This document shows positions 1-64,000 of a stretch of 64,000 nucleotides of DNA, piece after piece. The stretch's first letter is position 1. The number at the start of each line of letters is the position of its first letter. The stretch is from a virus. Taxonomy: Duplodnaviria; Caudoviricetes. The notes under the pieces were generated by a model. That model did no database searches and had not been told where the DNA came from. It saw only the letters and a list, made by a program, of their open reading frames with translations. Where the stretch lies: positions 25,717 through 89,716 of the IMG/VR virus record IMGVR_UViG_3300047282_000191; one strand, given 5' to 3'. The position numbers and the translations under genes were made by a program.

Positions 1-232
1 TAAAATGATCGAACATCTTTTGCTGATAAGGGTAAAGACTAAACGGAACTAAACCCTCATCAAGGTTAATGATCTTAATGTACTTATTTGCAAAGTACGC
101 AGGATCATTCATACACTTAATGTATTCTGATAGTTCGTCTTGGGAGAAAGTCTGTTGAACACCGTCTCGTTTGACGAGCGGGTTCCCTAGATACCCGTAC
201 TCGTTATTCGTTAGGTGTGTTAGTGTTGACAT
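1..232 (-). CDS. gp17: Terminase large subunit, 5' end only (runs off the window)
   Basis: Not in the ORF track. Translated by hand from ATG at 232: MSTLTHLTNNEYGYLGNPLVKRDGVQQTFSQDELSEYIKCMNDPAYFANKYIKIINLDEGLVPFSLYPYQQKM. YLGNP..K, KC..DP.YF..Y.KI and LVPF.LYPYQ are T4-like gp17 N-terminal motifs; lies directly downstream of gp16. Confidence 0.93.
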   Translation of the reverse strand, partial: MSTLTHLTNNEYGYLGNPLVKRDGVQQTFSQDELSEYIKCMNDPAYFANKYIKIINLDEGLVPFSLYPYQQKMFDHF

Positions 233-671
233 CGATCACGGCATTCTTATTCTTTTGTTGATCAAGAATAAAACGTTGTAGGTCTGTTGTAGATCCTACA
301 AATACATTATTATTGGTTATTTGTTCGGGAGTAGATTTAGCCTTCGGCCCATTGCGAAGGTTTTGGAGCTTTTTCTGGAGATCAGCAAGCTTATCAGTAT
401 TATCGGCTTGTGTTTTTAATAAACCAGCTAATACTTCGAAAGCACGAGGATGTTGCGAATCCTTTGCAAGTTCCATCATAAGATCGATAGCTACATTCCC
501 CTTATCAATAAGCTCTTTATATGTCTCTCTCGACACATCATAGTCAACCTGCAGGTCGTCGACCGGTGGCGAAGATTCCAATGGTGCCGATATCGGCATA
601 TTCTTACTAAGGGCTTTTGCTATCTTCTCTTTTTTGCTTTCAATAGTATCTATATTTTTCATATCGTTCAC
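204..671 (-). CDS. gp16: Terminase small subunit
   Basis: DY..SRETY..LI..G..AI..M..LA..SQHPRAFEV motif and NNNVFVGST..LQ, typical of T4-like gp16; sits between gp15 and gp17. Confidence 0.92.
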   Translation of the reverse strand: MNDMKNIDTIESKKEKIAKALSKNMPISAPLESSPPVDDLQVDYDVSRETYKELIDKGNVAIDLMMELAKDSQHPRAFEVLAGLLKTQADNTDKLADLQKKLQNLRNGPKAKSTPEQITNNNVFVGSTTDLQRFILDQQKNKNAVIDVNTNTPNE

Positions 672-1438
672 TCAACAAAACCAAAGTCTTGGTCATAATT
701 AATAATAGTTTCTATGATATCGTGCGGATCACTAGGACCAACGTTTAATGGAGAGACTTGATCATTTATTGTAGATATCTTTTTCTGTGTAGTTTGATTT
801 CTAATATTAACAGTAGAATCTTTGATAACGCCGATATCTTTTTGTATTGGTCCAAAGAATTGAATTTTCATGTTGAAATCAAGCGTATAAATTAATGCTC
901 TACGCTGTTCGAATTCACCTTCATAATCATCACTCATCGTCACAGACTGTAGAGTAATAGGCACATCTCTAATTAAATTAATCTCGGGTATTTCTTTTAC
1001 TGTTACTATATATTCTGGATTAAAATATGGTAATATCTGTTCAGTTATCTGTAAAACTTCATCTTGTGTTTTGCCAATAATATTTAATTGCATGGATAAA
1101 TTATAAGGAGCAGCAGTATAAATTGTATTAACACCGTGAATAGATGGTGTTTGTAATTTTATGTTTCTGTTAACCTTGGATTGTGTATCATATGAAACTG
1201 AAGTAATTTCAAATGACATGCGCGGCAAGCGAAGAGCAACCTCAGGAGCCAAAAGATCTGGTTCTTCCTTTAGACGTGCTAAGAATTTTTGTTTTGGACC
1301 ATATGCTAACGGTACCTTAACAGTACTTAACACATTACCCATTTGATCACGCTTAACAGTCGTGATGTTGTTGAAAAGCGTACCAAACAATGCTACGCTC
1401 TTGCGAAGGTGCTGATTATAAAAATATTGTCCGAACAT
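668..1438 (-). CDS. gp15: Tail sheath stabilizer / tail terminator
   Basis: MFGQYFYNQHLRK.V.LFGTLFN, KVPLAYGPKQKFLARL, LPRMSFEI, EQILPYFNP motifs; synteny. Confidence 0.93.
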   Translation of the reverse strand: MFGQYFYNQHLRKSVALFGTLFNNITTVKRDQMGNVLSTVKVPLAYGPKQKFLARLKEEPDLLAPEVALRLPRMSFEITSVSYDTQSKVNRNIKLQTPSIHGVNTIYTAAPYNLSMQLNIIGKTQDEVLQITEQILPYFNPEYIVTVKEIPEINLIRDVPITLQSVTMSDDYEGEFEQRRALIYTLDFNMKIQFFGPIQKDIGVIKDSTVNIRNQTTQKKISTINDQVSPLNVGPSDPHDIIETIINYDQDFGFVE

Positions 1439-1443
1439 TTATT

Positions 1444-3864
1444 TTACCAAGTGTCGTTAGACCAAGCTACACGCTTCCAAATATTACCACCAGAAACATA
1501 ATCTGTACTTGTGAATGTTAAAGGAAATACTGCTTGATACGCCATACTACCGGTACCCACATAGGTGTAATTATCATCACTAGATACGCTATCGACTATG
1601 CTAGTTGCACCACCATCAGAATCTGATATGATATCACCCACAGCAATTTGCAGTGTGTCAGCAGATTTAGTTAATTGGAAACTATTAGTATTTAAAGCTG
1701 TGGCTCCATTATATGCAGTAGCTACAGATACTTGATGTCCAACTTGTCCATAATCTGCTGTACAATAATAGATGTATCCATTGCTAAATGCTAAGTCACC
1801 TTCTAAATCACCGCTAGCTCCAGTGCTATGTGTAGGCACTGTGACAACACGACCTCCTGCCCAAGCTGTTTCTTGTACAGTAGAATCTGGGAATGTTACA
1901 CTGCCGTTTGCTCCAAATAACCATTCTTGATTAGTTATATTATTATGTGTACGTAGCTTAATATCACCACCATCATGAGCCCATATTGTAATATCACCAC
2001 CTAAACCATATGTAGATTGTCCACTTTCAATATTGATGTAACCACCATTTCCAGTAGAGCTATCACCAGCTTGGAAGTTTAAATAGCCACCCGCTCCTGA
2101 ACCATCACCGCGACCAGCTCGTACTTTAATATCGCCACCATTTCCATCTGCATCGCCGCCTGGTCCTGCCCATACATAAACATCTCCGCCTTCACCAGAG
2201 GTTCCTTCATATCCAGGTGCACCTTGTATTATTATACGTTCAGCACTAATGTTACTTGATGTTGATTCTGGACCATAAATGATTGCCTGCTGTGATGCGT
2301 CACCAAACTTTAATGTTTGTCCAGTACCGCTTGGGTTAGCATTGTCATTAATAGGTACTGTTAGTGTTGGAAAATAAGTACTACCAATTGGAGAAAAATA
2401 CCAACTGTTGTAAGCAGGACTTTCAGGATCAGTTAGATCAATAGCGTCAAGACTAATGCCTTCGCCGCTGGCAATATGGAATCCCATACCTACGCGTATT
2501 GTCGTATCAGCTCTGTCGAATACTATTCCTCCATTTATTGGTAACTCTAAATCAGCATTACCTTTAAACTGCCATAAGTTTATTGCACTACCATCATTTG
2601 ATTGAGTATTAATAAGAACTTCGTGTTTTTCTGTAAAGCTATTATCTTGATCTCTAACTGTAACGTTAGCTTTTTCTCCGCCTAAGATAAGTTGAGCTGC
2701 AGCTTCGTCTTGTGGACCACCTGCGCGAATATGAATATGATTTGGAGCAGTAGGGTCAATAACTAAGTATTGACCTCCAATACCAAAATCTCCTGTCGGA
2801 GTTATATTATATAAGTCATTATCTGGCACCAATTCGATAGTACTAAAACCAGCACCATCACCTGAAGCTGTACCATCACCAATAATTTTTACACCATTGA
2901 ATGTAATATCACCAGTACTTCCTCCCATACCTGGGAACGGGTCACCATATACTGGTGCAAATGGAATAGATTTCCAAATTTCTGGTTGATCTAATTTAAT
3001 TATGATACCAGCATAATCTGCAATTTTACTTCCTGATTGATAAGATATAGTTATTTCATTATCGATAGAATCATGAACAACGTGGTTTATTACACGACCA
3101 TATCCATCATATGTTACATATAATTTAGATCCCTGTCCTAACACGTGTGCGTCAACAAGGTCTTGATATTCTGGTTTCCATTGTGCAGAAAATACGTATG
3201 TACCAGAGGGCATCGGATATCCCATCTCATAATAAACGTTTTCAACACTAGTAAATGCTCCGTCTAATGTGCACAAGTAATATGGGTCACCATCGATGTC
3301 TACTTCTTCAGAAACCATTGTAATAGTTCTAGTAAGAGTTCCATTACTTACTGTCCAATCAACTGCTGGAGTATAATCTGTACCAGCGGTTACATTTCCT
3401 GGCTTTAATGCAATAACGTTTGTTGTATTATTAAATCTAGCTTGCAATGAAAAGTTAACTTCAGTGTCTTCGTGCATAAACACAAAGTTGGTAAACTGAT
3501 CTTGTTGAACATAGTCTTCTCGACAAACATATAAGTTGTTTGCACCGAAAGCAAGGTTACCGGAAACGTGTCCATCAACACCTAAAGCATTCGGAGGTTC
3601 ACCAACGAAGATGCCGATATCAGGTCTATCAGTTAAGTCATAGAAATCACCAGTAGTAGCAACAGTAGCAAATACTGGTTTGTTACTTAAGTCTTGATAA
3701 TTACCAGTCTTTAATACGTTACCACCGGAAATATTAACACCATCACTCGCTAAAGCTGCATAGATATCGTCGAAGTTTGCTTTTATTTTTAATCCACCGG
3801 CTCGCAGTGTATCACCAGTCTTGTCATTATTTGCTGAGCCTACATTAAGTGTTAGTTTTGCCAT
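1444..3864 (-). CDS. Fibre-like virion structural protein (gp9/gp10-type N-terminal anchor, Gly-rich segment, two G..G.LAF..Y.C..DY...IWK modules)
   Basis: N-terminus NVGSANNDKTGDTLRAGG.KI.ANF..IY resembles the T4 gp9/gp10 attachment motif; Gly-rich GGD...AG repeats; Thr/Ser/Gly-rich composition. Confidence 0.7.
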   Translation of the reverse strand: MAKLTLNVGSANNDKTGDTLRAGGLKIKANFDDIYAALASDGVNISGGNVLKTGNYQDLSNKPVFATVATTGDFYDLTDRPDIGIFVGEPPNALGVDGHVSGNLAFGANNLYVCREDYVQQDQFTNFVFMHEDTEVNFSLQARFNNTTNVIALKPGNVTAGTDYTPAVDWTVSNGTLTRTITMVSEEVDIDGDPYYLCTLDGAFTSVENVYYEMGYPMPSGTYVFSAQWKPEYQDLVDAHVLGQGSKLYVTYDGYGRVINHVVHDSIDNEITISYQSGSKIADYAGIIIKLDQPEIWKSIPFAPVYGDPFPGMGGSTGDITFNGVKIIGDGTASGDGAGFSTIELVPDNDLYNITPTGDFGIGGQYLVIDPTAPNHIHIRAGGPQDEAAAQLILGGEKANVTVRDQDNSFTEKHEVLINTQSNDGSAINLWQFKGNADLELPINGGIVFDRADTTIRVGMGFHIASGEGISLDAIDLTDPESPAYNSWYFSPIGSTYFPTLTVPINDNANPSGTGQTLKFGDASQQAIIYGPESTSSNISAERIIIQGAPGYEGTSGEGGDVYVWAGPGGDADGNGGDIKVRAGRGDGSGAGGYLNFQAGDSSTGNGGYINIESGQSTYGLGGDITIWAHDGGDIKLRTHNNITNQEWLFGANGSVTFPDSTVQETAWAGGRVVTVPTHSTGASGDLEGDLAFSNGYIYYCTADYGQVGHQVSVATAYNGATALNTNSFQLTKSADTLQIAVGDIISDSDGGATSIVDSVSSDDNYTYVGTGSMAYQAVFPLTFTSTDYVSGGNIWKRVAWSNDTW

Positions 3865-3885
3865 GATTTTTCCTATTAAATCGTT

Positions 3886-4923
3886 TTATCTTGCATCCCA
3901 CGTTGCTGTATTTTCGTCGAAACGTAAGATGTTGTTATCTAGTGAAATTGGTTTTGGTTCATATTGAGATAGCGTAAGTTGTTCATATGCTCCACCTGGT
4001 TCTCCAAATGGATTAGTTTCTGAGAAGTCGAGTATCGTATCTCCAAAACTTTCAAAGTTTTGATTCTGTGCATTTGGATCATTCGGCAACTCTAAAGCAC
4101 TACCAGCAGTAGTAATTAAGAACGAAGCTCCAGATGTCATACCTATCAATCTACGTTCAACTGCTGCATCACCAATGCCCGATTCTTGGAAATATCTTGG
4201 CTTTTTATCAGTAGATCTTATTTGGTTGACAGTAATAGCTGCAGCAATACCACCAGCAAAGTCAACAGAAGCTAAGTTGCCGTATACAAATATTGGTTTA
4301 TTATCAGTATCATAACCTAAGAACTGTTGTACTTCTTCATTTTGAACAAACGGTAGACCGTTTCCAGCCCCTAAGTTCAGTGTTTGAGATGCAGCGAATG
4401 TATTTTCGATGCCGTCAATAATATCGTAACCAGTATTAAACTTCTCACCGGAGTATTCGAATGTTTCACAATGCAATTCATACACGAAGATGTTAGCCAA
4501 TTGATAGAAAGCTGCTTCGTGTTCAACGAACTTGATTTCCATGAATGTGCCAGAAAGCGGGATGTATAATAAATCGCCTTCGTTTGGACGACCACCAATC
4601 ATGGTAGTATTTTCTCGTCCAATAAAGTTTTCCCATCTTCTACGTGATACAACAAATGTCGCCTGGTCTCGTATCTCTAAACCAAACTTAGACATGATTG
4701 TGCCTTCACCGGTATATCCGCCTTCATCGATATACATTTCAATGAAGTAAGCTTGATTGAATTCAGATGCTATAGCATCATTCATCACGCTATCTAAGTT
4801 CTTAAGGTTTCGTGGGATATAGTAAATATCTTGTCCATAAATCCTTAAGGACTCTTCGATCATGTCTTCATAGAGCCTTTGCTCTGACAGGACCCCCGGG
4901 TTAAAATACACATTGGTTGGCAT
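3886..4923 (-). CDS. gp14: Neck protein
   Basis: N.YF......EQ.L.ED...ES...YG.D.YY.PR, SKFGL...D, RP.EGDL.Y.P, FVEHE..FYQL motifs. Confidence 0.93.
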   Translation of the reverse strand: MPTNVYFNPGVLSEQRLYEDMIEESLRIYGQDIYYIPRNLKNLDSVMNDAIASEFNQAYFIEMYIDEGGYTGEGTIMSKFGLEIRDQATFVVSRRRWENFIGRENTTMIGGRPNEGDLLYIPLSGTFMEIKFVEHEAAFYQLANIFVYELHCETFEYSGEKFNTGYDIIDGIENTFAASQTLNLGAGNGLPFVQNEEVQQFLGYDTDNKPIFVYGNLASVDFAGGIAAAITVNQIRSTDKKPRYFQESGIGDAAVERRLIGMTSGASFLITTAGSALELPNDPNAQNQNFESFGDTILDFSETNPFGEPGGAYEQLTLSQYEPKPISLDNNILRFDENTATWDAR

Positions 4924-4927
4924 TTAA

Positions 4928-5665
4928 TTATCCACAGAAAAAGTCGACTGGTAATTCGTGCGTATTGCGTAGTTCTTCCTCTAATAATCTAATATCGTTC
5001 TCAGCATCATCAATATATTGACGTGCGTTGATTGTAACACCACCGGGTAATTGCATACCATCGAACTTAGCTAAGTTTGCACCCCATTGAAATTGTATCA
5101 ACGCGGTAGCATATCTCTTCAACCAAAAGTCATTCCAAATCTCATCGCTTGCTACTCTTCCGTAACCTTCAACCATGATATATTGTCCAGGTTGAATCTT
5201 TTCGCTCCATTTGGTTTCAATATACAATCGATTTCCGTGTCTCTGATATTGAACAGTCTGTACACCATTTAGTAATGAATCTAAAGTAGAAAGATATTGT
5301 TGCATCTCAACAAAGTATTGCATAGAGTCTGCTCTATATAAAGCATAGAAATCGTTTAAATACATTTGATATTTCATGTTAAACATATTCATGCCCGACC
5401 ATGCAGAAGTCAGCGGCAGTATACGAGTAACTGATATCACATCATCGCTCAACTCTAAATAACCATTAGCTATGTTGTCTTCAGTAACTAAATGTGGAAT
5501 ATACACCCTTCGTTGGGCATCATAGTGATAGTCATAATATTTTTGTAGTGCTTCATCAATGCGATCGTCTAGTTGATCTTCGTCGATATTGACTTCAAGC
5601 ACTGGCTGACCCAATGCTCTAAGACAATATTCTTTTAATTCTGCTCTATTGGTTGGGGTTGCCAT
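4928..5665 (-). CDS. gp13: Neck protein
   Basis: EL.EYCLR.LG.PV..VN..EDQ..DRIDEALQ and WLK.YATALI..QWG.NL.KF.G.QLPGGVT.N motifs. Confidence 0.94.
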   Translation of the reverse strand: MATPTNRAELKEYCLRALGQPVLEVNIDEDQLDDRIDEALQKYYDYHYDAQRRVYIPHLVTEDNIANGYLELSDDVISVTRILPLTSAWSGMNMFNMKYQMYLNDFYALYRADSMQYFVEMQQYLSTLDSLLNGVQTVQYQRHGNRLYIETKWSEKIQPGQYIMVEGYGRVASDEIWNDFWLKRYATALIQFQWGANLAKFDGMQLPGGVTINARQYIDDAENDIRLLEEELRNTHELPVDFFCG

Positions 5666-5675
5666 TTAATTTCTC

Positions 5676-6113
5676 TTATTTTTTTAGGATAGAACGAACC
5701 ATCCATGCGGTTTTTTTATGTGCAGCTAAACGATCTGCTGCATAGTTTGAGATTTGGTGTTCACGTGCACCTTCAGCAACATCATATAATCCTTGATATA
5801 AAGTAATCATGGTTTGTGTATCTGCTTGAAGCTTTTCAAACATTGTCATAGCATCTGGAAAACCTTCTTCGTCTTTGATTAGACTTTGTGCTGCATATAC
5901 TGATAATGATCCAGGAGCTTTTTCTCCTAATTGACGAATGAACTCTGCTAATACGTCAGACTGCGCAAATAAGTCTGCATAAACACCAGCAAAGAAGTCA
6001 TGGTATTCTGAGAAGTTTTCTCCCTCGACGTTCCAATGGAACATATGAGTTTTTAGATATAGGGCAAAATTAGAAGTTAAGATTTTGCGCAGTTGTTCTA
6101 CAAGTTGATTCAT
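5676..6113 (-). CDS. dps: Dps / DNA-binding ferritin-like protein
   Basis: LY.KTH..HWNV.G..F...H..F...Y......D..AE.IR.LG signature and C-terminal H.K..WM of the Dps family. Confidence 0.9.
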   Translation of the reverse strand: MNQLVEQLRKILTSNFALYLKTHMFHWNVEGENFSEYHDFFAGVYADLFAQSDVLAEFIRQLGEKAPGSLSVYAAQSLIKDEEGFPDAMTMFEKLQADTQTMITLYQGLYDVAEGAREHQISNYAADRLAAHKKTAWMVRSILKK

Positions 6114-6138
6114 GGTAATTTTCCTTATTAGACTAATC

Positions 6139-6146
6139 TATTTATA
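6139..6146 (-). promoter_or_regulatory. T4-type late promoter (TATAAATA) upstream of dps-gp13-gp14
   Basis: Plus strand reads TATTTATA at 6139-6146, 25 nt upstream of the dps start. Confidence 0.8.
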
Positions 6147-6174
6147 AAAAAATGGGGATCATTAAGATCCCCAT
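6146..6174 (-). terminator. Rho-independent terminator after the beta-barrel gene
   Basis: Minus strand ATGGGGATC-TTAAT-GATCCCCAT perfect 9-bp stem followed by a T run. Confidence 0.85.
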
Positions 6175-6201
6175 AAGATATAACAATTAAACAATTAACT
6201 A

Positions 6202-7068
6202 TTATTTAAAATCATACGCGAAAATAAAAAAGCTTCTACTATCATACTTGCCGTCATCTGTCACCCTAGGCATATATTCTGCACTAAGTCTGGCATTATT
6301 GTTGATTTTATAGTTAACTGCTGGTCCAAGATAAGCTTCTGTCATATGTGAATCATAATCATACTTTCTAACCTGAGACGATAAACCAACCATCAAATTA
6401 TCGTTGATAACTTTACCAATACTAGCAGTTATAGCATACTCTCTTTCAACATCAGATGGAGTTCCTCCACCTAAGTTTGCTTCGTATATAAAGTTTGTCG
6501 CCCATATCCAATCAGTGTTACCTATCCTATCGCTTAATAGCAACTTTGGTTCAATACCTTGTCTTCCATTAATTAACTTATGTTCAAGATAAAGCGTTGG
6601 ATTACCAAAGATTTTACCCCAGTCAGCTAAGGCATATCTAACTTCCCAACTAAAACCTCTGGTTGAAAAAGTTTGATTGTCTGATGGACCATCGTAAACA
6701 GTATGATGATATAAATCTAATTCTAGTCTATTACCTAAACCAAAAGCTAGTTCATCCCTCATCCTTATCTGTGTTGGTCCATCTCTCCTATCCCTAAAAT
6801 CAAACCATTTTTCATACTTTACATTTCCTGGTGGAGTCATTACATATGCTCTAGTACTAGCGAACATCCTAGTAGTTGTCCATACGGGTTGATCATAGTC
6901 TCCTATGACTTCAAATTGACTCTTAGGTTTTTCTGCAGTAACTTTAACTACAGGTAAAGTTGTTGCCTTTTCATCTTGTACTTTCTCAGTTGGTGCTTCT
7001 AATTTGCTCTGTGCGAATCCTAAACTACTGAATAACGCAAGAGTTATCAATGAAAATAATTTTTTCAT
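6202..7068 (-). CDS. Secreted outer-membrane beta-barrel-like protein
   Basis: Sec signal peptide (MKKLFSLITLALFSSLGFA/Q), alternating hydrophobic beta strands, C-terminal FIFAYDF(K) resembling a Bam-type aromatic terminus. Confidence 0.7.
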   Translation of the reverse strand: MKKLFSLITLALFSSLGFAQSKLEAPTEKVQDEKATTLPVVKVTAEKPKSQFEVIGDYDQPVWTTTRMFASTRAYVMTPPGNVKYEKWFDFRDRRDGPTQIRMRDELAFGLGNRLELDLYHHTVYDGPSDNQTFSTRGFSWEVRYALADWGKIFGNPTLYLEHKLINGRQGIEPKLLLSDRIGNTDWIWATNFIYEANLGGGTPSDVEREYAITASIGKVINDNLMVGLSSQVRKYDYDSHMTEAYLGPAVNYKINNNARLSAEYMPRVTDDGKYDSRSFFIFAYDFK

Positions 7069-7090
7069 GTTTTCTCCGTTGTTTGTTATG

Positions 7091-7115
7091 CGAAGGGCTG
7101 TCTTCCAACCCTCCG
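7091..7115 (-). promoter_or_regulatory. 5'-UTR stem-loop with GAAGA pentaloop upstream of the beta-barrel gene
   Basis: Minus-strand CGGAGGGUUG-GAAGA-CAGCCCUUCG: 10-bp stem with two G-U pairs, so it folds fully only on the coding strand; no U tract follows. Confidence 0.5.
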
Positions 7116-7127
7116 GTATTGTTTACT

Positions 7128-8168
7128 TTATAAGATAAATGTTACTATACCTGCTGTAGTTAAGAGTAATAGTGCCCAAGTCCCTAAAGCTTTATAGTAT
7201 GTTCCAAGCGGAGTATTAAAATACTTGTGACCCACCATCACACACTTATGAGTAGGACTTAATAGGTAACCACAAAAATCTACTGCAAAGAACCATAAGA
7301 AATACTCAATGCCAAATACTTGAGCCATCAATACAGCTATCGCTATAAATTTTCCACTACTACCCATCAAGAAACTAATTACAAAGCCAATTATAGAAAT
7401 AAGTAACATTCCAGTAAATGCTTCAGGATTCAGCACACTGGTTTTAATTACTTCTTGAAATTGACCATCGTATGTCTTCAGCCAGTTACCTAGCATGATG
7501 ACAATACCAACTACTATCAGCACATCCCATCGAATGTAATTTAATAACTTCTTAAAATTCCATTCTTGGGTTATTAACATATAATATAAAGTCAAGAAAC
7601 CAAAGCAACCTATCATCCACGATGGGTTATAGATGTACATGCCAATAGCTATGAACATCGGTATAACATTTCGTAAGACAGCAGATAGCTTAAAATTTCC
7701 TGGAGCAATTGCAATTTGTTCTTCATGCACCTGATACCAAATATACCATGTGATAAAGGCCAAACTAACAAGCAACAGCGGCGCAACCATTCCCAACCAA
7801 GCGGTATAAGTTAGACCAAATGCCGCGATCGGTAAGATAACTGTTTTTTCTAGCGGACTCCAAAAATAATAATGGTGTGTCGCTAGGTAATCAACAATAC
7901 CCAACTTTTCTCGGCCATGTCCTTCCTTAGGTGCTACAGTATCTAATAAACCAGCAGACACAGTAACTCTACCTTCAATTGGTAATACACCGCCAATCGC
8001 GCTTAGGAGTACAACAACAAACTTGTTACTTCTGAATGTGTTTCTTACATATGCGAAAGCTGGGACGAAAAGACTATGCTCTTTCGCTAGTCCAGCAGTG
8101 ATCATGATGAAGAATATCATCCAGAGGTATGATATGTTCTTTAATAGAACATTTAGGACGAAGTCCAT
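7128..8168 (-). CDS. Polytopic membrane transporter, ion-transporter (IT) superfamily, DUF401/CitMHS-like
   Basis: About 10 hydrophobic segments; GG.LP..G helix-break motif; C-terminal GYLLSP.HKC......YF...L..YYK.L typical of DUF401-like proteins. Confidence 0.65.
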   Translation of the reverse strand: MDFVLNVLLKNISYLWMIFFIMITAGLAKEHSLFVPAFAYVRNTFRSNKFVVVLLSAIGGVLPIEGRVTVSAGLLDTVAPKEGHGREKLGIVDYLATHHYYFWSPLEKTVILPIAAFGLTYTAWLGMVAPLLLVSLAFITWYIWYQVHEEQIAIAPGNFKLSAVLRNVIPMFIAIGMYIYNPSWMIGCFGFLTLYYMLITQEWNFKKLLNYIRWDVLIVVGIVIMLGNWLKTYDGQFQEVIKTSVLNPEAFTGMLLISIIGFVISFLMGSSGKFIAIAVLMAQVFGIEYFLWFFAVDFCGYLLSPTHKCVMVGHKYFNTPLGTYYKALGTWALLLLTTAGIVTFIL

Positions 8169-8178
8169 ATTTCACCTC

Positions 8179-8529
8179 TTAAACTATGTTTTTGATAATG
8201 ACCATCACGCTAATCCAAGTCCAAAGACTATTGAATGCAACTAAGGTTGGTAATAGTTTCTTATTGCTTGCCCAAATCAATGTAAGACTTGTCATAAGCG
8301 TTAAGAAATATAACCACCAAATTTGAATCCCAAAGATTAAACCTGGGACGATGATGATCGCCTTTGTGGCCCAACTAAGAGCCTCTACTATGTTATAGTT
8401 AGTCCAATACTTTCGTGTGAACCACATCGCATAGCAGTCTTTTATAGCCCTAAAGCCTGTGTGCCTATAGACTATAAAAAGTAAAGCGCACGTTATAAAA
8501 CATGCGACTAATGTTTGGAATATCGTCAT
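8179..8529 (-). CDS. Small integral membrane protein (3-4 TM)
   Basis: Hydrophobic segments, W..SN.K.LPTL..FN..W pattern; function not recognised. Confidence 0.6.
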   Translation of the reverse strand: MTIFQTLVACFITCALLFIVYRHTGFRAIKDCYAMWFTRKYWTNYNIVEALSWATKAIIIVPGLIFGIQIWWLYFLTLMTSLTLIWASNKKLLPTLVAFNSLWTWISVMVIIKNIV

Positions 8530-8532
8530 TAT

Positions 8533-9297
8533 TTATTTAAACCACCTATGAAAGGGGCATTTACTCTCATTATGTTTTTCATAACTCTTTTTTAAGAAGT
8601 TGCGCTTCAAGGTAAAAGTAAAGTTATTTAAAAATTTACGCTTTTTTAACCACATCTCATCTTTTTTATTCTTATCTCTACAAATTAAAGTATATTTTTC
8701 TTCAGTGATTGGTATCATATGAATCAGTGGAGTACCAGCTTTTATAGTGTGCACACCATTTAATTTATGCCAATACAGTTGGAAATTAATCTCTGAAGAA
8801 ATACTTGGATCTAATATTCCTGTAGCGTTAGTAAATGTGAAGTCGTCTGAATATGGAATTGGATTAATTAAAAACTTAATACCCTTTGGTGCCATTACAT
8901 GCCAAGGTGAATTAATTTTTATTATAGTCTTAAGTGTATTTGGAGGTACTGGAATATGCTTAGCAACACCATCAAATGAGTGTGTATTTATGATGGGTTT
9001 ATCAGACATTAGATCCATCAAATCCGCATTAGGTAAAATCCACTTAAATCCTTGTGGATCTCCATTAGTCTCAATACGTATATCACACCATGCTGTTAAA
9101 AAGAATCCATGATTATAAAGATCAAAAATACCTGGACAACGATACGCATGCGAAAACGTTAATCCTTTATTTTCATTCAATGTATTAATATAGTCAATAC
9201 GACTGGCTTCGAACCAATCCATCTTATAATCTTTTGCCCATATTATAGGCACTGATTCTGCTAATCCATCAACTTCAGAAAAAAACTCAATCTTCAT
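8533..9297 (-). CDS. Conserved phage protein of the CPG..D...G / DUF6065-like type (possible dUTPase-like fold)
   Basis: RCPGIFDLYNHGF...AW.D, KI.SPW....P.G, GILD and I.AGTPL..MIP motifs. Confidence 0.5.
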   Translation of the reverse strand: MKIEFFSEVDGLAESVPIIWAKDYKMDWFEASRIDYINTLNENKGLTFSHAYRCPGIFDLYNHGFFLTAWCDIRIETNGDPQGFKWILPNADLMDLMSDKPIINTHSFDGVAKHIPVPPNTLKTIIKINSPWHVMAPKGIKFLINPIPYSDDFTFTNATGILDPSISSEINFQLYWHKLNGVHTIKAGTPLIHMIPITEEKYTLICRDKNKKDEMWLKKRKFLNNFTFTLKRNFLKKSYEKHNESKCPFHRWFK

Positions 9298-9800
9298 TTT
9301 TTATAATCAATCACAAATATACTTCGTTTTTCTTTACACGGCTGACTAGCGTGCATCAACCAACCTGGGATATATATCCAATCTCCTGGAGACAAAGTTC
9401 TAGGATATTCATTCCAATATGGATCATATAATAACACATCAGCTTTACCGACAATATTAACTATTAAAGTCCATTTACTATTTCTGTGGATATGAGGAGT
9501 TTGATATCCTCCGACCTCATAGTCTACCACCCAACTACTTTTTATCTCTTCAGTATAATTAAATTGATTAACTATATTTGAGTGCCAAAGAGGTTGAACA
9601 TCACCCGGTTTAAACGCATATTGCCAACCATTCATAGTTGTGCTTTCAGCACTTACATCAACTTCAAGTAGTTTTTGTATCTCTAACCACTTTTTAAAGT
9701 CTTGTATAGTTTTATCAGAAAGGTCTAGTGTGCCATAAGATATTTCTGCTGGAAATAATACTTCAGTCTGGCTTGTAAACATATGGGACATCAATATCAA
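9294..9800 (-). CDS. 2OG-Fe(II) oxygenase-like cupin
   Basis: Y..GGYQTPHIH and GD.IYIPGWL.H motifs; true start may be the ATG at 9782. Confidence 0.7.
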   Translation of the reverse strand: MILMSHMFTSQTEVLFPAEISYGTLDLSDKTIQDFKKWLEIQKLLEVDVSAESTTMNGWQYAFKPGDVQPLWHSNIVNQFNYTEEIKSSWVVDYEVGGYQTPHIHRNSKWTLIVNIVGKADVLLYDPYWNEYPRTLSPGDWIYIPGWLMHASQPCKEKRSIFVIDYKK

Positions 9801-10371
9801 ATACTAAATTAATTCTTTGTCTATCAGACATATTTGGTTCTACTTCGTGTGGTATCCAAGAAGGCCACAAAATAAGATCTCCATCTTTCGGAAGAAAAAA
9901 GAAATCGCGGGTATATGGTGAAAAATCATTGCAATCATTTAATATATTTGCTGGATTGGTTAAAACTAATCTACCAGTATCAGTAGCTTGTAAGTAATAC
10001 ACACAAGAAAATATACTACCTTTGTGTGCATGATACACATTTCTAGAATATTTCTCATTAATATTACACCAACTACCTATAGATATTGGATCTTCTTCAG
10101 ATGGCATACGAATTCTGCTAGTAGGTTGATTTCCATAATACATAAAAGCATCATTAAGTATAGCAGTTAATGCATTATTAAGCCACTCACAATCTTTTAC
10201 CGGATATGAATATCTCCAACAACCTTCATTATTCGTTAATGAGTTGATATCCTTTGCACCAGAAGCTTTCAATGCTAATAAACGATCTATTAATTCTTGT
10301 CTTTGTTCAGGTGTTCCTACATTAGCATAACTAAATAAATCAGCTCTGAACAGTGTTACCGGTTCTCTCAT
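9763..10371 (-). CDS. 2OG-Fe(II) oxygenase (TIGR02466-like)
   Basis: W.NIN......N..HAH....SCVYY, P..GDLILWPSW..H.V.PN.S...RI...F.I. Confidence 0.85.
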   Translation of the reverse strand: MREPVTLFRADLFSYANVGTPEQRQELIDRLLALKASGAKDINSLTNNEGCWRYSYPVKDCEWLNNALTAILNDAFMYYGNQPTSRIRMPSEEDPISIGSWCNINEKYSRNVYHAHKGSIFSCVYYLQATDTGRLVLTNPANILNDCNDFSPYTRDFFFLPKDGDLILWPSWIPHEVEPNMSDRQRINLVFDIDVPYVYKPD

Positions 10372-11875
10372 ACCAATCCTTTAAAAATTCATAATGATTT
10401 GGAAATGTATCTATAGCATTATCTATTTCAGATCTTTTACATTTAATAAAATATTCAGCGTACTTTAATTCTTCTTTAGAAAGTTGGTATTTTTCTGTAT
10501 CAGCATATGCATCATTGGCATGTAACATACTAAACCAATGTCCGCTATGAAATCCTGAAGTTTTATCATCTAAATAAAAATTTCTGTGTAATATAGGATA
10601 GAATTGACTAAACATCTCTTGCACGTAAATCGGTGCATTTTCAAGTTTTTGGCTTCTAATCTCTTTCCAAAAAGGAGTATCATCTCTATCGCTATAATGA
10701 TAATGAGCCCAAACAAATGCAATAATCTCAACGACCATATTAATATATGAAGCATTAAATGCATTCATAAGATTATCATTCCATATACCGCTGTGATGGT
10801 TTAAACCGTTTGTTAATGCTTCAACTATCTTAGTAGTAAACGTGATGCCAGTAGCTTCTAATGGTTCTACAAATCCAGCCGATAGACCAACTGCTATTAC
10901 ATTTTTATATGCTACTTTCTCTGATGCACCGCATCTCATCTTTAAATGACGAGCTTTAGCATCATACTCACCAATACTATCTCTAAGTTCTTTTTCAGCA
11001 TCCTCTGCAGAGATATGTTTAGATGAATAGACATATCCATTCCCAATTTGTTTGAAAGTAGGGATAGTCCATCTCCAACCACTGGTCATAGTAGTAGCTT
11101 TTGTATATGGATGACATTCATTATGTGGATCTTTATACTGCGTAGGCATAGCTACAGCACTATCGCACGGCAATATACTAGAAATATCCATGAATGGGAC
11201 TTTAAGTTCTTTATTAATTAACTTAGCTTCAAACCCAGTACAGTCTATAAAAAGATCTGCAGTGTGTTTTCTACCTTGTTCATCTAACAAGTATTCAATG
11301 CCTTCATCAGAAGTTTTTATTTCAGTGATCTTAGTATCAAAGTATGTGATCCTATCTTTAATTAGATCAGCAATAGTATCTAATATATCAAATGCAGAGA
11401 AGTGTACAGCTCCCCAATCTTTATATGTTCTTTGCGATAAGTAATGATCAAATCCTTCCAATTTAGGACTTTTATTCGCCATAGCAAGTCTATAAGCTGG
11501 TAACCAATCTCTCCATTCGTTTTTATCTTTATGAATGAAATAATCATGTGCATAAAAATTTGGACCCATAATATGATTTTCTATAAAATCATTATCAACG
11601 AAGTATGGATCTTTGTTCCAACCAGTTAACAACACACCATATTTGAAAGCCGCATGACATGGTTTCATCCACTGTTTAGGCTCTAATCCTGCATCATGCA
11701 AAAATCTAGATGTAAAAGGTTGTGTTCCCTCTCCAACTCCAATAGGTCCTAGTGCTTTACTTTCTATAAGTGTGATATTACAAGGAAAATTTAATCGATT
11801 CGTTATATAAGCAGCAGTTAACCATCCACTGGTGCCACCACCAAATATCGTTATATTCTTTATCTTCTTAATCAT
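10340..11875 (-). CDS. Flavin-dependent tryptophan-halogenase-family protein
   Basis: GGGTSGW FAD-binding motif, IGVGEGT, FIDCTGF, WxWxIP (GWRWTIP), GNGYVYS, GLSAGFVEPLEATGI. Confidence 0.9.
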   Translation of the reverse strand: MIKKIKNITIFGGGTSGWLTAAYITNRLNFPCNITLIESKALGPIGVGEGTQPFTSRFLHDAGLEPKQWMKPCHAAFKYGVLLTGWNKDPYFVDNDFIENHIMGPNFYAHDYFIHKDKNEWRDWLPAYRLAMANKSPKLEGFDHYLSQRTYKDWGAVHFSAFDILDTIADLIKDRITYFDTKITEIKTSDEGIEYLLDEQGRKHTADLFIDCTGFEAKLINKELKVPFMDISSILPCDSAVAMPTQYKDPHNECHPYTKATTMTSGWRWTIPTFKQIGNGYVYSSKHISAEDAEKELRDSIGEYDAKARHLKMRCGASEKVAYKNVIAVGLSAGFVEPLEATGITFTTKIVEALTNGLNHHSGIWNDNLMNAFNASYINMVVEIIAFVWAHYHYSDRDDTPFWKEIRSQKLENAPIYVQEMFSQFYPILHRNFYLDDKTSGFHSGHWFSMLHANDAYADTEKYQLSKEELKYAEYFIKCKRSEIDNAIDTFPNHYEFLKDWYERTGNTVQS

Positions 11876-13545
11876 TTCTTAATCACCAAGATGTAAAGTC
11901 CATTCCACCACTCTCGTGGGTTTTCTTCAGAGTTTAATATTAACTTTTCATATACGACTCTTGCTTCAACTTCATCTAAACCTTCTTTAACACCTTGAGC
12001 TACAGTCTCCCAATTTGCATCGTCAAAAACTAAGATTGCCTCATCAGCTAATATTGGCCAATAATATTTTATTGCATCAGCAGTAGACTTTGCATCATGA
12101 GGACCATCATACATAAACATATCTATTTTAGAATCAATTTCATTCAAATTAACATTTAACATATCTTCTTTGAAAACTTTTACATCTGAAGTTTTTACAT
12201 AAGGAGATATATTATTGATGAATGTATCATAACTATTGGCTTCAGTTTGGAAATCATCTCTAGCCGGTTGAATCTGTTCTTCCCATTTGTCGATCAAGTA
12301 TGCTTTGATTGGATTATTATATAGTACTGCTGCAGCTGTTGCTCCAAGATATGTGCCTACTTCTAAGTAAGATCCGCATTTTGATGCCAACGAGTTTAAC
12401 AGTGTTTGTACTCTGGAACTCGTTAAACCACTAATGTTGATATTAACTCTTGGAATACCGCTCTTAGCTATACAATCAACTACATGTTTTGTAATATCAG
12501 TATAATCATACACGTCTTTTTTCTCTTCTATCTTATCACAATACTGACATTCCCAACAATCAAACTTGCAATTCTTAATTTTATCTCGCCAAATATTAAT
12601 AGGTTTGCCAGATATTTGAGCTTTATTAATAAAGTCATCAAAGTTATCATCTAATATTTCTTCTCCAGCAACATATCTTTCAACTTTTCGCATGGTTTCT
12701 CCCAAGCGATTTATGCTTTCTCTACCATGCATCTTAAAAACATCGATACCCAAATCAAGATATTCATCCCAATCTTTTTTCCAAGGAGAAAAGTTTGCAG
12801 TCTTCAAATAAACTGCTGGATCTTCAACATCCCATTTAGGGCAACTCACTCTACTTATAGAAGAGTTAAAGTATGAAGGATCTTTATCACTACGAGTATT
12901 GTTATATTCGAAGTGTTCATCCATCATAGGACATTCGCCTAAGCAACCTTCGTTGGCCAGTAAACTATATTGGATATCTTTACCTAAATTTATCTTTATC
13001 CATTCTTTAGCTTCTTTTAAACGAAGTAGAGCGTCTCTATCTCTCATCAGATCTCTATCTAAGTTTATATAATCAAACCCCGCTTGTGCTAATGCTACGA
13101 CTTCTACTGGTCTTCTGACATTTCGCAATATAGTATTCTTAACAAATAAATCTGGAAATGCTGCTTTAATTTGACCAGTTGCCATCCAATGAGTGTGGGG
13201 TATGGTCGCTACTTTAATCCCTGCATCATATAACGGCTTAAAGTTAAAGATAAAGGTATCTAAGTTTGTTTGTGTTGGCGGTACTTGAATATTATTAAAT
13301 GTAGCCGATGCCTTTATGCCCAAATATTTTTGAATATTTAAAGCAGTTTCAATAAGGTTGACTTTGTCTTGATTAAATATGATCACATCACCCATAGCAT
13401 CTTGTTTAAATGGGTCTATTCTAGATGTGAAGTATACATCAGCAATCCAGTCTTTATACTGATCTAGCCAATGATAAAATGCCGTAAACTCTTCTTGTGA
13501 AAGTTTAGGATTGATGGGTATGCTAAAGATTTTTTGTGGATTCAC
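11872..13545 (-). CDS. U32-family (Fe-S, TIM-barrel) domain fused to a class I SAM methyltransferase (Methyltransf_24-like)
   Basis: N-part: INLDRDL.R, L.NEGC...CP, FKMHGRE, C...C..C..C. C-part: YLEVGTYLGATA, ID.W, IDMFMYDGPH, L...AILVFDD.NW. Confidence 0.7.
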   Translation of the reverse strand: MNPQKIFSIPINPKLSQEEFTAFYHWLDQYKDWIADVYFTSRIDPFKQDAMGDVIIFNQDKVNLIETALNIQKYLGIKASATFNNIQVPPTQTNLDTFIFNFKPLYDAGIKVATIPHTHWMATGQIKAAFPDLFVKNTILRNVRRPVEVVALAQAGFDYINLDRDLMRDRDALLRLKEAKEWIKINLGKDIQYSLLANEGCLGECPMMDEHFEYNNTRSDKDPSYFNSSISRVSCPKWDVEDPAVYLKTANFSPWKKDWDEYLDLGIDVFKMHGRESINRLGETMRKVERYVAGEEILDDNFDDFINKAQISGKPINIWRDKIKNCKFDCWECQYCDKIEEKKDVYDYTDITKHVVDCIAKSGIPRVNINISGLTSSRVQTLLNSLASKCGSYLEVGTYLGATAAAVLYNNPIKAYLIDKWEEQIQPARDDFQTEANSYDTFINNISPYVKTSDVKVFKEDMLNVNLNEIDSKIDMFMYDGPHDAKSTADAIKYYWPILADEAILVFDDANWETVAQGVKEGLDEVEARVVYEKLILNSEENPREWWNGLYILVIKK

Positions 13546-13570
13546 TCAATTCATCCTATAAAATTATATG

Positions 13571-14296
13571 TTAAAGCTTTACTTCGACTGGATCGCCAAT
13601 CTCCCACGTTAACTTAAAAACTTTTGGGTCAATATTATCTATAGTAGGTCCAGTATCAAGCATTTCTTCAGTTATCGGATCGATAACGACTCTTGTCGTC
13701 GAGGGTTTAATGATATCCCATTTAGCTCCTGACTCAGTAGTACCGTGTTTTGTTTCTGGATCAACTTTTATAAATGCATAATTAAAGTGATTGTGCATGA
13801 TCATATGACAATCATAGTTTGTAATACACGCCTCTATTGAACTTTTAATACCATTTACTTTTTTATTGTATCTAGTTTTGTTACCCTCGGAAAGAGCATC
13901 AAACTGTCTTTGTGTGTAGTGTAAAAGAATAGTTTTAATAAATTCTACAGAATTTTTTTCGTCTTCTTCTGTTATCGTATATGTAAACTTATCTCTTGGC
14001 AACAAAACCCTAGACTTTGGAATATTTAGTGATTCTTTTACCCACTCAAAAGCCTGTTGTTCGACTTTGATGTTCATGGTTTTTCGTTGATTTAAATCAA
14101 TGTGAGAAAACCATGAAGCTCTAGCCACATTTTCTGGCAATTCGATTAATACGTTCTGCAGTTCTTCGGGAAGGTTTGGTATTTCATCATTTATTTGAAA
14201 TACATCATACAACCAAAAACTACATAGGGTTTTATGATCAACCTTTTCTAGAAGTTTTAAAAAGTATTCATTCTTTTCAAGTGTTATATATTTCAT
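13571..14296 (-). CDS. Hypothetical protein
   Basis: Open frame; start moved to ATG 14296 (MKYITLEK) to limit overlap with the upstream gene. Confidence 0.6.
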   Translation of the reverse strand: MKYITLEKNEYFLKLLEKVDHKTLCSFWLYDVFQINDEIPNLPEELQNVLIELPENVARASWFSHIDLNQRKTMNIKVEQQAFEWVKESLNIPKSRVLLPRDKFTYTITEEDEKNSVEFIKTILLHYTQRQFDALSEGNKTRYNKKVNGIKSSIEACITNYDCHMIMHNHFNYAFIKVDPETKHGTTESGAKWDIIKPSTTRVVIDPITEEMLDTGPTIDNIDPKVFKLTWEIGDPVEVKL

Positions 14297-15188
14297 GGAA
14301 TTCTTTTGGTAAAGTAACTTCTGGAGCCTTCGGTGCATCAGGACTATGTTCTAATTTTGCTCTTGCTGCATTGATTAGTTCAATATCTGCATTTATAGCA
14401 TTATTGATAAGTTGGGGATCCAATGAACCAATATAGTTTAATTTACCATCATTGGTTAATTGTAATGATTTAGCTGCTTCTTGACGCAGAGTTACTTGTT
14501 GTTGTTCTACTGCTAAGTTGACTGTATGAGCCAGCGCTAAAGTTTCTTCACGTTGATTAGCATCTAACTGCATGATAGCATCCAAATTGCCTGATCCTAT
14601 TCTACCATATGCACATAGATCCATAGCCGCTTGTCTTGCTAAGCGAACAGTCCAATATTCTCTCTCGTATTTTTCTTCTTCTTCGGTTCCAAGCACTTCT
14701 GTTAGTGGTCTACCATCTGGCGTTTTACCATGAGGACCATTTAAAAATTCTTCTACGAGTTCTAAGAAAAATTGGCGTTCTATATAAAGATCTTTCACAC
14801 GAGTTCTTGTAGATGCAACCCCATTAGTTTTCCTTTTTACTTCTAACTCAAGCATCTCTTTCAATAAAGGATCCGTCTCATTGTCACGGTCTCTCTCAGC
14901 CATCTTAAGCTCAATCTCAACTTTCTTTAGTTCATATTCTTGAGCTTCAAGTGAATCTTCTCGAGCTCGAAGCTCGAGTAAGTATTGTCGAACTATATGA
15001 AATGGAGTATATTCTGCTTGACCCACAAACCATTTCAACTTAAACTTTGGAGTACTCCAATAGTTGTTGTATGAAAATTCTATGAGTTCTTGAGATTTTT
15101 GAGGGAGTAAAGAAACCTCTGTTGAAATTTTCTTTTTAGGGAAGAAGTTCTCGTACTTATATTTGCCGTATTCTACTATGTCAGTCAT
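14277..15188 (-). CDS. Coiled-coil protein, possibly an assembly partner of the adjacent Ig/propeller fibre proteins
   Basis: Long helical E/K/L-rich stretch, TP....RQYLLEL..R motif; directly downstream of the two paralogous fibre genes. Confidence 0.5.
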   Translation of the reverse strand: MTDIVEYGKYKYENFFPKKKISTEVSLLPQKSQELIEFSYNNYWSTPKFKLKWFVGQAEYTPFHIVRQYLLELRAREDSLEAQEYELKKVEIELKMAERDRDNETDPLLKEMLELEVKRKTNGVASTRTRVKDLYIERQFFLELVEEFLNGPHGKTPDGRPLTEVLGTEEEEKYEREYWTVRLARQAAMDLCAYGRIGSGNLDAIMQLDANQREETLALAHTVNLAVEQQQVTLRQEAAKSLQLTNDGKLNYIGSLDPQLINNAINADIELINAARAKLEHSPDAPKAPEVTLPKEFHEIYNT

Positions 15189-15235
15189 TTTTTACCTTTT
15201 TACAAAAATATGATTTAGCTATCATTAACTATATA

Positions 15236-16483
15236 TCAGTCTCTCCAGAAACAGTGTCCTGATGAAGCACCGGCGTGTCCTTGTACTTCTGTACTAAGCG
15301 TTGCACCAGCGTCAGTGGCATATATGATCCTACCGCAACGGTTATTTTGTCCAATAGAATCGTCATATTGTCCGATCATATAACCACGATCTTGTGACAT
15401 ACCATGATTTTCTTCTCCGCAATTGCCCCAAGGTTTGCCGATGGTGCCATAAGACTCGTTCGCGATGTTAATCTTTCTGTAGTTGTAGCCACCAGCATAA
15501 CTACCTTCGTTACCGCCATAACCAAAACCAGTCTTAGCGGGTAAGCCTTTTTGTTGACCGTGAGCGCCGCCTTGCATTCCAATCGTTGCTTGAGTTTCAG
15601 TTGAAAATTCTATACGTCTATTTTGATTACTGCCGCCATGACCCCAATAAATCCCCTTATTTTCACCAGAAACACCAGTAGCATGTCCATCATTACCTCC
15701 ACCTAAGTTAGCGAATGAGTTTGTACTCGCAGTAAACCTAAACATAGTGTTTACACCTTCACCGGTCGTAAATGATCTATTTCTATCTGGAGAAAAGGTT
15801 GTACCTGTATTAGTACAACTATAACCAGGTGCACCAACTCCGTTCACCTTCGTTTCAGTTCTCATATTGAATGTTGTCGTTGAGTTACCGTTCCATATAT
15901 GACCTCTATTACTATCACACATACCAGACTTATAATGGTAGTTATCAATATTTCCGTCACCTAAGTTAGTACATGTCTCTGTAGAACGAGGGAACCTATT
16001 GACGTTTGACCATAAAGTTGAATCTTTGTAACCACCGGCCATGTATAAAGTGGTGATGATTTGACGATATAACCATGGTACTGATAACGTTACACTGTAT
16101 GCACGATCAGACACAGTCTGTGCTCCTGCAGAATTGTCTGCAGCACGTACAGTGAAGTTATAAACCAATCCATCAGTGTTGATACCTGAGGCCGTATACT
16201 GACCCGTTATTTGTCCAGTAGATGCATTCAATGTAAAACCTGGAGGTAATGAACCCGAGACTATAGTGTATGTGATACCGTTGTGCCAAGGGTCAAATAC
16301 TTGTCGTTGACCAGAAACAGATGTGGAACCAGTATTGGCGATCGTATCACCAGCACCGTTTACTGTTGAAGTGCCTAATGAACCTGCTGGAGCTGACGAT
16401 GCGGTATCTTGTATAGCGCCGGGGTGAAATCCACCACGACCGCTAATCCGAATATTTCCACCTTTAGTACCGTATGCTGGCAT
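15236..16483 (-). CDS. Putative receptor-binding protein: Ig-like (He_PIG-type) domain plus Kelch-like beta-propeller
   Basis: TY.I.SGSLPPG.TLN..TG.ITG Ig motif, then repeated Gly-rich blades (YMAGGY, G..YGG, GY.IG.Y). Confidence 0.65.
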   Translation of the reverse strand: MPAYGTKGGNIRISGRGGFHPGAIQDTASSAPAGSLGTSTVNGAGDTIANTGSTSVSGQRQVFDPWHNGITYTIVSGSLPPGFTLNASTGQITGQYTASGINTDGLVYNFTVRAADNSAGAQTVSDRAYSVTLSVPWLYRQIITTLYMAGGYKDSTLWSNVNRFPRSTETCTNLGDGNIDNYHYKSGMCDSNRGHIWNGNSTTTFNMRTETKVNGVGAPGYSCTNTGTTFSPDRNRSFTTGEGVNTMFRFTASTNSFANLGGGNDGHATGVSGENKGIYWGHGGSNQNRRIEFSTETQATIGMQGGAHGQQKGLPAKTGFGYGGNEGSYAGGYNYRKINIANESYGTIGKPWGNCGEENHGMSQDRGYMIGQYDDSIGQNNRCGRIIYATDAGATLSTEVQGHAGASSGHCFWRD

Positions 16484-16486
16484 TTA

Positions 16487-18124
16487 TTAATCTCTCCAAA
16501 AACAATGACCTGATGAAGCTCCACCATGACCTTGAATACTTGTAAATCCAGATGCGATGGCATCTGTAGCATAAATTACTCGACCGCAGTTATTATTTTG
16601 CGCACCGTTATACTCACCTAAGATATAACCTCTGTCTTGAGACATAGCATAGTTTTCTTCACCGCAGTTTGCAAGAGCCTTAGTAATTGTGCCATATGAC
16701 TCGTTAACAATGTTAGTTTTACGCCAGTTATAACCGCCGTTCCAAGATCCTTCATTACCAGCATAACCTAAGTTAACTTTAGAAGATAAACCCTTTTGTT
16801 GATGGTGTGCACTAGCTGCAAGACCGATCGTAGCTTGAGCTTCTGTGGAAAAGTTGATGGAACGGTTTGCATCTCCCCAGAAAATACCTTTATTTTCACC
16901 AGAAATAGCTGATGCAGCTCCACCTTGTCCACCACCAATCGTTGTATATGATTCGCTTGATGCAACAAACCTAAAGCAGTTGCTAACACCGGCTCCTACT
17001 GTGTATGACGTATTTCTATCAGGTGCAAACGCTGTACCAGTGTCTGAGCAAGAATATCCAGGAGCGCCAGGGTTTGCAACTTTGGTCTCTGTACGAATAT
17101 TTGTTTTAGAAGTTTGGTTTAATGATACACCATGACCCCCACCTGCGCCAAATATATAACCAAAGTTATTACTGCACATACCAGACTTATAGTTATAGTT
17201 ATCAATTTGACCATCACCTAGATTGGTGCATGATTCAGTAGCACGCGGGAAACGATTCGAGTTTGACCATGCTGAAGAATCTTTGTAACCACCAACCATA
17301 TACATCGTAGTAATAATCTGACGATATAACCATGGCACAGATAGAGTAACTGTATATGAGCGATCTGAAAATGATGGTGCACCAATAGATGCATCGGTCG
17401 CTCTAACAGTGAATGAGTATACTTGCCCATCGGTATTAATACCTGATGCAGAGTATGTACCAGTGATCTGGCCAGTGGTAGAGTTTAGTGTGAAGCCTGG
17501 AGGTAATGAACCAGATGATATTGAATATGTTACTGCACCATTATGAAACGGATCAATCGTACCGCGCTGACCTGAGATGCGTGTTGAACTCGTATTAGCT
17601 GTTGTATCACCTGTACCATTTACGACTGTAGTACCAAGAGTACCACTTACTTCTGAGACTGGGTTATCAAACGCCCAGATATACATCGCAGAGTTGTTAT
17701 CATAAGGATATGTACCTGGAGTGACATCACGATAGTAAACACTAGTGTTAGATCCATCTAATCCTAATGATTGGTTGCTAGCATATAATGTGTATGCTGA
17801 AACATCTACTGCATTCCATGCAGGAGATCTTAGTAACCATACTCTACATGGTTGTGTTACTGTGAATGTGCCGCTATCAGTCTCATTAATGACTGTAGAT
17901 GTGACCTTACCAACACCCGTTAAGTATGCTGGTAAGTTTTGATATGTAGTCCAAATGGTTTGTGCAGCATCGATCCTAAGTTGTAGACCATTAACAGGAG
18001 ACATGAGCTCAGTACCAGTGCTGACAGAAACTGGATAGTTATTGTCTACTGGTCCAACTCCAGGGTGGAAACCACCCCTTCCCGTATTTCTGCTACTTCC
18101 ACCGGTTGATCCGAATAGTGGCAT
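16487..18124 (-). CDS. Paralog of 15236-16483 with an extra N-terminal domain
   Basis: Same GRGGFHPG N-terminus, same Ig and propeller region, same ASSGHCFWRD C-terminus; about 120 extra residues after GFHPG. Confidence 0.65.
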   Translation of the reverse strand: MPLFGSTGGSSRNTGRGGFHPGVGPVDNNYPVSVSTGTELMSPVNGLQLRIDAAQTIWTTYQNLPAYLTGVGKVTSTVINETDSGTFTVTQPCRVWLLRSPAWNAVDVSAYTLYASNQSLGLDGSNTSVYYRDVTPGTYPYDNNSAMYIWAFDNPVSEVSGTLGTTVVNGTGDTTANTSSTRISGQRGTIDPFHNGAVTYSISSGSLPPGFTLNSTTGQITGTYSASGINTDGQVYSFTVRATDASIGAPSFSDRSYTVTLSVPWLYRQIITTMYMVGGYKDSSAWSNSNRFPRATESCTNLGDGQIDNYNYKSGMCSNNFGYIFGAGGGHGVSLNQTSKTNIRTETKVANPGAPGYSCSDTGTAFAPDRNTSYTVGAGVSNCFRFVASSESYTTIGGGQGGAASAISGENKGIFWGDANRSINFSTEAQATIGLAASAHHQQKGLSSKVNLGYAGNEGSWNGGYNWRKTNIVNESYGTITKALANCGEENYAMSQDRGYILGEYNGAQNNNCGRVIYATDAIASGFTSIQGHGGASSGHCFWRD

Positions 18125-18143
18125 TTATACTACCCTTTCAGAA

Positions 18144-21100
18144 TTAACCGTATGAAGACATTTGACCTAAAACTACCCAAGCTCCTGCACTAGTTCTAAT
18201 TAGTGTGAATACAACGACGTCAGTTTTATTAGCTTGAGGAGTAGGTTGTGTGTTACCCGCCCATCTGATAGTTTGTGATGCTGAATTAATCTGTACAGCT
18301 GTAGGTAAGTATCCTGTACTACCTTGTGCTAATACTAATGTAACAGACATGATCCTACCAGATGTTGTCGGCACGTTGGTAAAGTTAGCAGTAAAGTTTG
18401 CACTAATGCTGGAATGATAGAACACGTCAGTAACAGCGAAATCATGTGTTACTGTACCAGTCGCAGAAGTCTTAGAATCCATCAATTCAACGATCGACTC
18501 GACGTTAGTGATACCACCAACTTGTAAGTTATTGTTGATCGTTGTAGTACCAGTCGCAGCACCGATATTAACTGTAGTAGCAGCACCAAACGCATTTACT
18601 GTGGTTGCATTTGTATTGAATAGTGTTACAGTTCCTGTAGATGTTGTAGTGATGTCTCCACCATTTACAGCGATGTCTCCAGTTAAAGTTAATCCTCCAA
18701 CTCTTAGATCACCATATGTTAATCCAGTGCCAGAGAAGTTAACTGTGCTTAAAGGTGCTAGTTCATCTAAACCAGTAAATAGTTTAAACACTCCATCTGA
18801 AGCATCTCTCACTAAACCGCTAAACTTAGGTTGGAAGACGACCTTTCCATTTGCGTGTGTAGCTGCCGTTGTGCTATTAGCTCCACGAGTACATCCAGTG
18901 AATGTTGTAGCAGTTTTACCGGTATATGTGATCTCTTCACTTTCGATGTATAGATGTCCAGTAGAACCAAATGCTGCTGTACTTGTCACCGTGATCGTAG
19001 TAGCTGAAGCTGATATACCACCAACGATATTGATCGTAGTAGCTTGTGAACTGTGGATACCATAGAAACCTAAGTCAACGGTGTCTGTTGAGTTTCCTGT
19101 ACCCATCTTGATCATAGGATCTGAAACTGCAAGTGTTGAAGTTTCTAGTGATGAACCAGCACCACCGATAGAGATCGCACCTGTAATATTAACGTTACCG
19201 CCAACATACAAGTTACCTTGTAATCCAACACCACCATCAATACGTAAAGCACCTGTCGTTACGCTTGTAGCTTCAGTATTAGCATAGATCTCTACGCCTT
19301 CAGCATGACCCGCTCTTGCTGCACCGATGATTCGTAGTTTTTCATTACCAGCATCAAATCCATTTGTAAAGAATACGATATCGTTTTGTGTTCCAGTATT
19401 ATCTGTACCAATCAACATGTTGCCAGTAGATGATGTACCTGCTGGTGCTGACATGAAGATGTATCCAGTAGAAGGACCTGTAACTGTGAACGTTGGATCG
19501 TTGTAGTTCTCAGATGTGATACCCATATCCATCCAACCAGAGTCATTGTCTCCGTTAGATGAATATACGATCATGTCTGTAGAAGCACCTGTACCACTAT
19601 TAAAGTTCTTCAATGCTACTTGTACGAATGAATCTGCGTGACCAGTAAATACTGCAGATGCATCGGTTAGACCAACATAACCAGCGTATACTGTGTCATC
19701 TTGTGTAAGCTGTTTAGCTGTGACTTCTCCATCACGACCTTGATAGATAGCACCACCATAAGCTTGGATCTCACCGTCTAGGTTCAAGTTACCTTGTAAT
19801 CCAACACCGCCTTGTACTCTTAATGCACCAGTGAATGGGTTATATGAAGCTGTATTGATATAAACCTCAATACCAGCTGGATCTTTTTGTTGTGTGATAG
19901 TCCTAGATGTAAGAGTTTGACGTTGATCTACAGTATATGTTCCAACTCCACCAGCAGTTCCTGTGAGTTGAGATGATATAGTAGTTCCGTTGACGACACC
20001 TGTACCAGTAATTGTCTTTGTACCATCAAATATGATAGGTCCACCGCTAGCAATAGCTGTAACTGTTAATACGTTATCTGCGATTGAGCCAGTGAATACT
20101 GCTCCGCTTCTGCTTTCACCAATGATACGCATCTTTTCTGCGTCTGTATTTGTTGTCGGATCGAAACCACCTGTAACGAACACGATGTCTTTTTCAACTC
20201 CGTTTTCACCAGTAGCGATGACTAAGTTACCAGGACCAGTTGAACCAACTGGAGCGTTCATGAACAAGTATCCGTCATGAACGTCAGTGATACCATATCC
20301 AGAGGTGATATCGAATCCAGAGGATGTGATACCCATGTCGATCCAACCTGAATCGTTGTCACCGTCATCTGTGTAGCAGATCAAGTCTGTAGATGCTGCA
20401 GGACCATCATTGATATTCTTAAGAGCGATTTGACCAAACGCATCAACGTCAGAAACGGCTAAGAACTTAACATCTGTTAAGCCAACATAACCAGCATATT
20501 GATGATCGTCTTGTAGATAAAGCTGTGCGTCTTCACCGATGAAGATAGAAGCTGATGCACTTGTTCCAGCGGTCTCACCGATGATCACATGATCTTGAAG
20601 ATGGATCGTTTCAGCTGCAAGGTGTGCAGTTAATGACCATTCCGGTTCTGTGCCAGCAGGATTTACTACTAAAATAGGTTGGCTTTGATGTGTAGATCCA
20701 TCATGATCTGTATGTGATGATCCTAAAGCTGCGATAGGTAGACGAGTTGCACCGCTAGAATCACGATAGATGATATCGCCTCGAGTAGTAACTACAGCTG
20801 AGGCAGAACCGTCAGCGAGTACTTGCCAATAAGTGTTAGTTGTATCTGCTGCAGGAGAGTTACCTGATGATGCAGTGTGTGCTTGGATACAAATATGAGT
20901 ACTTGTACCTTGTTTAACAAGTTGATTTAACTTGTATGCTGTACCACTTGTCCAGTTACCTGACCATTCTAAGCCTTCGCTGAATAGTTCCCAATGGCCT
21001 GTATCATATGGAGTTTCTGTAGTAGCGTCAGCTGTACATAAGTATTGATTGCCGCCGTAACGAACTAGATCACCTGTCTTATATGGTAATACACCAGAAC

Positions 21101-21611
21101 CTGATGCAATCCAATCTCCGCGATTGTTTAGACCTTCAACGAAAGGTCTCCATATAGTAACATCAGATGTTGGTGTAACGTTATCATTTGCTTCTAGTGC
21201 ATAATAAGTATAACCGCCGTATGAAACTACGTCGCCAATTTGATATTCTACTGCTGGATCCCAAGATTCTTCTACTTCAACACCTTTTGCGAAGATGTCC
21301 CAGTAACTTGGGTTTAGTGTTGCGGTTGCGGTGTGTGCTGTTGTACAGATGTATGATGATCCACCATATGCAACGATGTCGTTTACTTTATAGTATGTTG
21401 CATTTGTGTATACGTTTTTCCATTCAAAGCCATCGTTCATTAATTGCCATTTGGCAGAATCTGCGTATAATGTTGCCGCAGCCACGTGTCCTTGTACGCA
21501 CACATATGATTTTCCGCCGTGTCGTACGATGTCATCTTTCACATACGTAGCAGCAGTCGTCCATGCGCCTTTCCATACGAATTTAAGTCTACCTAATTTA
21601 AACTCTGCCAT
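18144..21611 (-). CDS. Large virion fibre protein with N-terminal CBM5/12-like repeats and an internal duplication
   Basis: MAEFKLGRLKFVWKG.W start; about 5-6 W....Y...D.V.YGG..Y.C repeats; duplicated ALKN....ASTD...GDNDSGW.DMGITS domain. Confidence 0.75.
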   Translation of the reverse strand: MAEFKLGRLKFVWKGAWTTAATYVKDDIVRHGGKSYVCVQGHVAAATLYADSAKWQLMNDGFEWKNVYTNATYYKVNDIVAYGGSSYICTTAHTATATLNPSYWDIFAKGVEVEESWDPAVEYQIGDVVSYGGYTYYALEANDNVTPTSDVTIWRPFVEGLNNRGDWIASGSGVLPYKTGDLVRYGGNQYLCTADATTETPYDTGHWELFSEGLEWSGNWTSGTAYKLNQLVKQGTSTHICIQAHTASSGNSPAADTTNTYWQVLADGSASAVVTTRGDIIYRDSSGATRLPIAALGSSHTDHDGSTHQSQPILVVNPAGTEPEWSLTAHLAAETIHLQDHVIIGETAGTSASASIFIGEDAQLYLQDDHQYAGYVGLTDVKFLAVSDVDAFGQIALKNINDGPAASTDLICYTDDGDNDSGWIDMGITSSGFDITSGYGITDVHDGYLFMNAPVGSTGPGNLVIATGENGVEKDIVFVTGGFDPTTNTDAEKMRIIGESRSGAVFTGSIADNVLTVTAIASGGPIIFDGTKTITGTGVVNGTTISSQLTGTAGGVGTYTVDQRQTLTSRTITQQKDPAGIEVYINTASYNPFTGALRVQGGVGLQGNLNLDGEIQAYGGAIYQGRDGEVTAKQLTQDDTVYAGYVGLTDASAVFTGHADSFVQVALKNFNSGTGASTDMIVYSSNGDNDSGWMDMGITSENYNDPTFTVTGPSTGYIFMSAPAGTSSTGNMLIGTDNTGTQNDIVFFTNGFDAGNEKLRIIGAARAGHAEGVEIYANTEATSVTTGALRIDGGVGLQGNLYVGGNVNITGAISIGGAGSSLETSTLAVSDPMIKMGTGNSTDTVDLGFYGIHSSQATTINIVGGISASATTITVTSTAAFGSTGHLYIESEEITYTGKTATTFTGCTRGANSTTAATHANGKVVFQPKFSGLVRDASDGVFKLFTGLDELAPLSTVNFSGTGLTYGDLRVGGLTLTGDIAVNGGDITTTSTGTVTLFNTNATTVNAFGAATTVNIGAATGTTTINNNLQVGGITNVESIVELMDSKTSATGTVTHDFAVTDVFYHSSISANFTANFTNVPTTSGRIMSVTLVLAQGSTGYLPTAVQINSASQTIRWAGNTQPTPQANKTDVVVFTLIRTSAGAWVVLGQMSSYG

Positions 21612-21647
21612 TTGTTATTTCCTTTGAATTGCAGTTAAATGCTATTA

Positions 21648-22436
21648 TTAATCGTCGTAACCTATCCAAGTACCGGTATTAGAGAATGTTGTTATATTCG
21701 TGTATCCTCTAAATACATTTGCGTATTGGCTATTGAATACGCCAGCCTTCATAAGTCCAGTGTTTGTAAATGATTCAACCGTAGTTTCTATAAGTATTGC
21801 ATATCCGTTATACCTATTAACCACAGGATCATTTTGTAAATTACCATTGCAACCTATAATATTACCATTATTTATGATGCTTACACCATTCTTAAATTGT
21901 TTATCAATAGTCAATGCTGGTTTAGTTGGATGTGTAGATCCAATGTTTCCATTAATCGTAACTATCGCTTCAGATAAACCATTCCATCCCATAGAAATCA
22001 ACTTATCATATAAATTAATGTTATAATTTTCACCAACAATAGTGAATGTTTGTTGGTGACCCGTCGGGATTTGAATATCTTCTACTTCTGATAATTGTAG
22101 TTTACTTGTATCTAAAGTAAAATTGCCATCTGAATCGATGTAGTATGTTTGTTCGGCATTCACCCATTTCCACTGCTCATACTTAACATCCGCAGAACTA
22201 AATGATAGTTCGTGATCTTCGCCTCTACCATTAAAAAAATCATCACCGAGTTGATAATCATCAAAAGCAGCTGGGACTTCTTCTCCAAATAATTGAAAAT
22301 CTGCATTCGGATCAGCATCACTTACTTTAAGTAAGTATAAATCGCCATCCTCTGTACGTCTAAGCGCATACAAGTAAGTGGCAGAAGGGTTATTGTATTC
22401 TTCTACAGATTTGCCTAAGATATATGGAGTAGTCAT
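21648..22436 (-). CDS. Hypothetical virion-associated protein
   Basis: Open frame inside the fibre operon; beta-helix-like I.N.G.I.G pattern in the C-terminal part. Confidence 0.55.
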   Translation of the reverse strand: MTTPYILGKSVEEYNNPSATYLYALRRTEDGDLYLLKVSDADPNADFQLFGEEVPAAFDDYQLGDDFFNGRGEDHELSFSSADVKYEQWKWVNAEQTYYIDSDGNFTLDTSKLQLSEVEDIQIPTGHQQTFTIVGENYNINLYDKLISMGWNGLSEAIVTINGNIGSTHPTKPALTIDKQFKNGVSIINNGNIIGCNGNLQNDPVVNRYNGYAILIETTVESFTNTGLMKAGVFNSQYANVFRGYTNITTFSNTGTWIGYDD

Positions 22437-22443
22437 ATTAACC

Positions 22444-22785
22444 TTATGAGTATGTTATAACAACTAAACTGAATATTACATCTAATCCATCAGTCGTATC
22501 ACATACTATGCTTACAGTATTAGATGGAGCTAAAAGTAATTTTTCTCCACCATTGATAATCCTAGCACTACTTTGTGGTGCTATCTCTAAATCTTTAATA
22601 TAGTGTCCTTTTACAGATGTAGCATCTGTAAGATACACTGAAGCTTTTACAATGTTATTAGTAACATTTGCTAAGCTTAAACCAACACATGCTCCTTTTT
22701 GTGAAGGACTTGTGGAAATAAGAGTTTGTTCAGTCTTACCTAAATTTTTTATTACTTTGTTTGTAATATTACTTACTGATGCCAT
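22444..22785 (-). CDS. Small beta-rich structural protein often flanking fibre genes
   Basis: VGLSLAN.....V.ASV, I.P.SS..II.GGEKL.L pattern. Confidence 0.55.
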   Translation of the reverse strand: MASVSNITNKVIKNLGKTEQTLISTSPSQKGACVGLSLANVTNNIVKASVYLTDATSVKGHYIKDLEIAPQSSARIINGGEKLLLAPSNTVSIVCDTTDGLDVIFSLVVITYS

Positions 22786-22788
22786 GTC

Positions 22789-23052
22789 TTATCCAAAAAT
22801 AATAGATTGAACCAATGCAATTTCTTCTGCACCAGCTTGTGTAACTGATTCGCCGACTTGAGCTACGTTTTGCCATTCTGTGCCATTATAGATTTCACAT
22901 ACTTCTGAATCATCACTGTAGCGCATAGTTCCTTTTATAGGAGCAGCAGGTCTTTCAAAACCAGTCCCATAAGGAATGACGAATGATCGCCCTGGTGCGT
23001 TATCAACGATAAAATCGTCTTTGATTGTGAATGCTTTATTAGTCGTTGTCAT
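22789..23052 (-). CDS. Small fibre-module protein
   Basis: IP.GT..ERP.....G..RY......E.YNG..W motif, also present inside the 461-aa fibre. Confidence 0.55.
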   Translation of the reverse strand: MTTTNKAFTIKDDFIVDNAPGRSFVIPYGTGFERPAAPIKGTMRYSDDSEVCEIYNGTEWQNVAQVGESVTQAGAEEIALVQSIIFG

Positions 23053-23059
23053 ATTATTC

Positions 23060-23067
23060 TATTTATA
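23060..23067 (-). promoter_or_regulatory. T4-type late promoter TATAAATA
   Basis: Plus strand TATTTATA at 23060-23067, 7 nt before the next start codon. Confidence 0.75.
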
Positions 23068-23569
23068 ATTGCTGCATGACGCGGACAAATTTAGCTTGAT
23101 AATTAGTATTGGAAGCCAGAGGAGTGCTTGTAATTTTTAGCCTCAATTGTCCACTCATAATATCAACAGTAACAGTTGCTATTTCACCATTGGTGTCTAT
23201 TACACCGTATCTTGTAACAAAGGCATCAACTCCATTTGTAATAGCAATGACTTCCATCGCTTGATAATAGGGTTGTGCTGTTGCTCCACTACTTTGTATT
23301 TCAACGAAATATTTTGCTGTCTTATATAATGTGACATCAAATGAATCTAATACAATTGTAGTTTCAGTCGCATGATTCCACCCCTTAGCATTTGATTCCA
23401 ATATGCCAAATGGGATACCTTCAACGACTTCTTCACCATCAGCTACACGAGTATAAAGTTTACGATTATATGTGTTAATAGCAACTTCGCCTTCATACAA
23501 GACTGTACCATCAGGCACAGCATCCTGAGTATTATTTCTACGAAGTTGAACTATTGTACCGTTTGTCAT
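23063..23569 (-). CDS. Fibre-associated protein with an Mtd/hyaluronidase-type N-terminal motif
   Basis: IVQLRR.......P....L..GE.AIN....KLY N-terminus; LDSF....Y.TAKY...I C-terminal domain. Confidence 0.6.
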   Translation of the reverse strand: MTNGTIVQLRRNNTQDAVPDGTVLYEGEVAINTYNRKLYTRVADGEEVVEGIPFGILESNAKGWNHATETTIVLDSFDVTLYKTAKYFVEIQSSGATAQPYYQAMEVIAITNGVDAFVTRYGVIDTNGEIATVTVDIMSGQLRLKITSTPLASNTNYQAKFVRVMQQL

Positions 23570-23742
23570 TATTCTTTAACTTCTTCTTTTTCTTTTTCAC
23601 TGGCTTCTAAGACAGCTATTCTATCTTGAGCAACAGCTAATTGTGTCTCTAATAAGATGACTTTATTCATCAGATCAGCGATCGCTCGTTGCTGACGCTC
23701 TACAAACTTATTCACAAATTCTTGACTTGCTTCAATTGCCAT
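23569..23742 (-). CDS. 57-aa coiled-coil protein (below the ORF-track cut-off)
   Basis: Hand-translated MAIEASQEFVNKFVERQQRAIADLMNKVILLETQLAVAQDRIAVLEASEKEKEEVKE; fills the gap and its TAA overlaps the next ATG (TAATG). Confidence 0.75.
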   Translation of the reverse strand: MAIEASQEFVNKFVERQQRAIADLMNKVILLETQLAVAQDRIAVLEASEKEKEEVKE

Positions 23743-23763
23743 AATATATCCTTAATAATTTAA

Positions 23764-25149
23764 TTAATATGTGCCACAATCAATATGCGAGAATACTGGA
23801 AGACCAGATGCATTCATCTGTAATACTTGGCCAGTTGTATCACCGCCGTTATATAAGCTAGTACCATCACCAGTAATAAAGCCAGTATCACCATTTACAT
23901 CAACCCAAGGCACTGCATTAGCAGTAAATGTTGAGAATGATAGTTCTGTTAATAATGCGTTGCCAAAGCGAACATCTGATGCGGTACCAGAGAAGGTATC
24001 GTTCGTATTTGTTGCATCTTCAATGAATGTAAAGCGATTTGCTGATGTGTCATAACCAAAGAAACCAGACTTAGCAGATGTACCATTATGCCATCTAAAT
24101 TCCAAACCTTTATCTAAACCGTCTGGAGCAGTGAGTGCAGTCTCTTCACCAGATGAATTAGATTGCATACCTAAAATGAGGGTAGGATTATTCGATTGGA
24201 CTGATGCTGAAGATACTGTTGTTGTAGTACCTTTGATTGTTAAGTTACCTTCAATAACAACAGAACCAGTATTTGAAGCACCTGTACTTGGATCTAAATA
24301 AAGAATGTCAGTACCAAATGTAGAGATCTTGTTGTTTAAGATCTGTGTACCGACTGGTGTTGCTGCTGTCAAGTCAGCTGAGAATTTTGATGAACCGTTG
24401 CTGTCAACACGCAATCTTTCAAGACCATCGGTGAACATACGTAATTGGTTATTGTTGGAACCAGGAGAATTTTCTGGAGAAACATATGTGTTACCATCAA
24501 TATCTTGTAAACGAGAACCGATAGCGTTCCATGCAATACCGTCATAACCTTCGAACACGTTTGTTGTTGTGTTGAAGCGGAACATACCTGCAAGAGGTGA
24601 TGCATCACGAGTTGCTGTATTACCAACAGGAACTCTGATAGAGTTCGTACTAGATATCTGTAAGTAACCAGTACCAGATGGTTCAATAAAGATTTTTCCA
24701 TCTGTTCTTGAAGAGCTGATGGTATCAACGTTGATGTTAGTTAAGTCAACGTCAGAATTAAAACTAATTGTACCTGTACCGTTAGCTTGAAGGTTTAAAT
24801 CACCGTTAGTTTCTGTAACAGATAATGTATTACCATCTAAACGAAGGTTATCAATGTTAAGTTGATTGACTTTACTATTAGAATCGGTAATAATTGCAGA
24901 ATTTGGACTTAGGACGCCGTTCTCATGATCCAACATGTCCATAAAATATTTACCGCCGATATGAACGATATCAGTGGCTTCACCGGCAACTTCAGTACCT
25001 GTACCAATGTATAGGCGATCTCCGCCGTTAGTGCTTACAACACCTTGAATTGGTAATTGTTGTAAGTAAGAATATGCTAACTCACCAGTAGCAAGTGTAC
25101 TTGGAACTCCACTTGTACCCGAGTTTTTAATTTTAATAATGGTTGCCAT
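23764..25149 (-). CDS. Tail fibre / baseplate appendage protein
   Basis: MATIIKIK.S....P..L..GELAY.....GDRLYIG, IGGKYF..MLDH..G.L..NSAII.D, IDNL.LDGNT motifs seen in T4-like aquatic phage fibres. Confidence 0.7.
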   Translation of the reverse strand: MATIIKIKNSGTSGVPSTLATGELAYSYLQQLPIQGVVSTNGGDRLYIGTGTEVAGEATDIVHIGGKYFMDMLDHENGVLSPNSAIITDSNSKVNQLNIDNLRLDGNTLSVTETNGDLNLQANGTGTISFNSDVDLTNINVDTISSSRTDGKIFIEPSGTGYLQISSTNSIRVPVGNTATRDASPLAGMFRFNTTTNVFEGYDGIAWNAIGSRLQDIDGNTYVSPENSPGSNNNQLRMFTDGLERLRVDSNGSSKFSADLTAATPVGTQILNNKISTFGTDILYLDPSTGASNTGSVVIEGNLTIKGTTTTVSSASVQSNNPTLILGMQSNSSGEETALTAPDGLDKGLEFRWHNGTSAKSGFFGYDTSANRFTFIEDATNTNDTFSGTASDVRFGNALLTELSFSTFTANAVPWVDVNGDTGFITGDGTSLYNGGDTTGQVLQMNASGLPVFSHIDCGTY

Positions 25150-25152
25150 GGT

Positions 25153-25380
25153 TTAGTACTTTCCTCCGATGATTTTAACCTTTGATCTTGGGTGATCAAC
25201 CGTAGCTGTTAGTTTAAATTTTGCAGTATCAGCATCATATATCATCATTGCTCCATCTTCCAATTCTGTAGCATCAATATCATTTAAGTCTAATAAGTTA
25301 AGTGACGTAATACCTAAAGCAAATGTACGTACTGTAACTGGTGTATCAAGTTTAATCTTTGATCTTAATGCGGTAGACAT
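25153..25380 (-). CDS. Small structural protein
   Basis: L.DL.D.D.T.L.DG..M.YD....KF motif found in fibre-associated proteins. Confidence 0.55.
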   Translation of the reverse strand: MSTALRSKIKLDTPVTVRTFALGITSLNLLDLNDIDATELEDGAMMIYDADTAKFKLTATVDHPRSKVKIIGGKY

Positions 25381-25391
25381 CTACAAATCCC

Positions 25392-25727
25392 TTAAGGTCG
25401 AGTTGCTCTTGGTGTTACTGTTACTTGCCCTTCAACGACTCGGATAACTGTACCCAAGGTCGAATGGACTATTTCTATATCATAAACATAACGACCGTCT
25501 CGCATAGCACTTGTTTGTGCTGCAGTTAATGTCAACTTTACTTCGCCCTGGTTGGTTGTCTTTGCACAACCAATATTCACTGCGGTAGAAGATGTATATG
25601 TTTTTCTAATTTGACCACGAACTGTATACGGACCAAGATCAATGGGCGTACCAATAGAATCTTCGATATCCAATGTGGCCACAAAGTCTGAGCCTTGGTC
25701 TATAACTAGGTTAACTAACTGAGACAT
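25392..25727 (-). CDS. BppU-N-like Ig-fold structural protein
   Basis: NL.IDQG.DF, DL..YT...QIRK.Y.S, G...L.LTA.QT....GRYVYD.E, RV.EG...VTP. Confidence 0.7.
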   Translation of the reverse strand: MSQLVNLVIDQGSDFVATLDIEDSIGTPIDLGPYTVRGQIRKTYTSSTAVNIGCAKTTNQGEVKLTLTAAQTSAMRDGRYVYDIEIVHSTLGTVIRVVEGQVTVTPRATRP

Positions 25728-25762
25728 TTATAGCAAAATCCAAAAAAGAGTTATTCTGGCTT

Positions 25763-25770
25763 TATTTATA
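25763..25770 (-). promoter_or_regulatory. T4-type late promoter TATAAATA
   Basis: Plus strand TATTTATA at 25763-25770, overlapping the DUF3050 stop codon. Confidence 0.75.
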
Positions 25771-26521
25771 TGAGTTGCGATTCTATGTCATCAAATAATT
25801 TAATTCTGGCTTTAATGGCTTTAATTGCGGCTTGTTCAGCCTCGTGAATTAAGAATGGATCATCTTTACAAAAATAATTAACCAAATGCTCTGACATGGG
25901 TCCATGGCTATCTCCATCGACCTGTATATGTCTTTCTAAGTAATAATGAAACTTAGGAGCATCAGTTTCTGATATATCGATCTGTTTAAGTAACCTTTTA
26001 AACATTGCTGGAATTACTGACTCTCTACCATAACAAAATGAAGCTGCGGCACAATGAGGTCCCATGTTTATAGCATCAAAAGTAGTTTTTACAAAATCCA
26101 TAGAGGCTTTTGGAACATACTCACATTCTATATGTGAATTGAACTTACTAACGGCATCCAGGTAATTTCTAACGGGCATTGTATCAGCACCTACTTCCAT
26201 CATTGCCTGTAAATATAAGTCAAAATGGCTTATAGATGATTTACCATCTGGAGATATATCAGACTCTTCACAAAGAACTATCTCATTGATCATCCTAGCA
26301 ATATCAGATCTTGTGCCAGGAGTTGGTAGCCATATATTACTAGTTGGCACTACATTGTGTTGTATAGTTTTTAATAGACTCATGAAATCCCATACCGCAA
26401 AGACGTGGTATTTCATGAAGATTCTAAGATCTTCAATAGATTGTATAGTATTAGTTACAAGAAGAGAATGATTCTCAAGCTGAGATCGGTGCTCTTGTAT
26501 CTTCTTTAGGTCTAATTTCAT
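25766..26521 (-). CDS. DUF3050 / heme-oxygenase-like (HDO) diiron protein
   Basis: FM..HVFAVWDFMSLLK, R.INEIVL.EESD, SHF.LYL.AM...GA, F..GRE..IP.MF, YYLERHI..DGD.HGP. Confidence 0.85.
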   Translation of the reverse strand: MKLDLKKIQEHRSQLENHSLLVTNTIQSIEDLRIFMKYHVFAVWDFMSLLKTIQHNVVPTSNIWLPTPGTRSDIARMINEIVLCEESDISPDGKSSISHFDLYLQAMMEVGADTMPVRNYLDAVSKFNSHIECEYVPKASMDFVKTTFDAINMGPHCAAASFCYGRESVIPAMFKRLLKQIDISETDAPKFHYYLERHIQVDGDSHGPMSEHLVNYFCKDDPFLIHEAEQAAIKAIKARIKLFDDIESQLI

Positions 26522-27806
26522 TTAATCCAGTTTCTAATAATTCTATAGGTTCATTAAACAATAATGAGAATGCGTTTTGTTGGATAGCAGAATACCAAAT
26601 CTTTTCTACTCTACAATTATGCAAAAATACTTCATCAGGAAACTTAATAGGACAACTAGACTTACAAAGTCTTCTAACTGGACATGTATAACAATGCTCG
26701 TGTTTTCTATCTAAATCTAATTGTATGATCTTAACACTCTTGATATCTTTGATATGACCTCCTTTAAATTTCTCAGAGGTGTGTGGGCATAACCTAACTT
26801 GTCCCATGATATCCATAGAAAGAATGTCAGCAGCATCAGCTCCACAATTTGAAGTCATTGTGATGGGTATTTGATGTCGAGTTAAAGCAGCATACTTAAG
26901 AACACCAGCATCTCCATCAATGACATTAGAGTTTAAGATACGATCTCCACCCTCTCTCAATTGTTTGATAGCAGCTTTAATATAGTCATTAACTATCTTT
27001 TTAAACTTGGGTAAATCATCGCCTTTGATGACATGCTCAGCTGAGTTTTTAGAGTCTGTATCATCATAAACTCGTGCAGGAATATAACTAATCCTTGCAT
27101 GTTTTAATCCCAATTTATCTTTTATAGCTTTAAAATAATCATTAATTTCAAAGAGATCGAAGTTTGTAGCAGAAACTACAGGATTAAAACTATATTGCAC
27201 TTTAGGACTCATGTCATCAAATTGTTTGATGACATCTACAACACTCTTTCTACCAAAGATATCTTCACCACGAAGTCTTTCATGTCCTGGACCATCATGT
27301 GAAATACCCATCATGACGCTTGCTGTTAAAGTCTTAAAGAAGTCAACATGCTTTTGCCTCAACGGAGATGCGTTTGTAGAAATGTAGAAGTGACGTCCTG
27401 GCCCATCAAGTAACTTCATGATTGGCACCATGTCATTCCAGTATAGAAACGGTTCACCGCCCCAAAGTTCGATACGTTCTAAGTTTTCTAAGTCAAGATA
27501 CTTGTTTATGGATTCTACAAATGATTCAAGCCAGAAGTTTTGTGGTCTCTCATCTGGATTACCAATATCTTTTTGCATACAATATGTGCATGAATAGTTA
27601 CATGCATGTCCTAAAAGGATTCGTAATGCAGTTGGCTTATTTGTCTTGTGTTGTACACCAAAGTTATGTTGTACATTTTCAAAGAATTCATAACCTTCTT
27701 TGGGAGGCAAAGATAGGATCTCGCCTTTATCATTATGAAGACTGTTATCCAAGTTTCTATAATAGAATACTTTACCAGATTGTGTTTGAAATTTACTAAA
27801 GCTCAT
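26475..27806 (-). CDS. Radical SAM/SPASM enzyme (rSAM-4)
   Basis: CNYSCTYC, ELWGGEPF, STN, ISHDGP, and C-terminal C...CP.H / C..C.....C...CP...C. Start moved to ATG 27806 (ATGA overlap with the upstream stop). Confidence 0.92.
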   Translation of the reverse strand: MSFSKFQTQSGKVFYYRNLDNSLHNDKGEILSLPPKEGYEFFENVQHNFGVQHKTNKPTALRILLGHACNYSCTYCMQKDIGNPDERPQNFWLESFVESINKYLDLENLERIELWGGEPFLYWNDMVPIMKLLDGPGRHFYISTNASPLRQKHVDFFKTLTASVMMGISHDGPGHERLRGEDIFGRKSVVDVIKQFDDMSPKVQYSFNPVVSATNFDLFEINDYFKAIKDKLGLKHARISYIPARVYDDTDSKNSAEHVIKGDDLPKFKKIVNDYIKAAIKQLREGGDRILNSNVIDGDAGVLKYAALTRHQIPITMTSNCGADAADILSMDIMGQVRLCPHTSEKFKGGHIKDIKSVKIIQLDLDRKHEHCYTCPVRRLCKSSCPIKFPDEVFLHNCRVEKIWYSAIQQNAFSLLFNEPIELLETGLNEIRPKEDTRAPISA

Positions 27807-28864
27807 TTTATGCCTATAATTGGTACGATATTGCCGCAATTAGGCTTGACTAAACCAAATTTAGTCTTCGCCCATCCATTTTCTAATAATTTATAACAGT
27901 ATTTACTATATGGCGGGATCATCAATCCTGGGATAAAATTAAAATTGCGATTGATATTATAATCAGCAACAAGATTGAAATATTTTTTAAATTTAGGATT
28001 CTTCGTCCTATTCGCCCATTTGCTATATGCTTTTTGTTTACCAAGTAAAAGATCTGTTAAGAATGCTTCTCTATCAAAGCTATCTTGTACTTGATGAAAT
28101 GCTTCTTCGTTTAAATCACTTGCGTCATCACTAGAATAATACCAACGATCAAAATAAAGATGCACAGATTCCCTATAAATCTGCATTAAACCCTGTTCAT
28201 CGCTATCGACCCAAGTTGTTTGTTCTTGCGCCCATTCATGTTCTAATACTTCTCTTTGACCTAAGAAATTATGGTGAACAATGTTATCCATATTATGTTT
28301 ATTTGCAAGTTCAATATATGGTGTAAATAACTCAGGATATCCATCATCTATAAACTTAAGTTTTAAGATAGGAGACTTATCATTCAACCGTTCTAATGCA
28401 TCAATTAATTTCTTTGGATTTACTGATTTTAAAAACGTTGAACTAATGCTAATATTAGCTAAAGATTTAAATTTAATGGTGTCTAATATTTTTGCTGTTC
28501 TAAAAATAGCATTATCTGTAAAACAATATTCTAAGTTATGGGCATTCTCTTGATACCATCTATATGCATCCGGATAGTTTAATTTCAGAAAAAGCATATC
28601 ATCGTTAGTACGAACTACTAAGAAATGAGAGAATACCTCTTGCCACATATCTTCATGTTTTTGTGTTATCTTTGGGAAGTATGTGTTTAAGTTTGGCTTA
28701 ATACCTTTAAAATTTTTATCGATATAACATATCTTGCAACCAGCAGCGCAATAATATCTTGTACCCAAACTAAAATAGACATCATAGTTAACTGGATGTA
28801 ATGCATCTTGTGTTAACCAGTACTCGTGTAGATTCTCGGCTTTTTCAAAATCTTCAGTTATCAT
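27803..28864 (-). CDS. Divergent radical-SAM-like protein (rSAM-3)
   Basis: CAAGCKIC (CxxxCxxC) near the N-terminus; no GGEP motif and no SPASM Cys cluster. Confidence 0.6.
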   Translation of the reverse strand: MITEDFEKAENLHEYWLTQDALHPVNYDVYFSLGTRYYCAAGCKICYIDKNFKGIKPNLNTYFPKITQKHEDMWQEVFSHFLVVRTNDDMLFLKLNYPDAYRWYQENAHNLEYCFTDNAIFRTAKILDTIKFKSLANISISSTFLKSVNPKKLIDALERLNDKSPILKLKFIDDGYPELFTPYIELANKHNMDNIVHHNFLGQREVLEHEWAQEQTTWVDSDEQGLMQIYRESVHLYFDRWYYSSDDASDLNEEAFHQVQDSFDREAFLTDLLLGKQKAYSKWANRTKNPKFKKYFNLVADYNINRNFNFIPGLMIPPYSKYCYKLLENGWAKTKFGLVKPNCGNIVPIIGIK

Positions 28865-29979
28865 ATATTCACCTTGAATTGATTATCTATACCAATCCTA
28901 TGGAACAATGTTTTTTCTTTCTTAAGCTCTGCATTGTGCATTATAGCAGTATCAACGAACTTATAGAAATCTTTACAACTTCCTTCAGGTTGTTTATCAA
29001 ATAACTTATAAAGGTATTTTAAACCACAACTTGCTTTTTGTTGACATTTGAGACATGATTCATTAACTCTACCTTCATCGCCTCGAGGTTGCCAAACTTC
29101 GACTCCATCTTGCCATTTGCCTATGCGTGTATTCTCAACTTTATATTCTAAGAAATCAAATTCTGGATACAAATAACCGTCAGGAGATAATATTAGTTTA
29201 TTATGTTCTGCAAAATATGCTTTATCAATCTTGTCATAATTACCATCAATGAAAATATTTAATTTCTTAATGTATAATATTTGAATAAACTCAAGAAATG
29301 CACCAAAGAATTGCGGCAAGTTTATTCGATCTATGATAACATCAAATTTCTCTTCGCCGCGGTGATGTCTAAGGGGGATAATGTTTACAGTCTTACATCC
29401 AGTGTTGTAACACGTATCTACTATAGATTGTATATTTTCAAACGAGAATGCTCGTCTATCTTCAACAGGCAAGACATACTGCCATTTCCAATCAAAACAA
29501 TGCTGATTTAATACTTCAGCCATTTCTATAACATTTAGTTTATCGCGATTCTCTTCTTGGAACATAAAATCATAACTAATAGTTGCACCAAGTTTACCAG
29601 AATACTTTTCAAATATATGCTTGTTCTCTTTAACTAAAGAACCATTGGTTGTCATTCCTACCTTCCAACCATTGCGCTCGGCGATAGGCATCAACCATTC
29701 TAGGCATTGTTCCATGCGTTTTGCAAATAATAGCGGTTCACCACCATGGAAAGATACCCATTCAACTTTATTTTCTTGTCTTTCTGCCCACAAGAAAAAC
29801 TCTTGCAACTCTTGAGTTGTATTGCCGTTTAAGGATTGACCACCAAGAGATTCTATATAACCTCGATCACAATATACGCAATCAAAGTTGCACTTGTTTC
29901 CAAGATAGATGATAAGCATCTTAACATTATTAAGAGGCTTTTCTCTCTTATTGTAAAAGTTTATAGCTGATTGCATCAT
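28861..29979 (-). CDS. Radical SAM enzyme with a reduced SPASM-like C-terminus (rSAM-2)
   Basis: CNFDCVYC, SFHGGEPLL, TTNGSL, ISYD, LSPDG..YP, CLKC.....C.......C. Confidence 0.9.
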   Translation of the reverse strand: MMQSAINFYNKREKPLNNVKMLIIYLGNKCNFDCVYCDRGYIESLGGQSLNGNTTQELQEFFLWAERQENKVEWVSFHGGEPLLFAKRMEQCLEWLMPIAERNGWKVGMTTNGSLVKENKHIFEKYSGKLGATISYDFMFQEENRDKLNVIEMAEVLNQHCFDWKWQYVLPVEDRRAFSFENIQSIVDTCYNTGCKTVNIIPLRHHRGEEKFDVIIDRINLPQFFGAFLEFIQILYIKKLNIFIDGNYDKIDKAYFAEHNKLILSPDGYLYPEFDFLEYKVENTRIGKWQDGVEVWQPRGDEGRVNESCLKCQQKASCGLKYLYKLFDKQPEGSCKDFYKFVDTAIMHNAELKKEKTLFHRIGIDNQFKVNI

Positions 29980-31669
29980 CTAAGGCTCGGTCATCAGAGG
30001 CTAATATCAATACGTGAAGTAATGCTAAGAAAAATACTTCTTGCATCTGGTTTTGTACTTTAACTATTCTGCCAGTTGGCATATTTCTCTTAGCTAGAAT
30101 TTGATAATAAAAATCGTCGATACTTACTTGCTTATCTCCGATTAAATGTTCTATAGCATCAAGGAACTCTTCTGGTTTAACTTTATCCAGTTCTTTATGC
30201 TTACCTTCCATAATCTCTAACCAAAAACCCAACAATCGTTGAGGATCTTTAAACTTATTAACGAGATCATTGTGTACTTTATCGAGCGATGGATGATACT
30301 GATAGACATAGTAGAATAGCATATAGCTGATAGCTTTGAGGAATGTTTGTTCGTACCCTTCAGTGTGCAATGCACGGACTAATGTATCATATTTAATCTT
30401 AAATTGTTTCTTGGCGATATCTTCTTGTAAATCTACATAAAGCTTAACAATCTTTTGACACATGTCATCTGGTCTGAACATACGCGTACCAGTATCTAAG
30501 TTGCCCGCTGGACACTGATAGCATGCATTCTTATAATCACAAGTCTTGCACTGCTCTTCCTCTTCGAACATCTTAGCATATTCTTTTTGGAAGTGTTTAT
30601 AACGATCTATATAGATCGTATCATTAAATATATTACCCAATATAGTATCTGATGTTGGCCCACCCTTTTGATTTGTGAAGAAGTAGCAACCAGAAAAATC
30701 TCCACTGGCATCAATCGCTATCATATCAGAACCGATCATACAGTTCTCTTCGCCCTTCTTTCCAACACCCTCACTAAAATGGATTTGCAAGTCTTCATAC
30801 TTATCAAGCGATTTTAATATGTCATTGTGGAGAGTATTCCATTCTTGTTCACTCCATTGAATGAATCCTCTTGCAGAATCTAATATCAATGGATGAACTA
30901 CTAAACGTCTAATTCCTCGCTTATACAAATTATCAACAAACTCTGCAAAGTAAGGTGCATTCTCTCTGGCAAGAGTACAGCGTACAGTGACTCGTTTCTG
31001 AAATTTTGGCTCTTCTGGGATTGTTTGGATCTGATCCATGAGCTTGTTTATCTTCTCTTGACCGATCTCTCTATGATCGACCTCAGCCTTATCAGTATCT
31101 AGCGAGATAAGCATATATGTAAAGTCGTGCGAGAAATATTCTTCAACAAGAGGTTGACTTAATAATAACCCATTGGTGACGATACCGATAACAGTATTAC
31201 TCTCTCCACGTGAGTTAAGTTCTAGCTCTTCTTTATTCTTGCGTAGGAAATCTAAGATGATATCTTTGTGGATTAAAGGTTCTCCGCCAAAGAATTGAAA
31301 TACTTTCTTTTGATTAGTGTTTGCATCTTTTAAGAATCGATATGCAGTTAAGAGAGACTCATTGGTAAACCTACCAAAGTCTTTCTTATGCTGCTCATAA
31401 CAATAAGAACATGATAAATTACATGCATTAGTTAATATAAGATTCATCTGCTTCAATTCACTGAACAGATATTTTGTATTGCTTATATTAAGAATAGTCT
31501 CTGTTTCTTTAGGAACTACAGAGATTAATTTATTAATCTTATCCAATCCCTTTGGTGTAATAATCTTTTCACTAAGGAATTGAAATTGTCCATCAGTCTC
31601 AACAACTGAGGCTTTATGATCTTCTTGTCTTTGTCTTTGAGCTTCGGTTTTTAACCAAATAGTCTTCAT
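29948..31669 (-). CDS. Radical SAM/SPASM enzyme with C-terminal helical extension (rSAM-1)
   Basis: CNLSCSYC, FFGGEPL, VTNG.LL, ISLD, C..G......D..G.F.GC, C..C.....C..CP......C. Start moved to ATG 31669, overlapping the peptide stop (ATGA). Confidence 0.92.
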   Translation of the reverse strand: MKTIWLKTEAQRQRQEDHKASVVETDGQFQFLSEKIITPKGLDKINKLISVVPKETETILNISNTKYLFSELKQMNLILTNACNLSCSYCYEQHKKDFGRFTNESLLTAYRFLKDANTNQKKVFQFFGGEPLIHKDIILDFLRKNKEELELNSRGESNTVIGIVTNGLLLSQPLVEEYFSHDFTYMLISLDTDKAEVDHREIGQEKINKLMDQIQTIPEEPKFQKRVTVRCTLARENAPYFAEFVDNLYKRGIRRLVVHPLILDSARGFIQWSEQEWNTLHNDILKSLDKYEDLQIHFSEGVGKKGEENCMIGSDMIAIDASGDFSGCYFFTNQKGGPTSDTILGNIFNDTIYIDRYKHFQKEYAKMFEEEEQCKTCDYKNACYQCPAGNLDTGTRMFRPDDMCQKIVKLYVDLQEDIAKKQFKIKYDTLVRALHTEGYEQTFLKAISYMLFYYVYQYHPSLDKVHNDLVNKFKDPQRLLGFWLEIMEGKHKELDKVKPEEFLDAIEHLIGDKQVSIDDFYYQILAKRNMPTGRIVKVQNQMQEVFFLALLHVLILASDDRALDDAISYKLLQ

Positions 31670-31872
31670 ACAGTCCCACGGCCACAAGCGCAAGCACACT
31701 GACATTCGCAGACAGTGTTATAATCATCATAAAATATGTGGCTGTGAGATGCTAGAGATTCTAGCACATCTAGCATTTGCCTAAAAGTATCAGCTGAAAT
31801 AGTATCTTCAACTGCCTTTGTACCTGGGACCGTTGATCCAGTATTAAAATCGCTCGTATTTTCTACACCCAT
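31666..31872 (-). CDS. 68-aa Cys-rich peptide, putative radical-SAM substrate (HxH module plus CxCxCxCxC core)
   Basis: Ends YNTVCECQCACACGRGTV; RBS-like GAGG upstream; immediately precedes and is coupled to rSAM-1. Confidence 0.8.
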   Translation of the reverse strand: MGVENTSDFNTGSTVPGTKAVEDTISADTFRQMLDVLESLASHSHIFYDDYNTVCECQCACACGRGTV

Positions 31873-31873
31873 T

Positions 31874-32833
31874 TTAAACCTCTTCGTAATGTTTAGATAT
31901 AGTTATATTATATACTAAACGGTTTCCACTATTAATAAACGTCCAATCCATGGTATTACCAGTATTTAATCGAAGACTGATATAACCACTTTGTTGACCT
32001 TTTTTAAATCGTGCTTTATATTTATTAGACCCCAGGTTGATGATATCAAAATCGCTTGCAACCTTTATCAATGATGGATCTAAATTTTCATCAAGTGCTT
32101 GACGAAGGATACCTAATGCACCAACATCAAACTCGAATTCTTCTCCGCGTACTACATACCATCTATCTTCTAATGGATATGCATTCTTACTCATCTTTGG
32201 CTTTAAGAACTGAGTAGCGAAATCTCCCATATGTGCATCTAGATTTCTAAACCTTGCTTTGTCTGTTTCGAATTCTACTTCATCACCCAAAACAATAGTT
32301 GACGGGTTAAAAACCACAAGATAGATCGGAGCATTCTTCATCTTGTACGCATAAAACCACGTTATTGTACTGATGTGTTTATTTTCATCAGTAGTTATGA
32401 ATTCTTCTTTTTGTATATCATATATGTGACCACCCATCCAAGGATTGCGAGTATAGAATACGCTGTTTTGTATGATATCGTTATGAGAACCACCACTCAT
32501 AAATGTACCAAAGCCAAGTGACTTTTCTTGATTTTTATCAAGCCACTCAATTACAAAGTTTACATCGATGCCTTTAGTGACTGCTCTATTCATCTCCATC
32601 GAAGGTTGCACAAATTGCTTTGTTAATACAAAGTCGTAACCATCTACATGACCTCTATTCTTATTAAATACAATCTTATTGTCCTTCTTATCGAAATGAT
32701 ATAGATAAGATTGTGGTTCCTTAGGGTTTACCCAAAAACCTTTTATATCAGAATCAGAATTCCATGTTTGGATAGCATCTAACCATGGGGTACTTTTTGT
32801 TTGACCACATTGAAAAAATACTATAGGTTTCAT
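31874..32833 (-). CDS. Hypothetical protein in the rSAM operon
   Basis: 319-aa open frame ending 1 nt before the peptide start; no family recognised. Confidence 0.65.
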   Translation of the reverse strand: MKPIVFFQCGQTKSTPWLDAIQTWNSDSDIKGFWVNPKEPQSYLYHFDKKDNKIVFNKNRGHVDGYDFVLTKQFVQPSMEMNRAVTKGIDVNFVIEWLDKNQEKSLGFGTFMSGGSHNDIIQNSVFYTRNPWMGGHIYDIQKEEFITTDENKHISTITWFYAYKMKNAPIYLVVFNPSTIVLGDEVEFETDKARFRNLDAHMGDFATQFLKPKMSKNAYPLEDRWYVVRGEEFEFDVGALGILRQALDENLDPSLIKVASDFDIINLGSNKYKARFKKGQQSGYISLRLNTGNTMDWTFINSGNRLVYNITISKHYEEV

Positions 32834-32842
32834 GACATCTCC

Positions 32843-34069
32843 ATGTTTAATTATAATTACGTACTACCTTACACCAATCACTCAGATCTTGAACCGTTAA
32901 TCATCAGTTCCGCTGAGGACTTCCATTTGATTACGAAGTCTGGTCAGCGGATCCTAGATGCCCAATGCGGCAATATTAACTGCAACTTGGGTTACTCTCA
33001 ACATTCAATATCCAATGCTATTTATATGGCATCCAAGTCATTACCGTTCAGTAGACATAATAATGCTATGTTAGCCGAGATTGGCGCAGAGTATTCTAAG
33101 CGTCTATCCTACTATTTCCCGAAGCATGAAAAGTTTTTCTTTGGAAGTTCTGGATCAGATGCCATTGAGACGGCTTTACGTTTGTCATATATGACACGAT
33201 TAAAACAAAAGAGCGATAAGAAAAAGATAGTTACGTTTAAGGGATCATACCATGGATCTACATGGTTGACAGGATCCATCAGTGATTTGGGAGGTTTAGG
33301 ACAACACTTACCCCATTGGCCAGATAATTTAAAGTTGTCATCTCCATTTGGTAATGATGGGCAACAAACATTGTACGAGCTTGAAATGTTAGACTTGTCG
33401 GGAGTTAGTTCCATAGTAATAGAACCATTCACATATTTGTCTGGAGTGTTTGAATGTAGTTATACATTTTGGGAAGAACTTGAAAAGATATGTAAACAAA
33501 ATGATATCCATCTAATATTAGACGAATCTGCATCGAGTTTCTTTAAGACTGGCAATTCATTCTACTACACATCAATTCCAATAGAACCAACATTCATAGT
33601 ACTATCAAAAAGTATTACTGCAGGTTACATGCCCCTCTCAGCCGTAGCTATCCACAATGATATTTGGCATATATTACAAGATGAATGGATCGTACATGGT
33701 TGGACAAATAGTGGATCAGTACCTGGATTAGCAGCAGCAAATGAAGCATTATTAATTTATGAAGAAAATGATTTTAATAATTGTGATTTGGTAGAAGATT
33801 TTCTATCATGGCTGGTGAGCGAGCATGACATTACCTCAACTAGACAAGTTGGTAACTTCTTTGCTTTTGATATGAAATCTAGGAAGTGGCGCCGAGATGT
33901 TGGCGTGAGGTTTGCTTCAGTAGCACTTAAACACGATCTTCAATTGACTACATTTAAGTATGATGCTATCGCTCGCGGATTGATACCACTAAATGCTACT
34001 GATAAATATTTTGATGAATTAAAAGAAAAAGTAAGCCGAGTCGTAGAAGATCGTGACTTACTGCGTTAA
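32843..34069 (+). CDS. Class III PLP-dependent aminotransferase
   Basis: G.RILD...G..NCNLG, FF..SGSDAIETA, SYHGST, IEP....G, LILDE....F.KTG, and PLP-lysine motif LSKSITAGY.PLSA. ATG start at 32843. Confidence 0.88.
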   Translation: MFNYNYVLPYTNHSDLEPLIISSAEDFHLITKSGQRILDAQCGNINCNLGYSQHSISNAIYMASKSLPFSRHNNAMLAEIGAEYSKRLSYYFPKHEKFFFGSSGSDAIETALRLSYMTRLKQKSDKKKIVTFKGSYHGSTWLTGSISDLGGLGQHLPHWPDNLKLSSPFGNDGQQTLYELEMLDLSGVSSIVIEPFTYLSGVFECSYTFWEELEKICKQNDIHLILDESASSFFKTGNSFYYTSIPIEPTFIVLSKSITAGYMPLSAVAIHNDIWHILQDEWIVHGWTNSGSVPGLAAANEALLIYEENDFNNCDLVEDFLSWLVSEHDITSTRQVGNFFAFDMKSRKWRRDVGVRFASVALKHDLQLTTFKYDAIARGLIPLNATDKYFDELKEKVSRVVEDRDLLR

Positions 34070-34431
34070 CCAGTACGATCATCAATCGTATGATTATGAT
34101 TTCCAAGTGTATTAATTTTATTTCTCATGTCATTATGTTTATCTGCAAAGATCTTATCACCTTGAGATATACCAGGTATTGATCCACCAATACTAGCAGT
34201 ATTCTTATCTTCATAATAATTTCCCCGATCACCATTATTACCAAATGTTGCTAATTGATATGCATCATCATAGGTATGGTAATGACCTAACCAACTATTG
34301 ATTAAGTTAATTAATGAAGTAATATCAGAAGCATTAATATTATTTCCTGATTGAATATTATTTCTTAGTCCGGCAATTGGACTATTATCAGCAAATATAT
34401 TGGCCTTAGGAGATCTTGAGTCTTGTGCCAT
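34066..34431 (-). CDS. 121-aa protein with two HxH modules, homologous to the N-part of the Cys-rich peptide
   Basis: INASDITSLINLINSWLGHYHTYDD and IFADKHNDMRNKINTLGNHNHTIDD align without gaps (up to HxH) to ISADTFRQMLDVLESLASHSHIFYDD. Confidence 0.75.
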   Translation of the reverse strand: MAQDSRSPKANIFADNSPIAGLRNNIQSGNNINASDITSLINLINSWLGHYHTYDDAYQLATFGNNGDRGNYYEDKNTASIGGSIPGISQGDKIFADKHNDMRNKINTLGNHNHTIDDRTG

Positions 34432-34432
34432 C

Positions 34433-34807
34433 TTATACCCCTATGACTTCGTCATAAAAAGATTTATCTGCAAATTCAGGTATACGAACATATACTTTCT
34501 CAGCTGATATTCCTCTTGCAATCATTTTTTTAATTAAACTATCAATATAAGTTTGTGTTTGATTTAAGTCGAATGCTTCTACCAATGGTTTAATATACGC
34601 AATAGATTCTAGATTATGATCTAAATTAATAAAGCTTTCATAAATAGCATCCCAATTTGGATCAATAAGCACTGCATTCGTAGTTTCTGGGATATCAATA
34701 TCTCCAACTACACCAATTAATTTTTGTACACTCGGTTTTTCACCGAAATAATTTTTTAAAATATCATGTTGTACAATAAACTCAAAGAAAACGTCTTCAT
34801 GATTCAT
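34433..34807 (-). CDS. Hypothetical protein (about 124 aa)
   Basis: Start set at ATG 34807 (TAATG overlap with the upstream fibre stop). Confidence 0.65.
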   Translation of the reverse strand: MNHEDVFFEFIVQHDILKNYFGEKPSVQKLIGVVGDIDIPETTNAVLIDPNWDAIYESFINLDHNLESIAYIKPLVEAFDLNQTQTYIDSLIKKMIARGISAEKVYVRIPEFADKSFYDEVIGV

Positions 34808-35904
34808 TATAGTATCACACACTCAACTAATTTTTCGCTAAATTCTTGATTTGTTTCAAGAGCTACACCAACAGGATTTAATACGCCATAGATTGCTCTA
34901 CCATCGACGTTGGCGATTACTGTTTGTCCTTTTGCAATTGGACCAATAACTCTAACTGGAACTCGTCCGCGAAGAGCAATCGCTTGACCATCAGCATCTT
35001 TATTCATTAAGAATGCTGGCTTCTCAGAAATTACACCAACTGCGATTTGACCTGGAGCATAAGAAGCTGTACACTCTGATTCAGTACTCAATGAAACCAC
35101 CATGACAGTTCCAACTGGATATTCTTTATCGGTTGTATATTTTTCTGCTAAGTCGGCGTATCTAGCTGATGTTGCAACACCATTAAACACGTTTGCTGTT
35201 AAATTGCCTGAACTATCACGTGCTGCGATAGTAGAATTAGTTGCAGCTGTAGCACTATTCATACCATCTAATAAGTCAGCATCAAGACCAGAGCTTGCTC
35301 CATCATTGCCAGAATGCCATGGAGTATAACCTAACGCAGCGACTACGTTAGCATTAGTTAAACTAAATTCACCTGAAGTAGAATTATATGTTATGTTTCC
35401 ATTAGTAGAAGCAATGCTTATTGCTGATCTTGCGCGAGCGTTTGTAAAATAAAGGTTAGTACTACCTTCTGCTGTAGCATCTGTAGTAAATGTAATGTTT
35501 GCAGAACCATTAAAAGAAGCACCGTTGATTGTGCGAGCAGTTTGTAATGTTGTAGCAGTCGATGCATTACCAGTAACATTACCTGTCAAGTTACCAGTAA
35601 CGTTTCCAGTAAGAGGACCGTTAAATTTAGTAGACGTCATTTCTCCAGTAACAGTTAAGTTACCAGCAGCAGTTAATACAAGTTCGAATGTGTCTGCAGA
35701 ATCTACGTTTACTTTGAATTCATTACCATCAGTAGAGATAACACCATCAAGAGGTCCTGCAGATCTTACTTCATTAATCGCTGCAACTACATTCGTTGCA
35801 TCAGTTAATAATCCAGCCGTGTCTCCTACGAAGTCACCAATCTGATTAGTTTTTAGTCTCCACCCATTAAAGGTGTCGGTTAGATTTACGTTGATAGCTG
35901 CCAT
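34807..35904 (-). CDS. Tail fibre protein with a C-terminal intramolecular-chaperone (Peptidase_G2/IMC-like) domain
   Basis: NV..TDTF..WR.KTN anchor; G.LTGNVTG repeats; GLDADLLDG; SA.YADLAE.Y..D..Y..GTV...GV.S..PA.LMN...AL.GRVPV. Confidence 0.75.
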   Translation of the reverse strand: MAAINVNLTDTFNGWRLKTNQIGDFVGDTAGLLTDATNVVAAINEVRSAGPLDGVISTDGNEFKVNVDSADTFELVLTAAGNLTVTGEMTSTKFNGPLTGNVTGNLTGNVTGNASTATTLQTARTINGASFNGSANITFTTDATAEGSTNLYFTNARARSAISIASTNGNITYNSTSGEFSLTNANVVAALGYTPWHSGNDGASSGLDADLLDGMNSATAATNSTIAARDSSGNLTANVFNGVATSARYADLAEKYTTDKEYPVGTVMVVSLSTESECTASYAPGQIAVGVISEKPAFLMNKDADGQAIALRGRVPVRVIGPIAKGQTVIANVDGRAIYGVLNPVGVALETNQEFSEKLVECVIL

Positions 35905-35914
35905 TTATATCTCT

Positions 35915-36163
35915 CTATTTTTGAATGTTAGCAAGAATAGTAACTAACATGCTTTTAATTTCACTTACTTCTTTTTTGATATCGTTGATATCAGTAGTAT
36001 TCTTTTCAACTTGTTGTTGTGCATTAATTAGTCTTTGTCTATTTTGCAAATACTTATTATATGAAATGTCATCTTTATTTATTACAACTTTTGAAACAGG
36101 GTCTCGATATAACCCTGTTTCATTTTCTACTTTCATCAAAACCTTTTCACTAAGCACAGGCAA
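35915..36163 (-). CDS. Small coiled-coil protein conserved next to the large structural gene
   Basis: KVE....LYRD......IN.D...Y..Y...R motif followed by heptads. Confidence 0.65.
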   Translation of the reverse strand: MPVLSEKVLMKVENETGLYRDPVSKVVINKDDISYNKYLQNRQRLINAQQQVEKNTTDINDIKKEVSEIKSMLVTILANIQK

Positions 36164-39100
36164 TCACCCTTAGATCTTTAACTCTAGGTACTTGAGCAGA
36201 ATTACCAGTCTTGAATACTATCTTAACTACGACTGCATCGAATGCAGGTAAGTTTTCTAATTCATAAGCAACATCAGTAAATGTATTACGATTAGACGTC
36301 TTAATTAAGTTAGCTGTAGGAGTAGCTTTTACAAAGTTAAACTTGGTAATATCATTAGTTGAACCAGCAGGTAATAGCTTGTAATAAACTTCTATGTCTG
36401 AACCAGTCACTGCTGGAATGTTAGCTCCAAACATGATCTTCAAGAATGTAGAAGAATTTGCTAAGTTAACAACTCGTGTAACATATTTAGATTCAGAAGA
36501 CCCACCTGTTGGAGCTATCTCACTAACATAGTTATCCAATAAGGTAATAGTAGTAGTGGTTGCAGCTTGAGTTGTGAATGTGTGGTCACAAGTAATAGTA
36601 GAACCATCAGAAGCCACAGCTGTAACTAATATTGGATCAGTAGTATTATTTGTTGAAGATCCAGTTCCAGTTATTTCAATGTACTTGCCAACAGCAATAC
36701 CTGTCGCATCACTTCTTAAACTACCAGTGTTCGCAATGCTGATAGTACTTCCTGAGTATGACACGTTATTTCCAGCAGTCGTCAATACTACTTTATAATC
36801 TAAATCATCATTATTTTTAGTTGAATATGTGTACGTATCAATCTTATTAGAAATTGTTGTCAATGACATGCGTGAAGTATCAATAACTGGAGACAAGTTT
36901 TCATTCTCAGATGTTAATCTTGCAGTTACGACTAATGATTTGTTACCAGATAGAGCTGATAAGTTTTCATTAGTCTGTGAAGCTACGATATTCTTATTAT
37001 CAAAATATGTAGTTACGTTAGGTATCAATGAAGTTTCTGCAGAAGCTGCGCTATATGATTCATTGATTGGTGTCATACCAAATGCTAATGTTGTCTCTGA
37101 GAATACTTGAGACTGAGCGATAAAGTTGACAGCATCGTATCCAACGTTAACTGTGGCAACTACATTTTCTCCACCAACAAAACCACTGTTAGTAGCATTA
37201 GTTCCAACATCGATTACGAATGAGTCGATCTCGCTGTCTACGACTGTGAACGTTCCATTTAAACCTGTAGATGCTGTAGTAACTATACCGTTATATGTTC
37301 CTGCAGCCACGTTAGAGATGATGACTGATGAGTTGTTTGGCATAGCATGATTTTTAGCAAACACGCGTACTTTGTCTGTCCCGCTCTTAGTTTGGAAAGG
37401 ATCAGTCTCTAATATGATTGGAGGAAGCGGTTCATTATTAAACTCAATGACTGGTTGCTGTGTTATATCGAAAACAGCTGAACGAATCGTGAACTTTAGA
37501 TCCTGTTCTTGATTAGCTGTCCAAGTAGAAGCATTTTGCGATTTAAATAAAACACCAGCATAAGGCTGTTCAGATATGAAACGATCTGTACCAATAGCTT
37601 TTTCTCCGAGTTGTGCAATCCAAACTCTATATTGATTTGAATCAGATAATAACACAATACAGTATTCTGTCAAATCTTGCAAGAATACTGGAGACTCGAA
37701 CCTGAATGTAGTAGGAGTGGTTCCAGTATTTGGATTAATATTAACCTTATCTGGAGTTAATGTAACTCTTGAGAATGGCAACACGCGTTGACCTGGATAT
37801 CCATTTACAACTTCACGAATTTGAAGAGTTACTGGAATGCCAATATCCTTTGTTGCAAAGAATACGTCTACACTGGTAATAAATGCACCACCGGTGGATT
37901 GTACTAAGAATGTTTGAGCCAATGGATCATACCATCCGCTATCACGAGTTAAACGTTCATCTGAATAAACTTCAGTAGTTTGAGATTCAGAAACTTGTTG
38001 AGTTGCAATTTCTGCATTTCTAACAGCGTTGATAGTTTTTTGTCTAGTCTCAAGTATACCTTGTGCACGATATTGACCACGACCTTGTGTAGTGAAGTCT
38101 AAGGATCCTGTGTTGCTATCAGTTAATTTGAATTCTCTGACACCAGTTCTAAAACGAATTGAATCAGTATTTGGGATCTTAAATACACCAGCAACTGAAC
38201 CGTTGAAGTTTGTTACAACATCATCAGCTTCTGTAGCTACTACTACGCTTCCATTAACTTCATATTCTGTTCCAGAAATAGAACCTCTTATGATATCTCC
38301 ATCTTGGAAAGAACCTTTGATATTCATCAAATAAACGGCTTCAGCTTCTGCTTGAGTACTTCTTTCGACTAACACAGCTATACCAGTTCCAGGAGAAACT
38401 GCTTGCGTATTATATGTTGTAGCACCACGTTGTTTAACAAAAACTACATCGCCTTTATTGTATGAAACTTCTGCTTTGCCATCTACTTGTCTAGCAAATT
38501 CTTCTGCAGCACCACCAACGTTAGTTTCAGTATTAAACTGAGTTGTAGTTCCAGCAGTAAGTGTTAAATTCACCTTTGTCGCTGGAGTTACAAATAAAGA
38601 TATATCGGTATCATCAAAGAATGGGAATAGCTTTGTATTTGGTTTTAAACCTTTACAAACAAAGAGTAAATCGCGTGATCTAATATATGGAATTAGAGCT
38701 GACTGCAATACTCTATCTTCGAGTACTTGATAATCGATTCTTGGTGTAACAGATGTTTGGATACCTGTACGAGATTGACCAACAGTTGTAGCTTGAGTTT
38801 GGAATGTAAGAACGCGAGCACCTGCAGCATCATTACCAAAGCTAGTAGCATCACCACCGATAGCTTGCAATTCTGCTTGAGTGAATGTACGACGATCTGA
38901 CCAACGCGCAGCTCCAAGACCATAATCTCGGCTATCAAATCCACGTGTTACAACTAAACGATCGATATTTCGTGTTTGACCAACCCAGTTAGTTTCCCAT
39001 GCACCCCAAACTGTACCTAATGCACCAGTTGCTTCAAGCGCAGTTTGTACAGCTGTAAAATTACCTTCAAGATTATTTACAATATCTGGTCTACGATCAA

Positions 39101-42100
39101 CTTCAAACCATTCGTCTGAAGGAGGATTTAAAGACATACTTCCTAAGAAAGTAAAGATAGCAAATGGGTTTACATTTTCTGTGCGAGATGCAAACTGTTG
39201 TTTAACTAATTCTCTTTCTGTATATGGTAATGTAATGATATCACCAGTCAATGCATAACCATCGGCATCACGAGCTACATCAGATTGATTTGTTTCTAAT
39301 AAATTAACGTTATCCATTGTATAGAATGGTCGTAACTCTTGTAATGTCATATCAATAGCACAACGATAATCTACTGAGCCCGTATCTCCAAGGTCAGAAC
39401 CTTTAAAGCTATCAACAATGAAACCATTTTTGAAACGATCTAATCCTAATTCATCTTGAATGGTCAATGACTTGGTTTCTTGTTCCAACAGTGATAAAGC
39501 TGTGTAGTATTCTAGATTTTCGATGCGTTTATCAAGTTTACCAATATCTCGCATGGTATATCGTTTAGTATCGACAGTTTCTATCTGAATAGAACCCTGT
39601 GATGGGAATAGTGTGTAAGCTGATATGTGCAACTTAGCAATTAGCATGCCTAAGTTTGGATCTTTCGGTTCTTCTGGTGATAGGCTTGCTACTCCATCGA
39701 CGGAGAAGAATGAACCATCTATGTTTAATGCTAATTTGTCTGAACGTGGCAAGTAATATGAATAACTTGCAGAAGTTTCGAAACCAATTTTAGGAATTTC
39801 AGTTTGTGAAGCACCAGTACCAGAGAATAATACACCAGCATCTCCTATACGAGGACGGAAATCCATAACGTCAGATAAAGCTACTACACCAGTTGAAGAG
39901 ATATAGTACGGAATCTTATTGTATGGAACTTCTCCGCTGTACGAGTTAACTGTAAAGTAGTCACCAGCTGTACCAATACTATGATCAAAATAATCAAATA
40001 TGACACGAACAGCTCCACTTGGAACTGGATAACCTTCTTTACGTGTGATAGTAGCAACATCGTAGTGAGTATCGCGTTGACCATTATCAAAAGTAAACCA
40101 AGATGTGATATCAGTAGTCGTTGCTGGATTTGATGATGCAGCAGTAAAGTTTGCGGCCATTCGTATAGTAACTATTCTATAACCATCAGCTTTGCCTAAT
40201 GACAGTGTTAATGGTGTTACAGATGCAAGAGTTGTAAAATCAGCTGTCGCATTATCAATTAATGTCTTTTTCTTTTCCTGAGCTGGAGAACCAGCTTTAC
40301 GAACAGGAGCTAGTAAGCTGTATGCTTTACTTGCTGTTAATCCACTAACTAATACATCCACACCGTTGTTTTGAAGTGTTATACCAGTTGGAGATTCAAT
40401 TGTACCATCTGTTCTATTAACCAAGATATAGTCTGTAGTGGTTGCCGCAGGATTGAATTCAGAACCGCTAGTAGTAGGACTTGTTGCAGAACCTACTGAG
40501 AATGTCAATGATGTTTGTCCAGAACCAGTTGATGCATCAAAACGTTGCGTTGTAGTATATGTGGTTGCCTGTTCATTATCACCAGTGCCTCCGCGTGTAT
40601 TTCTAATAAATGAATATGCAAGCGGGAATAATAATGGTAAACCACCAGGTTCATTGATCTCAGCACCAACTCTAGAATAAACTGCACCTGATACAGTACC
40701 GCTAAATGCTGAATCGATAGTGAGTGTATCATTATCAGTGATTGCTGTAACTCTACGGAATTCATATGTTGAAGAAGAGTTAATAGTTCTAATGTAATCA
40801 CCAACTTTTAATTGTGTAGTGAATGCAGTTCCAGAAGAACCTGTGATAGTAGTAGTTGAAGCAGATATAAAACCTGAAAGGGTGGTATACTTACCATAAA
40901 CATCGGCTGCAATATTGGTCTTTGTTGTACCGCTATCGTAGAATATTTGTTTTACATCTCGATCAAACGTGTATCCGCTCACCATCTTAACATCGAAGAT
41001 GTATGCTTTATAAACACCCGTGGTTGTTCCAGGTGTACCTGAATGGAATTCCCATCCACGAAGTCTAGCTGTACCAACTTTAGTTCCTGAACCAGCAGCT
41101 TGTGGATTAGAACTTGGAGTTAATCGATTATGTAGATCTACTAATGGAAAGTTTGAACAATCTGGTAATCCTAAAACGTTTGAAACATAAACATAGTTAC
41201 CATATGATACAGGAATCGCATCATTTGATATACGATCGAATGTTCTGGCTTTAGGTACTTTCACGTATTCAGTAGCGATCTTTTCGATCTCATAGCCTTG
41301 AACGTATGCTTTTCCAGGCTCAATAGCAACTGCTACAGCTGTCTCATCTCCGCCTTTTTCTGGAGTTAAGTATCCTCTATTAAATGGAGGATTTGTTGTG
41401 TAGTTCCAGTCAATGATACCATCATTTAAATTCTGATATGGATTAGTAGCATCAAACAGTGTTGACGGTTCAACAGCTCCAGATAAACCGCTCTTAAGAG
41501 CTACAAAATAATTACCGCCCGATGTAACTATATCACCAAGCTGATAAGTTGTACCTGGTCCATTCCATGCGCCTCTATCGTTGTTACGATGTTCACGAAC
41601 TGCAACCTTAAATGGGGAAACTGTATAATGACCAGATTCATCAAATGTTCTCCTAGCTAGTGTCTTAGCTAAGATTGAATAATCTGTCTCTGTAACTCTA
41701 GACTGTAATACACCGTCAGTAATTCTAATGAGTTCAATAAATGTGTCGTCGAGTATTGAATCGGGAGCTAATTTAGTTAATGTTAAAATAATTTGATAGC
41801 GATGTGCACCAGGAGCATTTTGATTTGGAACGCCGTTAGCGTTATCAGCTAGAGTGCTATCATCATTTGAATCAACGATATTTTCATCAACATCTAAACC
41901 AATCCTATAACTTGGTGTATTACTATACTTAGAAATTACTAGGGTTTGATCTGTAACAAGGGTAAACTGACCTTTTACAAAATAGATGCCTTTTTGAATA
42001 GCTGCGATGGTACCTTTACCAAGAACACCAGAACCAGATTTGATCTGTACAGTTCTTTCTACTAATGATGTAGTAGTAGTTGCGTCTGCGACTAATAACT

Positions 42101-42551
42101 CACCCGCAACGAATGTTTTTGTCTCTTTATCATCACCTGAAGACGTATATCTGACAAATAAAGTTATAGCATCTGTTATTAATGGATTATCTTCATTGGG
42201 TTCTTCAAGAGTTACAGTCGTAACTTTAGCAGTAACTCCAGAAGTTTGACCAGTTATTGTAGAACCGATCAATTCATTAGCTATCGTGTTAATGTCTATG
42301 CCATTGGTTTCGTTCTCGATCTTTATATAGGTGATATTTGTATCAACAGAAGATTGACCAGGAATAACCATCGCACCTTCTTTGAACAAGTGCAAACCTA
42401 CGCGCTCTACTTGAGTTTGTAAGTATGTTTGAAGTTGATTTAACTCTCTTACTTGTAAAGAAACAGCAGGTCTAAATAATACGCGAAGGTATCTTTTTGC
42501 CTCATCATAATCATCATAATATGGTGCTTGAGAAAAGATCTTTAATGACAT
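36150..42551 (-). CDS. Large virion structural protein (DUF4815 / VrlC-like)
   Basis: PYYDD.D....Y..VLFRP...Q.RELNQLQ..LQ.Q.E....H.FKEG..VIPG; LARRT.DESG.YTV; RYTMRDIGKL..RI.NLEYYT.L.LLE; DPLAQTF; P.V..LR.IA. Confidence 0.88.
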   Translation of the reverse strand: MSLKIFSQAPYYDDYDEAKRYLRVLFRPAVSLQVRELNQLQTYLQTQVERVGLHLFKEGAMVIPGQSSVDTNITYIKIENETNGIDINTIANELIGSTITGQTSGVTAKVTTVTLEEPNEDNPLITDAITLFVRYTSSGDDKETKTFVAGELLVADATTTTSLVERTVQIKSGSGVLGKGTIAAIQKGIYFVKGQFTLVTDQTLVISKYSNTPSYRIGLDVDENIVDSNDDSTLADNANGVPNQNAPGAHRYQIILTLTKLAPDSILDDTFIELIRITDGVLQSRVTETDYSILAKTLARRTFDESGHYTVSPFKVAVREHRNNDRGAWNGPGTTYQLGDIVTSGGNYFVALKSGLSGAVEPSTLFDATNPYQNLNDGIIDWNYTTNPPFNRGYLTPEKGGDETAVAVAIEPGKAYVQGYEIEKIATEYVKVPKARTFDRISNDAIPVSYGNYVYVSNVLGLPDCSNFPLVDLHNRLTPSSNPQAAGSGTKVGTARLRGWEFHSGTPGTTTGVYKAYIFDVKMVSGYTFDRDVKQIFYDSGTTKTNIAADVYGKYTTLSGFISASTTTITGSSGTAFTTQLKVGDYIRTINSSSTYEFRRVTAITDNDTLTIDSAFSGTVSGAVYSRVGAEINEPGGLPLLFPLAYSFIRNTRGGTGDNEQATTYTTTQRFDASTGSGQTSLTFSVGSATSPTTSGSEFNPAATTTDYILVNRTDGTIESPTGITLQNNGVDVLVSGLTASKAYSLLAPVRKAGSPAQEKKKTLIDNATADFTTLASVTPLTLSLGKADGYRIVTIRMAANFTAASSNPATTTDITSWFTFDNGQRDTHYDVATITRKEGYPVPSGAVRVIFDYFDHSIGTAGDYFTVNSYSGEVPYNKIPYYISSTGVVALSDVMDFRPRIGDAGVLFSGTGASQTEIPKIGFETSASYSYYLPRSDKLALNIDGSFFSVDGVASLSPEEPKDPNLGMLIAKLHISAYTLFPSQGSIQIETVDTKRYTMRDIGKLDKRIENLEYYTALSLLEQETKSLTIQDELGLDRFKNGFIVDSFKGSDLGDTGSVDYRCAIDMTLQELRPFYTMDNVNLLETNQSDVARDADGYALTGDIITLPYTERELVKQQFASRTENVNPFAIFTFLGSMSLNPPSDEWFEVDRRPDIVNNLEGNFTAVQTALEATGALGTVWGAWETNWVGQTRNIDRLVVTRGFDSRDYGLGAARWSDRRTFTQAELQAIGGDATSFGNDAAGARVLTFQTQATTVGQSRTGIQTSVTPRIDYQVLEDRVLQSALIPYIRSRDLLFVCKGLKPNTKLFPFFDDTDISLFVTPATKVNLTLTAGTTTQFNTETNVGGAAEEFARQVDGKAEVSYNKGDVVFVKQRGATTYNTQAVSPGTGIAVLVERSTQAEAEAVYLMNIKGSFQDGDIIRGSISGTEYEVNGSVVVATEADDVVTNFNGSVAGVFKIPNTDSIRFRTGVREFKLTDSNTGSLDFTTQGRGQYRAQGILETRQKTINAVRNAEIATQQVSESQTTEVYSDERLTRDSGWYDPLAQTFLVQSTGGAFITSVDVFFATKDIGIPVTLQIREVVNGYPGQRVLPFSRVTLTPDKVNINPNTGTTPTTFRFESPVFLQDLTEYCIVLLSDSNQYRVWIAQLGEKAIGTDRFISEQPYAGVLFKSQNASTWTANQEQDLKFTIRSAVFDITQQPVIEFNNEPLPPIILETDPFQTKSGTDKVRVFAKNHAMPNNSSVIISNVAAGTYNGIVTTASTGLNGTFTVVDSEIDSFVIDVGTNATNSGFVGGENVVATVNVGYDAVNFIAQSQVFSETTLAFGMTPINESYSAASAETSLIPNVTTYFDNKNIVASQTNENLSALSGNKSLVVTARLTSENENLSPVIDTSRMSLTTISNKIDTYTYSTKNNDDLDYKVVLTTAGNNVSYSGSTISIANTGSLRSDATGIAVGKYIEITGTGSSTNNTTDPILVTAVASDGSTITCDHTFTTQAATTTTITLLDNYVSEIAPTGGSSESKYVTRVVNLANSSTFLKIMFGANIPAVTGSDIEVYYKLLPAGSTNDITKFNFVKATPTANLIKTSNRNTFTDVAYELENLPAFDAVVVKIVFKTGNSAQVPRVKDLRVIACA

Positions 42552-42573
42552 ATTTTAAAAGCCTTAAATTGAA

Positions 42574-44040
42574 TTATAGTTCTAATACTAACTTGATATC
42601 TTCTGTTTGATTTATGTTTCTATTTACAGGCGATAAATTTTCAAGATATACTAATTTGCCAGACATTGGCACATATTCTGGTGCAGTTATTGAAGCGATG
42701 GTTGCAGTAGCACCACCAATAGTAATAGCTTCGCCCTCTTCAAAACTTCCAAATCCAGTTGTCGAGTTTTGATGAAACTTTATTAAATTATCTGTTGTAT
42801 CTACGCTATCTACATAAGCAATCGCTCCACTAGTATCTCCTATAACTTGTTGATCTGCTGTAAGAGTACCAGACAATCCTGTATATTCAATCGTAGTAAG
42901 AGCGTTTAATGTTGCTGCAGAAGCCACACTCGGTCCTGTCCATTTAGCAGCATCTGGAGCAAATGTAGCTGCTGAAGTGTGTGCAGTATCACATACGTAT
43001 GCATAGTTGTTATAATAAACAACATCACCGACAATATATGCTGTACTTGCTGTCCATTTACCCAACAAACGTACTGCAGTTGCGTCAACCTCATGTGGAT
43101 TTGCAACTAAACAAATTTGTCTATAATCGTTGTCAACCAAGAAATCTCCAGAACCTTCGGCTGCAACAAGGTTAACGTCGATGATAACATAGAAACCGCC
43201 TAACTCTGAAACTGGATCTGAACCATGACCTCCCTTTGGAGAGATGATAGCTCTTGCTGTTGCAGGAGTAGTAGGAGTTCCACCACTAAAACTTACGGTT
43301 GCAGTCGTGTATCCACTACCAACTCTTGCTGAGTTCATTATAATTTCTGTAACAACTCCGCCTGTGAGAGTAACGTCTGCTGCAATCACAGAAGCTCCAA
43401 TTCCATCACCAGTAATTGTAACCGTTGGTTTAGATGTGTATCCTGAACCGCCGCTTGTTATTTTAATCCTTTGGATAGCTCCAGGAAGAGCAGCTTCTTG
43501 AACATCCCATTGAACTGAATCATCATCAGCTTCTAATTTTTTAACTGCAATAAATGAAGAGGTATTAAACTTAGCAACGTCTGCACCAGATAGTGTGTAC
43601 ATGTATTTCCATTGATAACCGTCTGCTAATACTGATCCGATGGAAGTTGGTGTACCAGTTGGCTTGATTGAAGAACCTGAAATTCCTGCTTTAATACACT
43701 TATAGACGTTCAACTCGTCAGTCACGACATAATATTGTTTTGTGCTCAAAGCACTATCTTGATCATCATACTCTGAATATGTTGAACCAGAAATCCAATT
43801 ATAACGAGGGATAGCACGAGATATATTTGTAGTAGCTAATTTTTTTAGCGCCAATAAATTTCTTTGTGCATCAAATTCGGTCGATTGAACATCGGTCGGT
43901 GTTGGAGGAGATGATTCAGAAGACCAAGGAAATGCTCGGCCTATACCAAGATAGTAAACATCATCGAGTTCTCCAGCTAAACCTTGAACCAAGGTATTAG
44001 CGTTTTGATAACGAAATTTAGTAGTAATAATAGCAGACAT
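42574..44040 (-). CDS. gp8: Baseplate wedge subunit
   Basis: AIIT.KFR..NA, Y...G...PW..E..PP, YYV......VYKC, DGY.WKYMY, P..GHG.D...ELG, Y.EN..P..R...Q.ED.K. Confidence 0.88.
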   Translation of the reverse strand: MSAIITTKFRYQNANTLVQGLAGELDDVYYLGIGRAFPWSSESSPPTPTDVQSTEFDAQRNLLALKKLATTNISRAIPRYNWISGSTYSEYDDQDSALSTKQYYVVTDELNVYKCIKAGISGSSIKPTGTPTSIGSVLADGYQWKYMYTLSGADVAKFNTSSFIAVKKLEADDDSVQWDVQEAALPGAIQRIKITSGGSGYTSKPTVTITGDGIGASVIAADVTLTGGVVTEIIMNSARVGSGYTTATVSFSGGTPTTPATARAIISPKGGHGSDPVSELGGFYVIIDVNLVAAEGSGDFLVDNDYRQICLVANPHEVDATAVRLLGKWTASTAYIVGDVVYYNNYAYVCDTAHTSAATFAPDAAKWTGPSVASAATLNALTTIEYTGLSGTLTADQQVIGDTSGAIAYVDSVDTTDNLIKFHQNSTTGFGSFEEGEAITIGGATATIASITAPEYVPMSGKLVYLENLSPVNRNINQTEDIKLVLEL

Positions 44041-44070
44041 GGTTTTTAAAATCCTTAGGAATATATGGTC

Positions 44071-44078
44071 TATTTATA
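44071..44078 (-). promoter_or_regulatory. T4-type late promoter TATAAATA upstream of gp8
   Basis: Plus strand TATTTATA at 44071-44078. Confidence 0.8.
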
Positions 44079-45191
44079 TCAGTTGAGTTCAACTATAACA
44101 TCAGATCCTGAAGTTGGATCAAGTAAATCTATTGTCTCATTATATGAGCTTCCAGCTAAATCTGCTGGTTGTACTGTCAAGAATGAAGACATCAATATCG
44201 TTGTACCATTTTCATACGTTTCATCGATAGCATTTCTAACTAACACTGGTACGAAGTTAGTCTTCAATCCTAAACATGGACCTTCAAGTATAACATCGCC
44301 ATAATTAGATGCAAATTCTTCAGTTAAGAATTTATACTGATCAAAATGCTTAAATGTTGGTCCAAGTGCAAGTGCTGGTTTAGATGTTAATCCTTCAATT
44401 GCTTCTCCAACGACTGGAGTAATGACTGTACCCAACAACTCGCGATATGTTTCGGCTATAGTCATTGGAACAGTTACTTTGTCCAAGATGATAGGTCTAG
44501 TTGCTTCTTCAGCAATCACCCTACCAATCTGCACTAACTTCATCTTTAATCTTTGTTGGCCAACTGAAGCTGTAGAAACTACTTTAATCTGACCGAAAAA
44601 TATAAAACCGGCTGGATGAAGTACCTTAGTAACTATATCTTTCCAAGATTCGTATGACTTACTTGTCTTGATAACATATGAATAATCTTGGTAATAATAA
44701 CTATCTTGTAAATATTTTCTATCAGATAAAAATCCATTATTATCAGTGTATCTTCCATCGCTATCATTCCACTTTCCAGAGGAAGGTTGTAACATATCAA
44801 CTCTGGGGAAATAAAGTTCTATCTGATCTTGGAATAAGATATTAAATAAAGCTTCATATGAAGGTAATGAACCTTTAGCTAGATATAAATCAATAATCTG
44901 TTTATAAAGCTTTCTACGATCAACTCCTTCGACGGCTGGAATTGGTCCCGCAACAGCACGCTGAATATATGGTATAAATTCTTCAGCAACGTTATCAATG
45001 TTCTTAATATCAACTAATCTGTTTATAATACTACCAGGAGAATAAACAGTCGATTGCTGCCACTCTAGATAAGCTTCAAGGAATTCCATGAAGCGTTCAT
45101 TGGAGCGAAGATGATCAGGTATTACTTCATGTAACACATAATACTGCGGTTTCGTAGTCCCTAACCTGTCAGTTAAAACGGTATACGGCAT
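44079..45191 (-). CDS. gp7: Baseplate wedge initiator-like protein (short gp7-like)
   Basis: F.EFL.AY.EW, K.I..LY.AKG...SY..LF..LF, LQDSYYYQ.YSYV, K...HPAG...FG; between gp6 and gp8. Confidence 0.75.
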   Translation of the reverse strand: MPYTVLTDRLGTTKPQYYVLHEVIPDHLRSNERFMEFLEAYLEWQQSTVYSPGSIINRLVDIKNIDNVAEEFIPYIQRAVAGPIPAVEGVDRRKLYKQIIDLYLAKGSLPSYEALFNILFQDQIELYFPRVDMLQPSSGKWNDSDGRYTDNNGFLSDRKYLQDSYYYQDYSYVIKTSKSYESWKDIVTKVLHPAGFIFFGQIKVVSTASVGQQRLKMKLVQIGRVIAEEATRPIILDKVTVPMTIAETYRELLGTVITPVVGEAIEGLTSKPALALGPTFKHFDQYKFLTEEFASNYGDVILEGPCLGLKTNFVPVLVRNAIDETYENGTTILMSSFLTVQPADLAGSSYNETIDLLDPTSGSDVIVELN

Positions 45192-45194
45192 TTT

Positions 45195-47069
45195 TTAATC
45201 TTCTTTATGACGAGGAGTGGTTGTATAGTTTACACCAGCTGGTGTACCACCTGTAGCAATCGTATCAACTTCACCAGTTACTGTAACATCATCCATATTA
45301 ATCTTTATCAATTGATTTCTCTTAGGAGCAATATCATTAGAATTTGGAATTCCAGTAATGGTAATATAATCTCCATTTATGGCTGATGGAGTAAATTTCT
45401 CCAGTACGACCAATCCTTGATCAGCGATGATATAACCAATATCAGATATAGTAGTGATTTTAGTGTTGTTCAATATTTTATATAATTCAAGTGTATGTGT
45501 ACCACCTTTATCGGAGTGTGGTTCAGCACTGCCCACTGTTTGAGCTCTATCTTGTATATAAGAAGTTACTCCATTATATGTAAATGAAGTCGAAGTAATA
45601 ACTTTGTCATTTGAACGAGTATAGTAGAGCGGAGAAGAGAACTGTATAGTGTAAAGTCTTGGAGTATTTAATACTGGAACCAGGCGTTTGACCATAAACA
45701 CTCTAATTGTGCTGTTTAGAATAGAAGGATCACAGGCGTCTATCAATCGTGTCAATTTAGAATGTCTAAACACGCCATCAAACTGTTGTAAGTCTGCAGA
45801 ATTATAATTTGCGATGGTATCTGTCACTAGTTGTTTTAATTCTCCAGCAGTTCTAGATGTAAGAGCTGGATTGTATTTGTAAAATACTTCTAACTTAAGA
45901 TACGTATACTCTGGATCAATGATTTCTGGACTAATAGAAACGATGTTACGAGGTTTTAAGATCTGATCTTTGATCCTTTGTTTTTCAACTTCATCTAATG
46001 TTTCTCCATCCTTTGGTTTGATAGAGATGTAAGCTTTACCATACTGAGGAGGATCATTTTGTTCTCCGCCCCAGACTGCGATAGATTCAATATTGGAATA
46101 GTTTTCTAAGATCGCAGCTCGATAGTCATCAGGTGTAACTACTCGATTTTGTGCAATGTATGTTAATGGTGCATTAAACTTAATAGAGTCGTTCGATTCG
46201 CGATCAGAACCAGAATCAGATTTAGATACAGTTGATATAGTAACATTTGTGTTACCTTCAATATTTCCATTCAAAGTAAATATTGTCGCTCCATTACCTT
46301 CTTCTGCAGCAGTAGATAACCATTCGATCTCTACAACATTACCAGCATCTAATTTTCTAGATGTTATGCCGTCACCAAAATAGATTTCAAATCTTTCTGA
46401 CACAGCTTCTTGTATGTAATAAGCTTTTGATGTTGCATTTACTTTTGTAAAATCTTTTGCAAGTGTATAGACGTCAGATAAAGTTGCAGAAATATTTTCT
46501 TTTACCTTAACAGTAATGGTTTCTCTATCACAATTTAAATCTTGAATTTCATAGTATTGATAATCATCAAAAGAATCTACTACATAAAATGTAGATTTTA
46601 AAATACCTTGATTTATCTTGACATTAGAAAACGTGTACACTCCTCCAATCGGAGATATCGTTTGTGTTTCAAGGACTGTGAAGATATATTGTTTGTCATT
46701 AATAGTCGTCGTAAATTCTGTGCCTCTATCGAGTGTTAACCTAGAAGGAGAACCAGCTGGATTATTTACTGTGATGTTGATAGTTGCAAATGCAGAAGTT
46801 TTAGAACGAGGGATATAACCCAATAATTTAGCATGCGATACGATGTTTTGTCTACGATCAGCAGAATCTAAGAAGACCTCATTCACAGCCATATTTGCAT
46901 TCAATGCATTATAGTGTGTATTGTATGCTAAAAGATCTATGAGCACAGCCATGCCTGATCCTTCGAAGTCATAGTCGGTAAATTTACCACCAGCTTGAAG
47001 ACCTTTCAGATGATCTTTTAAATTTTCTTTTATTTGAAAGAAATCTAGTTCCGTTACATTGATCGGCAT
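45195..47069 (-). CDS. gp6: Baseplate wedge subunit
   Basis: ELDF..IK.NLK..L, F.DYDFEGSG...L.D.LAYNTHY.A...N...NE.FLDSA..R..VSHAK.LGY.P.S; QNR.VT..DY. Confidence 0.95.
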   Translation of the reverse strand: MPINVTELDFFQIKENLKDHLKGLQAGGKFTDYDFEGSGMAVLIDLLAYNTHYNALNANMAVNEVFLDSADRRQNIVSHAKLLGYIPRSKTSAFATINITVNNPAGSPSRLTLDRGTEFTTTINDKQYIFTVLETQTISPIGGVYTFSNVKINQGILKSTFYVVDSFDDYQYYEIQDLNCDRETITVKVKENISATLSDVYTLAKDFTKVNATSKAYYIQEAVSERFEIYFGDGITSRKLDAGNVVEIEWLSTAAEEGNGATIFTLNGNIEGNTNVTISTVSKSDSGSDRESNDSIKFNAPLTYIAQNRVVTPDDYRAAILENYSNIESIAVWGGEQNDPPQYGKAYISIKPKDGETLDEVEKQRIKDQILKPRNIVSISPEIIDPEYTYLKLEVFYKYNPALTSRTAGELKQLVTDTIANYNSADLQQFDGVFRHSKLTRLIDACDPSILNSTIRVFMVKRLVPVLNTPRLYTIQFSSPLYYTRSNDKVITSTSFTYNGVTSYIQDRAQTVGSAEPHSDKGGTHTLELYKILNNTKITTISDIGYIIADQGLVVLEKFTPSAINGDYITITGIPNSNDIAPKRNQLIKINMDDVTVTGEVDTIATGGTPAGVNYTTTPRHKED

Positions 47070-47070
47070 G

Positions 47071-47538
47071 TTATCTTGTTCTCTCTAATACAATAGTTGT
47101 TGTTGCTACTTGTCCAGTAGTAATTACTTGAAATTCTAGTGTGAGTCTATATGCATTCAACCCCTCATCGAATACAGAATCAACTTCAAGGATACGAGCT
47201 CTAGGCTCAAAGTTAGCAAGGACTCTACGAACAGCTTCTTCTATACTGTGAATCGTAATATCATCTGCTGGTTCAAACAATAGACCTCTAACTCCAGATC
47301 CAATTTCTGGTTGAAATGGCCTTTCTTGGAAATTGGTCAATACTAAATTTTGCACAGACTTTTTAACTGCATCAACGTCGCGGAGAGGATTTATATCTCC
47401 AGTCACAGGGTTAGGTCTAAAGAGTAGATCTAAGTCTGCATACGTGGATTCTCTGCCTCCGTATGTTAGCTCTCTCATAGGTTGAGAGTTGGCCGGACGG
47501 TTGCCTATTGGTAAGTCTGATAAGTTTTGTGATCGCAT
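47071..47538 (-). CDS. gp25: Baseplate wedge subunit
   Basis: Y.DLDL.F..NP.TGD......D..AVK.SV.NL..TN..ERPF.P..GS....LLFE. Confidence 0.93.
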   Translation of the reverse strand: MRSQNLSDLPIGNRPANSQPMRELTYGGRESTYADLDLLFRPNPVTGDINPLRDVDAVKKSVQNLVLTNFQERPFQPEIGSGVRGLLFEPADDITIHSIEEAVRRVLANFEPRARILEVDSVFDEGLNAYRLTLEFQVITTGQVATTTIVLERTR

Positions 47539-47549
47539 GGTTCTATTTA

Positions 47550-48950
47550 TTATGCCGTGAATGCTTTATATGCTTTTTCTTGAGCATTTATTCTCTTTTG
47601 GTAATCTACTACTTTCGTAGGATCAGCATTAGGTTTACCTGCATTAACTATTGCACCACACTCTCCCCACGCTTTCTTGTCAGCATAGTCAGAAATATTT
47701 TTAGTCTTAAAATACCAAGCACCAGTCTCAACAGCAATATTTTTATCTTTAATAACTAAGTCTGGATCTTTAACTAGGCGATCATCTCCAAAGAATGCCT
47801 TTGATGCTCTTAAATAGTTATCTTTAAACGTAAGTTGTTTTAAACCTCTGCCACGATATTTCCAACCATCACCTGGTTGTGGATCTAACAACTTGCGCTC
47901 AACCATATAGATGATATTGGCAACGTATTCTGCACCTTTCGCTACAGCAGCTCTTGCATCATCAAGTGTAGCGAATCGTTTATTTCCTGGGTTTAATTTC
48001 GTGAATATGAAGTCTGCACTGTATTTCACGCTTTCTTCTATCTGCGTCCAGCTAGTCTCTACACCAACATTACCAACAAATGCAGCTACACGTTCAGGCG
48101 TGGTGATATTATATTTTGGTAATGTGTCTCTCAAGTATTCATACCAATTACCTGCTGCTGCACCACCAGCTGCCACTAATTTTTCTTTAGTAAATGCGAA
48201 TGTAAATCCAGAAGATGGAGGAGTTGATGGCTTAGGTTCGACTACTGGATTTTTTTGTGGTACTACTGGAGGAGTCGGCTTTACTTGAGGTTTAGTTTCA
48301 TAGACCGGAGCAGGAGTTACTGCAGGAACTCCAGGAGGAAGAGGGGTTACTTCAGTTATTGGAACTTCTTTAGTAGTAACAGGATCTACTACAACTGGAA
48401 TGGGTTCTTTTGTAACTGGATCTGGAATGGTCTTTTGTACTACTTCAACGTTAGGTACAACTGGAACTTCCTTTTTAGTAATAGGGTCAATCTTCTTCTC
48501 ATCACATATACTTGCCGTTAACGATTCTATTGAGAGTGAACTAAGTTGCTCTTGAACATTTTGGAATGCAGCACCAACATTGCCTAAAGCATCGTTAAGT
48601 TGAGTGAAAATATCTTTATTGCCTTGAGCATTTAATCCAACGGGTTTTGGGATCTTTGCAATAATTGCATCTAGATCAGGAACTGCTGTACCAAACTTAG
48701 CTTTTAGTTCTGCAACCTTTGCAGCATATTCTTCAGCATTTAAACTTGGAAGGTTTAGCAACTCTTCTTTTAAATTAATACTTTCAAGCTTAGGAACGTT
48801 TACTTCCTTCAATTTATTTTTAATCGTATCAGCAACAGAACCCAGATCACCGATAGAATTTAATCCACCGGCAATCTTTTCTTTTAAATTGTCTATTCCA
48901 GCTTTAGCTTCGTCAAGAGCTGCATTAATTCCACAAGGAGATTGTGACAT
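47550..48950 (-). CDS. Virion-associated peptidoglycan hydrolase: helical N-domain, Pro/Val-rich linker, GH19 domain
   Basis: ITTPER.AAF......ET.....EE...YSA, GDGWKYRGRG..QLT...NY, P.L......A...AWYF are GH19 motifs. Confidence 0.82.
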   Translation of the reverse strand: MSQSPCGINAALDEAKAGIDNLKEKIAGGLNSIGDLGSVADTIKNKLKEVNVPKLESINLKEELLNLPSLNAEEYAAKVAELKAKFGTAVPDLDAIIAKIPKPVGLNAQGNKDIFTQLNDALGNVGAAFQNVQEQLSSLSIESLTASICDEKKIDPITKKEVPVVPNVEVVQKTIPDPVTKEPIPVVVDPVTTKEVPITEVTPLPPGVPAVTPAPVYETKPQVKPTPPVVPQKNPVVEPKPSTPPSSGFTFAFTKEKLVAAGGAAAGNWYEYLRDTLPKYNITTPERVAAFVGNVGVETSWTQIEESVKYSADFIFTKLNPGNKRFATLDDARAAVAKGAEYVANIIYMVERKLLDPQPGDGWKYRGRGLKQLTFKDNYLRASKAFFGDDRLVKDPDLVIKDKNIAVETGAWYFKTKNISDYADKKAWGECGAIVNAGKPNADPTKVVDYQKRINAQEKAYKAFTA

Positions 48951-48951
48951 A

Positions 48952-50193
48952 TTAGTTCAAGTCCACTTTAGGAGCAGTAACTTTATAGTCGCCACCGCTA
49001 TTAATTGTAAATTTACCTACAGTTGTGATTGTAAGATCTGCATCACACTTAAGGTTCCAGTTAGCTTTAGATCCAAACTCTAAACCATCTTTTGATAAGA
49101 ATTGTTGTGTTGAATTTGTTGATACTGATTGTGCGCCATTTGAGAAAGTGCTCATCGTATCTAAAAATATATTATCTACTTTTCCTGTTACCATCAACGA
49201 AGAACTTCCGCCAATAGTTTCAGTCTTATCTACATCGATTAATAATATTTGATTTTTACCAACGCGTGTTAGGAAATCTTCTTTTACGTTTAAGTTAAAG
49301 TTACCAACGGTTTCAATCGCATCATTTTGAGTTATCTTAGTATATCGATTACCATGCACCTTTAAATTATAGTCACCCATAACTTCCATCACATAATCAC
49401 CTTTGACTAATACTCGTTGATCGCCTTCAATCGTAATATTTTGTGTTCCACGAATTAATATGTTGTCATCATAGACAACGATCGTGTAATTTTCACCAGA
49501 AACTTTAGTTACCTTATCTCCATCTGGAAATATCTCGTAGAATGTACCTGCAGGATGATGCTCAACGATTCGCGAGTTATTTTCAGAATCATCGATCTCA
49601 CGGACGATGCCCGTTTCACTCTCAAATGTGTGGACGAATGGATATGTTCCTCTAACTCCACGGCGTGGTTCTGGCTCTTCCCATGAGCCCCTGGACTCTT
49701 CTGGGGAGTCACTTACAACTGTTGGGATATACGGTTTAGTAGCTTTTTCTATCCCTTTAACCTGCTCAGCATAGCGAGAATAATAGGACACATGATCTTT
49801 CCATTCATTTCTCGCAACCTTACTTACATCAGTTTCATTGTACCAACGAGGATAGTTACCGTTAAAGTCTTTAAATGCGTTGCGATCATTTACGTTTTGA
49901 GTTGGATAACCATGTATAGAACCGAGGATTATAGGATCTTGACAGTTTTCACCATCAGCAAAGAAACCTACAACCCATGAACCTTCAACTAAACCTGTTG
50001 GAGAAAATCCCAATCCTGAAATAGATGCAGATGTTGTAGGCATCATCGTATGAGCCCACGGCAAATCACTCGTTCTAATCTTTGATAAGTCATCTGTGTG
50101 TAGACCAAATATTCTTACGCGCACGCGACCCAATTCTTGTGGATCGTCTCGATCTTCTACTACACCAGTAAACCAGTTCATGTAATTTTTCAT
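48952..50193 (-). CDS. gp5: Baseplate central spike (OB-fold plus beta-helix, no lysozyme domain)
   Basis: WF.GVVEDR.DP..LGRVRVR..G.HT, LPWA, G...EGSWVVGFF.DG...Q.P.ILG, YP......ESG...E.DD, H..GT..E; ends KVDLN. Confidence 0.92.
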   Translation of the reverse strand: MKNYMNWFTGVVEDRDDPQELGRVRVRIFGLHTDDLSKIRTSDLPWAHTMMPTTSASISGLGFSPTGLVEGSWVVGFFADGENCQDPIILGSIHGYPTQNVNDRNAFKDFNGNYPRWYNETDVSKVARNEWKDHVSYYSRYAEQVKGIEKATKPYIPTVVSDSPEESRGSWEEPEPRRGVRGTYPFVHTFESETGIVREIDDSENNSRIVEHHPAGTFYEIFPDGDKVTKVSGENYTIVVYDDNILIRGTQNITIEGDQRVLVKGDYVMEVMGDYNLKVHGNRYTKITQNDAIETVGNFNLNVKEDFLTRVGKNQILLIDVDKTETIGGSSSLMVTGKVDNIFLDTMSTFSNGAQSVSTNSTQQFLSKDGLEFGSKANWNLKCDADLTITTVGKFTINSGGDYKVTAPKVDLN

Positions 50194-50196
50194 AAT

Positions 50197-51462
50197 TTAT
50201 TTGCCACCGCGTTGTTTAACTTTTTTACCAAGAGAATCTCTTACCACATCCATGATGATTGTATATTTACCATCGACCATTTTGTGATGTGTGTGCATTA
50301 CCAAATATCTTCCAGAAATATATTCATTGCTATCCTTAGCAACGCCGTATATTGATGGTCTATCACGATCTACTTCAAATTCAATGATCTTTCCAGGATA
50401 TAGATCTGTTCTTCCACGAATTACCATGTTAAGAGTTGTTAACCCAAGTTGATAAACATATGCATCCGCTTCTAGTTTTGTAAACTCTGCTTCATTATTA
50501 TAGTTATTATATGCAGCTGTACCCCAGGCTTTTGAATTTTTATTCGCTACGTAGTGCACCGAATCATATTCATTGAGAGGTTTATTTTCTACTTTAAATT
50601 CTTTATTGATAAACGGAACTTTGTCTAAATGTGCTTTCTTATCAAAGTCTTTAAGATAATCATATTTCAATAGTTTATAAGATCTTGTACTGATATCTAC
50701 GGTGTGCATAGCAGAACCAAAAGCTCCGCGAAGTGTATTCTTATATGTGTTTGAATAATCTCTGATATCATATTCAATAGCTACATTATAAGACGCAGCT
50801 AATTGTCCAGCATCAGTGGTTGCTGATGTACCACCTTTATGCACAAACTTATTATAAGTCTTTTGATTGAATAGAGTCGTATAAGATTGCAGACGATGAC
50901 CGCCAGTAAAAGTTTCATAAAAGGCAAATGGCGTTTGATTTTTATCCATTGCTTTTCTTGTTAACCAATCGATTGCTTGATATGGATTCCAATTTGGAAT
51001 TACTAGTTTGTAATTTCCAACCGTATCTTCTGTAACATCAATATCTTTGTTCAAATAATCTTTCATGACACCTTGCACTGCATCAGATATTTTACCTGTG
51101 TATGCATGAGATACCAATCTCAAACTATTCATCAGCTGTTCTGGTGTAATAAGCTTTAGCGTATACATCGAAGCCTGATTATTAGCACGAATGTAGTTTG
51201 CTACTGAACCAACATAAAACGTTTTCTTTATCTTAGCCTTACCTTCTGACAACACCATATCTACTTTTTCTTGGCCTAATATCGGAACTGTTTCAAGTAA
51301 GTTAGAAGCATCCGTGATACCCAACTCTACTTTAATGTATGGAGATAATAGTGATTCATAGATATCGATTGATATCACCAAATCTTTGATCTCGAGCTTT
51401 TGCCCAGTGGAAGATGTTAGTTGAACTGATTCAACTGAATAGTCAAATTTACCTAATGACAT
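50197..51462 (-). CDS. gp27: Baseplate hub protein (gp27-like)
   Basis: I.IYE.L....I......DA.NL....PI.GQE, IPN..P..AI.WL, SG.YL.....H; adjacent to gp5. Confidence 0.75.
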   Translation of the reverse strand: MSLGKFDYSVESVQLTSSTGQKLEIKDLVISIDIYESLLSPYIKVELGITDASNLLETVPILGQEKVDMVLSEGKAKIKKTFYVGSVANYIRANNQASMYTLKLITPEQLMNSLRLVSHAYTGKISDAVQGVMKDYLNKDIDVTEDTVGNYKLVIPNWNPYQAIDWLTRKAMDKNQTPFAFYETFTGGHRLQSYTTLFNQKTYNKFVHKGGTSATTDAGQLAASYNVAIEYDIRDYSNTYKNTLRGAFGSAMHTVDISTRSYKLLKYDYLKDFDKKAHLDKVPFINKEFKVENKPLNEYDSVHYVANKNSKAWGTAAYNNYNNEAEFTKLEADAYVYQLGLTTLNMVIRGRTDLYPGKIIEFEVDRDRPSIYGVAKDSNEYISGRYLVMHTHHKMVDGKYTIIMDVVRDSLGKKVKQRGGK

Positions 51463-52190
51463 TATTGTGCGTCTGGATTAATTATTCTATAAAATTCATC
51501 TACTACTTGAGTGATGTATTCTGGCCTAATAACTCTAATATCTGTTTTAAATTCATTCCATTCTCTTTCATGTTCATCATTTGGTATACCTACTGCGCCA
51601 GGATAATCTTTCCTTACCCAATTTCTTTGAGAGTCTTCGTAATGATTCGCAGCAACTCGATACGGTCTTTGACTATTGATAATGATCTGATCGTTCGATG
51701 TCAAACCTCTTATAAGTTCTCCATCTACAAAGTTGCCGACTTGCCCTGTCGGAGATAAACGAATTATACCTTTATCAGTATCTTTTTGTATGATACTAGC
51801 CGTCGCTAGAGAGATAGATCCTCTTAGTGTTTCTCCACGAACAAACTTTGTAGAGATGTCTTCATCGGTCAATAATACGTTACCTTGATATTTAACTCTA
51901 ATTTTATTTTCCATCTCGATCGTAGAGCATGGCCAATCAGCGTATGAATTTACCACATCTGGATTAATCATGAAGAGAGTCCAATAATAATCTGTAGTAC
52001 CATATAATTTTAATGATACGTGATCTGGCCTCTCACCGTCTTGAATATGATATCTTTCATAGAGCAATATATCATCTCGTAGATTATTTTTAATTCTGAC
52101 AGATCTAAATAAATCAGTAGCTTCAACCGGTCTTCCATTTGCAAATACATCGTACTGCATGGTTGGAAAACCTTGAAAGAAATATGACAT
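51462..52190 (-). CDS. gp53: Baseplate wedge subunit
   Basis: YF..FP...YD, Y.I.DGERPD.VS..LYG..DYYW....IN, W P. Confidence 0.88.
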   Translation of the reverse strand: MSYFFQGFPTMQYDVFANGRPVEATDLFRSVRIKNNLRDDILLYERYHIQDGERPDHVSLKLYGTTDYYWTLFMINPDVVNSYADWPCSTIEMENKIRVKYQGNVLLTDEDISTKFVRGETLRGSISLATASIIQKDTDKGIIRLSPTGQVGNFVDGELIRGLTSNDQIIINSQRPYRVAANHYEDSQRNWVRKDYPGAVGIPNDEHEREWNEFKTDIRVIRPEYITQVVDEFYRIINPDAQ

Positions 52191-52191
52191 A

Positions 52192-53091
52192 TTAGTAACC
52201 TCCTATGATGAGGTCTCTGTTGAGTGCTTTGCTTTCTTGGAAAGTCAAAGACAAATCTATTTCAGATGGCATACCATCTTCGAAAAAAGTTGGACTGGTT
52301 GGATTATAGTTAACTGTCACAGACGTTAAGTATGAGTCCAGCATTTTTATAATATTTTTATTTTGTTTACTTCCAGTTAAGAACGTAACTTTGAATATAT
52401 CTGGAAATTTAAATGTCGACATATTAACAGAATCGGTTCCACTGCCGTTTCCAAGGGCTGGATATGCAGCAACACGGAAGAATTGAACGATCTTAATTAT
52501 TTCTTCAGCTTCAGCTCTAGTTCTTGGAAACATCTTAAACTGAAACTGGAATTGACGAAGCGATGGAGATTTAAACAACATTTGTGTATGAGGATTTACA
52601 ACTTCTCCTCTATTGATGATAGCTTGATTCGCTGCACCGCCTACCAAACCTTTGCTCTGTGCTATTTTAGCTGTACCACCCGCAACCGCAGTTTGCGCCA
52701 CTCCTTTAGCTTGATCTTTTAATGTATCAACGAATTCACCAGGAGATGCTGCAGAACCACCGGCTTTCAAGAGCTCTCCACCTAAACCTGTGTCAGCATT
52801 ATCATAGCTTAATGTATCAGCAACGCTTATTCCTGAAGGCATATATAAAGTTACTGAACCGAGTGCACTCTCAGCAAACTTAGATGGTCTTATATCTAAG
52901 ACGCTACTTTTCTTGACGCGGGCGATAGCTTCGAACTTTACAACGTTCTGATGTTTTTGTACATCTCCCTTGGGGAAACGCAGTTGCGGAGAAGTTGCGC
53001 CGAACGGGTTTAAAAAGTTTAATGATGCTAAAGTGTTCTTAACGAACTCTTGAACATTATTAAACGCGGCGGGTATATTGTCGATTGGCAT
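52192..53091 (-). CDS. gp48: Baseplate tail tube cap
   Basis: LYMP......D...Y, NP....LF..P.LR.F.F.FK..PR...EA..I..I...FR...YP, CYLTSV.VNY.P, L.F.E. Confidence 0.88.
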   Translation of the reverse strand: MPIDNIPAAFNNVQEFVKNTLASLNFLNPFGATSPQLRFPKGDVQKHQNVVKFEAIARVKKSSVLDIRPSKFAESALGSVTLYMPSGISVADTLSYDNADTGLGGELLKAGGSAASPGEFVDTLKDQAKGVAQTAVAGGTAKIAQSKGLVGGAANQAIINRGEVVNPHTQMLFKSPSLRQFQFQFKMFPRTRAEAEEIIKIVQFFRVAAYPALGNGSGTDSVNMSTFKFPDIFKVTFLTGSKQNKNIIKMLDSYLTSVTVNYNPTSPTFFEDGMPSEIDLSLTFQESKALNRDLIIGGY

Positions 53092-53128
53092 GTTGTACCT
53101 TTATGATTCTTTTACATACGGACACTCT

Positions 53129-53136
53129 TATTTATA
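53129..53136 (-). promoter_or_regulatory. T4-type late promoter TATAAATA upstream of gp48
   Basis: Plus strand TATTTATA at 53129-53136; its last base is the A of the divergent gp4 ATG. Confidence 0.78.
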
Positions 53137-53579
53137 TGGCTACATACAAAGGTTTTTACAGATGTAAGAATCCAGCAAAATATGAAGGTGACTTCAAAAA
53201 CATAGTTTATAGGTCTCTCTGGGAAAGACAAGTATTTAGATGGTGTGATGAAAACACACAAGTATTAAAATGGTCCTCAGAGGAGACAGTTGTACAATAC
53301 TTTTATCCATTGGATAAAAAATGGCATCGCTATTTTATAGACGTAAAATATACTACCGCTCAAGGCACATTTTTGGTTGAGATTAAGCCAAAATCACAAA
53401 CTGTCCCTCCAAAGAAACCAAGTAGACAAACTAAGAAATACTTGGAAGAAGCACGCACTTATGTCAAAAATCAATGTAAATGGAAAGCTGCTGATAATTT
53501 TGCTAAAGATAGAAATTGGCAGTTTGTTATTTGGACAGAAGATACGATTAAAGCTATGGGCATCAAATTACTGACATAA
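53136..53579 (+). CDS. gp4: Head completion nuclease
   Basis: Y.G.Y...NP.KY.GD...IVYRS.WE......CD.N..V..W.SEE....Y, HRYF.D, L.EIKP..QT.P, N..KW.AA. Start set at ATG 53136. Confidence 0.92.
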   Translation: MATYKGFYRCKNPAKYEGDFKNIVYRSLWERQVFRWCDENTQVLKWSSEETVVQYFYPLDKKWHRYFIDVKYTTAQGTFLVEIKPKSQTVPPKKPSRQTKKYLEEARTYVKNQCKWKAADNFAKDRNWQFVIWTEDTIKAMGIKLLT

Positions 53580-53582
53580 ATA
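53575..53582 (+). promoter_or_regulatory. Variant late promoter CATAAATA upstream of gp2
   Basis: One mismatch to TATAAATA, 5 nt before the gp2 start. Confidence 0.5.
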
Positions 53583-53587
53583 GAAGT

Positions 53588-54202
53588 ATGGCTACTAAAA
53601 CACAACCAACGAGTTTATATGACAAGATGCGTCAGGGTCTGCAATCTGCAGAGCGCACAGAACAGTCTAAAAAATGGTTTACACAGAAAGTAAAATCTTT
53701 AGGCGGTAAAAATATCAATGCGATGCAGTTCCTTAAGGATCCGCATTTTTACAAGAAGACGTCTTTTAAACCGGGATTCATGTATCATTTTTTATATGAT
53801 GCAAAAGGAGCTGACACACTACCATATTATGATCGTTTCCCATTAATGGTGGCAGTAGGACCAGCACAAGGCGGGTTTTATGGTCTCAACTTACATTATC
53901 TAGCTCCTCCACTAAGAGCTCGTTTCTTAGATAGATTATTAGATACAGTGAATAATGATAAGTTTGACGAGACTACAAAGATGAGGATAAACTATAATCT
54001 ACTTACATCAATCGGTAGACTTAGACCTTTTGAGCCATGTTTTAAACATTATCTTTTTAGTCAGATAGAATCGAGGATCATGATGGTCCCATCATCTGAA
54101 TGGGAGATATCAATATACTTACCAACTGAACAATTCATTGGTACAAACAAAAGAAACGTTTGGAGAGAGTCTAAACGTATGATAACAGGATACAGAGCGT
54201 AA
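53588..54202 (+). CDS. gp2: DNA end protector protein
   Basis: PG.MY.F.YDAK....LPYYD.FPL, GF.GLNLHYL....RA..LD.L, C.K.YL...I.S, LPT.QF. Confidence 0.93.
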   Translation: MATKTQPTSLYDKMRQGLQSAERTEQSKKWFTQKVKSLGGKNINAMQFLKDPHFYKKTSFKPGFMYHFLYDAKGADTLPYYDRFPLMVAVGPAQGGFYGLNLHYLAPPLRARFLDRLLDTVNNDKFDETTKMRINYNLLTSIGRLRPFEPCFKHYLFSQIESRIMMVPSSEWEISIYLPTEQFIGTNKRNVWRESKRMITGYRA

Positions 54203-54203
54203 A

Positions 54204-54845
54204 ATGCCACAAATCGACAAGTTTAAATCAGTCATATCTAAGCGAGGAGGTCTTGCACCGCAAAATCGATTCGCCGTTTACATGGCTTTACCACTAATTA
54301 GCTTCGATCCACAAAATTTGATCGCCCGAGCGTTTGGACAAGGCACTTCTAGTCCATTTTTAAACGATCCACGCGATGTTTCGATACTTTGTGACTCTGT
54401 AATGCTTCCAGGACGTCAAATTTCGACTTCCGAAGTACAAACTAACTTATTGAGCGTAAAAACACCTTACACTTACATCAACGATGACGTCACGATGAGC
54501 TTCCACATCACAAATGATCACTTTATGAAGAAATTTTTCGAAAATTGGTTCAATAGGATGTTCGATCGTAAAAAAATGGTCATGAAATATCGTTCTCAGT
54601 TCACGACTGACGTAATTATTCAACAATTGGATCAAAGAGACGTTCCAGTTTACTCAATATCACTAAAAAATGCGTTTCCAACAAGCATAACATCGTATGA
54701 ATTGACAAACAGCGGTGAAAATCAAACCCAAAAGCTAACAATCACGCTATCTTATGAAGATTGGAGTGAAGAGGGATTTGTAGAATCAGTCCTTTCGAAA
54801 GGGAAAGTACTACTTGGCTCTGTCGGCCGAACATTTGGAGTATAA
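54204..54845 (+). CDS. gp54: Baseplate tail tube initiator (gp19/gp54 fold)
   Basis: GGLA..NRF.V, C.SV..PGR.I.T, K.PY.....DV...F, W...........Y...Y...I.I.Q, L..A.P......L......LT.T..Y. Confidence 0.8.
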   Translation: MPQIDKFKSVISKRGGLAPQNRFAVYMALPLISFDPQNLIARAFGQGTSSPFLNDPRDVSILCDSVMLPGRQISTSEVQTNLLSVKTPYTYINDDVTMSFHITNDHFMKKFFENWFNRMFDRKKMVMKYRSQFTTDVIIQQLDQRDVPVYSISLKNAFPTSITSYELTNSGENQTQKLTITLSYEDWSEEGFVESVLSKGKVLLGSVGRTFGV

Positions 54846-54866
54846 TAATATTATCAGGAGTATATT

Positions 54867-55577
54867 ATGTCTTTACCTATTATTTTAAACACGCCGTCCT
54901 ATGAAGTGGAACTACCATTAAGTAAGAAAACGGTAAAATACAGACCATATTTGGTCAAAGAAGAGAAGCTATTGATGATGGCTATGGAATCTCAAGATCA
55001 AAAGCAGATCTTAAGAGCAGTCCAAGATATCATTGAAGCATGTACATTCGGTGAAGTGAAGGCAAAAACATTGCCGACAGCTGAACTCGAGTTGCTTTTC
55101 TTAAAACTCAGGTCTAAATCAGTCGGTGAAACGACCCAGGTTGGATATGAGTGTAAGAATTGTGGTACAAAAAACGAATTAGTCGTCAACTTAGAAGCAG
55201 TAGAACTTACTCAAGCTAAGAAGACAGACAGTAAGATCTTGTTAACAGATAAAGTTGGTGTAATCATGAAGTTCCCAACTGCTGATGACGTGACAAGAGC
55301 AATTGGTTCTAATGAAGGCGAAGTTAAAAATACATTTGCTATCATCACATCTTGTATAGAAGCTATATTTGATGATAATGGTGTATATGAAGCAGCCAAC
55401 TTAGAAAGAAAAGAAGTAGAGTCGTGTGTTGATTCACTGAATTCGCAACAATTTAAGAAGATCCAAGAATTTTTCGAAGGACTACCTAAGTTGTCGCATG
55501 ATGCGAGCTTTGATTGTGTGAATTGTGGGACCCATAACAAGTTAGTTATCGAGGGCCTCCAAGCTTTTTTCGTCTAG
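54867..55577 (+). CDS. gp26: Baseplate hub assembly chaperone
   Basis: LP.L..P.YE..LP.S...V.YRP.LVKEEK.L..A.E, D.E.LFL..R.KSVGE, C..C, F....PKL, C..C......EGL..FF. Confidence 0.92.
   Translation: MSLPIILNTPSYEVELPLSKKTVKYRPYLVKEEKLLMMAMESQDQKQILRAVQDIIEACTFGEVKAKTLPTAELELLFLKLRSKSVGETTQVGYECKNCGTKNELVVNLEAVELTQAKKTDSKILLTDKVGVIMKFPTADDVTRAIGSNEGEVKNTFAIITSCIEAIFDDNGVYEAANLERKEVESCVDSLNSQQFKKIQEFFEGLPKLSHDASFDCVNCGTHNKLVIEGLQAFFV
55565..55571 (+). other. Candidate -1 ribosomal frameshift site T TTT TTC joining gp26 to the gp51 frame
   Basis: X XXY YYZ heptamer two codons before the gp26 TAG; the -1 frame is open into LALSHESLENHF... Confidence 0.6.
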
Positions 55578-55765
55578 CTCTCTCACATGAATCCTTGGAG
55601 AACCATTTCCGAGGAAACTTCATCATGATGCAACATCACAAGTATAGTTTAACAGAGCTAAATGAGATGTTACCATGGGAGAGAGAAGTATATGTGGCTA
55701 TGTTGATTGAATATGTTAAGGAAGAAAACGAACGTATTAAGAAGGCAAATCAAAAATACCACTAA
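55574..55765 (+). CDS. gp51: Baseplate hub assembly catalyst frame (no AUG upstream of the conserved N-terminal LSHESL)
   Basis: Not in the ORF track. Hand-translated LALSHESLENHFRGNFIMMQHHKYSLTELNEMLPWEREVYVAMLIEYVKEENERIKKANQKYH; MQHHKYSL.E...M.PWER..Y is the gp51 signature. Confidence 0.88.
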   Translation, partial: LALSHESLENHFRGNFIMMQHHKYSLTELNEMLPWEREVYVAMLIEYVKEENERIKKANQKYH

Positions 55766-55774
55766 GGAGTAGAA

Positions 55775-56215
55775 ATGGCAGACGAACAGAAAAATTATAA
55801 CGAGATGTCTGATAGCGAAAAGAAAAAAGAAGATTGGATGAATAGCAAATGGCGTCCAGCTATGGGTTGGATGTACATGGCTGTGTGCATATTCGACTTT
55901 GTCCTTGCACCGATCTTATGGGCAATCATCCAGTTCTGGGAAACTTCTGCAGCGAATGATGCATTCCGTCAATGGCAACCACTAACACTACAAGGCGCTG
56001 GTCTTTTCCATATGGCTATGGGTGCAGTGTTAGGTCTTGCAGCATGGGGTAGAACACAAGAGAAATTAGGCGGAGCAAACAATGGTGGTATATCACCTCC
56101 ATCAATCCCAACACCATCTGTACCAACCCCATCAGTTGGCGGAGATACTCCTGCAGTCGTAGTTCCAAAAGTACCACCAGTCGTGGCTCCACCAAAGATC
56201 CCGACTGCTTCATAA
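55775..56215 (+). CDS. Holin-like 3-TM membrane protein (GTA-holin type) with Pro-rich tail
   Basis: WRPAMGW.Y...C.FDF...P, PL.LQ..G.FH..MGA.LG..AWGRT.EK. Confidence 0.65.
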   Translation: MADEQKNYNEMSDSEKKKEDWMNSKWRPAMGWMYMAVCIFDFVLAPILWAIIQFWETSAANDAFRQWQPLTLQGAGLFHMAMGAVLGLAAWGRTQEKLGGANNGGISPPSIPTPSVPTPSVGGDTPAVVVPKVPPVVAPPKIPTAS

Positions 56216-56227
56216 GGTTAAGATAAA

Positions 56228-57793
56228 ATGGCAAAAGCAAAGTACGTCACCTCTGGTTCAAACATACAAGAACTCATCGAGGCAGTTAAACAGTCCAACA
56301 AGATCCTCACGGATACTCAAGATGATGGAGTTGTTGACACGTATGCACTCAAAGGTATCCACAATGTATTGATCGACATCGATGACTCCATCAAAGCGAT
56401 AGAGAAGATCGTCGTCGGCAACCACATGAAAGACCTCGAGAAGGCGAAAGAGCAGTCTGACTACAATGCGCAGATCCTCGACGCTTTGAAGGGACTTAAA
56501 CCTAAGCCAGACGACAAGCAGAAGAAAGCCGATAAAGGTGATTTCTCCTGGCTCGGTCTTGCTGGTGCATTGATCGGCGGTTTGGTCATGGGTGGTCTTG
56601 CTTTTGTGAAGAACTACATCAAAGGCTTTGTTGGTTTCTGGACAAAGGCTGCTAAGATGCTTAAGCTCGATGTGCTCGTACTTAAACTCTTCGAATACAT
56701 CAAGGCACCGTTTGAATTCATCAAAGGTGGTTTTATCAAGGTCGTCGACTTCGTCAAAGGCCTATTTAAGGGTGAAGGGTTATTGACGATGCTGAAGGGC
56801 AACGTCCTTAAGTTGTTTACCATCATCGGAGACTTCTTTGGGTTCTCAGGTAAAGGACTATTCAAAGACTTCGTTCGTATGTTCGAGTCGGTCGGCGACA
56901 TGATATCAGGCACAGCAAAAGCGATAGGTAGTTTCTTTGCCAAGATATTCTCTCTAGGCAGCGGAGAAGGTGGTCTATTCTCTAAGATCGCTGGTGCGAT
57001 GGACTTCTTTGGTCCATTGACCAAGTTCTTCAAGGCATTTGGTTCTATCCTCGGTAAGTTAGCATACCCTATCCAAGTCGTCATGAGTGTGTTCGATACC
57101 GTGACAGGTGCATTGGACGGCTGGAACAAGACAGAGGGCGACTTCATGGCCAAGTTCTTTGGTGCTCTGAAGGGCGGCGTCACGGGACTCTTGAATGGTC
57201 TGATCGGTGGGTTGTTAGACCTACTCAAGGACGGCATGTCTTGGCTAGTTAACTTATTAGGGTTTGAGAACGCAGCGAAGGTACTCGATAGCTTCTCATT
57301 CTCTGACCTCATCAAGAAAGGCGTCGAGGGTTTCTATAACTTCATCGAGGGCATGATACGCTATGTCATGGACATCTTCAAAGATCCAGGCAAGTTAGTC
57401 GCCGACGTTGGTGACCTCTTTGGTAAGATCAGTGACATGGCGAAGAACTTCTTAAAGACACTCCTTCGTTCTATACTCCCTAACCCATCCTCTGATAACA
57501 TCGCTGTGAAGATGGCTGCGAAGGCCATACCAGATGCGGTGTATGAATTTGCAGGCATGAACCCGAAGACAGGCGAACTCCAAGGTGCTACCGTCGATAA
57601 CGTGGCTGCGAAGGGCGAACAGATGGTAAACCAGGCAGTCGCCGCGGGCCAACAAGCCGTACAAGGTGTGGTGAATGCAGGTCAGACCATCATCAACAAC
57701 GGTAATACTGCCCTCATGAGTGCACGCTCTAAGATCAGAGATACTGAGGACATGCTAGCAAGAGGATGGAACTCCCTCGGCTTCGGGTCTTAA
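56228..57793 (+). CDS. Tape-measure-like baseplate hub protein (gp29-like)
   Basis: Long amphipathic G/A/F/K-rich helical repeats, directly downstream of gp26/gp51. Confidence 0.65.
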   Translation: MAKAKYVTSGSNIQELIEAVKQSNKILTDTQDDGVVDTYALKGIHNVLIDIDDSIKAIEKIVVGNHMKDLEKAKEQSDYNAQILDALKGLKPKPDDKQKKADKGDFSWLGLAGALIGGLVMGGLAFVKNYIKGFVGFWTKAAKMLKLDVLVLKLFEYIKAPFEFIKGGFIKVVDFVKGLFKGEGLLTMLKGNVLKLFTIIGDFFGFSGKGLFKDFVRMFESVGDMISGTAKAIGSFFAKIFSLGSGEGGLFSKIAGAMDFFGPLTKFFKAFGSILGKLAYPIQVVMSVFDTVTGALDGWNKTEGDFMAKFFGALKGGVTGLLNGLIGGLLDLLKDGMSWLVNLLGFENAAKVLDSFSFSDLIKKGVEGFYNFIEGMIRYVMDIFKDPGKLVADVGDLFGKISDMAKNFLKTLLRSILPNPSSDNIAVKMAAKAIPDAVYEFAGMNPKTGELQGATVDNVAAKGEQMVNQAVAAGQQAVQGVVNAGQTIINNGNTALMSARSKIRDTEDMLARGWNSLGFGS

Positions 57794-58020
57794 CCACCCT
57801 CTTCGTCATCGCCACAACCATAACCCTCGGAAACTTCCTCCGAGGTGCTTATCTCTGTATATCCGAAAAAAACCCCTACTGTAACACCGAACTACAATCC
57901 CAGGCAGACAGACGCTGGGAAAACATCCGCGCACTCCAATCTACCAGGCAGATAGCCAGCTCACGAAATTTTATAGACGAAGAAGAGTTCTGGGATATGA
58001 TACTGAAGGAGAGACTGTAG
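57766..58020 (+). CDS. Possible small membrane-anchored protein
   Basis: One N-terminal hydrophobic stretch; overlaps the gp29-like 3' end by 28 nt; weak RBS. Confidence 0.3.
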   Translation: MELPRLRVLTTLFVIATTITLGNFLRGAYLCISEKNPYCNTELQSQADRRWENIRALQSTRQIASSRNFIDEEEFWDMILKERL

Positions 58021-58081
58021 TTACACCTGTAGATAATAGAATACAACAACCTAGAGGAACCAAACAATAAGTGTGTTGTAC

Positions 58082-58182
58082 GGGATTAATCTGGGGGGAT
58101 CAGTTATACCCCAGGGGAATTTTTTCAGATGTGAACCTGAGAACGAAGTGAACTTCTGGGGAAACAAACTGGGGGTGGGGGG
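58082..58182. other. G-tract cluster in the gap where late (+) and early (-) transcription converge
   Basis: G3, G6, G4, G4, G5-T-G6 runs within 100 nt; CTGGGG...CCCCAG inverted repeat at 58091-58114. Confidence 0.45.
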
Positions 58183-58296
58183 AATTTCCAGAGATTAGGT
58201 GACGGAAGCATACGGCTGAACCGAAAGGGTAACCAATAGATGGTCTCCTATTAATATGGAACCTTAGTATAGATGGGACCCATAGGGGCTGCTGAT

Positions 58297-58503
58297 TTAA
58301 TTCTGAGATTCTGGTATAGGTGTTATGCTACTCTTCCAGCTGTAGTCCCATTTTGTCTGATCTACTGGCGGCTGGTAGGTCTTGTGTACCCTCGGCGGAT
58401 GAGACCAACGGTATAGTTCCCTCTCTGCATCTATGTACGTGGCCAATAGGAGTAGGACTATACAGATATAGGCTGACCACTTTAATGGCTTGATATCATC
58501 CAT
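58297..58503 (-). CDS. Small early protein with one TM segment
   Basis: WSAYICIVLLLLATYI hydrophobic stretch; packed against neighbours. Confidence 0.55.
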   Translation of the reverse strand: MDDIKPLKWSAYICIVLLLLATYIDAERELYRWSHPPRVHKTYQPPVDQTKWDYSWKSSITPIPESQN

Positions 58504-58690
58504 TCTCTAATACCTTGGTGATGACGGCTTCTGTGGTGTTGAGGGTCTTGGCTATGGTAGGGATGGACATACCGGTATTCCTATATAGACGGATCTGCTG
58601 CATGAACAGGTCAAACTCGTTCTGCTCCCATACGGATACGATCCTCTGCAGGTCCTGTGTCTTCCTCTTCTTAGACTGCCATCCGCTCAT
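58496..58690 (-). CDS. Small early protein with a possible C-terminal HTH
   Basis: GMSIPTIAKTLNTTEAVITKVL resembles a helix-turn-helix. Confidence 0.5.
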   Translation of the reverse strand: MSGWQSKKRKTQDLQRIVSVWEQNEFDLFMQQIRLYRNTGMSIPTIAKTLNTTEAVITKVLENG

Positions 58691-58881
58691 ATCTGCCCCT
58701 TCCTCAGCTCAACAAAGGTCCGATACCTTGTATTAAACTGGATCCGCTTCTTAAATGTGATCAGGTCCCTTGTACCGGCCTTGACATACCCGTACATCCA
58801 CTGCTTATCATCTGACAAGACATAGGCATGGTTCTCCTGTGGGACCTGCCAGTCCTTAGTCGTCTCTCTGAACAGCTTCAT
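58687..58881 (-). CDS. Small early hypothetical protein
   Basis: Start set at ATG 58881 (MKLFRETTKDW...NH.Y.L......GY...G......F......F....R.F..L), a pattern common in T4-like early ORFs. Confidence 0.6.
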   Translation of the reverse strand: MKLFRETTKDWQVPQENHAYVLSDDKQWMYGYVKAGTRDLITFKKRIQFNTRYRTFVELRKGQI

Positions 58882-58894
58882 AAGATCCTCCGGA

Positions 58895-59086
58895 TCATAG
58901 GGGTGTCCTGAACATGTTCTTCTGGATGTACTGAGTGATGAATTCGTGCTGCTCGACCAGGTCATCCATATCCAGGTCCATATCTAAGTTATCCCGGACA
59001 AAGTCATCAATAAGTTCCTCGACCTGGGATAGTAGCTCTGCGGCTAGCTGCTCGTTCCTTTGTTTCTGTGTAGTCATAGTCATCAT
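58895..59086 (-). CDS. Small acidic early protein
   Basis: Open frame with AGGA RBS; D/E-rich. Confidence 0.55.
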   Translation of the reverse strand: MMTMTTQKQRNEQLAAELLSQVEELIDDFVRDNLDMDLDMDDLVEQHEFITQYIQKNMFRTPL

Positions 59087-59163
59087 ATATCCTTATAAAT
59101 GGTGGCCTCCAGTCCCTTACTGCTGAGCCATGTCAGCTGAGAGACCTTCATAGGCCGTGATCA

Positions 59164-60087
59164 TTAGTTGGTCAACACGTATGTTGCCAAGTCCTTATAG
59201 TCATGTGGGTTAGCTGCACGGATCTTGCTAACGCTGATCAAGGTGCGGAGGCTGATCTCCTTTGCTTGGTCCTTCACTTCGCGGATCAAGGCGAGTGCAT
59301 CGGCCTTGATCTCCATCGTGTATTCTGGGAGGAACTCCTCACTCTCAGCGATGTGAGCCATGCGGTCGATCTTCTGGTCATCTGTCATGGAGAGGTCGAT
59401 CATCATTGAACGGCTACGGATAGCTTGGTCAATCTTGTCTTGGTCCATGTTTGAGATGAAGATGACGCGACCTTTAAACTCAAAGCTACGTGGTAGGTCA
59501 TCGTCCTTGCCGAATGACTCAGCATTCCAGCTGATGATACGCTTACCGTAGGAGTCCAATGCACCTTTGAGTAGGTTAAGAGCCACAGGATCCTTGAGGA
59601 TGGAATCACAGTCATCGAACACGATCGTCGCATTTTGATTCTCAAAGAGTGTACGGTACAAACCTTTAGGTGTACTGTAACCTTTGATGGTCACGTAGAC
59701 GGTCTTCATTGGGATGGTAGCGCCCACTGGAAGCTTTTGGACCACTTCGTTGAAGTCTTTTAGACCGTTGGCTTGCAACGTCTTCATGACTGTGTAGGTC
59801 TTACCTAACCCGCCCTGACCGGTGATGATCGTCGAAGGCTGGACTCCAGTGGCAACCATGCCTACGATCTTCTCCACGAAACCAAAACGTTGGTTGATGC
59901 AGAACTTCTCAGAGACAGCTGGCTTCTGCATAGCCTCGATGTCCTTGAAGGCCTTCTTTTCACCGGTGATCTGCTTGAACATGTACTCGATGTAGTTCTG
60001 TTTGGTCGTGGTAAAACGCTGACCGTTGATAGAACACTTGAACTTGCCGGCACCTTTGTCAAACCCGATAATCACTGTAGCTGTCAT
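59164..60087 (-). CDS. AAA-type P-loop ATPase
   Basis: Walker A GQGGLGKT, Walker B IVFDDCD, LKGALDS...R.ISW, F.F.GRVIFISN, A..SR. Start set at ATG 60087 after AAAGGAAAG. Confidence 0.85.
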   Translation of the reverse strand: MTATVIIGFDKGAGKFKCSINGQRFTTTKQNYIEYMFKQITGEKKAFKDIEAMQKPAVSEKFCINQRFGFVEKIVGMVATGVQPSTIITGQGGLGKTYTVMKTLQANGLKDFNEVVQKLPVGATIPMKTVYVTIKGYSTPKGLYRTLFENQNATIVFDDCDSILKDPVALNLLKGALDSYGKRIISWNAESFGKDDDLPRSFEFKGRVIFISNMDQDKIDQAIRSRSMMIDLSMTDDQKIDRMAHIAESEEFLPEYTMEIKADALALIREVKDQAKEISLRTLISVSKIRAANPHDYKDLATYVLTN

Positions 60088-60119
60088 TTCTTTCCTTTGT
60101 TTAATCATTTAATGGAACC

Positions 60120-60148
60120 ATTATACCCTGATTTTTCGCTGTTGTACA
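60120..60148 (-). promoter_or_regulatory. Sigma70-type early promoter for the ATPase gene
   Basis: Minus strand TGTACA-N17-TATAAT, 33 nt upstream of the ATG. Confidence 0.7.
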
Positions 60149-60250
60149 TAGGCCAGAGCGAAATATTTCGTGAATAATTTGTCCAATAAAATCATAGACT
60201 TACACGGGTGGTATTGGACCTGGACTGATTCCACCCTATGAAATAGACGT

Positions 60251-60274
60251 AAAAAAGGCAGCCCGTAGGCTGCC
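60251..60274 (-). terminator. Rho-independent terminator after pqqA
   Basis: Minus strand GGCAGCC-TACG-GGCTGCC-TTTTTT (cUACGg loop). Confidence 0.88.
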
Positions 60275-60298
60275 CGTGGATCTGGCCGTACGTGGTGA

Positions 60299-60370
60299 TT
60301 ACTTATTCATCACGTACATTGTGACTTCGAAACCAAATCTCATCTCTGTTGCTGATGGTGTTGTCCACAT
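60299..60370 (-). CDS. pqqA: Pyrroloquinoline quinone precursor peptide
   Basis: Not in the ORF track. Hand-translated MWTTPSATEMRFGFEVTMYVMNK (23 aa): MW..P, R.G.E-V-T-x-Y (the Glu/Tyr pair used for PQQ); strong AAGGAGA RBS; terminator 24 nt downstream. Confidence 0.93.
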   Translation of the reverse strand: MWTTPSATEMRFGFEVTMYVMNK

Positions 60371-60590
60371 GGTGTTATCTCCTTAGTTAGTTAATTAATG
60401 ATATACTTCTACTACTTCCTAAGTCAGATCGCTAGAGACATTCACTGAAGTCTAGCTTGAGACATGATTTATCTATACTGCGGCCTTCTGTTTGCTACTA
60501 GTTAAAACCATTAATCCTCTATAGTCCCCGTACTATTTTGATCTCTGCGAGATCTTTATCACACAGGGCCTTAATATTGCGGGCCTCACC

Positions 60591-60620
60591 TTCTACCACT
60601 TTTTACCACTTTCTACCACC
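60591..60620. repeat. Three tandem 10-bp repeats TT(C/T)TACCAC(T/C)
   Basis: TTCTACCACT TTTTACCACT TTCTACCACC read directly. Confidence 0.8.
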
Positions 60621-60627
60621 TTCGATC

Positions 60628-60873
60628 TCATAGCATATACTTCTTGAGTAGTTCTGTGGCTTCTGGAGTCTTATTATCCTGTGATTCTAAGGACTCGATG
60701 AACTCGATACGTATGAGCTCAAGTATGCTAAGCGCCTCTGCTTTATCCCTTGGTGAGAGGGTAGCAACGAAGGCCTCTACGTCGTCCCATTCATCGATGT
60801 TCCACATGAGGTCAGCTAAGGCTTTCTGTCGATGTGTTAGTCCATGGATCTGTAACACGTTCATTTGCTCCAT
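60628..60873 (-). CDS. Small early hypothetical protein
   Basis: I.GLT..Q..LAD.MW.I...D.V..F...L pattern; open frame packed with neighbours. Confidence 0.65.
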   Translation of the reverse strand: MEQMNVLQIHGLTHRQKALADLMWNIDEWDDVEAFVATLSPRDKAEALSILELIRIEFIESLESQDNKTPEATELLKKYML

Positions 60874-61067
60874 GCAAGTTCTGTGGTGTGGGTGGTACGG
60901 ATATGGTGGTAGGCGCTCGCGAGGCTATCTATGTCTGGTTGGATGAGCTCGAGCTTCCTCATGTTGATGTCCTTTAAGAACCCTTTACTGATGACGCTGA
61001 CTGCTTTATCGTAGTCTTGCTGTTCGTAGCAGATCAAAATTCTGTCCTCCTGGTATTCTTTACCCAA
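60861..61067 (-). CDS. Small hypothetical protein
   Basis: Open frame overlapping both neighbours; start uncertain. Confidence 0.4.
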   Translation of the reverse strand: MGKEYQEDRILICYEQQDYDKAVSVISKGFLKDINMRKLELIQPDIDSLASAYHHIRTTHTTELAWSK

Positions 61068-61267
61068 GCTTGTTGTGCTTCATGGGACGTAAGGCGATCT
61101 TCACTACTGAAGGTCGTGACGATCTTATGTCTCGTCTGGAGGTCGGCATTCACGTACTCATGGAGTTCGTCTGCTATCTTCCTGAGCCTGGTATTGATGT
61201 CGTTGTCCTGTGGGAGGGTGGAGGCGATGGCGTGTAGGTCGAGGATGGCTTGTTGTAGGTTCTTCAT
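61034..61267 (-). CDS. Small helical early protein
   Basis: ATGA overlap with the upstream 30-aa ORF. Confidence 0.6.
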   Translation of the reverse strand: MKNLQQAILDLHAIASTLPQDNDINTRLRKIADELHEYVNADLQTRHKIVTTFSSEDRLTSHEAQQAWVKNTRRTEF

Positions 61268-61356
61268 AGCTTAAAGTACTCCTCTACCCAATAAAGTAAG
61301 GCGCTCATGATGATGATGACGTAGATCCAGTTATATTCCTTGAAATGGTCCATCAT
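61264..61356 (-). CDS. 30-aa single-TM peptide (below the ORF-track cut-off)
   Basis: Hand-translated MMDHFKEYNWIYVIIIMSALLYWVEEYFKL; ATGA overlaps at both ends. Confidence 0.65.
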   Translation of the reverse strand: MMDHFKEYNWIYVIIIMSALLYWVEEYFKL

Positions 61357-61643
61357 AGTGCGAGGATCCCAACATGCACGCCGCTATTATCTGAGATGAC
61401 TTTCTTCGAGATGTCTGCAAACACCTTACTCGTGAGTGGTGTCATGCCTTGCTTGCTGCGTGATAGCTTATACACTGTGCCGTCACGGGTCGTACACTCG
61501 AGGTAGTCATCTCGATCCTCTGTCCGATCAATGATATGTGATAGTTCCCAGTTCTCGTCATCACCATGGAGCACCTTCGTGAAGGCATTATAGTCCTTCG
61601 TCCATTCCAATATTACCCACCTCTTCGCTACGACCATCACCAA
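61353..61643 (-). CDS. Small early hypothetical protein
   Basis: WVILE.......KVL.G....W.LS..I..........T..G..Y.L pattern seen in T4-like early ORFs. Confidence 0.6.
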   Translation of the reverse strand: MVMVVAKRWVILEWTKDYNAFTKVLHGDDENWELSHIIDRTEDRDDYLECTTRDGTVYKLSRSKQGMTPLTSKVFADISKKVISDNSGVHVGILAL

Positions 61644-61864
61644 CCTCCTGAGTCTGAATGTCGTAGGAGGTATTCATACACCTCCCACGGGTTATCTGTA
61701 AATATGACGCTCGGCTTCTGTGAGTCCCAATGCTTGTTCGGGCTATGCCACCACCTCTCAGCCAGTCCTTCGTTGCTTGCTAACATGGATGTGAGGAGCA
61801 CATCGCACCGTGCCTTTATATCTTCGTGTGATAGGTTCTTCTTCATCATCTTACTTCCTGCCAA
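61637..61864 (-). CDS. Small protein resembling the MbcA/ParS/Xre antitoxin C-terminal domain
   Basis: A..WW..PN.......P motif. Confidence 0.45.
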   Translation of the reverse strand: MAGSKMMKKNLSHEDIKARCDVLLTSMLASNEGLAERWWHSPNKHWDSQKPSVIFTDNPWEVYEYLLRHSDSGGW

Positions 61865-62181
61865 TCGTCATCGTCTCTGAAATCTTCAACTTCTGGCTCG
61901 AAGGGTAGTACATACCAATCATCTTCTTGTAGGACGTACTCACCTGCATCTCGCTTCTTATTATCCTCTACTCGTCTTGCTGCGTCACGTACGAGCTTCT
62001 TTGTATCTGCTATGCCCTCGGGCGTCTGCTTGTATTCCTTCGCTACCTGTGATAGCTTCTCACGAGTGGTGACCTTCACCACTCGATGGGAGTTCGAGCA
62101 TGCCTGAGAGCAGAAAGGCCCACGCTTTCGATGGACCTTCCCACACTCGAGACATGATTTTTCTCGATATACTCCGGGCAA
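61846..62181 (-). CDS. Zn-finger-containing protein
   Basis: C..CGK.......FCS..C at the N-terminus; acidic tail. Confidence 0.6.
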   Translation of the reverse strand: MPGVYREKSCLECGKVHRKRGPFCSQACSNSHRVVKVTTREKLSQVAKEYKQTPEGIADTKKLVRDAARRVEDNKKRDAGEYVLQEDDWYVLPFEPEVEDFRDDDDWQEVR

Positions 62182-63084
62182 TTACGCCTCTTTTGCTAGC
62201 TTACTGAAGTATGAGAGTGTGTCGTCATCTTCGTCGTCGCCAGCCACTGCAGGAGCGAATGCACTCGCTGCTGACTTACCTGCTGATGGTGCCGCACGCG
62301 TCTCATCAAGTTCAACGTGCTCTGCTGTAGTGCGTGGTGCGGATCCACCGAGCACTCGTTCGAGCTTTGCTTTGAGTTCATCATAGGACTTGTATGTCTT
62401 AGGATCTGTGAACTCCTTGAGTGAGTAACACTTGCTGTAGATTGATTCGAGTTCACCTTCATCTCCGTTCGCCACAGGTGTGGGTTTATCAAACTCAGAC
62501 TTATCGTAGTTACGATAGCCTTCAACGTTGCGGATCTTCAACTTAAAGTTAGCACCTTCCCATAGATCAAATGGGTTGATAGGTTGCTCATCTTGAAACT
62601 GAGGCTGCATGACATCCATCATCTTGTCATAGATCTTCTTACCATATTGGTAGAGGAATACCTTGCCTTCGTTTTCAGGGCGTGCAGGGTCAGAGACGAC
62701 CAACACGTTTGAAACGTAGTGTAGACGACGCTTCTGTTTACGTGCGATGTCCTTATCAGATTCCAAACCTGAGTTCCAAAGCTTGGAGTTCAGTTCAGAT
62801 ACTGGATCTTGACCGCCGATCGATGTGAGAGACTTCTCGATGTACCAACCACCAGGACCTTGAAAGCCGTGGTCCCAGTATCGAGCCCATGGATAATCAT
62901 CACCTTGTGGTGCGGGGAGGAAACGAATGACAGCGAAGCCGTTACCAGCTTTGTCGACTTCCGGTTTCCACATGCGATTGTCTTCGTAGGATTGTTGTTG
63001 CTGACCACCGCCGACTTTTTCTGCGGCTGCAACGAGTTTGTTGATCTCGCTTGCACGAGACGCTTTGAGATTTGCTAATGACAT
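62182..63084 (-). CDS. gp32: Single-stranded DNA-binding protein
   Basis: D.R.WKP..DK.GNG.AVIRFLPAP, W.H.FQGPGGWY.E.SL...G..DPV.E.N..LW, GKVFL..YGKKI.DK, FD.WEGANFKLKIR...GY.NYD.SEF; acidic tail. Confidence 0.97.
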   Translation of the reverse strand: MSLANLKASRASEINKLVAAAEKVGGGQQQQSYEDNRMWKPEVDKAGNGFAVIRFLPAPQGDDYPWARYWDHGFQGPGGWYIEKSLTSIGGQDPVSELNSKLWNSGLESDKDIARKQKRRLHYVSNVLVVSDPARPENEGKVFLYQYGKKIYDKMMDVMQPQFQDEQPINPFDLWEGANFKLKIRNVEGYRNYDKSEFDKPTPVANGDEGELESIYSKCYSLKEFTDPKTYKSYDELKAKLERVLGGSAPRTTAEHVELDETRAAPSAGKSAASAFAPAVAGDDEDDDTLSYFSKLAKEA

Positions 63085-63132
63085 AATTTATGTTCCTTTA
63101 TATAGCAGTGTTTAACATTGTATGGAATAACT

Positions 63133-63162
63133 ATTATACCACATTTGCACTCTCTTGTAAAC
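63133..63162 (-). promoter_or_regulatory. T4-type early promoter upstream of gp32
   Basis: Minus strand GTTTACA-N17-TATAAT with extended TGTGG before the -10, matching the T4 early consensus; lies within the gp59 3' end. Confidence 0.85.
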
Positions 63163-63754
63163 AGTCTTTGAGTGCATCCTTGATAGCTTCGTTATTCACC
63201 GTAATAAACGGGTTGTACTTACGTATCTTCAATGAGAGGTCAGGCCACATGATGGGATCTGATATCTCTTTGTCGAACTTAGGCATAAACCCGATATATC
63301 GATTAAGGACGATGAAAGTCTCGAGTGGTATCTCGCCTTGAAGTAGTATCTTTACGAGTAATGGATGTTGTCCACCATCTACCACAAACAGACTCTTAAA
63401 GTCATTGTTCGATATAATCTTATCTATATCAGTTTTAAACCGATATGTGAAGGACTCCATGAGACCTTTATATGCTCTATAAGTCTCATCTGAACCTTCT
63501 TCATTTAAGTTGCCTATCCACTTTGTACCGTGGTGGGCAAAATTACATCCATAAAAAAACTTCAACTCGCTAAGCGGGTATTTTCGTACTAACTTAGCGA
63601 AGAAGTGTTTATCACGTCGCGCGAAGAATGATTTTGGCGTGACGCTCGTCTTGCCATTATATTTAAAATAGTCATACGTCTTCGACTCGAAGTGTAGCTT
63701 GCATGCTACGTAAATCTTATAGGCGTCGTATGGATCACTCGAACGTAAGCTCAT
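63134..63754 (-). CDS. gp59: Helicase loader
   Basis: DAY..Y.A.KLHF....YDY.KY.GK.......F..R.DK.FF.KL, H P.L.K..L...I..ET...L, W......KY.PF. Confidence 0.92.
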   Translation of the reverse strand: MSLRSSDPYDAYKIYVACKLHFESKTYDYFKYNGKTSVTPKSFFARRDKHFFAKLVRKYPLSELKFFYGCNFAHHGTKWIGNLNEEGSDETYRAYKGLMESFTYRFKTDIDKIISNNDFKSLFVVDGGQHPLLVKILLQGEIPLETFIVLNRYIGFMPKFDKEISDPIMWPDLSLKIRKYNPFITVNNEAIKDALKDCLQESANVV

Positions 63755-63971
63755 TCTTCTTCTTTAAATAACCAAGATTCATCCCCTCGGCTTCAAGCTT
63801 TGCCTTGATAGGATTACTCAATAATTTTGCAATGTCTTCTGGATCGATCTGTCTCTCTTTACATAGATCTAAGATCGTATCGAGGTAACTAGATCTCTTC
63901 TCAACCACCAATCGTTCTATAAGCTCGCTAAACGATTTTTTGGTGTACATGCCTTCGGGTTGCTCTGACAT
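63735..63971 (-). CDS. gp33: Late transcription co-activator
   Basis: FS..IE..V......Y.D.I...C....ID.E...KL.S...K.K...E...L..L. Confidence 0.88.
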   Translation of the reverse strand: MSEQPEGMYTKKSFSELIERLVVEKRSSYLDTILDLCKERQIDPEDIAKLLSNPIKAKLEAEGMNLGYLKKKNELTFE

Positions 63972-64000
63972 TTTTCATTCACTTTATAATATATGTGGCT

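Follow-up and report, generated by a model that had tools for sequence, protein, structure and literature searches.

A proposed cross-linked, metal-binding module of three HxH units and a Cys ladder encoded with radical-SAM enzymes beside phage tail-fibre genes

Radical-SAM enzymes are known to form thioethers in secreted RiPPs and in a small number of cellular proteins (QhpC and, from 2026 on, CrpA). Why, then, does a large phage encode a Cys-rich peptide of 68 aa together with up to four radical-SAM proteins among its tail-fibre genes, and what becomes of the peptide? In this study, we analysed a window of 64,000 nucleotides, the whole stretch of viral DNA under study. The sequence-only reading had proposed that the enzymes modify a small protein of the fibre tip and do not make a secreted RiPP. 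The genes of the block are as follows.

25766-26521, minus strand: DUF3050 protein (MgoB-like, haem-oxygenase-like fold; PF11251, 262.1 bits)
26475-27839, minus strand: rSAM454, radical-SAM protein with SPASM-type motifs (PF04055)
27803-28864, minus strand: p353, divergent protein with a predicted radical-SAM fold (AF2 fold, invariant CxxxCxxC)
28861-29979, minus strand: rSAM372, radical-SAM protein with a partial, twitch-like auxiliary Cys motif (PF04055)
29948-31705, minus strand: rSAM585, radical-SAM protein with a probable 7-Cys SPASM domain (PF04055, inspection of Cys motifs)
31666-31872, minus strand: pep68, 68 aa, one HxH unit and a Cys ladder, proposed substrate
31874-32833, minus strand: p319, 319 aa, beta-rich putative partner with a C-terminal Ig-like domain
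32801-34069, plus strand: class-III PLP aminotransferase, on the opposite strand to the rest of the block (PF00202, 146.3 bits)
34066-34431, minus strand: p121, 121 aa, two HxH units, no Cys (hhalign against pep68)
34433-34822, minus strand: p129, small protein between the fibre gene and p121 (ORF)
34807-35904, minus strand: 365-aa tail-fibre-like protein directly upstream of the module (tail-fibre PHROGs)

All genes of the sequence-only reading were recovered in these places, on the minus strand except for the aminotransferase. The short gene overlaps that it had described were confirmed by direct reading as ATGA at three junctions: rSAM372/p353, pep68/rSAM585 (taking Met13 of the rSAM585 ORF) and p353/rSAM454 (taking Met12 of the rSAM454 ORF). 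The true start of rSAM585 is likely Met13 at 31669, overlapping the pep68 stop, and that of rSAM454 is likely Met12 at 27806. The p129 ORF has 129 aa from GTG and 124 aa from the first ATG. The flanks of the block are virion genes, as had been claimed, with PHROGs matches to baseplate, tail-fibre or virion-structural genes. The label "IMC-type" for the 365-aa fibre was not retained, as the protein matched tail-fibre PHROGs and no intramolecular-chaperone (Peptidase_S74) family in Pfam. A halogenase and oxygenase set lies 12 kb from the block.

The C-terminal end of pep68 is VCECQCACACGRGTV. The protein is laid out as a helix, the motif HSHIFYDDY, the Cys ladder CECQCACAC and the tail GRGTV. 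In the family alignment, the N-terminal part was variable and the C-terminal part invariant, with the conserved pattern HxHxFYDDY followed by CxCxCxCxC-GRGTV and the invariant residues H43, H45, D49, D50, C55, C57, C63, R65, and G66. The ladder follows the formula (C-x)3-5-C-x-R-G-[TS]-[LVI]; its length varies from 1 to 6 Cys, and its spacer residues are limited to Q, A, E, D, or N. Proteins of the pep68 type had only 81 representatives among 1.84 billion proteins. The HxH unit consists of an amphipathic helix followed by HxHx(F/Y/I)xDD. The two units of p121 contain …GHYHTYDD… and …NHNHTIDD…, and hhalign placed the pep68 profile on the C-terminal unit of p121 with 95% probability (E 3e-8). 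On this alignment, p121 is a paralogue of the N-terminal part of pep68.

The units were then counted across the family. Wherever the locus was complete, three HxH units were found per system, either all in one gene or divided 2+1 or 1+2 between two; here p121 has two and pep68 one. The Cys ladder, where present, always stood after the last unit. The HMM gave a count of three for 31 of the 35 loci, and L020 and L033 also have three when read by eye. In distant systems, inspection gave 2+1 (L112, L116), 1+2 (L115, L118), or all three in a single chain (L113/P0117, with a ladder, and P0144 and P0163). The ladder ends the 230-aa three-unit P0117. The unit was also the N-terminal module of larger proteins (P0137, P0166, and a 497-aa protein of L116), and P0137 runs from the unit through an internal ladder and a poly-Pro linker to a domain of about 180 aa. 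In a weak test, neither unit nor ladder was found fused to a recognised fibre shaft.

The peptide was found conserved beside homologous radical-SAM genes, as the proposed link between them predicts. pep68 and homologous enzymes were present in 30 IMG/VR phage contigs, in the Ralstonia jumbo phages RP12/RP31, where the pep68 homologue is unannotated, and in an Ewingella scaffold. The identity of pep68 was 36-85% across the 30 IMG/VR loci and RP12/RP31. pep68, rSAM585, rSAM372, p353, and rSAM454 recurred wherever the contig reached far enough (the 30 IMG/VR loci, RP12/RP31, and L032-L034), and this recurrence is far beyond chance. The ladder-bearing L112, L113, L115, and L118 each had a p319-type gene and 1-4 radical-SAM genes. 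The ladder-less L116 had no p319-type or radical-SAM gene within 8 kb on either side. The ladder-less P0144 contig, which shares upstream synteny with L113, had no radical-SAM Pfam match among the genes listed for it. These two ladder-less cases, one with complete and one with partial context, showed neither a p319-type nor a radical-SAM gene in the available DNA or gene list, and they suggest that both kinds of gene accompany the ladder.

Three of the enzymes scored above the PF04055 cut-off of 29.5 bits (rSAM585, 59.9; rSAM454, 44.4; rSAM372, 41.2), and their cluster motifs are CNLSCSYC, CNYSCTYC, and CNFDCVYC. A SPASM domain was defined by the pattern CX9-15GX4C … CX2CX5CX3C … C together with an HMM score above the cut-off. 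By inspection, rSAM585 has all seven conserved SPASM Cys, at 20.7 bits on PF13186 against a cut-off of 21.5, and carries extensions of about 70 aa at the N-terminus and about 150 aa at the C-terminus. rSAM454 has six, with the SPASM-type motifs Cx13Gx4C and Cx2Cx5Cx3C, at 26.3 bits on TIGR04085 against 27. The auxiliary motif of rSAM372 is only Cx2Cx5C…C. A search of the first 90 residues of rSAM585 found no RRE (PqqD-like, PF05402). The fourth protein, p353, had no match in Pfam or NCBIfam, and its hhalign probability against the sister enzymes was only 49-63%. The top 13 structural matches of its AF2 model (pLDDT 90) were all radical-SAM enzymes, with Z of 8-10 over about 240 residues; they included SuiB (Z 10.2), MoaA (10.2), and SkfB (9.9), as well as PqqE, anSME, and CteB. 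The CxxxCxxC motif is invariant (C39, C43, and C46), TNDD stands in place of GGE, and auxiliary-cluster cysteines are absent. These results show, at the level of a predicted structure, that p353 has a radical-SAM fold.

A housekeeping role had been named as one concern about these enzymes. Their best matches were instead maturases of Cys peptides (PapB, CXXX-repeat, SCIFF, QhpD) and not QueE or NrdG. rSAM585 scored highest on PapB (NF047865, 114.9 bits), the CXXX-repeat family (TIGR04115, 77.7 against a cut-off of 350), and SCIFF (TIGR03974, 77.1 against 425), and its best PDB match was CteB. On PapB, rSAM372 and rSAM454 reached 51.2 and 49.1 bits, and all three enzymes stayed below the cut-off of 340. 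rSAM585 was also below the equivalog cut-off of TIGR04463 (53.6 against 525), and scores on QhpD (TIGR03906) were 50-67 bits against 453. Since the family scores are all far below the curated cut-offs, the enzymes form new families, and chemistry is not transferable to them by homology. Anaerobic sulfatase maturase (TIGR03942) was also rejected, at 54.6 and 40.9 bits against the 349 needed; the ladder end C-x-C-x-R merely resembles the maturase substrate motif C/S-x-P/A-x-R.

The haem-oxygenase-like protein and the PLP enzyme had been read as tailoring enzymes. Both families were confirmed. DUF3050 scored 262.1 bits on PF11251 against a threshold of 22.2 and matched PDB 9VWB, a DUF3050 protein (E 2e-48). 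The aminotransferase reached 146.3 bits on the fold family PF00202 against 30.5, and fell short of the function-specific families BioA (TIGR00508, 164.9 against 405) and daptide aminotransferase (130.3 against 450). However, both proteins are accessory and not core, with roughly half of the loci having DUF3050 and only close relatives having the aminotransferase gene. p129 was likewise restricted to closer relatives. p319 was kept beside the ladder protein across loci, and the evidence on it includes RP12 ORF075 (TM 0.70-0.75).

A tail-fibre-like gene was found directly upstream of the module in several distant lineages. In RP12, L021, L030/L031, L033, L112, L113, L115, L116, and L118, the gene that stops just ahead of the first HxH gene encodes a protein with the C-terminal end …W(K/R/I/V)Q(V/I/F)(W/Y/F)P..(Y/W); the seven of these proteins that were scanned matched tail or virion-structural PHROGs. 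In L113, the surroundings of the module are replication genes, with a single fibre-like gene as the exception. No cassette protein is listed in the published virion mass spectrometry of RP31; that analysis would in any case miss a Cys peptide that is cross-linked and comes from an ORF without annotation. The proposal of a modified fibre-tip protein in place of a secreted RiPP stands in part: architecture, fibre-gene synteny, and natural fusions favour a modified protein, and the RP31 virion proteome, devoid of cassette proteins, speaks weakly against a place in the virion.

We propose, with slightly better than even confidence, that the locus encodes a fibre-associated, probably metal-binding module of three HxH units, that the SPASM-type enzymes of the cassette cross-link its Cys tail, and that the product is a modified protein and not a secreted RiPP. 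We infer here the metal binding, the chemistry of the cross-links, and the location in the virion. The HxH motif and the three-fold count occur in a tail-fibre gene context, and by likeness to the HxH motifs in trimeric tail fibres the module is probably metal-binding: the three units would pack round a pseudo-threefold axis, with six histidines forming one octahedral metal site. The radical-SAM enzymes, of which two are probably of the SPASM type, one is twitch-like, and one is degenerate, would have the Cys ladder as their substrate. The most likely products would be intramolecular thioethers of the ranthionine or sactionine type, from the cysteines to the Glu, Gln, Asp, Asn, or Ala residues that alternate with them. 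p319 may act as a partner or chaperone, and DUF3050 and the aminotransferase may add lineage-specific tailoring. Unlike a classical RiPP, the product would be neither cleaved nor exported and would stay a full-length modified protein, as part of the tail-fibre structure or as a factor needed for its assembly. More tentatively, at less than even confidence, several phage lineages may assemble exactly three HxH units, carried by one or two small proteins, into a pseudo-trimeric metal-binding "knot", with a C-terminal Cys ladder stapled covalently by up to four dedicated radical-SAM enzymes, as the chemically matured tip, or an adaptor, of a fibre that binds the host. If so, enzyme-catalysed radical cross-linking would be a step of virion morphogenesis.

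A short Cys-rich peptide directly upstream of SPASM-type radical-SAM genes, ranthipeptide or SCIFF maturases as the best enzyme matches, and a variable N-terminal part before an invariant C-terminal part are also what a classical phage RiPP would show. The HxH part would then be a leader, p121 a leader-like decoy or chaperone, and the Cys core would be cross-linked, cut off, and set free at lysis to act as a bioactive peptide (for example a bacteriocin, signal, or anti-defence factor). We consider this unlikely, because no peptidase, transporter, or immunity gene was recognisable in the window's block by family searches and PHROGs, and because HxHxFYDDY, the most conserved part, sits between "leader" and "core" and is common to a non-substrate protein. 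The internal ladder of P0137 and the terminal one of P0117 argue in the same direction, and neither the three-unit count nor the conserved fibre-gene neighbourhood is expected for a free peptide. The lack of a peptidase also weighs against a peptide-derived cofactor or small molecule made in the manner of PQQ or mycofactocin. Here the YDDY, Cys, and RGT(V/L) residues would be cross-linked, and DUF3050, of the same clan as PqqC, would finish a redox-active or metal-binding product with the aminotransferase. The presence of SPASM-type, haem-oxygenase-like, and PLP enzymes in one block, the invariant tail of pep68, and the weak matches of the aminotransferase to BioA and the daptide RiPP enzyme are consistent with such a product. 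We nevertheless judge it very improbable, as about half of the loci do without DUF3050, only the closest relatives have the aminotransferase, and a ladder of 1 to 6 Cys would not be tolerable for a defined cofactor.

The fibre context could also belong to an assembly factor comparable to Tfa, gp38, or gp57A, which would serve as a chaperone or scaffold for the fibre and be absent from the mature particle, and whose Cys ladder may hold a metal or Fe-S cluster. The module follows directly after a fibre gene, the usual place of tail-fibre assembly genes, the proteins are small, and they are missing from the RP31 list. However, a proteome of SDS-PAGE bands is weak evidence of absence, it seems costly to devote up to four radical-SAM enzymes to a transient chaperone, and variant units carry distal domains via linkers, like structural or receptor-binding proteins. 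We regard this reading as improbable. We give very little credence to the view that the enzymes act elsewhere, on DNA, nucleotides, host metabolites, or large fibre proteins, with the small proteins as mere neighbours. No enzyme reaches a curated family cut-off, and jumbo phages carry many auxiliary enzymes, such as the halogenase/oxygenase set. Against this stand the strict synteny and translational coupling across lineages at only 30-40% identity. In addition, subsets of one, two, or four enzymes always accompany a ladder protein, and none was seen in the two ladder-less systems examined.

A literature search found no paper on such enzymatic modification of a fibre-associated protein. New here are the radical-SAM fold predicted for p353, the pep68-p121 unit homology, the three-unit pattern, the association of ladder and enzymes, and the upstream fibre-like gene in distant lineages. 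A dedicated set of several enzymes that directs this chemistry at a tail-fibre-associated protein would be a new form of post-translational maturation of the virion. If true, it would explain jumbo-phage genes, as in RP12, long annotated singly as "radical SAM", "MoaA", or "MgoB". The system is directly testable, with a 68-aa substrate, cultivable RP12/RP31, and natural ladder-less and fused variants, and the three-unit pattern makes a simple structural prediction.

HxH iron sites occur in the spikes P2 gpV and phi92 gp138. They are also found in the trimeric fibre tip of T4 gp37, where HxH motifs bind iron (PMC11705849). The phage module shares with gp37 the His-x-His in a tail-fibre gene context, and its three motifs would likewise supply six His in an octahedral arrangement; they are, however, spread over one or two different chains (2+1, 1+2, or 3) and do not belong to a homotrimer. 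In the CXXX-repeat system (TIGR04114/TIGR04115), a radical-SAM maturase also adjoins Cys-repeat proteins, but the phage period is C-x and not C-x-x-x, rSAM585 remains at 77.7 bits against 350, and the HxH three-unit module is specific to the phage family here. PapB (NF047865) and CteB (TIGR03974, PDB 5WGG) have the radical-SAM core of rSAM585 and a 7-Cys SPASM domain like its probable one, with a Cys- and Asp/Glu-rich substrate encoded directly upstream. In contrast, rSAM585 scores 115 and 77 bits against their cut-offs of 340 and 425, the phage block has no detected RRE, leader protease, or exporter, and its substrate lies in a three-unit protein module.

In QhpD/QhpC (TIGR03906), the maturation system of the quinohemoprotein amine dehydrogenase gamma-subunit, a SPASM enzyme cross-links Cys to Asp/Glu in a small protein that stays in a larger assembly; the phage differs in its substrate motif and has no dehydrogenase genes. 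In the CrpC/CrpA/CrpB system of Methanococcus voltae, a SPASM enzyme of TIGR04463, CrpC, installs thioethers on a Cys-rich protein whose N-terminal region is common to its Cys-poor neighbouring paralogue CrpB, and metal binding has been suggested for the product (Dieter et al. 2026, PMC13692751). The phage system differs in that rSAM585 has only 53.6 bits on TIGR04463 against 525, the ladder is C-x-C and not C-x-x-Q/D within 17-residue repeats, up to four enzymes take the place of one, and the context is one of fibre genes. In the Crp system, a Cys-rich protein and not a short peptide is the SPASM substrate, as is proposed for the phage, and CrpA shares its N-terminal region with CrpB as pep68 does with p121.

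The window was taken from an 89.7-kb IMG/VR viral contig that is ~54% complete by estimate. Every gene that the sequence-only reading had listed was recovered at its position. The 585-, 372- and 454-aa CxxxCxxC proteins (rSAM585, rSAM372 and rSAM454) scored 59.9, 41.2 and 44.4 bits against PF04055 (cut-off 29.5), and Pfam scores were 262 bits for the DUF3050 protein and 146 bits for the class-III aminotransferase on the plus strand. Pfam assigned no family to the 353-aa CxxxCxxC protein (p353), the 68-aa peptide (pep68) or the 319-, 121- and 129-aa proteins (p319, p121 and p129). The claimed overlap joins were present as ATGA start/stop overlaps at peptide/rSAM585, rSAM372/p353 and p353/rSAM454; the first uses Met13 of the rSAM585 ORF and the last Met12 of the rSAM454 ORF. 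The block was also flanked by virion genes as proposed (genes for the baseplate wedge and hub, tail fibres and virion structure). For the 365-aa fibre, the "IMC" label found no confirmation, as Pfam gave no intramolecular-chaperone domain. In a scan for consensus promoters and terminators, the number of sites was not above that of shuffled sequence. Elsewhere in the window, the following features were observed.

8533-13545, minus strand: second set of tailoring enzymes behind other fibre genes, comprising a flavin halogenase of the tryptophan type (PF04820, 314 bits), a cupin, a 2OG-Fe(II) oxygenase and a 557-aa protein whose C-terminal domain is a methyltransferase
18144-21611, minus strand: 1155-aa tail-fibre protein with five repeats of CBM_5_12 (chitin-binding type), together scoring 84 bits
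56001-64000, right end: GC rises from ~0.36 to 0.44-0.48

The conservation of the block was then investigated. A megablast search with the 10-kb block matched none of 50,697 phage records, and relatives in the Ralstonia jumbo phages RP12 and RP31 were reached only by protein-level searches, through rSAM585 at 42% identity and through the peptide at 40%. The synteny of peptide and radical-SAM genes, which the sequence-only reading had proposed to look for in IMG/VR, was found there in 30 further loci, on contigs of up to 379 kb. Peptide and rSAM585 were present in all 30, rSAM372, p353 and rSAM454 wherever the contig extends far enough, and p121 in most. DUF3050 and the aminotransferase had been counted as members of the system; both are present, but about half of the loci have DUF3050 and only the nine closest relatives have the aminotransferase, and both are therefore accessory. 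The peptide family formed at least 90 clusters when grouped at 90% identity, and every cluster is unnamed, generically named or mis-named. It has only 81 representatives among 1.84 billion proteins. A peptide pattern scan over 185,579 prokaryote genomes gave no confirmed occurrence. An enzyme-based scan of prokaryote genomes found three cassette loci, on two MAG contigs and on a scaffold of Ewingella americana, and no others, the next-best cellular radical-SAM genes having ~25% identity. These results confirm the original observation: the peptide and its radical-SAM genes are real and conserved across loci.

The order of genes in RP12 (L001) was as follows.

First: two YomR-like virion structural proteins
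Second: ORF074, 125 aa, p121 type
Third: unannotated 65-aa ORF ending …SHTHVFYDNYGSNCNCNCACTRGSL, NC_041911.1 82889-83086 (L001 14889-15086)
Fourth: ORF075, 295 aa
Fifth: ORF076-079, three annotated radical-SAM or Fe-S proteins and one "hypothetical"
Sixth: ORF080, MgoB/DUF3050 protein

The 65-aa ladder peptide is without annotation in the GenBank and RefSeq records of both RP12 and RP31, and the RP12 paper names the cassette enzymes one by one and makes no connection among them (PMC5468394). Published mass spectrometry of the RP31 virion, a survey of SDS-PAGE bands in which the unannotated ORF was not included, lists no cassette protein; it is compatible both with a virion role and with its absence, and neither supports nor excludes one.

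The bacterial locus (L033) lies in the isolate assembly of Ewingella americana E4 (NZ_RCZD01000008.1 214110-227762). It contains a fibre-like gene, two HxH proteins (one unit in 86 aa; two units and a six-Cys ladder in 122 aa), a partner of 311 aa and four genes of radical-SAM type. Its GC of 40% and the transposase at one end suggest a prophage, tailocin or island. Because a baseplate protein of this phage was not found in the Ewingella genome, the locus belongs to a different element. It is a possible cultivable source of the cassette.

The peptide profile matched p121 in its C-terminal half (95% probability, E 3e-8). We found that p121 consists of two HxH units, each an amphipathic helix followed by HxHx(F/Y/I)xDD. 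By the count of a unit HMM, 31 of the 35 loci have exactly three units; the other four are L020 and L033 (three by eye), L031 (second ORF partial) and L034 (contig too short). Units in distant relatives were counted by eye and were arranged as follows.

L115, L118 and Ewingella (L033): one unit, then two units and ladder
P0117 (L113): three units and ladder in a single 230-aa chain
P0144 and P0163: three units, ladder absent
L112: two units, then one unit, ladder, poly-Pro linker and ~180-aa domain (P0137)
L116: two units and ~350-aa domain, then one unit and ~140-aa domain, ladder absent

The total was three in every complete locus, and the ladder of C-terminal alternating cysteines, if there, comes after the last unit. 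At L116 6498-7991, a 497-aa protein carries two N-terminal HxH units and then a stretch with weak similarity to Hint or intein-like families (PF05203 and PF01079, under cut-off). Longer fused relatives of p121 were not found, although this was a weak test. An Atlas search with p121 returned viral-only unnamed clusters, and the nearest named one (CXXX-repeat target), at 0.78, was no better than chance. The three units would form a pseudo-threefold assembly with one six-His site, which we liken to the iron sites that HxH motifs form in trimeric fibres (PMC11705849).

In the family alignment, the invariant residues of the peptide were H43, H45, D49, D50, C55, C57, C63, R65 and G66 (true pep68 numbering, Met1 counted). 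The ladder has 1 to 6 cysteines depending on the phage, its spacers are limited to Q, A, E, D or N, and the tail is x-R-G-[TS]-[LVI]. Ladder length and radical-SAM gene number were unrelated. A natural variant of 56 aa from a JGI metagenome (P0090) has its entire ladder reduced to one Cys (…HNHIFYDDCSRGTL), suggesting that the ladder repeat contracts and expands.

In the ladder-bearing systems L112, L113, L115 and L118, a p319-type gene is retained along with the following enzymes.

L112: 454 type only
L113: 585 and 372 types
L115: all four and a 2OG oxygenase
L118: at least the 585 type

The oxygenase that ends the L115 cassette shares its family, PF13759, with the second enzyme set of the window. 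In contrast, in L116, which lacks the ladder, neither a CxxxCxxC ORF nor a p319 relative is present within 8 kb on each side. The contig of ladder-less P0144, by its precomputed gene list, has upstream synteny with L113, followed by a 693-aa protein without a recorded radical-SAM match. Since the enzymes and p319 were kept with the ladder and were not seen in L116 or P0144, these few cases point to the ladder, rather than the HxH-DD motif, as the probable target of the enzymes.

In RP12 (L001), L021, L030/L031, L033, L112, L113, L115, L116 and L118, the upstream gene stops a few bases short of the first HxH gene, and its product carries a conserved tail at the C-terminus, …W(K/R/I/V)Q(V/I/F)(W/Y/F)P..(Y/W). 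The seven of these fibre-like proteins that were scanned match tail or virion-structural PHROGs, and in the window their place is taken by the 365-aa fibre and p129. The tail may be a docking motif for the HxH module.

The auxiliary cysteines and best matches of the four CxxxCxxC proteins are listed below.

Auxiliary cysteines and best family and PDB matches
rSAM585: complete 7-Cys SPASM pattern; PapB 115 bits, CXXX-repeat 78, SCIFF 77; PDB CteB
rSAM454: Cx13Gx4C and Cx2Cx5Cx3C; N_Twi radical SAM 54 bits, QhpD 50, PapB 49; PDB TigE
rSAM372: only Cx2Cx5C…C; PapB 51 bits; PDB CteB
p353: none; no family match

Every score was far under the family cut-off; no membership threshold of a known system was reached, and the phage enzymes therefore form new families. 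rSAM585, rSAM454 and rSAM372 were mutually alignable across the core and auxiliary region. In the N-terminal 90 and C-terminal 156 residues of rSAM585 and the N-terminus of rSAM454, Pfam gave nothing usable for or against an RRE. In p353, CxxxCxxC is invariant, TNDD stands in place of the expected GGE, and the profile resembles those of the sister enzymes only weakly. Its AlphaFold model had a pLDDT of 90.3. Foldseek against the PDB was weak (best match DesII, E 1e-3), and in a wide structural search the 13 best matches were all radical-SAM enzymes, led by SuiB and MoaA (Z 10.2) and SkfB (9.9), then ChlB, viperin, PqqE, anSME and CteB. Given these matches, p353 is predicted from its model to have a radical-SAM fold, perhaps without the standard radical-SAM activity.

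The p319 model (pLDDT 80) was beta-rich. A generic C-terminal Ig-like domain (Z 5-6.5) was its sole recognised part, the N-terminal 200 residues being without assignment. Its best match among viral models was the 295-aa protein of RP12 (TM 0.70-0.75, E 1e-17, 13% identity), and the p319-family profile also matched the neighbours of ladder proteins in L112, L115 and L118. Thus, the p319 slot is conserved.

Taken together, the cassette is a real, conserved, predicted radical-SAM maturation system for the Cys-tailed protein of a tail-fibre-linked module of three HxH units. We infer thioether chemistry, metal binding and presence of the module in the virion. No account of this cassette was found in the literature on phages with RiPP, SPASM, ranthipeptide or tail fibre. 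It has been reported that CrpC, a SPASM enzyme, installs ranthionine links on Cys-rich CrpA, whose N-terminal region is common to a Cys-poor paralogue (PMC13692751). In logic, CrpC/CrpA/CrpB is the nearest characterised analogue of the phage cassette, and QhpD/QhpC, with its small cross-linked subunit, is a second precedent.

Follow-up and report, generated by a model that had tools for sequence, protein, structure and literature searches.

Tail assembly chaperone genes reportedly share a conserved -1 frameshift, which Xu, Hendrix and Duda are said to have described in 2004 and by which gpG and gpGT are made in lambda and, likewise, E and E+E' in P2. The lambda heptamer is G_GGA_AAG. In E. coli dnaX, the heptamer A_AAA_AAG is accompanied by an internal Shine-Dalgarno (SD) element 10 nt upstream and by a hairpin about 6 nt downstream. 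Programmed transcriptional slippage is also known, with examples in the A9 run of Thermus dnaX and the T9 run of Shigella mxiE, and the bacterial sites on record typically have runs of about nine. For the T4-like genes considered here, transcriptional slippage was reportedly proposed by Vladimirov et al. in 2022. For T4 itself, Leiman et al. (2010, PMC3004832) list both gp26 and gp51 as chaperones of hub assembly, and describe gp51 as necessary for assembly but missing from the particle. The 2022 paper appears as reference 26 of PMC9603447 (Vladimirov, Gautam and Davidson, Virology 2022; 566:9-15, doi 10.1016/j.virol.2021.11.003).

The window, i.e., the whole stretch of 64,000 nt that was analysed, comes from an uncultured freshwater T4-like phage. 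The gp26-like gene in it very probably makes both a short and a long chaperone through a one-base backward slip on TTTTTTC. The main features of the locus are the following:

54204 to 54845, plus strand: tail-tube-family gene, gp19/gp54-like, probable tube initiator (PF06841 Phage_T4_gp19, E 1.5e-8; phrog_45 tail tube, E 2.5e-34)
54867 to 55577, plus strand: gp26-like ORF of 236 aa, short chaperone form, TAC-N (PF12322 T4_baseplate; phrog_150, E 6.6e-68)
55565 to 55571, plus strand: slippery heptamer T_TTT_TTC in the X_XXY_YYZ phase of the gp26 frame, kept as T_TTT_TTY (once TTG) in 85/85 junctions
55575 to 55577, plus strand: 0-frame stop TAG one codon past the heptamer (a stop 0-1 codons after the heptamer in 81/85 relatives)
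55571 to 55765, plus strand: -1 frame continuation, a gp51-like extension of 64 codons and a TAA (phrog_634 "baseplate hub assembly catalyst", E 3.3e-27, the match beginning at FF)
55775 to 56215, plus strand: membrane protein of 146 aa that separates the chaperone from the tape-measure-like gene (PF11351 GTA_holin_3TM, E 1.2e-6; phrog_3427, E 4.4e-9)
56228 to 57793, plus strand: 521-aa Gly-rich, tape-measure-like protein (phrog_5493 tail length tape measure protein, E 3.5e-8, and weaker tape-measure families)

Comparative, profile and fold evidence supports reading the gene at 54867-55577 as a tail (baseplate-hub) assembly chaperone gene of the G/GT type that gives two proteins, which is what a preliminary description of this DNA had suggested by taking gp26 and gp26-51 for a G/GT-like pair produced by a -1 shift. 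The gene order runs from the tube-like gene to the chaperone, and from there through the membrane protein to the tape-measure-like gene. This is the position of a lambda G/GT-type pair, which also follows a tube-family gene and adjoins the tape-measure gene, with the difference that the 146-aa membrane protein intervenes in the window. The gene that precedes gp26 is annotated as gp54 in the Aeromonas CC2, Aeromonas PX29 and Cronobacter S13 phages. That a tape-measure-like gene follows had been stated in the preliminary description and is supported by the PHROG matches; a Pfam scan of the 521-aa protein returned no match, and BLASTP against the positionally equivalent cyanophage gene returned nothing significant. 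It is assigned to the tape-measure proteins only tentatively. A megablast of the chaperone locus against phage records gave no match.

The gp26-like ORF starts at an ATG (54867) with AGGAG 8 nt 5' of it. Its product matches PF12322 over residues 10-235 with 220.7 bits (gathering cut-off 24.5; E 2.5e-65), and the same model is matched by both T4 gp26 and T4 gp51, which places the window protein in their family. A Pfam scan (E <= 0.01) found PF12322 and weak zinc-ribbon matches, and no Phage_TAC family; phmmer against PDB sequences found nothing relevant. In matching none of Pfam's tail assembly chaperone families by sequence, the protein differs from lambda G/GT, and it also differs in a short form that is twice as long (236 aa), with an added half containing a zinc ribbon. 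The AF2 model presents a pLDDT of 94.9. When its N-terminal domain (residues 1 to about 90) was compared with known structures by VIA-align, tail assembly chaperones accounted for four of the top five matches: 3fgx (Z 8.1, rmsd 3.9, 85 residues aligned), 2ob9 from HK97 (Z 7.3, rmsd 3.1, 82 aligned), 3klu or YqbN (Z 6.7, rmsd 3.9, 86 aligned) and 5ir0 or PLE1 (Z 5.2, rmsd 4.5, 81 aligned), Z values of 5-8 being middling by the tool's own scale. All four are documented tail assembly chaperones (PMC9603447, PMC12987554). Foldseek of the model against the PDB returned nothing at E <= 0.001. The predicted fold of the first ~90 residues resembles that of known tail assembly chaperones (HK97 gp13, YqbN, Rbstp2171 and the PLE1 TAC), and the HK97 gp13-like fold is a further likeness to the lambda pair.

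The gp26-like frame ends in GCT TTT TTC GTC TAG, so that the slippery heptamer noticed in the preliminary description is present and in phase. TTTTTTC by itself is not unusual, with 14 occurrences in the window against 20 expected; what goes beyond chance is the phase of the heptamer, its position a single codon ahead of the stop, the homologous continuation in the -1 frame and its conservation in every one of 85 distinct junctions (from isolates and from 80 IMG/VR loci with identities of 36-53%). The codon 5' of the heptamer is NNT throughout (AGT, AAT, TCT, GAT, GCT or GGT, for five amino acids), and the first Phe codon of the site is TTT throughout. Under gene-wide codon usage and with relatedness ignored, log10 P is about -20 for the invariant NNT and about -11 for the invariant TTT. 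The internal Phe-Phe pairs of the same genes are mostly TTC TTT and form the heptamer in only 2/60 cases. The run has six T in the window and in 66/85 relatives and seven or eight in the remainder, and it is never extended on its 5' side, the preceding codon never being NTT. The canonical site is also found in KVP40-like Vibrio phages, in the Aeromonas CC2 and PX29, Cronobacter S13, Acidovorax ACP17, Rhizobium RHph_Y68 (with TTG) and Acinetobacter SH-Ab 15599 phages, and in cyanophages P-TIM40 and S-SM1, while Stenotrophomonas phage IME-SM1 has a T5 run with the extension then in the +1 frame. Compared with lambda, the heptamer is U_UUU_UUC rather than G_GGA_AAG, and the 0-frame stop follows the site immediately.

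The -1 frame is closed by a TAA at 55535-55537, is open from 55538, and reads QVSYRGPPSFFRLALSHESLENHF...QKYH until the TAA at 55763-55765. Both stops agree with the preliminary description, as do the lack of an ATG before LSHESL and the positions of the first TTG (55595) and the first ATG (55625). The homology of this frame to gp51 sets in precisely at the two Phe codons of the site, before any start codon is reached, and the -1 peptides of the relatives align without gaps from FF (FFR[IV]ALSHDSLxNYYxTNFA[LM]MQHHKYSLTEL..PWEREIYV). The codon-position entropy before the first conserved Met is 1.05/0.75/1.50, the third position being the most variable. In 76/81 relatives, the -1 frame has no ATG, GTG or TTG up to and including the site, the first start being scattered from codon +3 to codon +33, and in 5 relatives the frame opens exactly at FF. 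The preliminary description had proposed comparing junctions across T4-like phages, and the in-phase heptamers and missing starts agree with its expectation; relatives lacking the heptamer and carrying a conserved gp51 start with a ribosome-binding site were not seen among the 85 junctions, and no conserved SD precedes the scattered starts. As in lambda G/GT, a -1 slip near the end of the first ORF would join a second ORF, in the -1 frame and with no start of its own, at a slippery heptamer.

Given these observations, we consider it highly likely that a -1 change of frame on the T-run produces a fused long form. The fusion is predicted to have 235 + 64 = 299 aa, with the junction ...EGLQAFF/RLALSHESLENHF... 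and the junction peptide ...EGLQAFFRLALSHESLENHFR, and to present the TAC-NC architecture of T4 gp51. In T4 gp51 (249 aa), residues 1-201 match PF12322 (E 7.7e-55) and residues 147-246 match phrog_634; by these profile matches, the protein is a full gp26 paralogue with an extension, i.e., the in-frame equivalent of the predicted fusion. The profile phrog_150 (282 positions) is tiled by the window's gp26 (5-232) and the -1 piece (223-278), whereas T4 gp51 spans 13-280 in one frame; the gp51-type extension is continuous with the gp26-like domain. The preliminary description was right that T4 has two separate genes, but its view of gp51 as a small downstream piece does not hold. The two systems share the PF12322 family and the logic of a short and a long form. 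They differ in that the T4 forms are separate, divergently transcribed paralogues, whereas one gene must change frame here, and in that T4 lacks the heptamer, its gp26 ending GAG TTC TTT GAG TTA CTA TAA. Comparison of the C-terminal part of the metagenomic fusion P0002 with the 146-aa protein of the window gave no significant match.

Under the proposed mechanism, the majority of ribosomes would read GCT TTT TTC GTC and stop at the TAG at 55575, which would yield the 236-aa short form of the gp26 type. A minority would slip back by one base with two tRNA-Phe on T_TTT_TTC, continue with CGT CTA GCT in the -1 frame, and reach the TAA at the end of the extension, yielding the 299-aa long form. A GAGGG upstream of the heptamer would pair with the 16S rRNA, as in E. 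coli dnaX, and is the most likely stimulator, with possible contributions from the stop close by and from a hairpin downstream. On the analogy of lambda G/GT, the N-terminal chaperone domain shared by both forms would coat the downstream-encoded tape-measure-like protein, and the rare long form would use its extension to anchor the complex on hub or tube proteins. The two candidate stimulators are:

55551 to 55555, plus strand: SD-like GAGGG, candidate dnaX-type stimulator 9 nt upstream of the heptamer, at the anti-SD duplex-energy peak in relatives
55587 to 55623, plus strand: RNA hairpin of uncertain role, with an inner 10-bp stem (55592-55601 with 55606-55615) and the loop ACCA (MFE -17.6 kcal/mol, z = -2.9 against dinucleotide shuffles)

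Among 81 relatives, the anti-SD duplex energy at the GAGGG offset averages -6.1 kcal/mol against a background of 0.05 +/- 1.3, an SD-like 4-mer is present at this offset in 71, and the peak is the sole SD-like one from -150 to +60. Synonymous choice is biased at the site, with GAG in 32 of the 43 Glu codons vs 26% gene-wide (p ~5e-11) and GGG at 20% vs 6.6%. The locus thereby resembles E. coli dnaX in its in-phase X_XXY_YYZ heptamer, in an SD-like element at a similar spacing of about 10 nt upstream, and in synonymous-site selection for that element. However, GAGGG overlaps a conserved x-Gly-Leu motif that is also present in the frameshift-free T4 gp26, and hence its conservation is partly a protein constraint.

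The hairpin, which the preliminary description had placed at 55592-55615 and had judged, at some 20 nt, to be farther away than typical stimulators, is real and extends beyond its inner stem; its outer stem begins 15 nt and its inner stem 20 nt past the heptamer. In the relatives, 65.8% of the cells in its register are paired vs 31-47% in slid controls, and its covariation score of 0.313 vs 0.243 in shuffles was reached by 0/500 shuffles; RNAalifold on the junction alignment gave an empty consensus structure. The 60 nt 3' of the heptamer fold slightly better than windows inside gp26 (mean -10.0 vs -8.6 kcal/mol). A stable stem-loop 5-9 nt downstream, as in dnaX-type sites, is absent: the partly conserved hairpin lies 15-20 nt away here and about 6 nt away in E. 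coli dnaX, from which the locus also differs in that the shifted product is the longer one here and the shorter one there. The hairpin is too far for a classical stimulator and is moderately conserved, and GAGGG is the better-supported candidate. A helix pairing the upstream GAGGG with a downstream CCCUC around the heptamer was also considered, and was rejected with no covariation and a result no better than shuffled or slid controls.

As to which machine slips, we lean towards the ribosome, because the run usually has six T and because synonymous choice is biased to the SD-like GAGGG 9 nt upstream; the covariation of the downstream hairpin and the indel-free RNA contigs described below are likewise counted for the ribosome specifically. 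It is rather unlikely, in our assessment, that the same two proteins arise instead from an RNA polymerase that adds one extra U on T6, giving an mRNA that is read through into the gp51-like extension. The locus does share with transcriptional slippage a homopolymer at a two-frame junction where one added base would give the same fusion, and the invariant feature, T6-T8, is also a polymerase-slippage motif that might suffice, since the needed yield is low (a few per cent). Yet the run in the window and 66/85 of those in relatives have only six T, fewer than the roughly nine usual at documented bacterial sites, and none is lengthened 5' by an NTT codon. Moreover, the synonymous bias to GAGGG serves an obvious purpose only with a translating ribosome, and no hairpin lies directly upstream of the run, unlike in stem-loop-mediated slippage. 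Contigs from two RNA libraries span the run without an indel, and no length heterogeneity was seen in these weak data, which argues weakly against an extra T given that they are Logan assembled contigs of depth ~2 that carry neither strand nor level and from which rare variants are dropped. The T5 run of IME-SM1, with its extension in the +1 frame, favours the polymerase, as does the title of Vladimirov et al. 2022, which points to a non-translational mechanism. Runs of at least six T are depleted within 377 ORFs in all three phases relative to synonymous shuffles (49 vs 72.5, 12 vs 37.5 and 38 vs 87.6), as expected if the runs themselves are costly. Phase-specific avoidance of T-runs was tried as a discriminator between ribosome and polymerase and was set aside, since depletion in all three phases does not separate them.

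A further possibility is that there is no fusion, and that a gp51-like peptide of 46-56 aa is made alone from TTG 55595 or ATG 55625 and acts non-covalently with gp26. The Met of the MQHH motif is indeed conserved in 65/80 relatives, GAGGA lies 9 nt before ATG 55625 in the window, and many GenBank records annotate a short "gp51 / baseplate hub assembly catalyst". However, the ~20 codons before this Met are conserved as protein from exactly FF, with variation concentrated at third positions, and the earliest starts are scattered among relatives with no conserved SD ahead of them; in several records the ~190-nt stretch carries no annotation for want of a start. A peptide of this kind would also leave the invariance of the heptamer and of NNT unexplained, and T4 gp51 and phrog_150 present a fused architecture. 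We hence regard it as very improbable as a replacement for the fusion, while a free gp51-like peptide may be made in addition to it. That the broken frame is artefactual, through a sequencing error in the homopolymer or through decay of the gene, and the true gene a single in-frame gp51-like ORF has a negligible chance of being correct: ENA metagenome protein P0001 (224 aa, on a 790-nt contig) has the fusion in frame and IME-SM1 differs by one T, but the arrangement is shared by 85 independent junctions, including finished isolate genomes of several phage families, a DNA contig of depth ~127 runs through the site in agreement with the window and with no indel, and the stop just after the heptamer is kept in 81/85 junctions.

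Returning to the ribosomal slip, we find the case evenly balanced for the fuller proposal that the shift is driven by a dnaX-like internal SD kept at synonymous sites in T4-like phages of cyanobacteria, vibrios, aeromonads, rhizobia and freshwater methylotrophs, and that T4 genes 26/51 represent an older one-gene recoding system that was resolved by duplication into an "unslipped" state. The principle was published in 2022, and the window provides one more example together with some comparative evidence on which machine slips; a full-text literature search found no paper on this slip site. A ribosomal, SD-driven shift, if true, would contradict the title of the 2022 paper, which names a non-translational mechanism. 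The consequences of the finding are chiefly for annotation, affecting hundreds of T4-like records (cyanophages, KVP40-like vibriophages, and Aeromonas and Rhizobium phages), in which a start-less "gp51" of 46-60 aa is called from an internal ATG or about 190 nt are left blank; a joined CDS at the gp26/gp51 locus was present in 0/20 records examined. One recoded chaperone gene would explain the apparent gene 51 stub in most T4-like phages, and this reading would link the long-puzzling "catalytic" gp51 of T4 to the minor long form of the lambda-type chaperones.

By its sequence the ORF preceding the proposed shift clearly belongs to the T4 gp26/gp51 family: it scores 220.7 bits against PF12322 (E = 2.5e-65) and matches phrog_150 'baseplate hub' with E = 6.6e-68. 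Its 3' end reads GCT TTT TTC GTC TAG, and the first possible start codons of the -1 frame are a TTG at 55595 and an ATG at 55625.

Features around the gp26-like ORF in the window.
54204-54845: gp19/gp54-family tube protein, upstream of the gp26-like ORF
54867-55577, + strand: gp26-like ORF, 236 aa, its ATG preceded by AGGAG at 8 nt
55535-55537, + strand: TAA closing the -1 frame upstream
55538 to TAA at 55763-55765, + strand: open -1 frame
55565-55571, + strand: T_TTT_TTC heptamer in the gp26 frame, canonical X_XXY_YYZ
55775-56215: membrane protein, 146 aa, downstream of the gp26-like ORF
56228-57793: 521-aa protein matching tape-measure PHROGs, downstream of the gp26-like ORF

The ORF end, heptamer, -1 frame limits and first TTG and ATG had all been read correctly in the preliminary description. 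Given that TTTTTTC occurs 14 times in the window against 20 expected, the heptamer is not rare by itself, and the case rests wholly on context and conservation.

The 75-aa translation of the -1 frame matches phrog_634 'baseplate hub assembly catalyst' (E = 3.3e-27), the match beginning at FF, the two Phe residues encoded at the heptamer. Along the 282 positions of phrog_150, gp26 covers 5-232 and the -1 translation 223-278, so that homology continues across the frame change. The comparison set comprised 80 IMG/VR loci, with gp26 identity of 36-53%, and isolates of several clades (cyanophages P-TIM40 and S-SM1, Acidovorax ACP17, a KVP40-like Vibrio phage, Rhizobium RHph_Y68, Aeromonas CC2 and PX29, Cronobacter S13, and Acinetobacter SH-Ab 15599). 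An in-phase T_TTT_TTY is present in all 85 distinct junctions (TTC 65, TTT 19, TTG 1), always with TTT as the first Phe codon and always after a codon ending in T (AGT 33, AAT 15, TCT 15, GAT 14, GCT 7, GGT 1), these codons encoding five amino acids; a 0-frame stop follows 0-1 codons past the heptamer in 81/85. With gene-wide codon usage as the reference and relatedness left aside, log10 P is approximately -20 for the NNT invariance and -11 for TTT. Elsewhere in these genes Phe-Phe is mostly encoded by TTC TTT, and only 2 of 60 such pairs form the heptamer.

The -1 peptides align without gaps from FF onward (FFR[IV]ALSHDSLxNYYxTNFA[LM]MQHHKYSLTEL..PWEREIYV), and entropy over the 19 codons upstream of the first conserved Met is 1.05/0.75/1.50 per codon position, which reads as the signature of a translated -1 frame. 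No ATG, GTG or TTG lies in this frame at or before the slip site in 76 of 81 loci. The earliest candidate start varies widely, from codon +3 to codon +33, and five loci have a -1 frame that opens right at FF.

T4 has genes 26 and 51 as separate neighbours in divergent orientation. T4 gp26 (208 aa) consists of the domain only, its gene ending GAG TTC TTT GAG TTA CTA TAA and lacking the heptamer, whereas T4 gp51 (249 aa) carries PF12322 over residues 1-201 (E = 7.7e-55) and the phrog_634 extension in one frame. The predicted 299-aa fusion (235 residues in frame 0 and 64 in frame -1) thus has the domain layout of an established, essential T4 protein. The extension is gp51-like, as first proposed, yet T4 gp51 is a full paralogue rather than the extension only. 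That the fused long form is made is very probable.

Some relatives depart from this arrangement. Stenotrophomonas phage IME-SM1 (KR560069.1, locus L093:1415-1435) has GAG GAT TTT TCG GCT GAT, i.e., five T rather than six, so that its annotated gp26 continues for 30 unrelated codons and the +1 frame holds its gp51-like extension (..IFRLMLPEGKLQDLLSHF..MHPFELE..). One extra T would give back the usual layout of FF, one codon and TGA; the difference is due either to a sequencing error in the homopolymer or to a true variant requiring another shift. Salmonella phage Vi01 (L086:2285-2470; GAA ATT TTC ATT TAA) and Vibrio phage K446 (L088:2055-2255; CTT TTC AAG TAA TG, the ATG overlapping the stop) have a -1 frame extension with an MPWH motif and no canonical heptamer; in their clades re-initiation coupled to the stop, or else a slip of non-canonical type, may operate. 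Among ENA metagenome proteins, P0001 (790-nt contig) holds the gp26 domain and extension in a single frame (..GAADFFLSTLSHESL..), while P0002 and P0004 begin at MMQHHKYSL and continue in frame into a downstream hydrophobic protein; precomputed domains assign the extension to the Pfam family PF28602.

An AlphaFold2 model of the window gp26 (69 sequences, mean pLDDT 94.9) had no Foldseek match in the PDB. An exhaustive VIA-align search (48,161 chains) placed phage tail assembly chaperones in four of the top five positions, all on gp26 residues 1-~90.

Chaperones matched by the gp26 model.
3fgx, Rbstp2171 (PMC9603447): Z 8.1, rmsd 3.9 Å, 85 aligned residues
2ob9, HK97 tail assembly chaperone (PMC9603447): Z 7.3, rmsd 3.1 Å, 82 aligned residues
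3klu, YqbN (PMC9603447): Z 6.7, rmsd 3.9 Å, 86 aligned residues
5ir0, PLE1 chaperone (PMC12987554): Z 5.2, rmsd 4.5 Å, 81 aligned residues

Such a yield exceeds chance expectation, though the Z values are middling by the tool's own guidance, and the model indicates that gp26 has the fold of a tail assembly chaperone. The gene order fits this role. The remainder of gp26 holds two CxxC pairs, CKNC (55147-55158, residues ~95-98) and CVNC (55510-55521, residues ~215-218), which adjoin in the model as a zinc-ribbon-like element weakly matching small zinc ribbons (ZitP, NrdR, LysW; Z ~3.3-3.5); these cysteines are missing in some cyanophage homologues, e.g., P-TIM40. The ~700 nt after the tape-measure-like gene (57794-58495) contain no tRNA and, on both strands, only ORFs of 84 aa or less.

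Regarding mechanism, either machine could slip, and slippage is probably by the ribosome. On T_TTT_TTC both tRNA-Phe can pair again once they have slipped by -1. The heptamer is preceded at 9 nt by an SD-like GAGGG, the same spacing as in dnaX; an SD-like motif is present there in 71/81 loci, and this offset gives the sole peak in anti-SD duplex energy (mean -6.1 kcal/mol vs 0.05 +/- 1.3). The motif overlaps a conserved x-Gly-Leu, yet synonymous choice is still biased towards it: GAG serves 32/43 Glu codons there against 26% gene-wide (p ~5e-11, ignoring relatedness) and 7/35 at other Glu-Gly pairs, and GGG reaches 20% against 6.6%. Slippage by RNA polymerase at the T-run is a less likely, though possible, source of the frame change. 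It is favoured by the U-run being the invariant feature, and the title of a published paper on gp26/gp51 chaperones, as it appears in the reference list of PMC9603447, points away from translation; T runs of at least six are under-represented within ORFs whatever the phase, a result that does not separate the two. The shortness of the run, only six T in the window and 66/85 relatives and never lengthened on its 5' side in the 85 junctions, speaks in turn for the ribosome. The stretch is present in three metatranscriptome libraries, and two read-length assembled contigs crossing the run (depth ~2) carry no indel there, which at such depth and after assembly is weak evidence.

The hairpin at 55592-55615 is stable (z = -2.9), and in relatives roughly two-thirds of cells pair in its register, with some covariation. 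As candidate stimulator, however, it gives way to the SD-like element: the hairpin is too distant for a classical one (starting 15-20 nt past the heptamer), and RNAalifold found no consensus structure in the relatives' junctions. It may be an accessory element. GAGGA lies 9 nt before ATG 55625 (55611-55627), within the 3' arm, and from this ATG the window phage could make a 46-aa peptide on its own besides the fusion; relatives have no SD at the matching position.

The conserved heptamer, -1 coding, T4 gp51 and the fold support the proposal of gp26/gp26-51 as a G/GT-like chaperone pair made through a -1 shift. A full-text literature search on a gp26-gp51 frameshift site found no paper, and none of 20 GenBank records examined has a joined CDS. 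The ~190-nt gp51-like stretch is unannotated in cyanophages S-WAM1 (L090:913-1104), S-CAM1 (L091:913-1098) and ACG-2014d (L092:913-1101), and in some other records an internal ATG serves as the start of an annotated 46-60-aa ORF. In Leiman et al. 2010, gp26 and gp51 are only 'hub assembly chaperones', gp51 being missing from the particle. That they are the tail assembly chaperones of T4-like phages has already been published, according to a citation in the PMC9603447 reference list, and the window is a further member. The two-form chaperone site is real, ancient and widespread, not new, and GenBank practice trails behind the published chaperone identity.

What the first reader, a model, noticed from the sequence alone, without database searches (positions are those of the whole stretch)
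60251..60400. Phage-encoded pqqA as a stand-alone mini transcription unit
Seen: a 72-nt ORF missed by the ORF track, MWTTPSATEMRFGFEVTMYVMNK, with an AAGGAGA RBS and a strong terminator right after it; no pqqB-E in the window. Established: PqqA supplies the Glu and Tyr (E-x-x-x-Y) for PQQ, the cofactor of methanol dehydrogenases, and methylotrophs often carry several pqqA copies. From memory (not searched), this sequence is nearly identical to Methylophilaceae PqqA. Inference: an auxiliary metabolic gene that raises PQQ precursor supply and so methanol oxidation during infection, and a host clue (Methylopumilus/Methylotenera/OM43-type). Such genes are routinely missed by gene callers.
Basis: partly seen in the sequence, partly recalled or inferred. 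Interest (0 to 1): 0.9.

Follow-up and report, generated by a model that had tools for sequence, protein, structure and literature searches.

The report
Phage-borne PQQ precursor gene pqqA
A freshwater T4-like phage carries a real 23-codon copy of pqqA, the small peptide that methanol-eating Methylophilaceae bacteria use up to make the cofactor PQQ. The gene is conserved and common in such phages, but viral pqqA was first reported in 2020, so this is another example rather than a new kind of thing.

Summary
Window 60299-60370 (minus strand) is an intact 23-codon ORF. It scores well above both curated PqqA cut-offs and has an AAGGAGA ribosome-binding site 7 nt upstream and a strong intrinsic terminator.

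It lies between T4-type phage genes in an 89.7-kb IMG/VR virus record. That record has no pqqB, pqqC, pqqD, pqqE or methanol dehydrogenase.

The peptide differs by one residue from the commonest Methylophilaceae PqqA. Synonymous sites are near saturation, so it is neither a recent host capture nor an assembly chimera. An independent contig from another sample (L252, about 91% identical) bridges the locus. Two divergent T4-like contigs keep pqqA between gp32 and the baseplate genes.

The same gene is in every cultured Methylophilales phage record that the search returned, unannotated or mis-annotated. All 120 returned IMG/VR pattern hits are also intact pqqA ORFs.

Best reading: an auxiliary metabolic gene that supplies the consumed precursor to host PqqB-E. 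Expression and effect are not shown, and the promoter is unresolved.

Prior art is Coutinho et al. 2020 (Lake Baikal). This scan has already noted phage pqqA 138 times in at least 85 genomes. Verdict: new member of a known kind, modest interest.

The parts
60299..60370 (-). pqqA coding sequence: 23 codons plus TAA. Cross-link residues are Glu15 and Tyr19 (E-V-T-M-Y).
   Evidence: TIGR02107 38.5 bits and PF08042 41.3 bits. ORF listing and sequence.
60378..60384 (-). Shine-Dalgarno sequence AAGGAGA, with a 7-nt spacer to the ATG.
   Evidence: Read directly from the sequence. The AAGGA core is kept in the relative L252. SD-like purine runs precede pqqA in all seven GenBank phage copies examined.
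60250..60275 (-). Intrinsic terminator: 8-bp stem, 4-nt loop and a run of six U.
   Evidence: Terminator scan. Fold z = -2.9, with 0 of 200 shuffles as stable. It is identical in L252. The same 24 nt follow a capsid-like gene in L253 and L254.
60288..60317 (-). Predicted imperfect hairpin (9 bp with one bulge) spanning the last codons and the stop codon.
   Evidence: Seen in the minimum-free-energy fold of the 386-nt region and read from the sequence. This stretch is almost unchanged in L252. Its function was not tested.
60398..60427 (-). Weak sigma-70-like promoter candidate: CTGACT, 18-nt spacer, TATCAT (9 of 12 matches).
   Evidence: Promoter scan found 6 sites against 4.0 expected by chance. 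This candidate lies in a segment absent from the 91%-identical relative L252, so support is poor.
60371..60627 (-). 257-nt upstream intergenic region. It holds a block conserved with L252 (about 60499-60527), a CCGCnGTATA motif (60474-60483) and three tandem 10-nt repeats (60591-60620).
   Evidence: Alignment A2, repeat search and indels in a related strain. No Rfam family matches.
59164..60108 (-). Downstream neighbour: 314-aa P-loop-like phage protein (phrog_1250).
   Evidence: phrog_1250 E = 6e-66. Homologues occur in 1304 phage records, mostly T4-like.
62182..63084 (-). gp32 single-stranded DNA-binding protein, the upstream anchor of the conserved gene order.
   Evidence: phrog_224 E = 2e-114. 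gp32 lies next to pqqA in L083 and L129.
63134..63754 (-). gp59-type helicase loader.
   Evidence: phrog_269 E = 6e-64.

Best explanation
This is a functional, phage-maintained copy of pqqA, the ribosomally made precursor peptide of pyrroloquinoline quinone (PQQ). It is carried by a freshwater T4-like myovirus that infects a member of the Methylophilaceae.

**Proposed mechanism (inferred):** the short mRNA is translated from a strong ribosome-binding site and ends at its own terminator. The 23-residue peptide is bound by the host's PqqD and cross-linked between Glu15 and Tyr19 by the host's PqqE. Host peptidases, PqqB and PqqC then trim and oxidise it to PQQ.

The hosts keep the enzymes in single copy but pqqA in about five copies. 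A phage that shuts down host transcription can therefore sustain or raise PQQ supply with only 72 nt of its own DNA. That would sustain PQQ-dependent methanol oxidation, the cell's energy source.

**Shown here:** gene identity, phage context, selection, host-family signal and the terminator.

**Inferred only:** expression during infection, processing by host enzymes and any benefit to the phage.
For: - **Identity:** both curated PqqA models are passed at nearly twice their cut-offs over the full profile length. W2, P5, R11 and the E15-x3-Y19 motif are invariant across 117 viral copies, and W2, P5 and R11 lie outside the search pattern used to find them.
- **Phage context:** gp59, gp32, baseplate genes and phrog_1250 flank the gene. 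The downstream neighbour has homologues in 1304 phage records, mostly T4-like.
- **Not a chimera:** an independent contig from another metagenome (L252, about 91% identical) is colinear across phrog_1250, the terminator and pqqA, and again across gp32 and gp59. A Logan contig from run X1 spans 60293-62014 with no differences. L083 and L129, whose gp32 is about 50% identical, keep pqqA between gp32 and the gp26/gp51 baseplate module, each with its own terminator.
- **Selection:**
  - Window against 116 viral copies: pS 0.70 and pN 0.077. Outside the pattern-conditioned codons pN/pS is 0.18.
  - Cultured phages, which were found by tblastn rather than by pattern: pN/pS 0.15.
  - Window against L252: 8 synonymous codon changes and 1 replacement.
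  - The best nucleotide identity to any bacterial copy is 89%.
- **Dosage logic:** 101 of 101 Methylophilaceae genomes carry pqqA, with 481 matches or 4.8 per genome, and 2-3 even in 1.2-1.4 Mb genomes. pqqC and pqqE are single-copy in the three genomes checked.
- **Recurrence:**
  - pqqA is in every cultured Methylophilales or Methylophilaceae phage record that the tblastn search returned. These span several unrelated phage groups: P19250A, Venkman, MEP301, MEP401/402 (Zobellviridae) and Melnitz (Kyanoviridae).
  - All 120 returned IMG/VR pattern hits are intact pqqA ORFs.
  - None of the 127 viral loci has pqqB-E nearby.
- **Published precedent:** the same interpretation was given in PMC7678222.
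Against: - There is no evidence of transcription. The metatranscriptome contigs that were laid did not cover this pqqA.
- No convincing promoter was found. The sigma-70-like hit is at chance level and lies in a segment missing from the close relative. The late-promoter motif TATAAATA is absent upstream.
- PQQ is a catalytic cofactor and is not consumed in turnover. Extra precursor helps only if apo-dehydrogenase or PQQ loss limits energy during infection.
- This record, estimated 54% complete, carries no methanol dehydrogenase, unlike the Lake Baikal phages.
- Host enzymes might already be saturated with precursor.
- The host has not been identified experimentally, and no nucleotide match to 301 Methylophilaceae genomes was found.
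Confidence: 0.7

Rival explanations
1. The gene is passenger DNA. Either a recent, functionless capture of a host pqqA copy, or an assembly chimera that joined phage and host (or two genomes) through the shared 72-nt gene.
For: In the Logan assembly graphs the contigs break at 60298, and other contigs share pqqA but continue differently (loose ends in X1 and X3). Depth over pqqA is also raised in X3. Both show that the gene occurs in several genomes of the same samples.
Against: - An independent contig from another sample (L252) bridges both junctions.
- Both flanks are T4-type phage genes.
- The position between gp32 and the baseplate genes is kept in L083 and L129.
- Synonymous sites are near saturation against every bacterial copy, while the peptide is conserved.
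- The gene has its own ribosome-binding site and terminator.
Confidence: 0.03
2. The peptide is functional but is not a PQQ supply. It could be a decoy that occupies host PqqD and PqqE and so lowers or retimes host PQQ synthesis. Or the conserved DNA or RNA could serve another role, for example as a recombination anchor shared with hosts and other phages, or as a small stable RNA.
For: - Viral copies carry variants that are rare in bacteria: Ser6 in 20 of 79 viral against 3 of 124 bacterial peptides. Cys21 occurs in 14 of 117 viral copies.
- The window-to-L252 comparison shows a change of similarity inside pqqA: the 5' two-thirds and the upstream region diverge while the 3' end and flank are conserved. 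This pattern is compatible with recombination at the gene.
- A predicted hairpin spans the stop codon.
Against: - The cross-link residues Glu15 and Tyr19 and the whole core are unchanged, so host enzymes should treat the peptide as an ordinary substrate.
- Selection acts on the amino-acid sequence, with synonymous sites free. That argues against a purely nucleic-acid role.
- No Rfam family matches.
- The variable positions (4, 6, 21) also vary among bacterial copies.
Confidence: 0.1
3. The peptide is a substrate for the phage's own tailoring enzymes. These are the radical SAM/SPASM proteins and the heme-oxygenase-like DUF3050 protein at 25766-31705. On this reading the phage makes PQQ or a PQQ-like product partly by itself.
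For: - The same phage encodes three proteins that match the Radical_SAM model, one of which has a SPASM match just below its cut-off, plus a DUF3050 protein with a weak match below the cut-off to iron-containing redox enzymes.
- This is formally reminiscent of PqqE (a radical SAM/SPASM enzyme) and PqqC (heme-oxygenase-like fold).
- The Baikal paper also linked viral radical SAM genes to PQQ.
Against: - The best PqqE-model match is 19.5 bits against a cut-off of 381.
- No PqqD/RRE domain (PF05402), PqqB or PqqC was detected anywhere in the record.
- According to first-reader notes that I did not check, the cassette has its own 68-aa Cys-rich precursor. It lies about 30 kb from pqqA, among tail-fibre genes.
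Confidence: 0.04

Closest known systems
Viral PqqA of Lake Baikal T4-like Methylophilaceae phages (population VP_266; Coutinho et al. 2020, Microbiome 8:163, PMC7678222)
   Same: Freshwater, T4-like, predicted Methylophilaceae host. It carries a PqqA precursor gene without pqqB-E and was interpreted as an auxiliary metabolic gene supporting methanol oxidation.
   Different: The Baikal phages have about 35% G+C and also encode methanol dehydrogenase. This record has about 47% G+C and no methanol dehydrogenase in the 89.7 kb available. The Baikal paper did not describe the gene's own signals, its selection or its spread. It also states that phage P19250A has none of these genes, which is not so.
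Dispersed 'orphan' pqqA copies on Methylophilaceae chromosomes
   Same: The peptide is 22 of 23 residues identical to the commonest form and 23 of 23 to two loci. It is a short stand-alone gene away from pqqBCDE: only 15 of 120 bacterial loci have pqqB or pqqC within the stretch fetched. These are multi-copy genes, at 4.8 per genome.
   Different: It is located in a phage genome between replication and baseplate genes. Synonymous sites are saturated against all bacterial copies (at most 89% nucleotide identity). The Ser6 variant is far commoner in viral than in bacterial copies.
Unannotated pqqA of cultured methylophages (P19250A, Venkman, MEP301, MEP401/402, Melnitz) and the Manatee Spring podovirus MW202481
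   Same: Intact 23-24 codon PqqA ORFs, 73-96% identical to the window's peptide, each with an SD-like sequence and several with a downstream hairpin. In Venkman, MEP301 and MW202481 the gene lies opposite to both of its immediate neighbours, so it cannot be co-transcribed with them.
   Different: These are unrelated phage types, and the genome positions differ. Only Melnitz (Kyanoviridae) is T4-like, and there pqqA sits beside gp5 and two tRNA genes.
Cyanophage psbA (D1 protein) as the model auxiliary metabolic gene (established knowledge, not tested here)
   Same: Works alike in principle. The phage supplies only the rapidly depleted component of a host energy-generating system, not the whole pathway, and relies on the remaining host machinery.
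   Different: psbA encodes a structural protein subunit. pqqA encodes a substrate peptide that is destroyed to make a small-molecule cofactor. There is no homology.

Membership tests
PqqA (TIGR02107 / PF08042) | Score above the curated cut-off of the family models over the full profile length | tested here: met
   TIGR02107 38.5 bits against 20, profile positions 1-21 of 21. PF08042 41.3 bits against 21.1, positions 1-19 of 19.
PqqA (TIGR02107 / PF08042) | Conserved Glu and Tyr, spaced E-x-x-x-Y, that become the PQQ ring system | tested here: met
   Glu15-Val-Thr-Met-Tyr19 is present. This motif was part of the search pattern for the IMG/VR copies. It is also present in the seven GenBank phage copies examined, which were found by tblastn.
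PqqA (TIGR02107 / PF08042) | Small ribosomal peptide of about 20-40 residues with a conserved N-terminal part (W-x-x-P ... R) used for recognition | tested here: met
   The peptide has 23 residues. W2, P5 and R11 are invariant in 117 viral copies and lie outside the search pattern.
PqqA (TIGR02107 / PF08042) | Encoded next to pqqBCDE | tested here: not met
   No pqqB, pqqC, pqqD or pqqE in the whole 89.7-kb record. This is not disqualifying: 105 of 120 Methylophilaceae pqqA loci also lack pqqB-E within the stretch fetched.
PqqA (TIGR02107 / PF08042) | Converted to PQQ by PqqD/E, peptidases, PqqB and PqqC | not testable with these tools
   This needs in vitro or in vivo assays. The peptide is shorter than the 30-residue chains that the complex predictor asks for, so no complex was predicted.
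Viral auxiliary metabolic gene | Host-type metabolic gene inside a bona fide virus genome, flanked by virus genes on both sides | tested here: met
   gp59 and gp32 lie upstream; phrog_1250 and baseplate genes lie downstream. Independent contig L252 is colinear.
Viral auxiliary metabolic gene | Maintained by purifying selection in viruses | tested here: met
   pN/pS is 0.15-0.27 on codons or copies not conditioned by the search. There are 8 synonymous codon changes against 1 replacement compared with L252.
Viral auxiliary metabolic gene | Expressed during infection and altering host metabolism | tested here: inconclusive
   Metatranscriptome contigs of two runs did not cover this pqqA. Only a 51-nt piece at about 90% identity matched, and it comes from another genome. 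Contigs cannot show absence.
Stand-alone transcription unit | Own intrinsic terminator | tested here: met
   It is identical in L252. Analogous terminators follow pqqA in L083 and L129.
Stand-alone transcription unit | Own promoter | tested here: inconclusive
   Only a 9-of-12 sigma-70-like hit at chance frequency, lying in a segment absent from L252. There is no TATAAATA upstream. Read-through from the upstream same-strand genes is possible.

The most novel reading that the evidence does not exclude
pqqA is a near-universal hallmark gene of phages that infect Methylophilaceae, independent of phage lineage. Myo-, sipho- and podo-type phages would have acquired it repeatedly or exchanged it among themselves. 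It would then evolve along phage-specific lines (Ser6 and Cys21 variants, recombination boundaries inside the gene). That would imply that supply of the precursor peptide, not of the enzymes, limits PQQ-dependent energy generation during infection. It would also mean a 72-nt marker can assign uncultured phages to methylotroph hosts.
Probability: 0.45. Interest if true: 0.5.

Novelty: new member of a known kind. Interest (0 to 1): 0.3.

Why it matters
- **A minimal auxiliary gene.** The phage carries only the consumable substrate of a cofactor pathway, in 72 nt, and borrows all the enzymes from the host.
- **Annotation gap.** Standard gene callers miss very short metabolic genes, so inventories of viral auxiliary genes under-count them. 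A published statement that phage P19250A lacks such genes is wrong for this reason.
- **Practical use.** The peptide type is a cheap family-level host marker for uncultured freshwater and marine phages of methylotrophs. These bacteria link methanol from primary production to the carbon cycle.
- **Limit.** For this window the value is confirmatory. The phenomenon has been published and has been seen many times in this scan.

Tried and rejected
- **The search for related loci with the 23-aa peptide:** Degenerate DNA patterns were used instead.
- **Host genus from DNA similarity:** window 1-20000 against 301 Methylophilaceae genomes gave only one 29-nt match at E = 1e-3 per genome, which is not significant. 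The genus is left open.
- **tRNA and Rfam searches near the gene:** nothing found.
- **Expression from public metatranscriptomes:**
  - RNA-run contigs (X15, X17) cover parts of the neighbouring phrog_1250 gene and gp32 in relatives, but not this pqqA.
  - Only a 51-nt piece at about 90% identity, from another genome, matched. This is no evidence either way.
- **Junction bridging in Logan contigs:**
  - The 60267-60292 terminator stretch is not bridged by the listed pieces of X1 or X3.
  - IMG/VR contig L252 resolved this instead.
- **TATAGATA as a late-promoter variant upstream of pqqA:** 8 matches against 5.6 expected, mostly inside genes, so not supported.
- **PqqE-like or PqqD-like function for the phage radical SAM cassette:** rejected on scores.
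- **'Acinetobacter phage MD-2021a' hits:** these contigs carry ppk and pqqABCDE and look like bacterial chromosome, so they were not counted as phage pqqA.
- **Complex prediction of PqqA with PqqD:** not attempted, because the peptide is shorter than the 30-residue chains the tool asks for.
- **Tree of pqqA copies:** not attempted. With 72 nt and saturated synonymous sites it would not be informative.
- **First L252 alignment:** I gave the wrong strand and redid it.

Full report
**Observation.** On the minus strand, window 60299-60370 is an ATG-initiated ORF of 23 codons, MWTTPSATEMRFGFEVTMYVMNK.
- It matches both curated PqqA models over their full length: NCBIfam TIGR02107 at 38.5 bits (cut-off 20) and Pfam PF08042 at 41.3 bits (cut-off 21.1).
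- AAGGAGA lies at 60378-60384, 7 nt before the ATG.
- Twenty-three nt after the stop there is an 8-bp G+C-rich stem with a 4-nt loop and six U (60250-60275). The terminator scan finds it. It folds at -18.7 kcal/mol, z = -2.9, with 0 of 200 shuffles as stable.

**Context.** The window is bases 25717-89716 of an 89,716-bp IMG/VR virus record that CheckV rates 54% complete.
- The neighbours on the same strand are a gp59-type helicase loader (63134-63754), gp32 (62182-63084), several small ORFs, pqqA, and then a 314-aa protein of phrog_1250 (59164-60108). Baseplate genes lie beyond.
- The phrog_1250 protein has homologues in 1304 phage records, mostly T4-like.
- G+C is about 47% around the locus, with no compositional break at pqqA.
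- The whole record has one pqqA and no pqqB, pqqC, pqqD, pqqE or PQQ-dependent alcohol dehydrogenase. The pqqC and pqqE models do find single genes in three Methylophilaceae genomes, so the negatives are meaningful.
- The phage's radical SAM/SPASM and DUF3050 cassette (25766-31705) is not PqqE-, PqqD- or PqqC-like by score.

**Not a chimera, not a recent capture.**
- Twelve studies, all aquatic and mostly freshwater, hold the stretch or part of it.
- In run X1 a 1,722-nt contig covers 60293-62014 without a difference, joining pqqA to the upstream phage genes.
  - The assembly graph branches at 60298 because other genomes in the same samples share pqqA.
  - The listed Logan pieces do not bridge the downstream junction.
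- An IMG/VR contig from another metagenome does bridge it. L252, about 91% identical, is colinear over 58623-60384 (phrog_1250, terminator, pqqA) and again over 61140-64000.
- Two much more distant T4-like contigs (L083 and L129, gp32 about 50% identical) also place pqqA just after gp32 and before the gp26/gp51 baseplate module. Each copy has its own strong terminator.
- The closest bacterial copy is only 89% identical over 72 nt.

**Selection.**
- Against 116 other viral copies, the window's gene has pS 0.70 and pN 0.077.
- Codons 13-19 were fixed by my search pattern. On the remaining codons pN/pS is 0.18 for the window against viral copies, and 0.27 over all viral pairs.
- Among the cultured phages, which were found by tblastn, pN/pS is 0.15.
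- Against L252 there are eight synonymous codon changes and one replacement, S6Q.
- W2, P5 and R11, which lie outside the pattern, are invariant in 117 viral copies.

**Host signal and dosage.**
Nearly all rows were labelled Methylophilaceae: Methylotenera, Methylophilus, Methylobacillus, Ca. Methylopumilus and OM43.
- The commonest bacterial peptide differs from the window's only by Ala6. Two bacterial loci are identical to it.
- All 101 sampled Methylophilaceae genomes carry pqqA, with 481 matches or 4.8 per genome. The 1.2-1.4 Mb streamlined genomes still carry 2-3. pqqC and pqqE are single-copy in the three genomes checked.
- Only 15 of 120 bacterial pqqA loci have pqqB or pqqC nearby, so orphan copies are the rule in the hosts too.
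- The genus is unresolved. A 20-kb DNA query found nothing significant in 301 family genomes. The 47% G+C favours Methylotenera or Methylophilus over the 35-38% G+C planktonic genera, by inference only.

**Spread in phages.**
- In 50,697 GenBank phage records, tblastn found pqqA in these cultured Methylophilales or Methylophilaceae phages: P19250A, Venkman, MEP301, MEP401, MEP402 and four Melnitz isolates. It also found one uncultured podovirus, MW202481.
- The two 'Acinetobacter phage' hits are contigs with ppk and pqqABCDE, which look like bacterial chromosome.
- Five of the seven distinct phage genomes examined have no annotation at the site. Melnitz and MW202481 have an antisense ORF called instead.
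- All copies are intact and have an SD-like sequence.
None of the 127 viral loci has pqqB-E nearby.
- Ser6 is commoner in viral than in bacterial copies: 20 of 79 against 3 of 124, Fisher p = 7e-7. The sequences are not phylogenetically independent.

**Transcription unit.**
- The terminator half is solid. It is identical in L252. The same 24 nt follow a capsid-like gene in two other viral contigs, L253 and L254.
- The promoter half is not solid.
  - The only sigma-70-like hit (60398-60427, 9 of 12 matches) is at chance frequency. It falls in a segment missing from L252.
  - TATAAATA occurs six times, always on the coding strand, and four of these lie 26-38 nt before a start codon. It looks like this phage's late promoter, and it is absent upstream of pqqA.
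  - TATAGATA at 60470-60477 is not enriched.
- A block at about 60499-60527 is conserved with L252 and may be regulatory.
- Read-through from upstream genes cannot be excluded.

**Mechanism.** By established knowledge of PQQ biosynthesis:
1. PqqD presents PqqA to the radical SAM enzyme PqqE.
2. PqqE links the Glu and Tyr side chains.
3. Peptidases, PqqB and PqqC complete the cofactor.
4. One peptide is consumed per PQQ.

The phage supplies only this consumable. The most likely function is to keep PQQ synthesis, and hence periplasmic methanol oxidation, going when host transcripts decline. All steps after translation are inferred.

**Comparison and novelty.**
- Coutinho et al. 2020 (PMC7678222) reported PqqA together with methanol dehydrogenase in T4-like Methylophilaceae phages of Lake Baikal and gave the same interpretation.
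- No other paper in the searchable library links pqqA to methylotroph phages. The Melnitz paper mentions PQQ only as a medium additive.
- This scan has already noted phage pqqA 138 times in at least 85 genomes, with follow-ups reaching the same conclusions. I re-derived them independently here.
- New for this window:
  - the conserved position of pqqA between gp32 and the baseplate genes in a freshwater T4-like lineage;
  - the independent colinear contig;
  - the shared terminator module;
  - the correction of the published statement about P19250A.
- Verdict: a genuine and selected gene, and a new member of a known kind, of modest interest.

Noticed in passing
window 60591-60620 (minus strand): Three tandem 10-nt repeats (GGTGGTAGAA, AGTGGTAAAA, AGTGGTAGAA) lie just after the stop of the upstream 81-aa ORF. 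The motif is not enriched elsewhere in the window. A related strain in run X3 has a 10-nt insertion at 60613 and a 20-nt deletion at 60536, so this spacer varies in length.
   Followed up: partly
L253:553-576 and L254:495-518 (IMG/VR contigs): The exact 24-nt terminator of the window's pqqA also follows a capsid-like gene (C-terminus ...YYRIFKVSNILGSA) in two other viral contigs. It is followed there by TATAAATAA. This looks like a terminator module shared among these phages.
   Followed up: partly
window 6139, 23060, 25763, 33019, 44071, 53129 (all minus strand): All six TATAAATA matches are on the coding strand, and four lie 26-38 nt upstream of a start codon. This is probably the T4-type late promoter of this phage. 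The total count is not above chance, but the strand and position bias is striking.
   Followed up: partly
L083 about 1385-1430 and L129 about 600-645: In both distant T4-like relatives, a conserved inverted repeat (AAATCCTG ... CAGGATTT) encloses an AT-rich, promoter-like stretch between gp32 and pqqA. The window has no counterpart.
   Followed up: no
viral pqqA copies, L011-L130: Phage-enriched peptide variants: Ser6 in 20 of 79 viral against 3 of 124 bacterial copies, and a Cys21 form (…TMYVCNK) in 14 of 117 viral copies. The bacterial scan required Met21, so the Cys21 frequency cannot be compared between the two sets.
   Followed up: partly
L013, L022, L027, L033, L034, L037, L086, L090 and others: Some IMG/VR contigs carry PqqA peptides that are not of the Methylophilaceae type, for example cores …TYETIRLGFEVTMYFKNR or …SFEDLRFGFEVTMYINASN. 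This suggests that phages of other PQQ-using bacteria also carry pqqA.
   Followed up: no
window 60299-60384 against L252: Similarity changes inside pqqA. The 3' third of the gene and everything downstream is nearly identical to L252. The 5' two-thirds carry most of the changes, and about 110 nt upstream do not align. This is compatible with a recombination boundary within the gene.
   Followed up: partly
KX815270.1 28085-28153 (L003:2501-2572): Phage P19250A encodes an unannotated PqqA that is 95.7% identical to the window's. This contradicts the statement in Coutinho et al. 2020 that this phage has none of the methylotrophy-related auxiliary genes.
   Followed up: yes
CAKLQF020000010.1 (L009): A 144-kb contig filed as 'Acinetobacter phage MD-2021a' carries ppk and a complete pqqABCDE operon at the matched site. 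At least there it looks like bacterial chromosome rather than phage.
   Followed up: no
window 25766-31705: Three proteins match the Radical_SAM model, and one of them has a SPASM match just below its cut-off. With them is a DUF3050 protein that has a weak match, below the cut-off, to iron-containing redox enzymes. They show no PqqE, PqqD or PqqC membership. Other findings on this genome cover this cassette.
   Followed up: partly
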